A stretch of 45,186 nucleotides of DNA from Macrostomum lignano. Lineage: Eukaryota. The DNA lies in assembly GCA_002269645.1 (NCBI GenBank), contig NIVC01000310.1, forward strand, positions 1 to 45,186. Direction: 5' to 3'. Every line of letters starts with the position of its first letter. Positions within the stretch are counted from its first letter, which is position 1. A model generated the notes under the pieces. It was given only the letters and a program-made list of their open reading frames with translations. It did not search any database and had not been told where the DNA came from. The translations under genes were made by a program, and so were the position numbers. Shown here piece after piece: positions 1 to 45,186 of this stretch.

Positions 1-1
1 G

Positions 2-2090
2 GTCTGCGACCTCATCCGGGGCGGACCGGGTGGCGACTCCGAGCGAATCCCACCCGAGAAGCAATTCCTGTTCGAGTTGGTGACCCATGATGGCCGATCC
101 ATGGACGACTAAAAGTAGAAGGACCCCACACTCGCTGTCAGCGAGCTGAAAGTGGAATCGAACCCGGGCTGGACTCCACCCATTAGCCAGGCTGAACAGA
201 ACTTCCACTCCTGTGCTTTCGCATGGCGGCATTTCTTTGCCCGCCATGCGAGCTTTTTGCGTCACACTCTAAACTTTCTACTTATCAGTAGACGAACTTT
301 GACGGCCGGTTAATCGCAGCAAAATGCATTAGCTAGATAGGAGTTTTCAGTTTGTTAGCACTAAATCAGCTCAGGTGGTCAGCTCAGGTGATCAGCTCAG
401 GTGGTCAGCTCAGGTGGTCAGCTCAGGTGATCAGCTCAGGTGATCAGCTCAGGTGATCAGCTCAGGTGGTCAGCTCAGGTGGTCAGCTTGGGTGATCAGC
501 TCAGGTGGTCAGCTCAGGTGATCAGCTCAGGTGATCAGCTCAGGAGATCAGCTCTGTCTCGGTCAGACACCAACTGGCATTTCTGAAACCGCAGGTCGTT
601 AACAACAAGCGCACGGGCTACGACGTGGACAAGCTGGACTACATGAACCGGGACGCGCTCAGCCTGGGGCTGCCCAACCGCTTCGATGCGACTCGGCAGC
701 TGTCGCTGTTGCGGGTGCTGCCCTGCCCCGGCAACCGCAAGCTGCTGGTCCTGAGGGACAAACAGGTGCTGGACTACATCAACCTGTTGATCTCGCGGAG
801 GATGCAGCACTACCTGGCCTACCAGCACGTGAAGTCGGTAGCCTTTGAGAAAGTGTAAGAATTATGCCGTCCCCTGTCACAGGATTTCCCTGTGATCGCC
901 AATTTTCAGTCTGCTCTACTAGCAGTAGCAATATTAGAAATTCGCATGTATAAAAATCGCTAACGATAAGCTTTTATTGAGTACAGCAGAAATACAGGAC
1001 AATTGACTCAGGTCACCTCACCACCTTGCAGCCTGCAGGACGCACTGTCAGCCGCCCGACGCCACCTGCAGGCGCACCGTGACGACCCGGATGTCAACCG
1101 CTTGGCCATCCGCTACCTACTGGACGAGCCGGAGTCGCTGGAGTCGCTGCTGTGGCTCACCGACGACCGCCTCGTCGAGCTGCTCAAGCAGAGCTGCGGT
1201 CCGGAGGCTGCGCGCTTGATGAAGCAGCTGGAGGAGCGCCGGAAGTACCGCCACCTGGCCAGCGTGAGGGTGGCGCTGCACTCCACGGCCGATGACGAGG
1301 CCACGGCTGTCTACAAGAACCAGCTGGAGGCTGTCAAGATTGCGGTGACCCACTGGAACGCCTCGCGGAGCCGCAGCATCGCCGAGCTGCGCAAGTTCGA
1401 CTACGGCTGCGGGCCGCAGCACCCGCTCGACAGCGTCTTCTGCTACTCGAAGAACGGCGAGGTCAGGCAGTGCAACGGCGACGGCGATTCGGAGAGCTTG
1501 TTGGTGAGCTGGGAGTTGAGCTGGTTGGTGAGCTGGGAGTTGAGCTTGTTGGTGAGCTGGGAGTTGAGCTTGATGGTGAGCTGGGAGTTGAGCTTGTTGG
1601 TGAGCTGAGGGCTGAGCTTGTTGGTGAGCTGGGAGTTGAGCTTGTTGTGAGCTGGGAGTTGAGCTTGTTGGTGAGCTGGGAGTTGAGCTTGTTGGTGAGC
1701 TGGGAGTTGAGCTTGTTGGTGAGCTGGGAGTTGAGCTTGTTGGTGAGCTGGGAGTTGAGCTTGTTGGTGAGCTGGGAGTTGAGCTTGTTGGTGAGCTGGG
1801 AGTTGAGCTAGTATTGGCAAGGCTTCAGTGTCAGTTGAGACAAGTCTAGGCACTGACTGCTACTTACAGTAGTGAAGAGTGGTGTCGTGATAAACTTTGA
1901 TCCGACGTGTCCCTTTCAGTTCGCGGACCTGCAGCTGGCGGCGCTGCACATCACGGTGGTTCGGCTGTACGAGCGGACGGCCGGGGAACCTCCGGCCGAT
2001 GCGGCGGCCGTCAAGGAGTTCCGGCGCCGGGAGGTCGCTGACTTCCGCGAGAAGATGAGCGCCTGTGGGTTCAAGCCGACTGCTGAGTAA
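2..2090 (+). CDS. SAMHD1: SAMHD1-like HD-domain dNTP triphosphohydrolase, paralog A (5'-partial; exons <2-79, 595-854, 1032-1503, 1920-2090)
   Basis: Spliced translation ...VCDLIRGGPGGDSERIPPEKQFLFEL|VVNNKRTGYDVDKLDYMNRD...RDKQV...AYQHVKSVAFEKV|LQDAL...WLTDD...FDYGCGPQHPLDSVFCYSK...ESLL|FADLQ...GFKPTAE* matches SAMHD1 motifs ([33 protein letters not shown].K). All introns are GT-AG with compatible phases (0,2,0). The first donor (TTG|GTGACC at 79/80) is weak and shifted one codon relative to paralog B. Confidence 0.9.
367..553. repeat. 13-bp minisatellite (CAGCTCAGGTG[G/A]T), SAMHD1-A intron
   Basis: About 14 tandem copies read directly. Confidence 0.95.
1495..1810. repeat. 24-bp minisatellite (AGCTTGTTG|GTGAGCTGGGAGTTG) spanning the SAMHD1-A exon/intron junction
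   Basis: About 13 copies. The unit comprises the last 9 exon nt plus the first 15 intron nt. Confidence 0.95.
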
Positions 2091-2091
2091 C

Positions 2092-3199
2092 GCTGTTAGT
2101 GAGGCTGTTAGTGAGGCTGTTAGTGAGGCTGTCAGTGAGGCTGTCAGTGAGGCTGTCAGTGAAGCTGTCAGTGAGGCTGTTAGTGAAGCTGTCAGTGAAG
2201 CTGTCAGTGAGGCTGTTAGTGAGGCTGTCAGTGAGGCTGTTAGTGAAGCTGTCAGTGAGGCTGTTAGTGAGGCTGTCAGTGAGGCTGTTAGTGAGGCTGT
2301 TAGTGAGGCTGTTAGTGAAGCTGTTAGTGAGGCTGTTAGAGAGGCTGTCAGTAAGGCTGTCAGTGAGGCTGTTAGTGAGGCTGTTAGTGAGGCTGTTAGT
2401 GAGGCTGTTAGTGAGGCTGTTAGTGAAGCTGTTAGTGAGGCTGTTAGAGAGGCTGTCAGAAAGGCTGTCAGTGAGGCTGTTAGTGAGGCTGTTAGTGAGG
2501 CTGTTAGTGAGGCTGTTAGTGAGGCTGTTAGTGAAGCTGTCAGTGAGGCTGTCAGTAAAGCTGTCAGTGAGGCTGTTAGTGAGGCTGTCAGTGAGGCTGT
2601 CAGTGAGGCTGTTAGTAAGGCTGTCAGTGAGGCTGTTAGTGAGGCTGTCAGTGAGGCTGTTAGTGAGGCTGTTAGTGAGGCTGTTAGTGAAGCTGTCAGT
2701 GAGGCTGTTAGTGAGGCTGTTAGTGAGGCTGTCAGTGAGGCTGTTAATGAGGCTGTCAGTGAGGCTGTCAGTAAGGCTGTTAGTGAGGCTGTTAGTGAAG
2801 CTGTCAGTGAGGCTGTTAGTAAGGCTGTCAGTGAGGCTGTTAGTGAGGCTGTCAGTGAGGCTGTTAGTGAGGCTGTTAGTGAGGCTGTTAGTGAAGCTGT
2901 CAGTGAGGCTGTTAGTGAGGCTGTTAGTGAGGCTGTCAATGAGGCTGTTAATGAGGCTGTCAGTGAGGCTGTCAGTAAGGCTGTTAGTGAGGCTGTTAGT
3001 GAAGCTGTCAGTGAGGCTGTTAGTGAGGCTGTCAGTGAGGCTGTTAGTGAGGCTGTCAGTGAGGCTGTTAGTGAGGCTGTCAGTGAGGCTGTTAGTGAGG
3101 CTGTCAGTGAGGCTGTTAGTGAGGCTGTCAGTGAGGCTGTTAGTGAGGCTGTCAGTGAGGCTGTTAGTGAGGCTGTCAGTGAGGCTGTTAGTGAGGCTG
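2092..3199. repeat. 12-bp minisatellite (AGTGAGGCTGT[T/C]) directly after the SAMHD1-A stop
   Basis: About 92 copies; source of the AVSE, SLTA and VRLL pseudo-ORFs. Confidence 0.97.
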
Positions 3200-3742
3200 A
3201 TGCTTATTTACCCAATTAAAAAACCAAAAACTCAACCAAAAGCCTAAAAGGAATTAGTGGTACACTATATAAGTGCTTTCTATTCAATAAGCATCCGCTA
3301 TTCAACTAAATGAAATTCAACTCCGTCTAGAAATGATATGCTAGTTAGCAGCATCACTAGTTGCAGTCATTTTATAGTCCGAATTTGTCTGCTTTATTCG
3401 TACTCCGCCTTTTGTTTTCCTCTATTGGCCATCAAAATGTGTCTGCAGTTCTCATTCACTTCCTGTAATTCCCTTGCTGCTTAAAAACAGTGGGGAACAG
3501 TGAACACAGCAGCACTGTCCCAACGGTGCGCTTATTATTCAACGCAACGGATAATTATTCAAGCTAAATATAAATTAATTAATTATTAAAAATCAATCAT
3601 TGATTGCCTCCAAAATCATAAGGCACAATTTACCATCATTGCAAGTTGAACTTTTTTGTCTTTTGTATTTGCTTTTGGCAGGACTTAATATTTTCCTGGC
3701 TGCATTGCCTCCAGCTTATTTCTAAGAAAATCTGATGTAGCG

Positions 3743-4650
3743 TCTGCTTCAGCTGTCCGTGCACGAGAGTCAGAGACCTGCAGCTGCCCGTCACCCAGTC
3801 TGCTTCAGCTGTCCGTGCACGAGAGTCAGAGACCTGCAGCTGCCCCGTCACCCAGTCTGCTTCAGCTGTCCGTGCATGAGAGTCAGAGACCTGCAGCTGC
3901 CCCGTCACCCAGTCTGCTTCAGCTGTCCGTGCATGAGAGTCAGAGACCTGCAGCTGCCCCGTCACCCAGTCTGCTTCAGCTGTCCGTGCATGAGAGTCAG
4001 AGACCTGCAGCTGCCCCGTCACCCAGTCTGCTTCAGCTGTCCGTGCATGAGAGTCAGAGACCTGCAGCTGCCCCGTCACCCAGTCTGCTTCAGCTGTCCG
4101 TGCACGAGAGTCAGAGACCTGCAGCTGCCCCGTCACCCAGTCTGCTTCAGCTGTCCGTGCTCGAGAGTCAGAGACCTGCAGCTGCCCCGTCACCCAGTCT
4201 GCTTCAGCTGTCCGTGCATGAGAGTCAGAGACCTGCAGCTGCCCCGTCACCCAGTCTGCTTCAGCTGTCCGTGCATGAGAGTCAGAGACCTGCAGCTGCC
4301 CCGTCACCCAGTCTGCTTCAGCTGTCCGTGCACGAGAGTCAGACCTGCAGCTGCCCCGTCACCCAGTCTGCTTCAGCTGTCCGTGCATGAGAGTCAGAGA
4401 CCTGCAGCTGCCCCGTCACCCAGTCTGCTTCAGCTGTCCGTGCACGAGAGTCAGAGACCTGCAGCTGCCCCGTCACCCAGTCTGCTTCAGCTGTCCGTGC
4501 ACGAGAGTCAGAGACCTGCAGCTGCCCCGTCACCCAGTCTGCTTCAGCTGTCCGTGCACGAGAGTCAGCGACCTGCAGCTGCCCCGTCACCCAGTCTGCT
4601 TCAGCTGTCCGTGCACGAGAGTCAGCGACCTGCAGCTGCCCCGTCACCCA
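3743..4650. repeat. 57-bp minisatellite between the SAMHD1 paralogs
   Basis: About 16 copies of TCTGCTTCAGCTGTCCGTGCA[C/T]GAGAGTCAGAGACCTGCAGCTGCCCCGTCACCCAG; 19-aa periodicity in the ORF track. Confidence 0.95.
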
Positions 4651-4955
4651 CTCCTCAAGTCTGGGGATTCTAACGACTCGCTCTTTTAGACTAATTGAAT
4701 TTGTTTTTAATGCAGAAAATTGTCAATTTGCCGGTCTTCCAGTCACTGCATTGTCAAAAATCTGTCTTTAGGATAATGGATGGCTATTCGCACTGTCTAC
4801 CGTGTGGTTAAACCAGAAGTACATTCGATTCATTTCTTCACTTAAACCTCAGGATAATTATCTCCAACCCGGGACCCTAACCCTGGCCTGTTTGAACTTT
4901 GGCCCAAAATACAATAAGCCAAGTCAGTCTTTTCACATCCCGCTTCAGTGACTGA

Positions 4956-5490
4956 GGAGTGCTAGCCAGAGTGTCTGGGGAGTGCTAGCCAGAGTGACTG
5001 GGGTGCTAGCCAGAGTGACTGGGGAGTGCTAGCCAGAGTGACTGGGGAGTGCTAGCCAGAGTGACTGGGGAGTGCTAGCCAGAGTGCCCGGGGGAGTGCT
5101 AGCCAGAGTGACTGGGGGAGTGCTAGCCAGAGTGACTGGGGAGGGCTAGCCAGAGTGCCCGGGGGAGTGCTAGCCAGAGTGACTGGGGGAGTGCTAGCCA
5201 GAGTGACTGGGGGAGTGCTAGCCAGAGAGACTGGGGAGTGCTAGCCAGAGTGTCTGGGGGAGTGCTAGCCAGAGTGACTGGGGAGTGCTAGCCAGAGTGC
5301 CCAGGGAGTGCTAGCCAGAGTGTCTGGGGGAGTGCTAGCCAGGGTGCCCAGGGGAGTGCTAGCCAGAGTGTCTGGGGGAGTGCTAGCCAGAGTGACTGGG
5401 GAGTGCTAGCCAGAGTGCCCAGGGAGTGCTAGCAAGAGTGTCTGGGGGAGTGCTAGCCAGAGTGCCCAGGGGAGTGATAGCCAGAGTGAC
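4956..5490. repeat. ~23-bp minisatellite (GAGTGCTAGCCAGAGTGACTGGG)
   Basis: Tandem copies read directly, with variable G-run length. Confidence 0.93.
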
Positions 5491-6270
5491 CGGAGCAGAT
5501 GAAGAGTGAAGCCTGTACAGCGGCAGCAGGTGTTTGCAGCTGCTCAGCCACTGAAAGCAGCACTTCACAAATCACTTCAGCTAGTGCAGTTAAAAATGAC
5601 AACACAAAAATCAACTCAAAGGCCGAGCTCCGCAGTTGCTTTGACTAATTTGGCTACTCATCAATAATCGAATCGATTGTAGGTTAAAATTGAATTTTCC
5701 TGAGCCAAAAGAATGCGGCAAGTCAATCAAAATTTATTGAATTTCTAAGCTGGTTCCGAATCTAGAATAAATCTGCTACTTGAAGTGCTACTTGAAGTAG
5801 TGCTATATGCAAATCAGCAGTAATAATCGGGACTAAAAATCAAAACAGTTGGAAAATTGAAATCAGTCAAGCAAGCAACAAGTACTTTTGTTTCAGAAAA
5901 AGTTTTGCAACAGCTGTGTACAGGAAAACACGAAACAAAAAATGTTGGTAAAACTCAGTAAAACAAATCAAATAAACCAGACGCGAATCCGGGAGCTGGA
6001 CCGATTCAACAGCTGAAAGCGGGTTAAAGCAGTGCTAAAAATGGGATAAGCAGGTGCGAAGGCGGAAAAAAGAGCGGACCAAACTTTGAACAATAAAGCG
6101 GCAAGCGGCACCAGAAACTCGTGTGGCGTCAATTGAAAGCCAGTTTCATTAATAAATATTCAAACAAAGCTAAAAACAGCAATAAAATTTTATCAATTCC
6201 CGAAACCCTTGGCACCGAGCCAACTTAGCAGTGCGTTTTGTTCTGGCGGCCCGCCCGCACACCGCCAGCT

Positions 6271-9200
6271 TCACTCGACCGTCTTCATGAAGCCCAGGGC
6301 CGCCAGCCCACTCAGAAACTCCCGCTCCGCCTCCTGCCGCTGCCGCCCCTGTCCTGGAGACCGCTCGTACAGCCGCACAATGCTCACGTGGATGGCGGAG
6401 AGCAGCAGGTCCGGAAACTGCGGCCAGGGTTGTGGTGGGGTGAGTTGGAGTGAGTTGGAGTGAGTCGGATTGAGTTGGAGTGAGTTGGGGTGAGTCGGAG
6501 TGAGTTGGGGTGAGTTGGAGTGAGTCGGATTGAGTTGGAGTGAGTTGGAGTGAGTTGGAGTGAGTTGGGGTGAGTTGGAGTGAGTTGGGGTGAGTTGGAG
6601 TGAGTCGGATTGAGTTGGAGTGAGTTGGAGTGAGTCGGATTGAGTTGGAGTGAGTTGGGGTGAGTCGGAGTGAGTTGGGGTGAGTTGGAGTGAGTCGGAT
6701 TGAGTTGGAGTGAGTCGGATTGAGTTGGAGTGAGTTGGGGTGAGTTGGAGTGAGTCGGATTGAGTTGGAGTGAGTCGGATTGAGTCGGATTGAGTTGGAG
6801 TGAGTTGGGGTGAGTTGGAGTGAGTTGGAGTGAGTCGGATTGAGTTGGAGTGAGTTGGGGTGAGTTGGAGTGAGTTGGGGTGAGTCGGATTGAGTTGGAG
6901 TGAGTTGGAGTGAGTTGGGGTGAGTTGGAGTGAGTTGGAGTGAGTCGGATTGAGTTGGAGTGAGTTGGGGTGAGTCGGATTGAGTTGGAGTGAGTTGGGG
7001 TGAGTTGGAGTGAGTTGGAGTGAGTCGGAGTGAGTTGGGGTGAGTTGGAGTGAGTTGGAGTGAGTTGGGGTGAGTTGGAGTGAGTTGGAGTGAGTTGGGT
7101 GAGTTGGGTGAGTCGGATTGAGTTGGAGTGAGTTGGATTGAGTTGGAGTGAGCTGGAGTGAGTTGGAGTGAGTTGAATTGAGTTGGAGTGAGTTGAATTG
7201 AGTTGGAGTGATTTGGATTGAGTTGGAGTGAGTTGGATTGAATTGGAGTTGGATTAAATTGGAGTTGGATTAAATTGGAGTGAGCTGGATTGTGTTGGAT
7301 TAATTGGAATTAGTTGGAGTGAGTCGGATTGAAAACTGGCTAGCAAAGAAACCCTCACTGCAATATTTAGCGAACGGACGAAAACAACAGGCATTAAGCG
7401 AAACTCGTCTGGCTTATTGGCTCCGTTCCCGCGGTGCGCCAGGCATCTCTGGTCCGCGTCAAACCCCAGCCCCTGATCCGAGCCAGCCCGGGCATCAAGT
7501 TTCGAGGGAACCGTGGGAGCGAAGGACGCGGCCCGCTTCGCAGCTTGGGGGAGCCGGCCTGCAGCTTCTCTGCTTCTAACAGGAAGCAAGGGCACTGGGA
7601 GAGCCCATGGGAAATGAAAGCCCGCACTCCGGACTGTCTGCTGGCTTCAATGTGGGAATGTCCTGCATGGGGGAAATGCAGAAGGGAAATTCTTTTGAAA
7701 CCAATCTACAGGGGAATCTTGGGTGGGGGGGGCGGTCGATTTCGGGGAAATCTTGAGAATGAATTTCGGGAGAAATGTCGAGAAGGAATCTCCGAGGGAA
7801 ATCTCGAGAAGGAATCTCCAAGGAAATCTCTAGAAGGAATCTCCAAGGGAAATCTCGAGGATGAATCTCCAGGGGAATCGGCAGGGGAACCTCAAAGAAT
7901 CTCCGCGAAAATCCTGGGGAATCTCAGGAGAGATCTGGTGCGGAGGCAAATATCGAGGAGGAATCTATGGGGAATCTCCTGGGGAATCTCAGGGGTAGGC
8001 AGCTCACCAGCAGGTCCTTCTCGCTGCAGCGCTGGCCCGCTGAGCCCCGCTTGGAGTAGGCGAACACCTCGTCAAGCGGGTGGTTCAGCCCGCTGCCGTA
8101 GTCGATCTTGCGGAACTCCGCAATGGTGCTGTAGTCCGAGGCCTGCGGGTTCCGCCTGTTCCAGTCCTCCGAGAATGCCCGCGCCTTCTTTATGGCCGAT
8201 TCGTACTTCCGCTTGTCCTCGGGGTCCTTCAAGGCCAACCGCGCCGTGGCCACGAGGCTGTACATCTTGCGGGTGACCAGACGCTGCATCAGGTGCCGGG
8301 CCGTCGGGCCGCAGTGCTCCGTCAGCAGCAGCTCCAGGCGGGCGTCCGTCAGCCAGCATAGCGTCTCCACGGAGCCGGAAGCCTCCAGCAGGTAGCGGCG
8401 GGCGTCCGGGTTCACTGACTCCACGGGCTGCGACTCCAGGAAGCTGCGGCCCGCCTGCAGCGCGTCGCCCAGGCTGCGGTGGCGTTCAGGGTGGCAGTTG
8501 GGGTGGCAGTTGGGGTGGCAGTTGGGGTGGCAGCTGGGGTGGCATTGAGTGGCAGTTGGGGTGGCAGCTGGGGTGGCATTGAGTGGCAGTTGGGGTGGCA
8601 GTTGGGGTGGCATTGAGTGGCAGTTGGGGTGGCAGTTGGGGTGGCAGTTGGGGTGGCAGTTGGGGTGGCAGTTGAGGTGGCAGTTGGGTGGCAGTTGGGG
8701 TGGCAGTTGGGGTGGCAGTTGGGGTGGCATTGAGTGGCAGTTGGGGTGGTAGTTGGGGTGGCAGTTGAGGTGGCAGTTGGGGTGGCAGTTGAGGTGGCAG
8801 TTGGGGTGGCATTGAGTGGCAGTTGGGGTGGCAGTTGGGGTGGCAGTTGGGGTGGCATTGAGTGGCAGTTGGGGTGGCAGTTGGGGTGGCAGATGAGATG
8901 GCAGTTGGAGTGGCATTGAGTGGCAGTTGGGGTGGCAGTTGGGGTGGCATTGAGTGGTAGTTGGGGTGGCAGTTGGGGTGGCATTGAGTGGCAGTTGAGG
9001 TGGCAGTTGGGGTGGCAGTTGAGGTGGCAGTTGGGGTGGCAGTTGGGGTGGCAGTTGGGGTGGCAGTTGAGGCCAGACCACAGGTGCTGGCCACAGATCA
9101 AAGGCATTAGAAAGCAGCTCACAGCTTCTCAAAGCCGATCACTTTGATGTGCTGGTAGCCAACATAGTGGTTGACCCTGCGGGCCACCAGCAGCTGGATG

Positions 9201-10972
9201 TACTCCAGCACCTGCTTGTCGCGAATCACCAGCAGGTTGCGGCCCTGCCCGCACGGCAGCACCCGCAGCATGGCGAGCTGTCGCTGGCAGTCCAGCTTGT
9301 TGTTGAGGCCCAGGAAGTAGGAGTCCCTGTTGATGTAGTCCCACTTGTCCACGTCGAACCCGGTCCTCTTGTTGCTGATGATCTGTGGGAAGCGATTGCA
9401 GTGCGGCTGCTCATACAGAAACTGCCTCCCAGGCCCCCCTCACCTCATACAGAATCTGCCTCCCAGGCCCCCCTCACCTCATACAGAATCTGCCGCCTAG
9501 GCCCCCCCTCACCTCATACAGAAACTGCCGCCCCGGTGGGATCTCCTGATCCTCGGGCCCGCCCAGAATCAGCTGCTTGATGAGCTCCCGGTTGGTGCCG
9601 CCCGAGGCTTCGTGCCGCCTCCGCATGAAGTCGGCGAACTCGGCGGCGCCCGACAGACCGGAGCCGATGACTTGGTCAATGATTCTGTCAACCAGCTGGA
9701 CACTCATGCCCTCATGGTGATAGTCTGCGAACCTGTCTCCCGTCTTCACCAGCACCTCCCACAGGTGAGAGAAGGGCCCGTGGCCCAGGTCGTGGCAGAG
9801 GCCGGCCAGCGCCACGCACAGAACTTCGTCGTCCGTCAGCTCCGTCTCCAGGGTCGTGGCGCGGCTCTTCAGAGTCTTGGCGAGCTGCCAGGCCAGGTGG
9901 TATGTGCTGAAGTGATCGGAGGGGTGCGGCTCAGCCAGTCACTCGCTGCTCAGCTCCAGGCACTCCGCCAGATCACCCAGTCACTCATTGCTCAGCTCCA
10001 GGCACTCCGCCGGATCAGCCAGTCACTCGCTGCTCAGCTCCAGGCACTTCGCCAGCTGAGCCAGTCACTCGCTGCTCAGCTCCAGGCACTCCGTCAGCTC
10101 AGCCAGTCACTCACTGCTCAGCTACAGGCACTTCGCCAGCTGAGCCAGTCACTCAGCCAGCTCAGCCAGTCACTCAGCCAGCTCAGCCAGTCACTCAGCC
10201 AGCTCAGCCAGTCACTCAGTCAGCTCAGCCAGTCACTCAGCCAGCTCAGCCAGTCACTCAGCCAGCTCAGCCAGTCACTATGCTCACCCAACAGAGTGCT
10301 CAAATCGGGTGTGGGTGCCAGACGGGTACACCAGGTAGGTGACGCCCAGCTGCTTGAGGTGTCGCAGCCGCTGGAACTCCGGCGCGCCCATTATGAGCTC
10401 GGCGAACTTGTGCAACTCGATGGTGCCATGGATCGGATCATTGATGACCTGGCCAGGTGAGGGAGAGTTGCAGATTGCTGTGACATGCAAGCTGATCACT
10501 GGCTACCAATGAGGCACTCTGCACCAAAAACCCACTTCAGCATCTCCCTTAGCCAGTTAGCTTGCATGAGGGAGCTTTAATAATTAAAGTAAATTTGTTA
10601 AATTTATCACACCAAAAATTTAGTGCAAAAATATACCTTTAAACTCTGCAAAAAGGTTCAGTAACAATAGGTTTTTGGTATTAAATATATAGGAAAACTT
10701 AGTCAGACACAAAATAATGTAATAAATCTAAATAAATAATTGATGTCAAAATTCTAGAAAAGATATAAGTGCACAAGTTCAGGTCAGAAGCTGGTCTAGC
10801 TTAGATGCCAAATTGAGGGCTTTTAATAGAAAAATCAGTCAATATTGCTCTATAATATAGAATTCATTCACAAATCATGTGAGGCATATTTTATCAATTT
10901 CAAATATCAGTCCTAACATGTTTGAAGATTTACCTTTGGTAGAGACAGGTTTGAACCATTACAAGTGGCCAT
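6271..10972 (-). CDS. SAMHD1: SAMHD1-like HD-domain dNTP triphosphohydrolase, paralog B, SAM-less, 488 aa (exons 10972-10934, 10448-10288, 9906-9513, 9382-9123, 8473-8008, 6417-6271)
   Basis: [13 protein letters not shown]|VINDPIHG...[11 protein letters not shown]...HTRFEHSVG|TYHLA...[18 protein letters not shown]...HHEGMS...FLYE|[20 protein letters not shown]. The H-HD-D metal ligands are intact. Exon lengths (39,161,394,260,466,147) give a continuous frame with GT-AG introns at the same positions as paralog A. The 39-nt first exon is my best candidate (ATG...AAG|GTAAAT, phase 0) and is less certain than the others. Confidence 0.92.
6439..7330. repeat. 10-bp satellite (GAGTGAGTTG / GATTGAGTTG), last intron of SAMHD1-B
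   Basis: Tandem copies abutting the acceptor at 6418-6420; degenerate towards 7330. Confidence 0.95.
7745..7995. repeat. Degenerate GG(A/G)AATCTC repeat, last intron of SAMHD1-B
   Basis: Irregularly spaced GAAATCTC/GAATCTC motifs just downstream (in transcript sense) of the donor at 8007. Confidence 0.7.
8489..9072. repeat. 12-bp G-rich minisatellite (GGGGTGGCAGTT), SAMHD1-B intron
   Basis: Tandem copies with a GGCATTGAGT variant; source of the CHPN, ATPT and LPPQ pseudo-ORFs. Confidence 0.95.
9410..9528. repeat. ~33-bp repeat duplicating the SAMHD1-B exon end and donor
   Basis: On the - strand, TTCTGTATGAG|GTGAGGGGG occurs three times; a fourth copy lacks the GT. Confidence 0.85.
9930..10279. 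repeat. 21-bp/42-bp compound minisatellite (CAGCCAGTCACTCAGCCAGCT), SAMHD1-B intron
   Basis: 42-bp units at 9930-10140 grade into 21-bp units at 10140-10279. Confidence 0.92.
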
Positions 10973-11463
10973 GCTGAATTCTTTGCTGGTCTTTGAAGAC
11001 TCTACTGAAATTTTAAATTATGAAACTTTTGTTAAAAAACTAATAATCATGCTATGCAAATACAGAGATCATGCATTAAAGACATTATCTCTTAAGGTCA
11101 TGCTAACTTGTATGCACTTTGTATTTTTTAAATGTTAAATTTAGTAAAAAGTGCAATAGTTTATATTATGAAAAAAAACATTTAGAAGGAATAAATTAGA
11201 TGTAGAACAGTCTAGATATGCTTATAAACTATATATTTGATCTATAGGAACAAAATTAAAATGGTTGCAATATCAGATTGAGATACAGTCTATTACCTAT
11301 CTATGATTTATCTAATATGTAAAATTATATTGTTTTAAACTTTTAATGACAATTGGTAAATATTTAAGTCTAAGTAAGACTCTCTCTAGTCTAACTAAAT
11401 TACTATAATATACCTAGGCCTAAACTAAGCTATAAGCATATTACAATCTAGTAGGTAGGCCTA

Positions 11464-12760
11464 CTGGTCATTTTGGTGACAAGTTGCTTTTGTTATAGAC
11501 ACAAATTTTTCATTTGTATTTTGATAAAAAATATAAGAATTTATAAGTAGTCATTTTAGTGACAGGAGGTGCTTTATAATATCAGCTTTTAGTTATTTTG
11601 TTAAGATTTATATTGTGTTCATATTTGAAAATTTCCATCAAAAAATTAGTATATGTAGGAAAAGAAATCAAACTAACAGTTTTCTTTCTATGCAGATCAT
11701 TTTGAATTGTCCCAGAATATTCAGACACATAAACCAAAGACCTATAGAGAATCTCATAAAATGCTGACTATAGTAGGCCCCTATGAGAAAAGCAGAGATT
11801 TTCACTAGACAATTAGAATTGGATTGGAAAACATATAAATTCAAAAGATTGCAACTCTGGAATTGTAAATAAGCAAAATTAAATAAAGCAATACTTAACC
11901 ATTGCAGAAAATTATTTTAAAAAAACAAAAAAAAAACAAAATTGCTATCACCAAAGGGTATTTTTCTTGTCACTGAAACAATTATTACCTATGACGATAT
12001 TGGCATAGTGGCCTTGAGAATGAGCAAAGACAAATGAATGCAATAGAGGCAAAATTGTAGCAGTAGCACTTGGCAGTAATTTCAATCAATGTTAATACAA
12101 ACGATGGCTGCAGACTTAATTTATTGTTAATCAAAGTACAAGATGTAACAATGCACTGGCAGCTATACAACAATAAAGTAAATAGCTTAGGTATTCATAG
12201 TAGAAGTGGCGTGGCTGAGAGTGGCAGAGGCATGGCTAGAACTGTGTGGAAAGAAGGCAAGTGACTAAGTAAAGGCAGCCAGAGCCTACAGACTACATGG
12301 GCTCACAAGGGTGCGAGAGGCTAACGAAGTCTAAACAGGCAAAGGCCCCAGACAAGGTGGTGGCAAAGCTAAAGCCTGAACAAGAGGGCAGACAAGAGCA
12401 CCAGGAGCGAGAGGCAAAGGGCAAAGCAAAGGAGTGAAAAAGGTCCCGAGCGCATGGCTAGACAGACTGATAAGGACCAGGCTGGGGGTGGCATGTGAGA
12501 GAAATTAGTATAATTAATGCAGTGCATTATATTGGCTAACTAAGAAAAACAGGAACAGAAATTATTGATCGCACACTATATGCAGGGTTAAGAATTGTAT
12601 GCAGTTGAATAAAATTTTTCGGGGCACTACTTTAAGCAGACGTGAGAATACAAAACTGGCAATATTAACGATTGGTACCGTATATTGAAATGGCCCTTGG
12701 CAGGGCTATTGAAACTAACAATGTCACATACTGAAACATCTTGTCACCGAAATGACTGTA
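11464..12760. mobile_element. Possible old non-autonomous DNA transposon (~1.3 kb) with degenerate TIRs
   Basis: GTCATTTTGGTGACAAGTTG (~11467) is an inverted match of CATCTTGTCACCGAAATGAC (~12738). Partial motif copies occur at ~11550 and ~11965. Confidence 0.35.
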
Positions 12761-14218
12761 ATCCAATCAAGTAGTATACCCAGAAATTTGTTCAAGTTGG
12801 TAGATTCTAGAAAGAGAAATATAACAATTCTTCCCATATATACAAACAATACAATAAATAGGCAATAATAGTTGCAATTTTATGACTTTTATGTATATTG
12901 ATTTAAAAAATAGTTTACTAATTTTCTGAGTTATTTTATGTTATGATAAGTTTTAAAAATATGATAAGCTTTCAGTTCCTCCCCTCTGACCTGACTGACA
13001 ACCAGAAATTATTATTAAACTAATGAGCTAGGCCTATGTCAGTTAGTCAATGACCTAGGCCTCTGCTATGTAACTGGAACAGGAGGGCTAAAATCTAAAT
13101 ATACTACAATTTGCCTTACAAAAAAAATCTAAAAAATGCAGCCAAACTGCTTTCTGTTTGGGCTCTTCCAAAAACTTGCTTTCTTCTATTGCCTCGGGTG
13201 TAAAACGAACGATACATACGCCAAGGACAACTTAAGTACTTAAAGTCGTCCTTGTTACGCATCATAGAAAATACCAAACTTAAACTTTTGCTAAGAGATT
13301 GAAGTAACAAACCTTAGTATAAAATAAGTTTTCGCCTGGTTATCTGATTTTTAGTTGTTTAAAAAATGAGTCAGTAAAGTAGTAAGTATCGAAATAAAAA
13401 CTAGGATTGAGAAACTAACCATGTCGCAGAAAATTTTATTTTGATGATCCAAATTTTAGAACACAGCCTGGCTCTACATGAAGTGCATGGGGTTTCGTTT
13501 AGCCCACAGACGCCTGACCTTTGACTTTTTTCATTGTTTCCCTTTCACCCCATTTTGCCAAAATATATCCATGTAGTTACTTTCTTATAAAGATAAACCA
13601 AACTAACTATAGAAATGAACATGCATGGCACACATGTTTATGTGACATGCTACGCATAGCATGTCAATTATAACTTTTGGTAAAACAAGTAAGCGAAGGC
13701 GGTAACCAAAGGCTGTGACATTTTTATACAAAAAATCTGATATATTGGAAAATGAAATGAAATAGTTGGTTGGAGAGAATCCGTGTGGCGCAGAAAAATA
13801 CTGGTTCAATCTGAGTTGAATTAATGCAAGTAGATTTAAAGTATTTTTATGTTACTTGTCATTTTGCTGATTCGAACGTGGCAGAGCTTAACAGAGCGCA
13901 TCCCTAACGTATACGATGCGGCATATGATATAATTTATTATACTGCTATTCAATAGGCGGTCGATTCCGGCCTCTGCAGTCGATGTCCTATTTCTGAAGT
14001 TGGTATCTGCTCTCTACAGATGATGCGGGCTGGCGGGAGTATGGCACCGAGTCCTGCCTGTCCCCTATCAGCGGGCCCTCTGACTGATGTTGATCCGCTG
14101 AGCCGTAGCTTGACGATACAAAGTTTGAGTTGCTAATGGCATAAGTAGGGATGGGAGCGGTGAAGTAGATTGGAGATGCATTTCTACAGATTACTGACCT
14201 ACAGTATAATAACAGTGC

Positions 14219-17200
14219 TCACAGCTTCTCCAACAGCCGGTCGTTGAGCCCCTCCCGGTACGGCTTGTCGATCGGGTAGAAGTGCATCAGCAGCAGGGCC
14301 AGGCAGACGCACACGATGGGCCCGGGGCCGAGCAGGTAGCGCAGTGCCAGGGCCACAGAGTACGGCTGCTCGCACGAGTTGCTGTCGTAGCCGCTGAAGC
14401 TGAGCACCAGCTGCGAGAGGGCGAGGCTGAGCCCGGAGGCGAACTTGGTGAAGAACACGTACAGGGAGTAGAAGGTGGCCTCCCTGCGCTCCCCAGTGCG
14501 GCAGTAAAAATCATCGATGACGTCAGGCAGCATGGACCAGGGCAGCAGCATGGCCACCGAGATGGACACGCCGGACACGCCGATGACTGCGTAGTAGGCG
14601 GCGACCAGTGGTCGTGGCGGGTCTCCTTCTAAATTTTCGCGCCACCCAAATTTTTTCGCGCCATAGGTATCTATATATACTATACAGCTAAGAATACCCA
14701 ACAAATTCAGACATGCACATGTGAATATGAAGGTAAAAATAGTTATGGAGGTGCAGAACATCATGAAATTTAATTATTCAAATGGGTGCCTGGAGTTTAA
14801 AGCTTCTTAATGAAAAAATAGCGCAAAAATGGGGGAATATTTTTCATATTTTCGCGCCATTAGCCATCCGCATTTTTCGCGCCATGGTCACAGAATTCGC
14901 GTATTCGCGCCATTTTCGCGCAGGCGCGAATTCGCGCCACCGCCACGACCACTGGCGGCGACGCTGTTGGGCGGCAGCGCCGTGGCCAGCATCAGACAGG
15001 GCAGCTGCGGCTGCGGGTTCGGGGCGGGAGGGCTTTCTGAGTGAGTCACTGCATGGGCTGGCAGCGCATGATGAGTAGCGTCTCAAGAGCCTGATTTGAA
15101 GTGCCTTAGACCCAGAGTGGTGCTTTGAGTTCTAACGGGACACCTTGAGTCCTAATGTGATAATCCTGAGTCCTGGTGTGATAAACTTGAGTCCTGATGT
15201 GATAATCCTGAGTCCTGGTGTGATAAACTTGAGTCCTGATGTGATAATCCTGAGTCCTGGTGTGATAATCCTGAGTCCTGGTGTGATAATCCTGAGTCCC
15301 ATGGTGTGATAATCCTGAGTCGTATAACTTCCGGCTAGGATGGAGGTCAGACAGAGGCTTACTATAGAAGATTTCGTCTCCAGACCGGGAGAAACCTCAG
15401 GAGCCAGATTGAGAACCCGATTGTAAAACAATCAGCAGCACTCCAGCTGCAGCTCACCAGCAGCCCAATCATGAAGATTCGCTTCTTGCCGAACCTGCCG
15501 CTCATCCTGGCCCAGAACGGCACCAGCAGGACGGCCACGGTGAGCACGGTGAAGATGCCCGAGTTCATGTGGCCGCCCATGCCGAGGCTGTGTGTGGTGT
15601 ACAGGCCCAGGTTGGCCTGCACCGTCTGCGGGGAGGGCAGCAAGTCCATATGGAGCTGCTTCAGTCCCTGGATCACTTTTGAGAGCTGAATAAATTCTTC
15701 ACAACTGACATGAGTTGAGTGAAAATCAAAAGCGTCACTGCATCAGTTTCGCAAATACCAGGGGTAAATGTACCCTTCCTGGCGCAATGCCTTCGGCGAC
15801 ATCGTTCCACATCCAGTGCTGACGGCAGTTCTGCCCGTTCCGCTGACTCCTGAGCACTCACAAGCGCGCCAACACCGACAACCGCCGGCCAATTTTCCTG
15901 CGCAAACCCCAAATTACGGTGGCTTCCCACGGGATCAAACCAAGGATCGTGGCCCGAGAGTAAGGCGCATTTACCGCTGAGCTGCTCTGCCCCAAGCAAT
16001 TGTGGAGCATTTGAAGAATTTGTGGAGCATTTGGTAAAGATTTAACATTTTTTTCAGAGAAAAAGTCCAGCTCAGTCCAGTCTTGGGGGGCTTCGATTTC
16101 CAGCTGATTTTGCGACCCACCTGAATGCCCAGAGACATGCAGAGGAAGGCCAGCATGAGCAACACGTATGGCCGGAATGCCAGGACGCTGCGCACGTTGC
16201 TCAGCAGGGAGTCCCGCCTGGCGTCCAGCCGGACCCGCTCCCGGATGCCGAAGGTGGCGAACAGACCGCAGGCGAAGTAGATCCCGGCGATCACCAGCGC
16301 GGCGAGGGCGTAGCCGCGACGCTACGAGGAAAATGCATGATGTTGAAGAACGTTTGGGTTTAAACTGTCAGCTGAGTCCCGATACCCGAGTCCCGATACC
16401 CGAGTCCCGATACCCGAGTCCCGATACCCGAGTCCCGATACCCGAGTCCCGATACCCGAGTCCCGATACCCGAGTCCCGATACCCGAGTCCCGATACCCG
16501 AGTCCCGATACCCGAGTCCCGATACCCGAGTCCCGATACCCGAGTCCCGATACCCGAGTCCCGATACCCGAGTCCCGATACCCGAGTCCCGATACCCGAG
16601 TCCCGATACCCGAGTCCCGATACCCGAGTCCCGATACCCGAGTCCCGATACCCGAGTCCCGATACCCGAGTCCCGATACCCGAGTCCCGATACCCGAGTC
16701 CCGATACCCGAGTCCCGATACCCGAGTCCCGATACCCGAGTCCCGATACCCGAGTCCCGATACCCGAGTCCCGATACCCGAGTCCCGATACCCGAGTCCC
16801 GATACCCGAGTCCCGATACCCGAGTCCCGATACCCGAGTCCCGATACCCGAGTCCCGATACCCGAGTCCCGATACCCGAGTCCCGATACCCGAGTCCCGA
16901 TACCCGAGTCCCGATACCCGAGTCCCGATACCCGAGTCCCGATACCCGAGTCCCGATACCCGAGTCCCGATACCCGAGTCCCGATACCCGAGTCCCGATA
17001 CCCGAGTCCAGAAAATTTTCACGGCACTGGAAGCCATAGAAAATTCATAAAGCTGAGGCGTCGCTCACTTCCGCCTGCAGCTGTTCGGGCGAGTCCGCCC
17101 CGCCGGAGTCGCCGGCTCCGCAGTCGGCCGCCAGGCGGTGGCGGCCGCTGACGGCGCCGAAGACGCCGGTGCCGATGATGGTGAACAGCAACTCGAAGCC

Positions 17201-20200
17201 GATTCTGCAGGCGGTGGCGCCGTCCTTGTCCTCAGCGCTGTTGGAGATCAGCATGGTGGAAGAGGCGTAGGGCACGTGGTAGCACTGCGGGTGGGGCCGG
17301 GATAAAAGTGCGATGGGGAGTGGAAGCTGGACAATGGTAAGCTGGACAATTTCCTCGAGACGTCTCTATTAAAAAGCAGTCAAGTACTCGTATTTAAAGC
17401 AATGCGGCCAAGTCCTTTTCTTCAAAAGCCATGCACTGGTTTGAATTCGGGGGCTGACAGAGCGAAATCCAAGGAAAATTTGATGCTGCAAAAAATAACC
17501 TCAGCGGTCCTTGGTTCGAATTTTTTTCAACCAAAGCGTATGCGTGAGGGAACTTCAGATCCAAGCAACTTGGACTTTAGTCGCGGCTGCTCACACCCCC
17601 CCCTGTTTATTGGTTCATTCTTTATCAACGAAACCGCTCTCGATGGCCAAACCTTCCAGGAGACCTGGAAACTCGATTTGTATACTCAAAATCCGATTCG
17701 CGTACTCCAAATCCGATTCACGTACTCAAAATCCGATTCACGTACTCAAAATCCGATTCACGTACTCAAAATCCGATTCACGTACTCAAAATCCGATTCA
17801 TGTACTCAAAATCCGATTCACATACTCAAAATCCGATTCACGTACTCAAAATCCGATTCACGTACTCAAAATCCGATTCACGTACTTAAAATCCGATTCA
17901 TGTATTCAAAATCTGATTCACGTACTCAAAATCCGATTCACATACTCAAAATCCGATTCACGTACTCAAAATCCGATTCACGTACTCCAAATCCGATTCA
18001 TGTATTCAAAATCTGATTCACGTACTCAAAATCCGATTCACGTACTCAAAATCCGATTCACGTTCTCAAAATCCGATTCACGTACTTAAAATCCGATTCA
18101 TTTATTCACGTACTCAGAATCCGATTACACCGTACTCAAAATCCGATTCACGTACTCAAAATCCGATTCACGTACTCAAAATCCGATTCATATACTCAAA
18201 ATCCGATTCACGTACTCAAAATCCGATTCACGTACGTAAATCCGATTTACGTACTCAAAATCCGATTCACGTACTCAGAATCAGATTCACGTACTCAAAA
18301 TCCGATTCACGTACTCAGAATCAGATTCACGTACTCAAAATCCGATTCACGTACTCAAAATCCGATTCACGTACTCAAAATCCGATTCACGTACTCAAAA
18401 TCCGATTCATATACTCAAAATCCGATTCACGTACTCAAAATCCGATTCACGTACTCAAAATCCGATTTACGTACTCAAAATCCGATTCACGTACTCAGAA
18501 TCAGATTCACGTACTCAAAATCCGATTCACGTACTCAGAATCAGATTCACGTACTCAAAATCCGATTCACGTACTCCAAATCCAATTCACGTACTCAAAA
18601 TCCGATTCACGTACTCAAAATCCGATTCACGTACTTAAAATCCGATTCATGTATTCAAAATCTGATTCACGTACTCAAAATCCGATTCACATACTCAAAA
18701 TCCGATTCACGTACTCAAAATCCGATTCACGTACTCCAAATCCGATTCATGTATTCAAAATCTGATTCACGTACTCAAAATCCGATTCACGTACTCAAAA
18801 TCCGATTCACGTTCTCAAAATCCGATTCACGTACTTAAAATCCGATTCATTTATTCACGTACTCAGAATCCGATTACACCGTACTCAAAATCCGATTCAC
18901 GTACTCAAAATCCGATTCACGTACTCAAAATCCGATTTACGTACTCAAAATCCGATTCACGTACTCAGAATCAGATTCACGTACTCAAAATCCGATTCAC
19001 GTACTCAGAATCCGATTCATGTACTCAAAATCCGATTCACATACTCAAAATCCGATTCACGTACTCAAAATCCGATTCACGTACTCAAAATCCGATTCAC
19101 GTACTTAAAATCCGATTCATGTATTCAAAATCTGATTCACGTACTCAAAATCCGATTCACATACTCAAAATCCGATTCACGTACTCAAAATCCGATTCAC
19201 GTACTCCAAATCCGATTCATGTATTCAAAATCTGATTCACGTACTCAAAATCCGATTCACGTACTCAAAATCCGATTCACGTTCTCAAAATCCGATTCAC
19301 GTACTTAAAATCCGATTCATTTATTCACGTACTCAGAATCCGATTACACCGTACTCAAAATCCGATTCACGTACTCAAAATCCGATTCACGTACTCAAAA
19401 TCCGATTCATATACTCAAAATCCGATTCACGTACTCAAAATCCGATTCACGTACGTAAATCCGATTTACGTACTCAAAATCCGATTCACGTACTCAGAAT
19501 CAGATTCACGTACTCAAAATCCGATTCACGTACTCAGAATCAGATTCACGTACTCAAAATCCGATTCACGTACTCAAAATCCGATTCACGTACTCAAAAT
19601 CCGATTCATATACTCAAAATCCGATTCACGTACTCAAAATCCGATTCACGTACTCAAAATCCGATTTACGTACTCAAAATCCGATTCACGTACTCAGAAT
19701 CAGATTCACGTACTCAAAATCCGATTCACGTACTCAGAATCAGATTCACGTACTCAAAATCCGATTCACGTACTCCAAATCCAATTCACGTACTCAAAAT
19801 CCGATTCACGTACTTAAAATCCGATTCATGTATTCACGTACTCAGAATCCGATTACACCGTACTCAAAATCCGATTCACGTACTCAAAATCCGATTCACG
19901 TACTCAAAATCCGATTCATATACTCAAAATCCGATTCACGTACTCAAAATCCGATTTACGTACTCAAAATCCGATTCACGTACTCAGAATCAGATTCACG
20001 TACTCAAAATCCGATTCACGTACTCAGAATCAGATTCACGTACTCAAAATCCGATTCACGTACTCAGAATCAGATTCACGTACTCAGAATCAGATTCACG
20101 TACTCAAAATCCGATTCACGTACTCCAAATCCGATTCACGTACTCAAAATCCGATTCACGTACTCAAAATCCGATTCATATACTCAAAATCCGATTCACG

Positions 20201-22266
20201 TACTCAAAATCCGATTCACGTACTCGAAATCCGATTTACGTACTCAAAATCCGATTCACGTACTCAGAATCAGATTCACGTACTCAAAATCCGATTCACG
20301 TACTCAGAATCAGATTCACGTACTCAAATCCGATTCACGTACTCAGAATCAGATTCACGTACTCAGAATCAGATTCACGTACTCAAAATCCGATTCACGT
20401 ACTCCAAATCCGATTCACGTACTCAAAATCCGATTCACGTACTCCAAATCCGACTCACGTACTCCAAATCCGATTCACGTACTCAAAATCCGATTCACGT
20501 ACTCCAAATCCGATTCATATACTCAAAATCCGATTCACGTACTCAAAATCCGATTCACGTACTCAGAATCAGATTCACGTACTCAGAATCAGATTCACGT
20601 ACTCAAAATCCGATTCACGTACTCAAAATCCGATTCACGTACTCAAAATCCGATTCACGTACTCAGAATCAGATTCACGTACTCAAAATCAGATTCACGT
20701 ACTCAGAATCTGATTCACGTACTCAAAATCCGATTCACGTACTCAAAATCCGATTCACGTACTCAAAATCCGATTCACGTACTTAAAATCCGATTCATGT
20801 ATTCACGTACTCAGAATCCGATTACACCGTACTCAAAATCCGATTCACGTACTCAAAATCCGATTCACGTACTCAAAATCCGATTCATATACTCAAAATC
20901 CGATTCACGTACTCAAAATCCGATTCACGTACTCCTAATCCGATTTACGTACTCAAAATCCGATTCACGTACTCAGAATCAGATTCACGTACTCAAAATC
21001 CGATTCACGTACTCAGAATCAGATTCACGTACTCAGAATCAGATTCACGTACTCAAAATCCGATTCACGTACTCAGAATCAGATTCACGTACTCAAAATC
21101 CGATTCACGTACTCCAAATCCGATTCACGTACTCCAAATCCGATTCACGTACTCAAAATCCGATTCAGGTACTCCAAATCCGATTCACGTACTCCAAATC
21201 CGATTCACGTACTCCAAATCCGATTCACGTACTCAGAATCAGATTCACGTACTCAGAATCAGATTCACGTACTCAAAATCAGATTCACGTACTCAAAATC
21301 CGATTCACGTACTCAAAATCCGATTCATATACTCAAAATCCGATTCACGTACTCCAAATCCGATTCACGTACTCCAAATCCGATTGACGTACTCCAAATC
21401 CGATTCACGTACTCAGAATCAGATTCACGTACTCAAAATCCGATTCACGTACTCAAAATCAGATTCACGTACTCCAAATCCGATTCACGTACTCAGAATT
21501 AGATTCACGTACTCCAAATCCGATTCACGTACTCAGAATCAGATTCACGTACTCCAAATCAGATTCACGTACTCAAAATCCGATTCACGTACTCCAAATC
21601 CGATTCACGTACTCCGAATCCGATTGACGTACTCCAAATCCGATTCACGTACTCAGAATCAGATTCACGTACTCAAAATCCGATTCACGTACTCAAAATC
21701 CGATTCACGTACTCCAAATCAGATTCACGTACTCAAATCCACATCATCCATGGCGAGTCTGTTGACTGCTGCTGGGCTCTGGATTCCGCTCTATATCTTA
21801 CTGGCGCGACATGATCGGGAAGGTCTGCACCCAGAAGGCACACTGGGTGCTGCAATTGCTATTTCAATGAATGCTCCGTGTCTCACCGTGATGCAGGCGC
21901 AGTAGGCCAGGTAGCTCAGCAGGTGGTAGGAGAACGCAGAGCCGGCGCTGCCGCTCAGCCACATGGCCAGGAAGGCGGCCGGGCCCAGCGCGGTGGCCGC
22001 GGCCAGCCACGGCTTCGTGCGGCCGCACCGGGTTCGAGTCCGCAGCACCAGCTGGCCAACCAGCGGGTCGGTGGCGGCGTCCCACAGTCTGCCCGCAAAG
22101 GTGATGGCGGACACCTGGGCAGGACTGAGGCGCACAGCCTCCAGCAGGTAGATGCTGAAGAAGAAGCCGCAGATGTTGCTCGTCATCTGCAGTGGCGGCG
22201 CGGCCAGGCCGAACAGCAGCTTCCGGCACAGCGACAGGCGGGCTGCGGGGGCCGAATGCGCAGACT
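14219..22266 (-). CDS. MFSD2A: MFSD2-family (MFSD2A/B-like, MelB/GPH-type MFS) lipid transporter; one exon interrupted by a MITE; start exon not fixed (exons 22266-21887, 17284-17069, 16321-16121, 15625-15458, 15004-14955 + 14597-14219)
   Basis: Motifs GFFFSIYLLE, GRLWDAATDPLVG, CYHVPY, LLPWSMLPDVIDDF, EATFYSLYVFFTKFASG and YPID match MFSD2 proteins. Introns are GT-AG and phase 0. A candidate start exon (MTDLTSQLIGNGKTK|gtatta near 22634-22678) is in frame only with the second AG of the acceptor, so it is unconfirmed. A versus B orthology cannot be decided from the sequence. Confidence 0.88.
14606..14954. mobile_element. 349-bp hAT-type MITE inserted in an MFSD2 coding exon
   Basis: Perfect 15-bp TIRs (CAGTGGTCGTGGCGG 14606-14620; CCGCCACGACCACTG 14940-14954) and a perfect 8-bp target duplication (GCGGCGAC at 14598-14605 and 14955-14962). 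Subterminal TTCGCGCCA repeats are present. Removing the element and one TSD restores ...PPNSVAAYYAVIG... Confidence 0.93.
15148..15320. repeat. 21-bp minisatellite (TGTGATAATCCTGAGTCCTGG), MFSD2 intron
   Basis: About 8 copies. Confidence 0.92.
16374..17008. repeat. 14-bp minisatellite (GAGTCCCGATACCC), MFSD2 intron
   Basis: About 45 copies; no variant unit seen. Confidence 0.97.
17681..21737. repeat. ~4-kb 20-bp satellite (CGTACTCAAAATCCGATTCA), MFSD2 intron
   Basis: About 200 copies with point variants and higher-order blocks. Confidence 0.97.
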
Positions 22267-22269
22267 CTG

Positions 22270-22481
22270 GGTGAGTGAGTGAGTGAGTGAGTGAGTAAGT
22301 GAGTGAGTGAGTGATTGAGTGAGTGAGTGAGTGAGTGAGTGAGTGAGTGATTGAGTGAGTGAGTGAGTGAGTGAGTGAGTGATTGAGTGAGTGAGTGAGT
22401 GAGTGAGTGAGTGAGTGAGTGAGTGAGTGAGTGAGTGAGTGAGTGAGTGATTGAGTGAGTGATTGAGTGAGTGAGTGAGTG
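22270..22481. repeat. (GAGT)n microsatellite abutting an MFSD2 acceptor
   Basis: About 50 tetramers; reads (ACTC)n on the transcribed strand immediately before CCCAG. Confidence 0.97.
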
Positions 22482-23891
22482 AACTAGCTCCTAGTCACAG
22501 TATGGGATCAGCAGGCTAAGTCGCAAGCCATTCAGTGAATCAGGACACCATATAATAAACTTCGGCCTACATTGAACAACATATTAAGTGCTCTAGACCA
22601 TGCAGGTTAAGCAAAAAAGATCGTATTTAATACCTTGGTTTTGCCATTGCCAATCAGCTGCGATGTCAAGTCGGTCATTTTTAAATGATTAGGTCTTGCC
22701 TTGCAGCTGCCTTCGCACTAATAGCTGTAGCTACAGTGTTTGCAGATCAGGAGCTCAGTCCATGGAGAAACCGTCTATCTGAATGCATTCAATAATGTTT
22801 GCAGAGGCAGACCTGTCGAGCTGTGTTGAATAAATTTTGCCGAAGCTCCTAACTGTCCGGCAATCTCAGAAGCAATGTATAGCACATGCAGGCTGCTACA
22901 GCTCCAATTGATCGAGTGACTCAGCTCAGTGACACCGCGTTATCAACAACTCGACAGCCTGCTGACTGTACGCTGATATTGCATTGCTAAATATAATGAC
23001 ACGCACGCTGTACTTTGTACCATTTGAACTCAAATTGTACATCAGCATGCAGATTGCAACGTAATCCATACGCTGAATTTCGTTATTTTAGTGCAGCTCG
23101 GAAAAGCTGCGTGTCACAATGAATGTACGCTTGTGCGCTACATTTATATTAATACACAGCACTACAATTTTGCGAACATGCAGCATAACACATGCAGTTA
23201 TATTGATTTTGTCAGCCAATTTAATACTCGTAGTTTAGCCAACCGAAGTTAAGAATTCCCATTTATAGGGAGCAGCTGCATGGAGACTATCAGTCTTCTT
23301 GTCCATAGTGTATAGGCTTGCAGTGTAGGCGGGAAAAGGCATGTAGAATCAATATTGTAGGCCTTATCTTTAAGTCTCAAGACTCAATAAAGCTTTATGG
23401 GGGTCCGTGTTTTTACGGAAGGGAACGGCAGATGCATGAGCCGAGGACAGGCCGATCGACGTACAGCCCGCGATCGAGACGGAGCCCGAGAGGGGTTGCG
23501 CAATTTTTAATTACCGAGACGGAATCAAACGCCAAGACGAAAGAATACAACATACACGTGTATAAGTATAAACTCGGTATAGCCTCGAGCGGTGTGCCAA
23601 CTTAAGGCGGGTTCTCCTTTACATGTACATGTCATATTAGCAGATACTGTATAATAATGTAATTATGTGCAGACAAAATATGGGAAAATACTAGATGCCT
23701 ATTACTATGGTCTTGCCATCTGGAAATGTGTCTAGAGATGTTGAGAAAAAATATTGCGTAGTGGATATTCAGGGGACTATTCTACGAGTATATTCAAATG
23801 TTTTACTACGTGTAACAATTTGAAGGCACGTTCGTGCGTGTCGTAAATTTCCCTTTTTAGGGTCTTTCAAATTCTCATAGCTAATGTAACT

Positions 23892-23940
23892 CAAGGACTT
23901 CTAGACTTCTAGACTAAACAAGTTAGTCTAGAAGTCCTTG
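23892..23940. mobile_element. 49-bp micro-MITE consisting almost only of TIRs, with an 8-bp TSD
   Basis: ATGTAACT|CAAGGACTTCTAGACT-TCTAGACT-AAACAAGTT-AGTCTAGAAGTCCTTG|ATGTAACT. Perfect 16-bp terminal inverted repeats and identical 8-bp flanks (23884-23891, 23941-23948). Confidence 0.85.
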
Positions 23941-24094
23941 ATGTAACTTCGCAATAATTGACTGCGTGGCGTGAAGACTACACGCATGGTGTGTACTTGT
24001 AAATATACAAGTACATGTTGTATAATATGAGACAGCTTTTTAGCCCTTGACTATCGGGCTCCCAGAGCATAGAAATACATCATCATTTAATTCT

Positions 24095-24214
24095 CTACTT
24101 CATGTTTGTTCCACATGGACAGTTGCGAGTGTTGGCAAGCAGATGGTACTTCGCCAACCACTGCATTGCAGACAGCGTGTCCTGGGTGACGATGTGCAGA
24201 TCCCGTAGCGACAT
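24095..24214 (-). pseudogene. Truncated N-terminus of a Merlin/ISXO2 (IS1595-like) transposase
   Basis: MSLRDLHIVTQDTLSAMQWLAKYHLLANTRNCPCGTNMK* resembles the helix + LL.N...CxC..M zinc-ribbon start of invertebrate ISXO2-like transposases. This is pattern recognition only; no DDE domain is present. Confidence 0.5.
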
Positions 24215-24510
24215 GTTGAGATTGAGTAGCTCGGCGGTGTTTCGAACCTCGTTTAACGGGATGATGAACCCGGGTGCTGCAGGTCGCCTATAGCCATGGC
24301 ACTGAAGACAGGAAGATATGAGAAATTGAAGCTCAAAAAACAAGCAGCTCACAAGCAACAGCTCCCTTAAACTGACACCCCCTTAAACTCTGTTCGCTCA
24401 AACTTTTGGCCATAGACACGACGTCATTTGACTCGGTGGTACGAATTCAAATGTTAAAATAATTTACCGAACGGAAGTGTAGGATTGCCCCTAGGCCTAC
24501 TGCTGTCAGT

Positions 24511-24842
24511 CAGTGGCGCAGCCAGGCCAGGGGGCCTCGCCCCACGAAATTTACCCCCCCCCCCAAATTCTGGAGGAAAAATTGCCCCTCCCCCTGAAAT
24601 TCCAGAGAAAAAACCCAGCCCTCCTATACCCCTAGCCCTAACCCCCTCCTCTGGGTGCTGAATGCCTCCCCCCCCAGGGGCATAGGGAGGGGGGATAGGG
24701 GGGATGTATCCCTTGAAAAGCCTGACCAAAACTTTTTTGTTACCCTTGGTTGCTATACATGCTACCATGTGACTCTGTCATAGCACTTTTACCTTGGTGT
24801 ATCCCCCCTCCCTATAGGAAATTCCTGGCTATGCCCCCCCTG
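24511..24842. mobile_element. GC-homopolymer-rich MITE-like element (hAT-like CAGTGGCG end)
   Basis: Left end CAGTGGCGCAGCCAGG; right end CCTGGCTATGCCCCCCCTG, an imperfect inverted match. No TSD was recognised. Confidence 0.5.
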
Positions 24843-25237
24843 AAATAAATTTCTAGCTCAGTGTCAGGTAATGCATGCATATAGTCGCCTCAGGCCTAAA
24901 CTAAAGGGTAGCAAAGCTATGGACGACATGTATGGTCCTGACTCCTAATTTCCTAAAACTAAAAAAAGTTAGCAAGAAACAAGTGGGTATAAGTACAATT
25001 TGAAACATTAAAAAATCCAAATTATGTAGCTAGCTAGGCCCTATTCAAAAGAGATTACTAATTATCCAGCAATTAATTCAATTTAATTAAGACTTTATCT
25101 ATAGCTTTTATTAGGCCTAAGAACTTTATACTTTATACTTTATAATGGAACTTTGTGTTAAACCATTCAATATATTCATTTTATTATAAAGACACTATTA
25201 GCCTTAATAAATATTTGATTTAAGATTTGATTTGATT

Positions 25238-25678
25238 TAAGCTTATAATAAAAAGTATGAAGAGCTTGCGTGCACGGCCGCCGTTCACGTAAGCTCAGAA
25301 TTGCGTGCATGGCAGAGCTATATCTTATAGGCTTATACAGTAAGTCATATACTATTCGAATTAATATTCAAGTTAACAAAAAAACAATGAATTAAGATTA
25401 CATTTGCAGTCCATGGTGTACGGGGGATAAAGCATTATAAAACAATATAGTAAAAATATTTTTTAATTAGGTTTGCCAACGCCAATGCGTGGATTTAAGG
25501 GCCCAGTCCCGGCCAATTGCCGGCTGCCGTGCACGCAATTACAACACTAGGTGGACGGCTGCATACATGCAAATAAAGCACTAGGTAGATAGCCACCGTG
25601 CACGCAATTCTGAGCTTACATACATGAATGGCTGCCGTGCACGCAAGCTCTTCGTAAAAAGTACTTATTATAAGCTTA
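25238..25678. mobile_element. ~440-bp MITE with ~85-bp imperfect TIRs
   Basis: TAAGCTTATAATAA...GAAGAGCTTGCGTGCACGG...GTAAGCTCAGAATTGCGTGCA at the left is inverted at 25590-25678. Extra internal GCTGCCGTGCACGCAATT copies are present. Confidence 0.8.
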
Positions 25679-26439
25679 GAATTCTTATATAAATTGATAA
25701 TTACTTGGCCTTAGTATAATAAGTTATTTGTATTAGACAGTATATTTCAAATGTATTATTAGCCAAATAATTAAGGAATTAAGGTCAAGGTCAAGCAAGG
25801 AGGATGGTTAAAAGAAGTCTTTAGATCTATCATATGACTATATTAGTTTCACTTAGCATTACTATTATATGCTAATATAGTCATATCCTATTAAAAACAA
25901 TATTAATATATAATAGCCCCTAGGCTAGCCATATCTATATGGATAGATGATCTATGGATACAATATCCTTTAGTATATAAAGGTAAATAGCTATGCTTAT
26001 ATATTCTTAATCTGCAAAGAAGTGGAGTGGCATAATATTATTTATATCATATATGCCTTTATAATGAGAGGCATATCATCTGGGCTTTTTGCCTATGTAA
26101 GAAATGTAAAAAATGCCTTTTATCTTCAATGAGTTGAATGGACTATAAAAATAAAATCTAATAATAGTTTTTGCCAAAACATTGCATTGAAGTAGATATT
26201 GGAATTTGAGAAGCTATAGTATTTTTATGGTATAAAAACCCTGAATGAATGATTGCATTGTAGATATAATGAGGAAGTCAATTTAGTATCTTTAAGGGAA
26301 GCCTTCTAGATATATTCTAGATACATTAGATATATATAGCCTCATATAATATATATGCTTATATACATATGTAGTCCTTTATGATTTATAATTTATAAAT
26401 ATCTTGATCGCTGAGTATCATTCAGGCCTCATTGCTCTC

Positions 26440-28952
26440 ATGGAGGTGGACAGCCCTGACGAAGACTCTGGTGACATCCCGCCAGAGCCGGTGTGCCGCA
26501 GGCTCTGCGACCAGTTCGCCGAGATCACGGGCACCGACTCGGCCTTTGCGCTGATGATGCTGCAGAACAACGGCTGGTCCCTGCCAGCCGCTCTGGACCG
26601 CTGCTTCGGTGGCGACGCGCCAGCCACCCTGGCGCTGCCGGCTGCGGCCTCCAGCAACGAGGATCCGCGCCAGCTGCGCGTGATGTCGTGGAATCTGGAC
26701 GGCCTGACGGACCAGCAGGTGGAGGCGCGGACGCGGGCCGCCATCGCTGTTCTGCGGGATGCCGAGCCGCACGCCGTCCACCTTCAGGTGAGCGCCGGAG
26801 CTCATGTGGGTTTGAGCACCTGTGCTCTGGGGTGCTTTGATTCTGATGGAGCCTCAGTTCCATAGTGCTGTGCTCTGGGGTGCTTTGATTCTGATGGAGC
26901 CTCAGTTCCATAGTGCTGTGCTCTGGGGTGCTTTCGATTCTGATGGAGCCTCAGTTCCATAGTGCTGTGCTCTGGGGTGCTTTGATTCTGATGGAGCCTC
27001 AGTTCCAAAGTGCTGTGCTCTGGGGTGCTTTGATTCTGATGGAGCCTCAGTTCCATAGTGCTGTGCTCTGGGGTGCTTCGATTCTGATGGAGCCTCAGTT
27101 CCAAAGTGCTGTGCTCTGGGGTGCTTCGATTCTGATGGAGCCTCAGTTCCATAGTGCTGTGCTCTGGGGTGCTTCGATTCTGATGGAGCCTCAGTTTCAA
27201 AGTGCTGTGCTCTGGGGTGCTTTCACTATGACAGGGAGCAGGTGCCATGAATTTGCCCGCCGCCGCCTGTGCAGGAAGTGGCTCCAGACACGCTGGACCT
27301 GCTGCGTCGCCTGCTTCGCGACCGCTACGAGTTCGTGGACGGCCGAGCGCACCCCGACGATCGCTACTTCACCGCCACGCTGCTGCGCCGCGGCCGCCTG
27401 CAGTTGCTGAGCCCCAGCCTGCACCGCTTTGAGGGCTCTCGGATGGACCGGACACTGCTGGCTGTGCGAGTCAAGTCAGCGAACGGTCCCGAGGTGAGAA
27501 TTAGCTAGTTACCAGCCAATCAGAATCTACCTAGCTATCAGCCAATCACAATCTACCTATCAGCCAATCACAATCTACCTATATCAGCTAATCACAATCT
27601 ACCTAGCTATCAGCCAATCAGAAGCTACCTATCAGCCAATCAAAATCTACCTATCAGCCATCACAATCTACCTATCAGCCAATCAGAAGCTACCTATCAG
27701 CCAATCAAAATCTACCTATCAGCCAATCACAATCTACCTGGCCTGGCTATCAGTTAATCACAATCTACCTGGCCTGGCTATCAGCCAATCAAAATCTACC
27801 TATCAGCCAATCACAATCTACCTGGCCTGGCTATCAGTTAATCACAATCTACCTGGCCTGGCAATCACAATCTACCTGGCCTGGCTATCAGCCAATCACA
27901 ATCTACCTGGCCTGGCTATCAGCCAATCAAAATCTACCTATCAGCCAATCACAATCTACCTGGCCTGGCTATCAGTCAATCACCATCTACCTATCAGCCA
28001 ATCACAATCTACCTAGCTACCAGCCAATCCGAAAGGTACAAAAACAGTCTCTGTAGGAGTTCCAAATAAATAGGTAGACGTAGCGGGGTGGGGCAGATGG
28101 CAGCCTCCCGGCTTAAAGAGGCCAACCCCTCAAACTGTGAGGGGTTGGCCCAGCCACTCAGACTGCTCCGGGAGGTCAGACAACAATGTCTACCCCGGCT
28201 CTGGCCAATCGCACGCAGGCTTACTCATAAAGGGGGCGGAATTGGAGACCTAGGAATGGGCCGGTTTACACCGGCTTGGCACGCTCGCGAAAAGGCTACG
28301 CGTACTATGAATTGGCTAGGAGAGGTGTACTCACCACAGGAATCTACTCTAGCTATCAGCCAATCAGATTATTGAGCTATCAATCAACAAATTATCTACT
28401 TTTCAACATCATTTCAGGTGCTGCTGTTGAACACCCACCTGGAGTCTACCAAGGACTTTGCGGCCGAGCGAAAGCGCCAGCTGTCCACGGCTTTGCGCAC
28501 CCTGACAGAGTCGGCCAAGCCGGCCCTTCTAGCCGGCGATCTGAACCTGCGCGACGCCGAGCTTCAGGCGATTGGCGGCCTGCCAGCGGGAGTTCTGGAC
28601 GCCTGGAGCCACTGCGGCGCCCGGCCTGAGGCGCAGTACACCTGGGACGCCACGCGCAACCGCAACATACAGGTGAGACTGCGCTCAGGTCGGCTGCAGC
28701 TCATTTCTGTCCCTACTAAATTGGAAAGAATTATTAGGCACTGAGCGATGCTTGCTACTCGCAGTAGCCGATCGCGCCCGCCCGTCCGATCCGCAGAACA
28801 TGGGCCGCGCCCGCTGCCGCTTCGATCGCATGCTGGCCTGGCGCATGCAGCCGCTGGACTTTCAGCTTGTGGGGCTGCAGCCGGCGGCCGGGACCCAGCT
28901 GTTTCCCTCCGATCACTGGGGGCTGGTGGGCCTTTTCCAGCTGCAGGACTGA
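26440..28952 (+). CDS. TDP2: Tyrosyl-DNA phosphodiesterase 2, 325 aa (exons 26440-26787, 27275-27493, 28418-28672, 28797-28952)
   Basis: N-terminal UBA-like segment (LCDQFAEITGTDSAFALMMLQNNGWSL) followed by EEP-family motifs SWNLDG, LQ|EV, NTHLES, AGDLNLRD, YTWD, RFDR and PSDHWG. All three introns are GT-AG and phase 0. Confidence 0.95.
26819..27222. repeat. 48-bp minisatellite, TDP2 intron 1
   Basis: About 8 copies of GTGCTGTGCTCTGGGGTGCTTTGATTCTGATGGAGCCTCAGTTCCATA. Confidence 0.95.
27510..28030. repeat. CCAAT-containing ~22-31-bp minisatellite (CTATCAGCCAATCACAATCTAC), TDP2 intron 2
   Basis: Tandem copies, with a remnant copy again at ~28345-28385 beyond an intervening structured segment. 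Confidence 0.9.
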
Positions 28953-29390
28953 CTGCCCGCATCGGCATCTTCATCTGTTCTATCATGCTGAATTCCAGCT
29001 TCACTGATTCCCACATTGCTCACTTGTGATGCATTTTGATGCAGTTTTGTTAACTTGCTCCCCATCCCAGTCTCTGCATGTCTCCAGTGCATTTGCCCCA
29101 GTTTGGTGCTTGCAGCCGAGGTTAATAAAATCACATAATAATCCCGTTCGATATTTTCTGCATTTGGATTTCGATTCAAAACTTCAGTTCAATAGCTCAG
29201 TTCTCTGTCAGTGAACTCCAACTCAATTTCAAATGACCGCGCTCGGACTCAACAAGAAGTCACCTGTTTTGGGCGAAGTTGCATTTCTTAGAATTTGCTT
29301 TAAGAGCTCCGGGCTGAATTCGGGTGAGGCTTGAAGGCCCTTCAGCCGCCTAACTACGAAATATTGTGCCTGAAACAACGCATTCAAAGA

Positions 29391-30207
29391 TAGCGCCCCC
29401 CAGTGACAGCGGCCCAGACAGCCCCCCCAAGACAGCACCCCCAAAGACAGCCCCCAAAGACAGCACCCCCAAAGACAGCGCCCCCAAAGACAGCGCCCCC
29501 AGCAGCCCCCAAAGACAGCGCCCCCAAAGACATCACCCCCAAAGACAGCGCCCCCAAAGACAGCACCCCCAAAGACAGCACCCCCAAAGACAGCGCCCCC
29601 AAAGACAGCACCCCCAAAGACAGCCCCCAAAGACAGCACCCCCAAAGACCCCCAAAGACAGCCCCCAAAGACAGCGCCCCCAAAGACGGGGCCCCAAAGA
29701 CAGCACCCCCAAAGACAGCACCCCCAAAGACAGCACCCCCAAAGACAGCGCCCCCAAAGACAGCACCCCCAAAGACAGCGCCCCCAAAGACAGCGCCCCC
29801 AAAGACAGCACCCCAAAGACAGCGCCCCAAAGACAGCGCCCCCAAAGACAGCGCCCCAAAGACAGCACCCCAAAGACAGCACCCCCAAAGACAGCGCCCC
29901 CAAAGACAGCGCCCCCAAAGACAGCGCCCCCAAAGACGGGGGCCCCAAAGACAGCACCCCCAAAGACAGCGCCCCCAAAGACAGCACCCCTAAAGAGAGC
30001 GCCCCCAAAGACGGGGGCCCCAAAGACAGCACCCCCAAAGACAGCGCCCCCAAAGACAGCGCCCCCAAAGACGGGGGCCCCAAAGACAGCACCCCCAAAG
30101 ACAGCGCCCCCAAAGACAGCACCCCCAAAGACAGCACCCCCAAAGACAGCACCCCCAAAGAGAGCGCCCCTAAAACAGTGCCCCCCCCCCCAAACACAGC
30201 GCCCTTC
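29391..30207. repeat. 15-bp minisatellite (AAAGACAGC[A/G]CCCCC) between the TDP2 and NIM1K 3' ends
   Basis: About 54 copies; source of the KTAPP, KDSAP and GAVFG pseudo-ORFs. Confidence 0.95.
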
Positions 30208-30707
30208 GTGGTGCAGTCAGTGTGGCGCCTCAAGACCGTCTAAGAATCCTGCACGCTAGAACAACAGACCTCGAATCCATCTACCGCGCGGGTTTCTTGA
30301 GATTCTGCAGCTGACGCGTTCGCGGGAGTTAATCCTCGCTGCATTGTTTCGGATTTATTGCAATTTACAATAACTTCAAACATTTAAATCTGTGGCTGCA
30401 AGTGAAAAAAAGGTTTGATGTTGCTTCGCAGAAACTGCTTACAGTTACTCGCAGCCAGGTAAGCTGCCGCGTCAAGTGCAATCACTGCTGACTCGGCTTT
30501 AGTTGTGAAGGAAGCGGCATTTCCTGAATCAACAAATTTGAAGTGCAAAAAAACATTCAACTCTTGGATTGATGGCATCATCTGCGTGTAGCTTTAGAGT
30601 CATTCATCACCGGAAATGTCTGAAAGCAATTCTAACGCGAGTGTACGGTGCATTTTTTGCACTGGTGCGAATGCGGCTACGAGTGTACTTGCGAGCCAAG
30701 CAGGAAG

Positions 30708-30908
30708 GTGGAGGGGCGGAGGGCTGAAGATTAAGGGAGCGGAGGACTGAAGGTTGAGGGGCGGAGGGCTGAAGATTGAGGGGCGGAGGGCTGAAGATGG
30801 AGGGAGCGGAGGGCTGAAGATGGAGGGAGCGAAGGGCTGAAGGTTGAGGGGCGGAGGGCTGAAAGTTGAGGGTCGCAGGGCTGAAGGTTGAGGGGCGGCT
30901 GGCTGAAG
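30708..30908. repeat. ~21-bp repeat (GGAGGGCTGAAGGTTGAGGGGC) starting at the NIM1K stop codon
   Basis: About 9 imperfect copies. Confidence 0.85.
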
Positions 30909-30909
30909 G

Positions 30910-33900
30910 TCAGAGCAGCCGGCAAGTTCTGCTGGTCTCGGACTCCCCGTTTCGTTGCCTTCGCGGTCGCCTCGTCTCGCCATCGTCTTCGTCTCCTTCG
31001 TCGTCCCAGTCGATGCCTTTTCCCCGGTCTTTGCTGCACAGCCGGTGCAGGGCGATCCGGTAGGCGCCGCCGACGGGGGAGCGGACCGACCCGGCCGCCT
31101 CCTCCAGGCTTCTCTCGTCGATGCCCAGCTGGCTGAGCTGCCTGCGGGCCGCCGCCTCGCGTCGCTGCCTCCGCCGCTCCTCACGCCGCGTGTCCCGCTG
31201 CCCATTACGCTCTTCTCCTGGAGGCTCCTCGGGCCGCTCAGCCGCTTGCGGCTTCCGCTGCGCCGCCCTGCGCTCCGCCGCAGCCGCCTCGGTCAGCCAA
31301 GCGGCTCCGGCGACTTCAGTGGCCTTCGGACGGGCGTCGGGCTCCGACTGCAGCAGGGCGGCCACGAGCTGCCGCGCCGGCTCCGAGATGAAGGCCGGCA
31401 GCCGAAAGTCGCTGTCCAGCACCAACTGGCGCAGCCGACCGAGGGTGGCCGCGCGGAACGGCAGCGCCCCGGCCAGCATGAAGAACAGCAGGACGCCCAG
31501 CGCCCAGATGTCCACCGGCTGGCCCCGATAAGTCGATGAGGATTCCCGGCGGAAAAGCTCGGGCGCCGCGTAGGGCGGCGAGCCGCAGAATGTGTGCAGC
31601 TCCTGCTGCGGCCTGGCCACCGTGCTGAAGCCGAAGTCCCCGACCTTCACGTGACGCGGCCCGGCGAAGAATACGTTCTCCGCCTTCAGGTCCCGGTGGA
31701 CCACGTGACGCGAGTGCTGCGGTCGGGGAATGATTTGCTTTAGGCTGACTCATGCTTGACTACTTACAGTAATGCGAACAGCGAATATTCCCAGCCATCT
31801 TAAACCAATTCCGCACAAATCTAAACTTCATTTTGTCCGACATGCTACCTGTCCCCTCCCCAAGCTACCTGTCCCCTTCCCCAAGCTACCTGTCCCCTTC
31901 CCCAAGCTACCTGTCCCCTTCCCAAGCTACCTGTCCCCTTCCCCAAGCTACCTGTCCCCTTCCTCAAGCTACCTGTCCCCTTCCCCAAGCTACATGTCCC
32001 CTTCCCAAGCTACCTGTCCCCTTCCTCAAGCTACCTGTCCCCTTCCCCAAGCTACCTGTCCCCTTCCCAAGCTACCTGTCCCCTTCCTCAAGCTACCTGT
32101 CCCCTTCCCCAAGCTACCTGTCCCCTTCCTCAAGCTACCTGTTCCCTTTCCCAAGCTACCTGTCCCCTTCCCCAAGCTACCTGTCCCCTTCCTCAAGCTA
32201 CCTGTCCCCTTCCTCAAGCTACCTGTCCCCTCCCCAAGCTACCTGTCCCCTTCCTCAAGCTACCTGTCCCCTTCCCCAAGCTACCTGTCCCCTTCCCCAA
32301 GCTACCTGTCCCCTTCCTCAAGCTACCTGTCCCCTTCCCCAAGCTACCTGTCCCCTTCCCCAAGCTACCTGTCCCCTTCCCCAAGCTACCTGTCCCCTTC
32401 CCCAAGCTACCTGTCCCCTTCCCCAAGCTACCTGTCCCCTTCCCCAAGCTACCTGTCCCCTTCCCCAAGCTACCTGTCCCCTTCCCCAAGCTACCTGTCC
32501 CCTTCCTCAAGCTACCTGTCCCCTTCCCCAAGCTACCTGTCCCCTTCCCCAAGCTACCTGCTCCCTTCCCCAAGCTCGGAGCGCATGCTCTGAGCAAGCT
32601 GGGACACCCGATCTGACTTGCTTCTACGCCAGTTCTCTCTTAGTCAGAGAGGCCTGTCTGAGAAAAATGAGTCATGCTGCACTGAATGGAAGCAACGTAA
32701 CTCGATAGCGACAGAGGCTTCGAGTTCTGCCCAAGTCCCTTTTATTCCTTTGCTACTCGTACTTGCTAACTGTAGCTGCTATCTTCCTGTCATAAAATCT
32801 CTGCTCCACCCGTCAATATATTTAGCTAGCTCTCTCAACTCAACCTGCTATGTCCTCATTCACGGTTCTCCCTATCCCAGTTCCTTATATCCACTTACTC
32901 ATCCGCACTTCCCCATCCACAGTTTCCCATCCTCGGTTCCCCATCCCTAATTCTCCCCATCCCCAGTTCCCCATCCCCAAATCCAAATCCCCAGTTCCCC
33001 ATCCCAGTTCCCCATCCACAGTTCCCCATCCCAGTTCCCCATCCCCAGTTCCCCATCCCCAGTTCCCCATCCCCAGTTCTAAATCCTCAGTTCCCCATCC
33101 AATTCTCCCCGTCCCCAGTTCCCCATCCCCAATTCTCCCCATCCCCAGTTCCCCATCCCCAGTTCTAAATCCTCAGTTCCCCATCCCCAATTCTCCCCAT
33201 CCCTAGTTCCCCATCCCCAGTTCCAAATCCTCAGTTCCCCATCCCCAATTCTCCCCATCCCCAGTTCTAAATCCTCAGTTCCCCAGTTCCCCATCCCCAG
33301 TTCCAAATCCTCAGTTCCCCATCCAATTCTCCCCGTCCCCAGTTCCCCATCCCCAATTCTCCCCATCCCCAGTTCCCCATCCCCAGTTCTAAATCCTCAG
33401 TTCCCCATCCCCAATTCTCCCCATCCCCAGTTCCCCATCCCCAGTTCTAAATCCTCAGTTCCCCATCCCCAATTCTCCCCATCCCCAGTTCCAAATCCTC
33501 AGTTCCCCATCCAATTCTCCCCATCCCCAGTTCCCCATCCCCAAATCTCCCCATCTCCAGTTCCAAATCCCCAGTTTTCCATCCCCAGTTCCCCATCCCA
33601 GTTCCCCATCCCCAATTCTCCCCATCCCAGTTCCCCATCCCCAATTATCCCCATCCCTAGTTCCCCATCCCCAATTCTCCCCATCCCTAGTTCCCCATCC
33701 CTATCCCAATCCCAATCCCAATTCTCCTCATCCCAGTTCCAATCCTCACCATGTGCTCCACAGCCGCGGCCACCTGGCCGAAGATGTTCCTGGCCCGGGC
33801 CTCAGCCATGCGGCCCTCCCGCCGGATTTTCGTGAACAGCTCGCCACCTGGCGCAAACTCCATCACCAGGTGCAGCTTGGCGACGCTCTCGATCACCTCG

Positions 33901-36900
33901 AACAGGCAGATCACGCAGGGATGCTGCAGCCGCTCCATCACTGTCACCTCGCGAGAGAGAAGCTGCTGCGTCTTGGCGTCCAGCTTCGTCTTGTCCAGAA
34001 TTTTTATTGCCACTTTCTCTGCGGGCGTTTAGGATAAGCGGCTGCGGATAATCTCGGGCGTGCTGCTGGAGGTTCGCTGTGAGGATTTGTTCCCTCCCAG
34101 ATCCTCAGACTATGGCGCCAGCCTCCCAGATCCTCAGACTGTGGCGCCAGCCTCCCAGATCCTCAGACTGTGGCGCCAGCATCCCAGATCCTCAGACTGT
34201 GGCGCCAGCCTTTCAGATCCTCAGACTGCGGCGCCGCCCTCTCAGATCCTTAGACTGTGGCGCCAGCCTCTCAGATCCTCAGACTGTGGCGCAACCTTCC
34301 TAGATCCTCAGACTGCGGCGCCGCCCTCTCAGATCCTTAGACTGTGGCGCCAGCCTCTCAGATCCTCAGACTGTGACGCCAGCCTCCCAGATCCTCAGAC
34401 TGTGGCGCCACCTTCTTAGATCCTCAGACTGCGGCGCCGCCCTCTCAGATCCTCAGACTGTGGCGCCAGCCTCTCAGATCCTCAGACTGTGGCGCCAGCA
34501 TCCCAGATCCTCAGACTGTGGCGCCAGCCTCTCAGATCCTCAGACTGTGGCGCCAGCCTCCCAGATCCTCAGACTGTGGCGCCACCTTCCTAGATCCTCA
34601 GACTGCGGCGCCACCTCTCAGATCCTCAGACTGTGGCGCCAGCCTCTCAGATCCTCAGACTGGCGCCAGCCTCTCAGATCCTCAGACTGTGGCGCCAGCC
34701 TCCCAGATCCTCAGACTGTGGCGCCAGCCTCTCAGATCCTCAGACTGTGGCGCCAGCCTCCCAGATCCTCAGACTGTGGCGCCATCTTCCTAGATCCTCA
34801 GACTCTGGCGCCACCTTTTCAGATCCTCAGACTGTGGCGCCAGCCTCTCAGATCCTCAGACTGGCGCCAGCCTCCCAGATCCAGACTGTGGCGCCAGCCT
34901 CCCAGATCCTCAGACTGTGGCGCCACCTTCCTAGATCCTCAGACTGCGGCGCCACCTTCTCAGATCCTCAGACTGTGGCGCCTGCCTCTCAGATCCTCAG
35001 ACTGTGGCGCCAGCATCCCAGATCCTCAGACTGTGGCGCCAGCCTCTCAGATCCTCAGACTGTGGCGCCAGCATCCCAGATCCTCAGACTGTGGCGCCAG
35101 CCTTTCAGATCCTCAGACTGCGGCGCCGCCCTCTCAGATCCTTAGACTGTGGCGCCAGCCTCTCAGATCCTCAGATTGTGGCGCAACCTTCCTAGATCCT
35201 CAGACTGCGGCGCCGCCCTCTCAGATCCTTAGACTGTGGCGCCAGCCTCTCAGATCCTCAGACTGTGACGCCAGCCTCCCAGATCCTCAGACTGTGGCGC
35301 CACCTTCTTAGATCCTCAGACTGCGGCGCCGCCCTCTCAGATCCTCAGACTGTGGCGCCAGCCTCTCAGATCCTCAGACTGTGGCGCCAGCCTCTCAGAT
35401 CCTCAGACTGTGGCGCCAGCATCCCAGATCCTCAGACTGTGGCGCCAGCCTCTCAGATCCTCAGACTGTGGCGCCAGCCTCCCAGATCCTCAGACTGTGG
35501 CGCCACCTTCTCAGATCCTCAGACTGTGGCGCCAGCCTCTCAGATCCTCAGACTGGCGCCAGCCTCTCAGATCCTCAGACTGTGGCGCCACCTTCCTAGA
35601 TCCTCAGACTGCGGCGCCACCTTCTCAGATCCTCAGACTGTGGCGCCACCTTCTCAGATCCTCAGACTGTGTCGCCAGCCTCAGGACCTGGCAAGATCCT
35701 CAGTTGCCAGACCGTCGCCACCACCCATATTCTCAGTCTGGGCCTCAGCCCTATAGCGGCTACAGCGCAGCATCTGTAGAAGTACACTCTGTCCAGCATC
35801 AGGTTTCGCAGTGCAGGGCGCCGCGGCATTGTAACAGAACTTCATTGGTCAGGCGCCACTGTCTCAGCTGCCCAGGCTGCGCCGGCACCCACTGGGCAGC
35901 CACCCCTCGCTGCTGAATATTTGAGCGCGGGCTGTCCCAGCCCGGGGGGGGGGCAGCCAAAGCAGCAATCCAGCGCAGCGCTCGCTGCATGAAGCAGGTG
36001 TGGGATGGCGGGAAATTTCTCCCAGCTCCCGCAGCATTGTTTCCTACTTGCCACTCGCGACTGTCCCCGCTGTCGCGGCTGCTTAGACGGGGCGGCTCCG
36101 CTGGGGGGGGGGGGAAGCTGGCTCCCATCTTCAGCTTCCGATGACGCAGAAAAGTTCATTCAGGTGTGCAACTGCCAGCCCCGGCTCGCTGTGGCATAAT
36201 TGAATGGAGGGCTTGGCGTCGCCCAGCTGCTCGCCTCCCTTCTCTTCGGCGCATTCCAGCTTCCTTCTCCCCATCTTTATCTCCCTCTTCCCCCGTGCCT
36301 CATTATTCTTCTGCATCTTCCCTCCCCAACTTTTTTCCTTTCTGAGCCTGGTCTCAATATCCCACCAGAACGTTTCAACCTTCATTCCGAACGTTCTCGA
36401 TGCGCCCTGGCAGCCTGTCACAGGATCTTCGCCCTCTCGTGTCCCGGCCCTGTCACTGGACCTTCGCCCTCTCGTGTCCCGGCCCTGTCACTGGACCTTC
36501 GCCCTCTCGTGTCCCAGCCCTGTCACAGGACCTTCGCCCTCTCGTGTCCCGGCCCTGTCACAGGACCTTCGCCCTCTCGTGTCCCCGCACTTCCCCCGGC
36601 TCCGCTTCTTCCCTGTATAGTCTATCTCTATTCTCGAGCAACAGCGGCAGCTCAAATTAGAATGGCGCTCCTGAGTAACCATGGCGACAGCGGCTCTGCA
36701 GATACTAAAGCAGGCAGCAGGAGCTCAAGGATGGGCAAATCCTGTGCGTGCCAGGACTCGCCTGCAGCTGCCCTTCCGCCTCATCATAAATTTATTGTCT
36801 GCCTCCTGTTGCTGTTTTCCACATTTCTCTCATCCAGCCGCTACTAAAAGTGCTGATCCGAATAACTGACCCAGCTGCAGCGAGCCCGAGCAGCTGACGA

Positions 36901-38368
36901 GGCTGCTCAGCAAGGAAAGATGGCGTCACAAAACGCTCGGCACCGCTGCAGGATAAAAATAACTCGCGCCTGAAACTCTGCCAGCCTGCACTCTTGACAG
37001 ATTGAGTCAGCACGCAGGGAGGGGATATGGGAAGAATGCTCTGAGGGTGCTCATGCATATTCAAACTCATCCTCTTTTCAGCTTGTCGAACTGTCGAATG
37101 CCAACGGGTTTTCTCAGAGTGAGTGCAGGCTTGAGTGGCAGAAGTGGTTAACAGACAGCGAATCTGCAGTGCTGCGGCTTGCTGCAAGACTGAAAAGGGA
37201 AATCAGCAGGAAGCGGGTGCTCAGGCCGCTGATGACATGCCCGGAGTCCTTTGATCCGACCGCCACCTGCCATGACAGCAGCTGGCCTGCTGAATCGAAC
37301 CGAAGTCTGCTCAATTAAAGAGACGAACCTGATCTGAGTGCGCTCAAAGCATCCGCACTGAGCCAGAGCGGGACAGCACCTGCGAGAACTTCCTGGACCT
37401 TCCACCTGCAAGACACGGGAATAACCGATGCGCTCCTAGAGCTCAGTCTCAATAGAATTGAGATTTATGATTTTTGAATTGAAAGTCAGTTAATTGAATC
37501 TGACAATTGCAGCATGGCTCAGCCCAGGCGTCACTACAAGCATGGCATGGGGGTGACGTGACTTCCGCAAAGGTTGCGTGCTGACGTCTGAGGATAAAAT
37601 TGCGAAACAGACATTCGCTCTTTTGCAGAAAGATGGGGAGTAGAGAGCGGCATTTGAGTGTCAGCAGTGAGGCAGCAGTGAGGTAGCAGTGAGGCAGCAG
37701 TGAGGCAGCAGTTAGGCAGCAGTGAGGCAGCAGTGAGGCAGCAGTGAGGTAGCAGTGAGGCAGCAGTGAGGTAGCGGTGAGGCAGCAGTGAGGTAGCGGT
37801 GAGGCAGCAGTGAGGCAGCAGTGAGGCAGCAGTGAGGCAGCAGTGAGGCAGCAGTGAGGCAGCAGTGAGGTAGCAGTGAGGCAGCAGCGAGGCAGCAGTG
37901 AGGTAGCAGTGAGGCAGCAGTGAGGTAGCAGTGAGGTAGTAGTGAGACAGCAGTGAGGTAGCAGTGAGGCAGCAGTGAGGCAGCAGTGAGGTAGCAGTGA
38001 GGCAGCAGTGAGGCAGCAGTGAGGTAGCAGTGAGCCAGCAGTGAGCCAGCAGTGAGGCAGCAGTGAGACAGCAGCGAGGCAGCAGTGAGACAGCAGCGAG
38101 GCAGCAGGGATCTCATCAACTTACCCTTGGTGAGCTCGTGCGTGGCCAGCTTGACCTGTGAGAAGTTGCCAGTGCCCAGCAGGTCGTGCAGCCTGTAGAA
38201 GCCGACCCGCTGGCCGAGCGCCAGCTCCTTCTGCACCGCGGCGCTGTCCAGAAGCTCTTTGCTGAGCCGCGCGAATGCGCTGGGCAGCTCGTCGCTGTCG
38301 TCTTCCTGACCGCTGCCGTGGGCCGCCGCCCATGCCGTGTGCGGCACAATAGGATCACCGGCTGTCAT
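30910..38368 (-). CDS. NIM1K: NIM1-like AMPK-related Ser/Thr kinase (exons 38368-38125, 34018-33750, 31716-30910)
   Basis: LGQRVGFYRL..LGTGNFSQVKLATHELTK|EKVAIKILDKTKLD...LLSREV, HRDLKAENVF, VKVGDFGFST, TFCGSPPYAAPELF and VDIWALGVLL are NIM1K-type. Splice phases (1,0) are consistent. The protein ends in a CaaX motif (CRLL*). Confidence 0.95.
31845..32575. repeat. 21-bp minisatellite (AGCTACCTGTCCCCTTCCCCA), NIM1K intron 2
   Basis: About 34 copies; reads TGGGGAAGGGGACAG|GTAGCT on the transcript strand. Confidence 0.96.
32872..33743. repeat. C-rich degenerate repeat (CCCCATCCCCAGTT), NIM1K intron 2
   Basis: Dense C4 runs up to the donor at 33749. Confidence 0.92.
34097..35690. repeat. 29-bp minisatellite (CAGATCCTCAGACTGTGGCGCCAGCCTCT), NIM1K intron 1
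   Basis: About 55 copies; 29-aa periodicity across frames in the ORF track. Confidence 0.96.
36413..36586. repeat. 35-bp minisatellite (CCCTGTCACAGGACCTTCGCCCTCTCGTGTCCCGG), NIM1K intron 1
   Basis: About 5 copies. Confidence 0.9.
37663..38106. repeat. 11-bp minisatellite (GCAGTGAGGCA), NIM1K intron 1
   Basis: About 40 copies beginning ~18 nt after the exon-1 donor. Confidence 0.96.
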
Positions 38369-39117
38369 GGCAGTGGCCTCGCATCCCGACGGACACCCGG
38401 GCTGCTCGTCTCCCAGTTTTAGCCCGGGTGCAGGTCCAATCAGCGCTTCGCTTGCTGCCTGCAGCCGTGCTGGCCAATGGCGGCGTCTCAGAGCTCAGCT
38501 GTGCGGAGCAGGCGGCCGGCAGCGGCTTTCCTCCAGCTTACGCGATCGCAAATTGGCCGCTGAGGCCCAGGCGCAGGGCTGCAGTTTCTGTCCCAGGCAG
38601 TGGAATATTTAATGAACTGCTTGAAATTTGGGCTTTGAATTCCAGGGGAACTTGGAGAGGATTGGGAATTAGAGATGTTTGACGGGATTGACTGGGAGCC
38701 AGTTACCTGACTGCACTGAGCTCGCTTTGCAGATTTCAAAGAGTAGGCGGCGGCCGCTTAAACAATTGATATGCGTTGTCGGTGTACCAGCCCCTGTCTG
38801 AGCAGAGTCTGAGCAGAGCAGGGCTGGGTGAGAGGGGCTGCTGGGTGAGCATGAGGCGGCAAGGTACACCATGCGTTAGTAGTCAGAAAATTGTGTAAGC
38901 TGCATAGCGTGAATATGGGATTTTGTTTGCACAACTGCGGTCTCAAAGACCAGAAGCTGGTGCAAATACAGCTCGGCCTCATCCATCACCAGAAACTCTT
39001 CTTTCAATTTAATTTCAACCTAAAATTCGGGGACCAGCGAAATTGATAGCTGAGGAGCTTCAGGGAAATGAAACTGCCGTGCGTGCTGTGCAAGGATCGG
39101 CTAAGCCTGGAAAATTA

Positions 39118-39736
39118 ATGACTGTCTGGCGTTCAAGACAGAATTTGTGTCGTCAATTGTCTCATTCAGCGGTATGAGAGGGTTTTTAAGGAGTGTTTTT
39201 GTGCGGTGTGCTGGCGTTTCTGCTGTTAAAAGTTGGAAGTGTAAATGATATATGCATAATGAGTTTTTAAGCTTTATTTGATCGATCGACGATCTCGATC
39301 AGGCGGCCTTGTAGGTTGTAGGCACAGAAAAATGTATGGTGACTCCAGGGATCATTGCACTCAAAGCGAAATTGAATCACAGGGCAAATGCTTTTGATCT
39401 TGTCCTTTCTGACCTTTTTGCCCACGTGACAGCTTGCATGCGCTGTCCAATAGGTTGCTGTATTACGCTGGTACCAGCAGCAAATATGGTATCGGCAGTG
39501 TGGACGACCTGCCCCTGAATCAGTGGCAACTGCAGTCTGGCAACTCCACGGGCCAAAGAGCTACATCTTTCAGCCAGTACGTGTAAGACTGTGCGCTTCA
39601 TACTTAACAATTTGAAGAATGAATTCGCAGAAGAATTCTGTTCTTGCACACAGCTAACACGATCAATTGCGCAAACTGCGGCTACATTGCAGTGTTAGGC
39701 GACAATTGGCCGAGCCGAACTTCCAGCTGTTGCTAA
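39118..39736 (+). CDS. Candidate small spliced gene of unknown function, divergent from NIM1K (exons 39118-39171, 39322-39338, 39454-39582, 39631-39736)
   Basis: Phase-compatible GT-AG chain giving MTVWRSRQNLCRQLSHSA|AQKNVW|LLYYAGTSSKYGIGSVDDLPLNQWQLQSGNSTGQRATSFSQYV|... No homology was recognised. Confidence 0.25.
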
Positions 39737-40175
39737 GGCGCTGCTCGGTGGTACCTGTGCACTCCACCATATGTGCTGATGCTGAGTAGCTCTTTAGTGC
39801 AGCGGGAAATATAGCTACTGTCACACAGCTAGTGCATGGCTCCCCACACAGCTGATTCAACTGCTATTCATGAAGCAGAATTTTGGAGTATAAATTTAAT
39901 CTGATCTGACGTTGAATTATATGACAGAATTTTTTCTAAACAGAATGTTCTTTGCGCAAATTAAAAGCGTCATTTTTATTTGTGTTCCAATTTTATTTTC
40001 ATTTTCCATTCTTTTGTGCTTTTTAACAGCAAAATTTTTTATTAAAAATCATATTTCTCTACTTTACTTTAAACTGTTTGCAGTATTTTTTACAATAAAT
40101 AAATGAGACACTGGTAATGAGAGATAAGTTAAACAATTGTTGTGTTGCCAAGGATTAAATATCATTGAAATTAAG

Positions 40176-40992
40176 TTACGGAACGTAACGGGAAGGTAGT
40201 TAATTACGGATAGTGATACGGATAGGCTACGGGAAAATTAAATACGGCTATACTACAGATACACGGCTAAAATTTTGAACCCTACGTGGAACTCTATGAA
40301 AATCGAATTCATTTCAAGTACTTTGTTGAGTAACTCTGAGCATAAATCTTAAAAAAGTCTGAGTATTTGTCAGAGTAACTATTCCTTTGCTATTCCTAAA
40401 CCCGGACCTCTCCGACATTTTCAGGCCCGAGAATCTCTGCCAGCTCGTCTGCTACCTAAGGGCTACCGGGCGAGCGACAATCCACCCCCTGGACTCTCCG
40501 GAGGGGGACCACGCTGCGGACACCGGCACAATCGGCACTAGCTGCCCGTGGTCGCCAGGCGTTAGCGGAATGGGCTGCAACCGCCCCCTCGCTGTTTCCT
40601 GATGCACGGAGCCCCTTGCAGCAAAGTCAAGTAAGTCAAGAGCACAAATCTAAAAAACTCTGAGTATTTGTCAGAGTACTATTCCTTTGCTTTTATAGTT
40701 ATGCGCGTAATTTATTCTATGGTTTTATTAATAAGTTACTTTGTTTAATTGGATTCCGTTTTCAATAAATTCAAACGACTCATATTTGAACATGCAAAAT
40801 TTGTGATCATAGTCTTAGATCGTATGTTAATGAAATATATGACAGCAACTATATGGTATACCATATTTCCGTAAGTCGTAGCCGTAAGAGCAGGTATCTA
40901 TTATAGGCGTATCCGTAATTGCCGTAGGTATCTATTTTACCATATTTGCCATAGGATCCAGTAGCCATAGCCGTAGCTACGGCAGAACACTA
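40176..40992. mobile_element. DNA-transposon remnant with inverted subterminal TACGG/CCGTA repeats (host of the LINE fragment)
   Basis: About 5 TACGG copies at 40177-40247 and about 5 CCGTA copies at 40869-40975 in the opposite orientation. The left TIR was not identified. Confidence 0.45.
40392..40639 (+). mobile_element. 5'-truncated non-LTR retrotransposon 3' end flanked by ~53-bp direct repeats
   Basis: GC-rich island in AT-rich DNA. It encodes ...[19 protein letters not shown]..., resembling a LINE ORF2 C-terminus, and ends in AAGTCAAGTAAGTCAAG. Flanks 40338-40391 and 40640-40691 are near-identical. Confidence 0.6.
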
Positions 40993-41556
40993 TAACTAAA
41001 GCATATATAACAAATCTAGGCCTATAACTAAACATAAAAAGTTTCTAGGCCTATGCCATACTTTCAAAGAGTAATGATAATGATGCTGCTTTTTGGGGGG
41101 GGGGGGAATAGTTGCATACAAAAAGGTCCCAGGCAGTCTAGTATCGCATATATAGCATACATCAAGGAGTTAGAAAAAAGATTTTGGCATGCTTCACACA
41201 ACAGCGCCGCATTTAAATTTTTTGGCGTGCCATCACTATCAGAGCTAGGCACTATAGCTGTACACATTGGAATTTTTAAGGCTTTTAAAACATAATGCGA
41301 TAGCTTTTAAAATGAGTATCCTAGGCCTATGGCATTCCTTCAGTTTACGATCATTGAAATTAGTGACAATGACGATCCCCATTGGAGAGATAGTGAAGAT
41401 ACAAAATTGTTGTTTATTTCATCAAAATGCAAAAACAGTAGACAAGCACTCCAATCCTTTTTATTTATCCATCATAACACTAGCTGCATGTTCAAATGAA
41501 AAAAGAAGGTAAAGGGGTTATAGTGATCCATTTCATAGTTCCAAGAATCCAAAGAT

Positions 41557-42123
41557 GATCCTATATATCCACTTCAGTTATCGGTTTACAATCATTTAAA
41601 CGGAAGCAATACATGTAAATGATCGTGAACCAAAGCTAGCGTATGTGTGTAAGGGGGTTTTGGTGTTTTACAAGCTTTATCTGAAATTGATCATTATCTC
41701 AATACATGGCTAGCTTCGGTTCACGATCATTGACATGTATTGCTTATATCTAAATGATCGTAAACCGAAGATGAGGGGGGGTAGCAGCGTGCAGAGAATA
41801 ATAAAGCATCAAGTTACTTGGGAGCGCACATTAACTCAAGATGACATTTCAATCGCCAACAAGCCACCAAATAAATATATGACTACATATGTCTTCGACA
41901 CCCCCCTCCCCCTTAGCTTCGGTACACGATCATTTAAATGGAAGAAATACATGTAAATGATCATGAACCAAAGCTAGCCATGTATTAAGATAGTGATCGA
42001 TTTCAAATAGAGCTTGTAAAATACCAAAACCCCCTTACACACATACGCTAGCTTCGGTTCACTATCATTTACATGTATTGCTTTCGTTTAAATGATCGTA
42101 AACCAAAGTGGATATATGGGATC
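41557..42123. mobile_element. Foldback element: ~225-bp inverted arms, each itself palindromic
   Basis: Arm 41557-~41782 is the reverse complement of ~41897-42123. Each arm holds two inverted copies of a ~60-bp module (CGGTTTACAATCATTTAAA...TACATGTAAATGATCGTGAACCAAAGCTAGC). Confidence 0.8.
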
Positions 42124-42421
42124 CTCGTCATCGCCATGCCATGAAAGAAACCATTTGTTGGCTATTCCGTTCAGTTTTTTCTAATGTAACGAATAAGCTC
42201 AGTTTAACAATTTTTGTTTATTTCAAGCAAGCTATTATCATTTATATGAAAAATTACATGGGGATTGTGAACCGAAATGTGGGTGGAAAAATGATTGTAA
42301 ACCGAAGGAATGCCTATCCTATAATATAACAATATTAAAAAGCACATTGTTTTTTATTGTAAGGTAAAATTTTTTTAGGTCACTATAATAAATAAGAATT
42401 TTTATAAACAGCGAGCTTGAC

Positions 42422-42745
42422 TACATGGTAGCCATCTATGCAGTGTTTGAATTGTGTGCATGGCAGCTGCATCTCAGCAGCTGCATGCACTAAAAACTTA
42501 TTATACAATATGATATCATATTCTGTTTGAATTATTGAAAATTAATGTTCAAGTTTACAAAATAGCTATAAATTGAGATGAAGTTGTACATAGGATCAAA
42601 CAATAAATTATTAAATAAGACTATAAGTTCTATGAGTTGCAACATGCAGATTTGAGGGAAAGGGTCTAATTTGGTATTTGCTATATTGCTGATCTATTGG
42701 CTGTTGTGCATACAATTAGAATACTGGGTAGATGGCTTCCATGTA
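42422..42745. mobile_element. Degenerate relative of the 25238-25678 MITE
   Basis: Inverted ends TACATGGTAGCCATCTA / TAGATGGCTTCCATGTA. Shares the AATTG(C/T)GTGCATGGCAG motif and the internal AATTAAT(A/G)TTCAAGTT(A/T)ACAAAA with the 25.2-kb element. Confidence 0.6.
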
Positions 42746-43986
42746 CAAATATTGCTTTTTGCAGCTTTGTTCTATCTACTATGGTTCAAAAGTTACATAC
42801 ATGCGCAACTTCTGAAATTACGCTGGCCGTGCGACTTAGTTTTCGATAAAAAATGTGACTTACCTATGAAAGAGCCAAGCAAAAACTTTAGGTAAACGGC
42901 AGGAGTAACTATGGCCATCTTTTTAAAGCTAAATGCCTCGCCAGCTAATTAGTGCTGCGTGCAGATTTCGCGTTTTTATAACAGCTAATCAGTATGTCAT
43001 CTAGTGGCGGCATGAAGCAATTAGTAAATTGTCAGTACAGTGTAGTGAGCATACTACAAAAGTCATGATTCATGAATGTCCAGAAGTAAGTAAAGTGAAT
43101 ACAGTGTGACCTATGGCTATAGCTCAAGAACAATTTGCTAGACGATTTGGCATGGAAGATGAGAGCCCTGATTCAGATGGCTCATCAGATGCAGAATACG
43201 AATCCAGTAGAGATACAAGCTGTGAAAACCCACAGATTTTTAAACCACTGAATTCTAATTCCCGGAACTATGTTTGCATAGATTCTAAATTTGAAGTCAT
43301 GCTCAAACAAAAACAAAAACAGTCTCTCAAAAATTTAGTCACGAGTCATGAAACCATAAGTAAATGGAGCATCATTAAGAACCATTTACTTTTTCAGTAC
43401 AAGACAAAAATTGAACTTGATTTTTCATACAATGCAATGTAACCTAATGGGGAAGAGTTTGAGGCTTGCAATTTTAGGCATGGAAAAAACAGCACAAACT
43501 GGTACAATTTTTTAGAATAGTGCTGTAATCAGACAGTCGCTAGGAAAGTCGTCAAAGAGCCTAAATCTGGCCAATACTAACTCACAAAACACTGCCTTTT
43601 AAAATTGAGGGATAAAATTAAAGCAAATGAAAAGTTGAATGCATTCTAGACAAATACATAAAAAATTGAGCTATGAAGTAGCATTATCTAGGCCAATAAG
43701 ATTAGTTGTGAATAAAAGAAACGCATCCTATAAATAATTTGATGCATTTTTTGCTGCCAATTTCAAAAGCTTGTTTCCAGTTTTTTTGCTATTGGTTTAA
43801 CTACAAAATATATTTAGCTAGAAAAAAGATTTTTTATGTCATTAATTTGGTAGGAAAGCTGCCTTTTATATTTATTTAGCATTTAGCATATTCATATTGA
43901 AGTCTCAGACAAAAGGTAAAGTTCAAGCAGCAAGTTTACTATTATAAAAAATCACCAAAAAATAATTTTGTATGCATATAAAATGT

Positions 43987-45050
43987 CTAGCAAAAAGAGT
44001 TTTCTTCTAGTATACCAATTAGTGACAAATCAGGAGTTGATGAAAATACATACTGAATAATTTCTACATGTAGAAGAAGCAAGTTCCAAAAATCATTATC
44101 ATCCTCTGTGACAAAGAAGCCTAATAACAATGGTAAAATAATAATAAGAGTATAAATATCTGCTGCTTTCATGGGAATTGAATAGTTATTTAGATGGCGC
44201 CTTTCAATTGGAGCAAACTTAATGGCAAAAAAGTTTTGAATACAGAATTTATTACTGCCACACTCAGGAGTTGTTTTGATATACAATTCAACAAAACAAA
44301 GCAGATAATAGTTTGTGATACTCCACATAGAAAATCATACATGATATCAGGTGGAAAAAACATTGGCAAAAAAATATAAGAAAGCTTATTAAAAGGGATG
44401 TTAAATCTTTCAAAGAAATCTTTATGCTCCCAACAAGGATGCAAAATACTTTCTGTTATTGATTGCAAAATATTATTAGCCTCAAAACTACAAAAGTGAC
44501 AAACTTTACTATAACAAAAATACTTTGGAAGACCCAAAATAGGATTAATAGCTAGAATATCACTAGCAAAGAAATACATCATAACATTAAGTCTAGTGGA
44601 AACATGATTACAAGAAAATTCAAACCCATCAAAGAAAAGTATGTTTAATTCTTCAATAATTACATCTAACAGTGATAAAGAAAATGTTTTTGAATTACAT
44701 AGACCAATCAAATGCCTACCTTCTTCTTTACTTTGAAAAAGTGGTAGAATATTGAGAATTTGATAATAAATACCAACTAACTTATTGAAACCTTTACTTG
44801 AACCAATAGGATTGCACACTTCAAATTCATCAGTATACAGAGAAATATGAATTGGATATTGAAAGTTACAGGACAAAATTTGAATTTCAGATTGAAAAAA
44901 GTAGAATTAAAGAAAGGACCAAAGCAACATTGTGGGTGATTAAAAACTAAATTTAAAAAATGCTTGTTCTGCAATATTCGGGACAATGAAGACTCAATTG
45001 GAATATAATAGCATGGCTTTGAAAGAAGACCATCAACTGATAAGTCTAAT
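43987..45050 (-). pseudogene. Decayed CMC/EnSpm-like (Plavaka-related) transposase
   Basis: LYTDEFEVCNPIGSSKGFNKLVGIYYQILNILP, D.LA.N.I.G...F....CHFC and PPDIMYDFLCG match the LYxDxxExxNPLG / CxxC / DxMHD pattern of animal EnSpm-like transposases. The ORF is split by frameshifts over 45103-44777, 44876-44190 and 44328-43987. The family assignment is from memory. Confidence 0.65.
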
Positions 45051-45186
45051 AAAATTAGATTAGCAACTAGCAATCTAGTGCGGCCCCCCTTCGGGGCGCC
45101 CAATAAGAAAGGAGCAAAAATAGTTCATGGAAAACAATAAAAAAACACATTTTCTTAAACACTAATTCCTTCTTCACATTTTAAAA

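Follow-up and report, generated by a model that had tools for sequence, protein, structure and literature searches.

A SAMHD1 paralogue of the flatworm Macrostomum lignano with glycine in place of the guanine-reading allosteric aspartate

The allostery of SAMHD1 has been studied almost wholly through engineered mutants of the human enzyme. The allosteric site AL1 reads guanine through D137, Q142 and R145, and the triphosphate is held by K116 of one monomer together with R451 and K455 of a second monomer (PMC7045340); the part in guanine reading that a sequence-only reading of the DNA described here had ascribed to this triad is thus documented. Substitution of D137 in the human enzyme has marked consequences, since D137A abolishes dGTP-induced tetramerisation and activity (PMC3624423), and D137N responds to XTP in place of GTP while its kinetics and catalysis are otherwise normal (PMC7311409). 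C. elegans ZK177.8 has no SAM domain, nor do most non-vertebrate members (PMC10485159, PMC12042053), and the domain therefore does not define the wider SAMHD1 family. Our literature searches for SAMHD1 in Macrostomum or other flatworms, and for the identifier of the gene described below (Mlig030115), found nothing, and returned no biochemical data on any flatworm SAMHD1.

The stretch of DNA that we analysed (the window) is a complete contig of 45,186 bp, assigned by a homologue search with its spliced reading frame to Macrostomum lignano (GCA_002269645.1), a free-living flatworm. It has the character of eukaryotic genomic DNA, with short exons and with introns filled with minisatellites. A six-exon model on the minus strand, running from 10999 to 6271 with AG/GT splice sites, exactly reproduces PAA85647.1 (annotated as 'BOX15_Mlig030115g2, partial' and labelled P0001), so that the product of this gene, which we call gene B, is 100% identical to that entry (Table 1). 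The model derives from RNA-seq-guided annotation (PMC5730564). The likely start codon is the ATG at 10972-10970, giving a protein that begins MATCNG, and both the AG acceptor and the GT donor of exon 2 were verified. The sequence-only reading had placed an exon junction between a Lys and a Val at the start of the segment of interest, and rightly so, as the Lys that matches K116 is encoded by the final codon of exon 1 (10936-10934).

Table 1. Positions in the window of the exons of gene B, of features within or beside them and of the neighbouring paralogue A.
Feature	Position	Strand	Content
Gene B exon 1	10934..10999	-	5' UTR sequence, start ATG, K116-equivalent Lys; exon chain = P0001
Gene B exon 2	10288..10448	-	VINDPIHG...FEHSVG; AL1 base-reading segment, first metal-binding His
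Gly codon GGC at human D137 position	10388-10386	-	Residue 43 of P0001; same in L001, L002, L003
Gene B exon 3	9513..9906	-	HD motif; ends ...RQFLYE
34-nt minisatellite	9410..9533	-	3.6 copies; unit contains exon 3 donor site of gene B
Gene B exon 4	9123..9382	-	D311/K312/Y315/D319, AL2 residues D330/R333/R352/K354, helix alpha13
Gene B exon 5	8008..8473	-	R451 equivalent 8271-8269, Ser at K455 8259-8257, K523 equivalent 8052-8050
Gene B exon 6	6271..6417	-	Stop codon; protein ends near human residue 583, no T592 tail
Paralogue A, 3' part	1..2090	+	Convergent with B; exons 1-76 (end of exon 3), 595-854, 1032-1503, 1920-2090

The assignment of B to the SAMHD1 family is supported by both sequence and fold. 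The best PDB matches of the full-length protein were all SAMHD1 (E about 1e-55); bacterial HD phosphohydrolases matched at E=1e-27 or weaker, and bacterial dGTPase models scored far below their cut-offs. HD was the sole Pfam domain, above cut-off at E=5e-8, and the top named database matches outside Macrostomum were mostly metazoan proteins annotated as SAMHD1 or SAMHD1-like. An AF2 model of B (pLDDT 89.8, pTM 0.91) was compared with the PDB using Foldseek, and SAMHD1 crystal structures, among them the human and pig SAMHD1 cores, made up 49 of the 50 matches listed (TM 0.73-0.85). Pfam found no SAM domain in B, the protein beginning 13 residues ahead of the HD core. We considered whether an upstream exon might encode one, but a tblastn search with the human SAM region gave no significant match, and the frame meets a stop eight codons before the annotated 5' end, just upstream of exon 1.

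The catalytic site was assessed by aligning B to human SAMHD1 and to the 120 best homologues. It can be seen that B keeps the equivalents of R164, H167, H206, D207, H210, H215, H233 and D311, and also those of K312, Y315, D319, R366, Y374 and Q375; the metal-binding H...HD...D columns (human H167, H206, D207 and D311) are occupied in B by H73, H114, D115 and D219. This agrees with the earlier claim that all of the active-site equivalents are retained. As the catalytic centre is intact, B would most likely still hydrolyse dNTPs.

The AL1 base-reading segment is encoded by exon 2 of gene B and contains G-Q-R instead of D-Q-R. The minus-strand translation of 10451-10290, across exon 2, aligns without gaps to residues 117-170 of human SAMHD1 (phmmer, 7ujn_A, E=3e-16), with human D137 facing a Gly, so that both the collinearity and the Gly proposed from the sequence alone, including its GGC codon, were borne out by the minus-strand translation and the phmmer alignment. 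The segment had been given as 10380-10448; its upper end is correct, but the peptide that was quoted runs from 10448 to 10362 and thus slightly past 10380. In the AF2 model Gly43, at a pLDDT of about 98, occupies the two-residue turn that connects helices 36-42 and 45-52.

Gene B and its paralogue A form a convergent pair at four assembled loci, namely the window, NIVC01002977.1 (L001), NIVC01000671.1 (L002) and NIVC01000636.1 (L003). The genome of M. lignano is neopolyploid, its three subgenomes differing by about 2% (PMC10733133), and the four loci are plausibly, we infer, three subgenomes plus assembly redundancy. In L001 and L002 every aligned base of B exons 1-5 is the same as in the window, with introns 96.7-99.8% identical; the L002 copy carries a one-base indel at the donor of exon 2 and another inside exon 3. 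The copy in L003 is a diverged homeologue, B2, which differs at 39 nucleotides of the aligned CDS and still has GGC, and its exon 2 differs from that of B by three synonymous and no non-synonymous changes. Protein models from the ML2 assembly (P0123 and P0003) also carry the Gly, in the motif ELIMGAPEF. Only one base separates GGC from GAC, for which reason a sequencing error or a polymorphism had been thought possible, and one inbred line, DV1, is behind all of the sequence, with the ML2 and Mlig_3_7 assemblies sharing PacBio reads (PMC5730564). That suggestion is refuted by the presence of GGC in four separately assembled loci, probably representing three subgenomes, by its conservation in a homeologue that differs elsewhere in the CDS, and by the fact that the changes around it are synonymous only. 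The identical codon in three further assembled loci strongly disfavours sequencing error, and the chance that the Gly reflects an error or a private polymorphism is very remote indeed. We conclude that the Gly in B is neither a sequencing error nor a recent polymorphism.

The window holds only the 3' part of paralogue A, the N-terminal exons of which, including the codon equivalent to that of Asp137, fall beyond the end of the contig. The A exons in the window are 100% identical to those of L002, and the complete A proteins encoded at L002 and L003 (P0124 and P0002) read ELIMDRPQFQRLR, with the Asp encoded by GAC in L002 and by the synonymous GAT in L003. A and B lie tail-to-tail with their stop codons 4.2 kb apart, and an intron directly after the K116 codon is common to both. 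They are 52% identical to each other and their next relatives are 31-44% identical, which identifies A and B as lineage-specific duplicates. A search of 5.8 billion proteins for B orthologues in other Macrostomum species or flatworms found none, with every sequence above 52% identity coming from M. lignano, and a library of 50%-identity clusters gave no further B orthologues.

Selection on B was estimated from the diverged L003 homeologue, exons 1-5 of the other three copies being identical apart from the indels in L002. Comparison of B with B2 gave dS 0.0585, dN 0.0174 and dN/dS 0.30 (Fisher p=2e-4), and for A against A2 the corresponding values were 0.038, 0.0045 and 0.12 (Fisher p=1.7e-5). 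We conclude that B is under purifying selection, as seen over a shallow divergence only (dS 0.06) and with one of the compared copies, B2, looking truncated. The end of exon 3 in B2 is rearranged and contains an in-frame stop, the annotated product being 201 aa; manual inspection found no frame-keeping splice path among those tried. The 34-nt minisatellite has grown in B2 from 3.6 to about 18 copies, and the altered exon 3 end may reflect genuine truncation or else faulty assembly of the expanded minisatellite. When the amino-acid changes between B and B2 were polarised using A and the family consensus the outcome was ambiguous, with about four derived in B and about three in B2, and all of them were at variable columns. 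B departs from a family majority residue that is kept by the other copy at 26 positions and A at 33 (chi-square 0.83, not significant). With no significant excess of such unique departures, B has been as constrained as A.

These observations bear on whether B is a redundant gene that is becoming a pseudogene, with D137G a tolerated loss-of-function change. Such decay would account for the state of exon 3 in B2, for the two single-base indels of the L002 copy and for a dN/dS that is higher in B than in A, but the dN/dS of B is significantly below 1, its departures from consensus are not in excess, and all of the catalytic and most of the allosteric residues are intact despite divergence to the present level of identity with A. 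The indels, moreover, sit in homopolymer or minisatellite sequence of an assembly based on PacBio reads, and could be artefactual. We regard decay of B as improbable, and take the gene to encode a SAM-less SAMHD1-family protein and to be both transcribed and maintained by selection.

To place the Gly among other homologues, we examined the D137 column in two sets of sequences. Asp was near-invariant in the alignment with SAMHD1 homologues, occurring in 118 of the 125 sequences of a set made up of the 120 best hits and cluster members, and Gly was confined to the M. lignano B copies; the other deviants in this set were Ser in Watersipora and Asn in Biomphalaria and Styela. The 151 matched segments drawn from 150 representatives of 50%-identity clusters had 137 Asp, 12 Asn, one Ser and no Gly at this column. 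The triad in these segments was DQR in 130 cases and NQR in nine, with DQH, DQK, SQH, NQH, NLR, NKK, DDR and DER as rarer forms. The Gly is therefore unique to B when set against about 270 other homologues. Asn or Ser was found at the column in extra SAMHD1-like copies from Physella acuta, Biomphalaria pfeifferi, Argonauta hians, Maylandia zebra and Chanos chanos, as well as Watersipora subatra and Styela clava. Like B these paralogues depart from Asp, but they retain a polar side chain, and none of those checked has Gly. We know of no Asn- or Ser-bearing SAMHD1-like paralogue that has been characterised so far. On sequence grounds, departures at AL1 recur across extra SAMHD1-like copies, and AL1 variation is not confined to gene B. 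These paralogues also show that the D137 column is not inviolable.

We then considered the remaining allosteric residues. Besides the G-Q-R triad (D-Q-R in A), B has kept the triphosphate clamps K116, R451 and K523, and K455 is replaced by Ser; A has Arg at the K455 column. Ser was found there in seven sequences of the 120-best-homologue alignment, three of which are not Macrostomum A or B copies. For AL2, eight of ten residues are kept among N119, V156, F/Y157, D330, R333, R352, K354, N358, H376 and K377, the two deviations being N358 to Glu and K377 to Ile; Asp is common at the N358 column among SAMHD1 relatives. The contacts of AL1 and AL2 that are intact in B thus include K116, N119, Q142, R145, D330, R333, R352, K354, H376, R451 and K523. 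The retained Q142, R145 and R451 could serve structural roles and not nucleotide binding. Close to the Gly, T138, which is invariant in 117 other homologues, is replaced by Arg in A and by Ala in B. The B-specific change Q140E was considered as a possible compensation for the lost carboxylate; Glu is also present there in eight of 117 relatives that keep the Asp.

One account of this pattern would be that B is still a conventional GTP/dGTP-activated dNTPase, in which Q142 and R145, contacting O6 and N7 of guanine, suffice together with a water replacing the Asp, and the Gly merely lowers affinity. Conservation of these two residues and of K116, R451 and K523 is what such an enzyme would require, three of the five guanine hydrogen bonds known from the fungal and human enzymes would persist (PMC12042053, PMC7045340), and GTP dependence is compatible with loss of the SAM domain in the C. 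elegans orthologue (PMC10485159). The human mutants speak against it, since D137A is without dGTP-induced tetramerisation and activity (PMC3624423) and the altered specificity of D137N shows that the side chain sets specificity (PMC7311409). The loss of a second AL1 residue in B through K455S also argues against it, and the presence of Asp in about 90-95% of homologues implies that the Asp matters. We therefore think it unlikely that B has remained conventional.

A and B also share changes in the regions that link oligomerisation to activation. In the alpha13/dimer-dimer interface both depart from near-invariant family residues (I349L, C350V, Y360I, F363L and L369Q/N, with further changes D361N/Q, H364I/V, R371Y and R372L/V), giving an unusual and more hydrophobic surface common to the two proteins. 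Both end near human residue 583, and are thus without the C-terminal tail that contains the CDK site (human T592). In human SAMHD1, D361K, H364K, R372D and truncation at 583 each impair tetramerisation (PMC7045340). As the interface and tail changes are shared by A and B, and the human mutants are impaired, the ancestor of A and B had presumably already remodelled the part of the protein through which oligomerisation is coupled to allostery.

Another possibility is that B, inactive or poorly active alone, serves A as a partner or as a regulatory subunit, the two forming mixed tetramers that would have a different activation threshold. The composite nature of AL1, with the triad and K116 supplied by one monomer and R451 and K455 by another (PMC7045340), would lend itself to such an arrangement, and the hydrophobic alpha13 surfaces (D361N/Q, H364I/V and R372L/V) make co-assembly plausible; no charge-swap complementarity between A and B was found at the interface residues examined. 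A and B are adjacent, convergent and kept together at all four loci, but linkage of tandem duplicates is the default expectation and is uninformative on physical interaction. A purely regulatory subunit would moreover have no need of the complete catalytic site that is under selection in B. We judge a role as such a partner of A to be unlikely. To our knowledge there is no earlier evidence of heteromeric SAMHD1, and a B that worked only with A would be the first.

The sequence-only reading had offered activator independence, a different activator or function as a partner subunit for B, and all three are retained here as proposals. The reading that we favour, and to which we would give about an even chance, is that B is active as a dNTPase and still uses nucleotides at AL1 and AL2, with an AL1 that is no longer guanine-specific, and that its input consequently differs from that of A. 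What the analysis shows is the sequence of B, the fixation of its Gly, the selection on the gene and the fold; enzymatic activity and a change of activator are inferred. B arose by a duplication in the flatworm lineage and lies tail-to-tail with its sister gene A. The AL1 of B has lost the guanine-reading carboxylate (D137G) together with one of the two lysine/arginine clamps on the triphosphate (K455S). Nucleotides would still bind at the AL1/AL2 interface of B, and guanine specificity of AL1 would be gone, perhaps with weaker binding or with a relaxed specificity for purines or 6-oxopurines. B might in this way answer a different or broader nucleotide signal than A, whose D-Q-R triad is canonical. 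The functional case is built on one residue plus its context, and a counterpoint is provided by D137A, the nearest engineered change, which kills the human enzyme; if B behaves alike, B alone would be inactive.

A more specific version, in which A and B make up a two-enzyme system with A sensing GTP and B either retuned (for example, to ATP/dATP, ITP or XTP) or constitutive, we put forward tentatively and regard as doubtful. Were it true, dNTP catabolism in a regenerating, stem-cell-rich flatworm would be gated by two nucleotide pools and, taken together with the Asn and Ser variants of molluscs, fish, bryozoans and tunicates, AL1 specificity would be an evolvable dial across SAMHD1-like paralogues. 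B is a natural and selectively maintained protein without the guanine-specifying Asp, beside a sister that keeps it, and so constitutes an evolutionary experiment on the uncoupling of activator specificity from catalysis. If B is active, it would show how the regulation of SAMHD1 can become retargeted or independent of GTP. The host organism is a non-medical one.

Compared with the core of human SAMHD1 (residues 113-626), B has the same HD-domain fold (TM 0.76-0.85) at about 29-34% identity, with identical catalytic residues and most of the AL1 and AL2 residues. It differs from the human protein in having neither a SAM domain nor the T592 tail, in the replacement of D137 by Gly, K455 by Ser, N358 by Glu and K377 by Ile, and in the alpha13 interface, where human D361, H364 and R372 are Q, V and V. 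The engineered human D137A resembles B in that the carboxylate is removed, as it is by the Gly. B differs from the human D137 mutants, however, in being natural, under selection and different at many regulatory positions, and because it is a selected protein with a different regulatory background its behaviour is not deducible from theirs.

Among the SAM-less relatives, C. elegans ZK177.8 (PDB 6PWY, E=7e-36) is like B in lacking the SAM domain, and it has Tyr at F157 as do both A and B. It is unlike B and like A in having kept the triad, as Asp46/Gln51/Arg54, and it is GTP/dGTP-dependent (PMC10485159). The SAMHD1 of Rhizophagus irregularis, which also has no SAM domain, hydrolyses dNTPs without allosteric activation and is thus a precedent for uncoupling from AL1 (PMC12042053). 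It differs from B in that the D34/Q39/R42 triad is present and GTP is bound, so that uncoupling in the fungal enzyme has not come about through loss of the Asp (PMC12042053). We conclude that B is a new natural variant within a well-known enzyme family and not a new kind of system.

Besides the change in B at position 137 of the guanine-reading allosteric site, we found that both SAMHD1-type paralogs of the window are altered at other regulatory and interface residues (human SAMHD1 numbering is used throughout). T138, which is invariant across 117 other homologs, is replaced by Arg in paralog A (the neighbouring convergent copy that keeps Asp at 137) and by Ala in B, the minus-strand copy with Gly. 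Likewise, near-invariant residues of the tetramer-interface helix alpha13 are changed in both A and B (Y360I, F363L, L369Q/N, D361N/Q, H364I/V and R372L/V). Unusual oligomerisation or allostery may already have been present in the common ancestor of A and B. It can also be seen that the A protein from locus L002 (P0124; contig NIVC01000671.1) carries H162K and W313L, although 99% of relatives keep His at the first of these columns and 95% keep Trp at the second. As A departs at these conserved columns, we conclude that it is more than a plain canonical copy.

In B, the donor site of exon 3 sits inside a unit of a 34-nt minisatellite, reading …TTCTGTATGAG up to the junction and GTGAGGGGGG… beyond it, and every copy of the unit supplies a potential alternative donor. 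The window has 3.6 copies of this unit, whereas B2, the diverged homeolog of B in locus L003 (NIVC01000636.1), has about 18. In B2 the final 28 nt of exon 3 are swapped for other sequence that includes an in-frame TAG, and B2 is annotated with a product of just 201 aa; downstream of the TAG, the open frames of exons 4-6 are still intact. Two explanations are considered for the B2 change: the gene was truncated recently, or the minisatellite was misassembled. The annotated B protein of L002 (P0121) is only 328 aa because the exon 2 donor has lost one base (GGG to GG) and exon 3 contains a one-base gap; both of these changes may be PacBio homopolymer errors. In each of introns 2-5 of B (all B introns spanning window 6418-10287) a different minisatellite predominates, and tandem repeats also fill the 4 kb separating the A and B stop codons.

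Upstream of B lies an MFS_2-type transporter gene, an arrangement shared with locus L001 (NIVC01002977.1), and in the window a 20-nt satellite array is placed between exons of this gene. In the UBA-like domain gene, a following endonuclease/exonuclease/phosphatase (TDP2-like) part was judged by eye; Pfam gave no confirmation of this putative part. The 238-aa open frame, situated in the AT-rich contig end, had no Pfam match and may be a mobile element remnant.

Coordinates of features in the window and at related Macrostomum lignano loci
Feature	Location	Strand	Remarks
T138-position codon of B	window 10385-10383		exon 2
Exon holding the human 349-372 region of B	window 9382-9123		exon 4
34-nt minisatellite	window 9410-9533; L003 about 21230-21890
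Altered exon 3 end of B2	L003 21896-21960	minus
One-base changes in L002 B	exon 2 donor about 22054; exon 3 within 21281-21673
21/42-nt unit minisatellite	window 9929-10286		B intron
12-nt unit minisatellite	window 8489-9069		B intron; x50
25-nt unit minisatellite	window 7745-7879		B intron
10-nt unit minisatellite	window 6436-7332		B intron; x90
20-nt unit satellite array	window 17683-21737		about 200 copies; 89% matches; 4 kb
MFS_2-type transporter gene	exons around 14222-16321 and 21794-22483	minus
UBA-like domain gene	window 26392-28741	plus
Ser/Thr protein kinase gene	window 30913-38494	minus	multi-exon; Pfam Pkinase hits
238-aa open frame	window 44193-44906	minus

Asn or Ser occurs naturally at the D137 column in SAMHD1-like paralogs of other animals (P0030, P0050, P0099, P0137, P0145, P0158, P0160, P0204, P0213 and P0229), the hosts being the molluscs Physella, Biomphalaria and Argonauta, the fish Maylandia and Chanos, the bryozoan Watersipora and the tunicate Styela, and some of these paralogs have R145H too. 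Asn at D137 has been shown to retarget human SAMHD1 to XTP (PMC7311409).

Follow-up and report, generated by a model that had tools for sequence, protein, structure and literature searches.

A hAT-like MITE within a coding exon of an MFSD2-like gene of Macrostomum lignano: probably a truncated allele rather than an intron being born

Removal of the maize element Ds1 from the message has been demonstrated experimentally, and the principle dates from the late 1980s. Ds1, a non-autonomous Ac/Ds hAT element of ∼ 400 bp, resembles the M. lignano element analysed here in being short, in having short TIRs and an 8-bp TSD (PMC3260210), in lying in a coding exon and in having GT dinucleotides towards one terminus and AG towards the opposite one, which makes imperfect removal conceivable. 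It is spliced out of exons of Adh1-Fm335 and wx, according to the titles of references B37 and B39 in PMC3260210. However, Ds1 is a plant element whose splicing has been shown experimentally, whereas the M. lignano element comes from a flatworm, has weak sites and is retained in the gene models. Introners (Micromonas, Aureococcus, dinoflagellates and others) are likewise DNA elements with TIRs and TSDs in coding sequence, and hypothetical removal of the M. lignano element would, as in introners, preserve the frame and leave behind the TSD with a small number of bases from the element (PMC9860276); one Aureococcus family adds 12 nt, made up of 4 nt of the element and the 8-bp TSD (PMC9860276, Fig. 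2F). Introners are multi-copy, near-identical and efficiently spliced, whereas the M. lignano element is known from one locus, which is present in duplicated copies, has poor signals and is annotated as retained. Ordinary null alleles caused by MITEs and other DNA transposons in duplicated genes share with this locus a recent insertion whose TIRs and TSD are intact, a stop codon that comes too early and, elsewhere in the genome, an undamaged paralogue or homeologue that has the empty site; nothing essential differs, the one peculiarity being that the filled and empty sites are found here in one neopolyploid flatworm assembly.

The window (the whole stretch of DNA analysed) is a 45,186-bp scaffold of the M. 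lignano assembly Mlig_3_7. Its minus strand carries an MFSD2-like gene, the exon 6 of which is interrupted by the element. The 3' ORF matches PF13347 (MFS_2) with E = 1.4e-29, and the MFSD2A structures 7oix, 8d2s, 7mjs and 7n98 match the host protein over its full length (E = 6e-77 to 3e-73). The coding exons are as follows:

22634..22678, minus strand: exon 1, ATG...AAG followed by GTATTA; in the window copy its frame does not match that of exon 2
21887..22266, minus strand: exon 2; the annotated CDS begins at the internal Met 22186
17069..17284, minus strand: exon 3
16121..16321, minus strand: exon 4
15458..15625, minus strand: exon 5
14955..15010, minus strand: exon 6, 5' portion (56 nt) up to the insertion; acceptor CCCGCAG/CCG
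14223..14597, minus strand: exon 6, 3' portion (375 nt) after the insertion; donor GCT/GTGAGC at 14222
13988..14132, minus strand: exon 7, the last coding exon, with the stop

The element occupies 349 bp (14606-14954, minus strand) and has perfect 15-nt TIRs, or 16 nt with one TSD base included, and an 8-bp TSD:

14606..14954, minus strand: non-autonomous hAT-like MITE with an AT-rich core, within exon 6; 349/349 identical to the element on the second filled scaffold and missing from the third
14940..14954, minus strand: 5' TIR (gene orientation), CAGTGGTCGTGGCGG; 100% complementary to the 3' TIR
14606..14620, minus strand: 3' TIR (gene orientation), CCGCCACGACCACTG; inverted-repeat match to the 5' TIR
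14955..14962, minus strand: TSD copy 1, GTCGCCGC, codons V-A-A; single copy at the empty site of the third scaffold
14598..14605, minus strand: TSD copy 2, GTCGCCGC
14851..14938, minus strand: 5' subterminal cluster, four GGCGCGAA and one inverted inside the palindrome GGCGCGAATTCGCGCC
14636..14662, minus strand: 3' subterminal cluster, two GGCGCGAA, oriented as in the 5' cluster
14888..14890, minus strand: TGA, first in-frame stop on read-through, where the annotated CDS of PAA85648.1 ends

A previous sequence-only reading had described a 349-bp element with perfect 15-bp TIRs and an 8-bp TSD that splits ...PPNSVAA / YYAVIG..., with unspliced read-through ending at the TGA at 14890-14888; all of its coordinates, the flanking residues and the stop were recovered on the minus strand. 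By a hand estimate (∼ 4e7 position pairs x 4^-15, not program output), perfect 15-nt inverted repeats at most 1 kb apart are expected by chance ∼ 0.04 times in a 45-kb sequence; requiring an 8-bp direct repeat next to them multiplies this by 4^-8, so that the combined TIR and TSD structure is far beyond chance. The element and one TSD copy add 357 nt (3 x 119), which makes the insertion length frame-neutral, and the interruption of the protein is due only to the three in-frame stops of the element. On folding, the ends of the element form a GC-rich 17-bp terminal stem (z = -3.5).

In the alignment, the host protein is colinear and free of gaps over the insertion site. The sequence-only reading had placed this site in a short inter-helix loop; the loop region is indeed there, being 6 residues long, but the exact insertion point lies 3 residues into the helix that follows. 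As the TSD duplicates VAA, the start of that helix, VAAYYAVIG, is regenerated, and any extra residues spliced in would fall in the loop. An intron at the insertion position was found in none of four paralogues.

The TIRs of hAT elements begin with the consensus 5'-YARNG (CAG/TAG), and their weak target consensus is nTnnnnAn. The element has the 8-bp TSD (GTCGCCGC at both ends), a short TIR starting with CAGTG, and reiterated subterminal motifs of the transposase-binding type seen in hAT elements: within the element the 8-mer GGCGCGAA occurs six times on one strand and once inverted, and the rest of the window has none, its repeats being direct, not inverted, between the two ends. Compared with the target consensus, GTCGCCGC, a single site, has T at position 2 and G at position 7. 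The TSD length, the TIR start and the subterminal motifs point to membership of the hAT superfamily, and the first two agree with the earlier proposal of a hAT-type MITE in an MFSD2-family coding exon. A search of non-redundant M. lignano DNA (∼ 190 kb) gave no further copies of the element, TIR-like sites or occurrences of GGCGCGAA, and an exhaustive HMMER search with its 59-aa in-frame peptide gave no matches among 1.84 billion representative proteins. Two metagenomic matches to the 22-nt terminus of the element fell in bacterial contigs of 69% GC with no wider similarity and were dismissed as chance. Nothing was detected by an Rfam scan of the whole window or by a Pfam scan of the ORFs at its AT-rich end.

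Comparison with an empty site, suggested along with the original proposal, was possible within the same assembly. Mlig_3_7 contains three copies of the gene, two filled by the identical insertion and one intact with the empty site. The protein of the window copy, PAA85648.1, ends in ...PPNSVAASGRGGGANSRLRENGANTRIL*; the second scaffold (PAA54054.1) has the identical insertion and the same truncated CDS; and the third (NIVC01000636.1) encodes the intact 529-aa PAA79396.1, which reads ...PPNSVAAYYAVIG... across a clean empty site with one GTCGCCGC. The elements in the two filled copies are identical at 349/349 positions, while the flanks of the two scaffolds differ by 3-8%. Judged from this identity and from the perfect TIRs and TSD, the insertion is recent. 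M. lignano has a hidden-tetraploid genome (PMC5519732), and 180 Mb of its assembly lies in duplicated blocks with at least 95% identity. A null allele would be tolerated because the intact empty-site copy exists. The downstream exons of the filled copies are intact, with 10 synonymous and 2 non-synonymous differences from the empty copy; since the insertion is so young, this ratio has no power either way, and dN/dS was dropped as a test of continued function because most of the differences are older than the insertion.

In the deposited GenBank models of both filled copies, the coding sequence runs on into the element and ends at the TGA. RNA-seq is the sole source of the models for this assembly (STAR, StringTie, TACO, de novo transcripts and TransDecoder; PMC5730564), so the window model joins the upstream part of exon 6 without a break to 66 nt or more of the element. 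From this annotation we infer that the element is retained in the mature transcript. Neither of the two 90% clusters inspected contained a GenBank protein in which the junction is spliced. The annotation pipeline accepted reads with as many as 1000 mapping positions and discarded any isoform that fell short of 0.75 of the major one (PMC5730564), and a minor spliced isoform would therefore be invisible in it. A model from the older ML2 assembly, UniProt A0A1I8J773, splices 14941/14628, which is the alternative junction named in the sequence-only reading. However, its last exon is different and out of frame, a sibling ML2 model reads straight through a minisatellite intron, and from this behaviour A0A1I8J773 looks like an ab initio prediction. 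A search of the literature and supplements found no expression data for Mlig021662 and Mlig007043.

The splice sites on which removal of the element would depend are two clusters:

14939..14953, minus strand: candidate cryptic donors, phase-1 GT at 14952, 14949, 14946 and 14940; weak and all inside the TIR stem
14623..14631, minus strand: candidate cryptic acceptors TAG-AAG-GAG, in a phase compatible with the donors; there is no pyrimidine tract; the AGs end at 14629, 14626 and 14623

The donors at 14952 and 14940 and the triple acceptor had been noted before, and the proposed arithmetic is correct: splicing from the donor at 14952 to an exon that starts again at 14628 takes out 324 nt (14952-14629) and keeps 33 extra nt, encoding KGDPPRPLVAA. 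All four donors are in frame with all three acceptors and the products are stop-free; an in-frame, stop-free GT..AG pair was also obtained in 500 of 500 dinucleotide shuffles of the element. The 19 in-frame pairs that would change the protein only slightly are more unusual, being equalled by only 0.2% of the shuffles. We scored the sites with a PWM built from 20 real M. lignano introns of one gene family. The donors at 14952, 14949, 14946 and 14940 scored 2.2, -2.8, -3.6 and 0.6 bits, respectively, against a median of 7.8 for real donors, 18 of 20 of which score at least 5.7 bits; TAG, AAG and GAG scored -4.2, -4.3 and -8.2 bits against a median of 6.0 for real acceptors. The element's donors at 14952 and 14940 are equalled by 20-37% of all genomic GT and its acceptors by 53-75% of all genomic AG. 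The candidate sites are thus indistinguishable from background GT and AG, and functional splice sites of the kind found in introners are absent by these scores. Both main donors (14952 and 14940) are, moreover, buried in the 17-bp terminal stem. The strongest acceptor nearby, at 14410 (7.3 bits), was rejected as a rescue site: it is in frame only with a donor at 14962 (-6.0 bits), and its use deletes 65 codons.

The sequence-only reading had seen here an intron being born, an imperfect introner that keeps the gene functional, with a null allele as the alternative. With the sites at background, in-frame GT..AG pairs in all shuffles and RNA-seq-derived models of both filled copies that keep the element and stop at the TGA, these two claims are not upheld, and the null allele, consistent also with the intact empty-site copy, is the better-supported reading. 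We consider it likely that this is a recent hAT-like MITE insertion that truncates an MFSD2-like allele and is tolerated through an intact copy in a hidden-tetraploid genome. On this explanation a recently transposed, non-autonomous hAT-like MITE would have entered exon 6 in one lineage of an MFSD2-like lysolipid-transporter gene. The pre-mRNA would keep the element, translation would end at the TGA after reading 21 of its codons, and the product would lack the last transmembrane helices. Such an allele would presumably be a loss-of-function one, possibly NMD-sensitive, and could persist because the hidden-tetraploid, partly aneuploid DV1 genome has an intact, almost identical copy whose site is empty.

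Leaky splicing of the Ds1 type, in which a TIR donor (14952 or 14940) and TAG, AAG or GAG would give a minority in-frame mRNA, a hypomorphic allele and what could be an incipient intron, appears unlikely. The product could carry 9-15 extra codons that lengthen the short loop. This is compatible with the uniformly in-frame, stop-free donor and acceptor combinations, with their clustering, rare in shuffles, and with the regenerated helix start; the 14941/14628 junction was picked independently by a gene predictor, the maize (PMC3260210) and Aureococcus (PMC9860276) cases offer precedents, and a minor isoform would have been dropped by the annotation pipeline. Against it stand sites no better than random GT and AG, the missing pyrimidine tract, donors sequestered in a GC-rich stem, major transcript models that keep the element, the ab initio look of the one spliced model and, in the DNA and peptide searches, no family of such introns. 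That the filled copies make a real minority in-frame mRNA (14953/14628 or 14941/14628) from which a functional transporter with 11-15 additional loop residues is translated is more doubtful still. A true Introner family, i.e. a multi-copy element routinely making spliced introns across M. lignano genes, we regard as very improbable: the element does share with introners its TIRs and TSD, its small size and a GC content below that of exons (PMC9860276), but the family implied by the sequence-only reading had no second copy in the ∼ 190 kb searched and no trace of its peptide among the representative proteins, splicing would be imprecise at weak sites, annotated transcripts retain the element, flatworms are absent from the main text of the introner survey (PMC9860276) and the four paralogues have no intron at this position. 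The PacBio-based assembly is repeat-rich and redundant, so one might suspect that the element was mis-joined into the exon. This is exceedingly improbable, as two Mlig_3_7 scaffolds with 3-8% different flanks share the same insertion and its perfect TSD, and as the insertion has left its mark on two protein predictions of the independent ML2 assembly and has a precise 8-bp TSD and matching TIRs, which are no assembly signature.

As things stand, this is a textbook transposon-insertion allele and its value is mainly practical. The perfect ends and two identical copies indicate recent movement of a hAT-like MITE in M. lignano; the GenBank models BOX15_Mlig021662g1 and g2 are best treated as transposon-truncated, not as genuine short isoforms; and A0A1I8J773 would illustrate how ab initio gene finders can invent an intron to bypass a transposon. 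If minority splicing were true, this would be a hAT MITE at the first step toward an animal intron, with the empty-site homeologue as an internal control, and the filled, filled and empty copies in a transgenesis-capable animal would form a test system for splicing of a raw insertion; even then, the principle is already known from maize Ds1 and introners.

The window copy differs from the other two copies in one further respect, a net 4-nt deletion at ∼ 22237-22254 in exon 2 that shifts the reading frame and may be a second lesion of this copy.

Mapping of the annotated proteins back to the DNA resolved the MFSD2-like transporter gene of the window, whose GenBank protein is PAA85648.1 (BOX15_Mlig021662g2), into seven coding exons, the sixth of which is interrupted by a 349-bp element. 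The sequence-only reading had placed a hAT MITE within an MFSD2 coding exon here, and its position and description proved exact on the minus strand:

22678-22634, minus strand, exon 1
22266-21887, minus strand, exon 2
17284-17069, minus strand, exon 3
16321-16121, minus strand, exon 4
15625-15458, minus strand, exon 5
15010-14223, minus strand, exon 6, interrupted by the element
14132-13988, minus strand, exon 7
14954-14606, minus strand, 349-bp element bracketed by the target-site duplication (TSD), with perfect 15-nt inverted repeat ends
14962-14955 and 14605-14598, minus strand, TSD, the 8-bp direct repeat GTCGCCGC that brackets the element

The terminal inverted repeat (TIR) found at both ends is CAGTGGTCGTGGCGG, and the interior is AT-rich. 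The 8-mer GGCGCGAA occurs four times near the 5' end (plus once inverted within a palindrome) and twice near the 3' end, with no occurrence in the window outside the element. Non-autonomous hAT elements are recognized by an 8-bp TSD, a TIR starting with CAGTG and reiterated subterminal motifs, and on these sequence features the element appears to fit that class. The subterminal motifs at the two ends share one orientation and are not inverted; the palindrome formed by one copy, GGCGCGAATTCGCGCC, has an EcoRI site inside. We found no further copies of the element in ∼ 190 kb of non-redundant Macrostomum lignano DNA, a metagenome scan returned chance matches only, and searches of protein databases with element peptides gave no match.

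Two more syntenic copies of the gene are present within GCA_002269645.1. One of them (L003, NIVC01002977.1) also carries the element. Across 751 bp that span the site and the element, it shows 100% identity to the window; identity is 99.3% along 7.6 kb (window 17012-9410) and just 92-97% elsewhere. The other (L002, NIVC01000636.1) is 91-98% identical to the window and lacks the element; its empty site has a single GTCGCCGC without a footprint and reads cccaacagcGTCGCCGCctactac, and the transporter annotated there, PAA79396.1, has its full length of 529 aa and reads ...PPNSVAAYYAVIG.... Comparison with an empty allele or paralogue, as the earlier reading had proposed, thus proves both the insertion and its TSD. 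The insertion is young, judging from the perfect ends and the 349/349 identity between the window and L003 copies. The filled copies differ from the empty one at 10 synonymous and two non-synonymous positions, a ratio that is uninformative on selection since the insertion because the insertion is so young; from exon 5 onward, the window and L003 are identical. The mosaic pattern of identity suggests that the homeologous copies have exchanged sequence by gene conversion or recombination. Upstream, the window is closer to the empty L002 (97-98%) than to L003. Hidden tetraploidy with additional large chromosomes characterizes the DV1 line (PMC5519732), and duplicated blocks of at least 95% identity make up 180 Mb of its assembly (PMC5730564).

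The flanks of the element translate to ...LPPNSVAA and YYAVIGVSG..., and the exon without the element and one TSD copy aligns gap-free to MFS_2/MFSD2 proteins and matches solved MFSD2A structures with E = 6e-77. Read-through into the element gives SGRGGGANSRLRENGANTRIL followed by TGA at 14890-14888, the stop already named in the sequence-only reading. As the element and TSD together measure 357 nt (3 × 119), the insertion keeps the reading frame, and the sole obstacle to the frame across the element is three in-frame stops. AlphaFold modelling of P0031, a full-length paralogue (mean pLDDT 81, >90 around the site), placed a 6-residue loop (382-387) ahead of a long helix that starts at residue 388. 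The insertion point follows residue 390 and falls three residues inside this helix. Because the TSD duplicates V-A-A, the helix start would be restored in the putative spliced protein and the loop would gain 11 residues, so the earlier placement in a short inter-helix loop was essentially right; this is relevant only if splicing occurs.

The in-frame splice arithmetic of the sequence-only reading holds on recomputation: each of the GTs (14952, 14949, 14946 and 14940) is in phase 1, the AGs ending at 14629, 14626 and 14623 are in phase with one another, and joining donor 14952 to 14628 adds 33 nt (KGDPPRPLVAA). Such arithmetic is a low bar. The insertion site offers 42 in-frame, stop-free GT..AG pairs. 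Of 500 element shuffles with dinucleotides preserved, 100% contained one or more such pairs, and in 76% a pair changed the length by ≤ 45 nt. The 19 small-change pairs of the real element are unusually many (matched by 0.2% of shuffles), an excess that arises because GTGGTCGTGGCGGTGG and TAGAAGGAG have a 3-nt period. Splice-site quality, scored leave-one-out with a PWM from 20 independent M. lignano introns of this gene and three paralogues, is poor, and the gap to real sites is large even for a rough matrix built on one gene family. Real donors are GTRAG-like with a median of 7.8 bits (18/20 at ≥ 5.7), against 2.2 bits for CCA|GTGGTC and 0.6 for GCG|GTGGCG, values equalled by 20%-37% of all genomic GT. 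Real acceptors, C/T-rich and then CAG, score 6.0 bits at the median and no lower than -0.9, against -4.2, -4.3 and -8.2 bits in the element, equalled by 53%-75% of all AG. In the predicted RNA fold the two TIRs pair as a 17-bp GC-rich terminal stem (z = -3.5) with both candidate donors inside. None of four paralogues has an intron at the insertion position.

The GenBank annotation of Mlig_3_7 was built from RNA evidence only (STAR, StringTie, TACO, a de novo transcriptome and TransDecoder; PMC5730564). In the models of both filled loci, PAA85648.1 and PAA54054.1, ordinary introns are spliced, and exon 6a, the part of exon 6 upstream of the insertion, runs into the element and stops at the TGA. 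The two 90%-identity clusters inspected, those containing the filled-locus models, held no GenBank protein with a spliced element junction. A UniProt model from the older ML2 assembly, A0A1I8J773, does splice the element (...PPNSVAASGRG-EGDPPRPLVAAYYAVIG...), using exactly the alternative junction 14941/14628 of the sequence-only reading. Its last exon is different and out of frame, and its sibling A0A1I8IIR1 translates through a 21-bp minisatellite intron, fusing the transporter to the SAMHD1-like gene. Both resemble ab initio predictions in which an intron is opened to preserve an ORF, and A0A1I8J773 was therefore not taken as evidence of spliced RNA. Another ML2 model, A0A1I8FET6, is a frameshifted translation beginning within the 3' TIR of the element; it and A0A1I8IIR1 are artefactual.

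The element matches maize Ds1 (∼ 400 bp, 11-bp TIR, 8-bp TSD; PMC3260210) in size and architecture, and for Ds1, according to references in that source, imperfect removal of an exonic hAT-type element through cryptic end sites is established. Aureococcus has imperfect introners that stay in frame and have an 8-bp TSD (PMC9860276). The locus shares the anatomy of these systems but not the functional traits tested, given its weak splice signals, the retention of the element in the annotated transcripts and the failure to find a family in the DNA searched; on these grounds the proposal of an intron being born, or imperfect introner, was not upheld. Leaky Ds1-like splicing is an unlikely explanation in view of the same weak signals and retention, although the annotation pipeline, which allowed multi-mapping and dropped isoforms at < 0.75 of the major one (PMC5730564), would hide a minor spliced isoform. 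The best supported explanation, and quite probably the right one, is that a recent MITE insertion into exon 6 would have created a truncating allele in one or two copies of a triplicated transporter gene, sheltered by the intact copy. The main value of the locus lies in correcting the annotation and in the evidence it gives for recent activity of a DNA transposon in M. lignano.

Compared with the two other copies, the window copy carries a net deletion of 4 nt where exon 2 begins (∼ 22237-22254), made up of a 3-nt deletion and C4 to C3. It puts exon 1 out of frame with exon 2, which is why the window CDS is annotated from an internal Met at 22186, and may be either a second real disabling lesion or a homopolymer assembly error. 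Minisatellites fill all introns of the window gene; those in introns 2, 3 and 5 (17683-21737, 16374-17009 and 15146-15321) vary in copy number among the three gene copies. Intron 2, with a 20-bp unit repeated 200 times, measures 4602 nt in the window versus 1480 in L002 and 1567 in L003; intron 3 measures 747, 858 and 1531 nt across the three copies, and a 14-bp intronic unit repeated 45 times is 100% homogeneous. The transporter adjoins a SAMHD1-like HD-domain gene and a TDP2-like gene, as judged by Pfam domains of genes called in paralogous loci. A decayed mobile element may account for an AT-rich block (29-44% GC) at 39000-45186, which holds several ORFs of 100-230 aa (e.g. 44190-44876, minus strand) without a match in Pfam. 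The gene of the MFSD2-like paralogue P0032 (NIVC01002642.1, 10001-11608; 535 aa, 50% identical) lacks introns altogether and is thus likely a retrogene. ORFs of Ty3/gypsy-type LTR retrotransposons (RVT_1, RNase H, rve) adjoin MFSD2-like genes in a related metagenome contig (L001, 3571-6552) and in two M. lignano paralogue loci (L006, 30438-33661; L007, 4032-7847).
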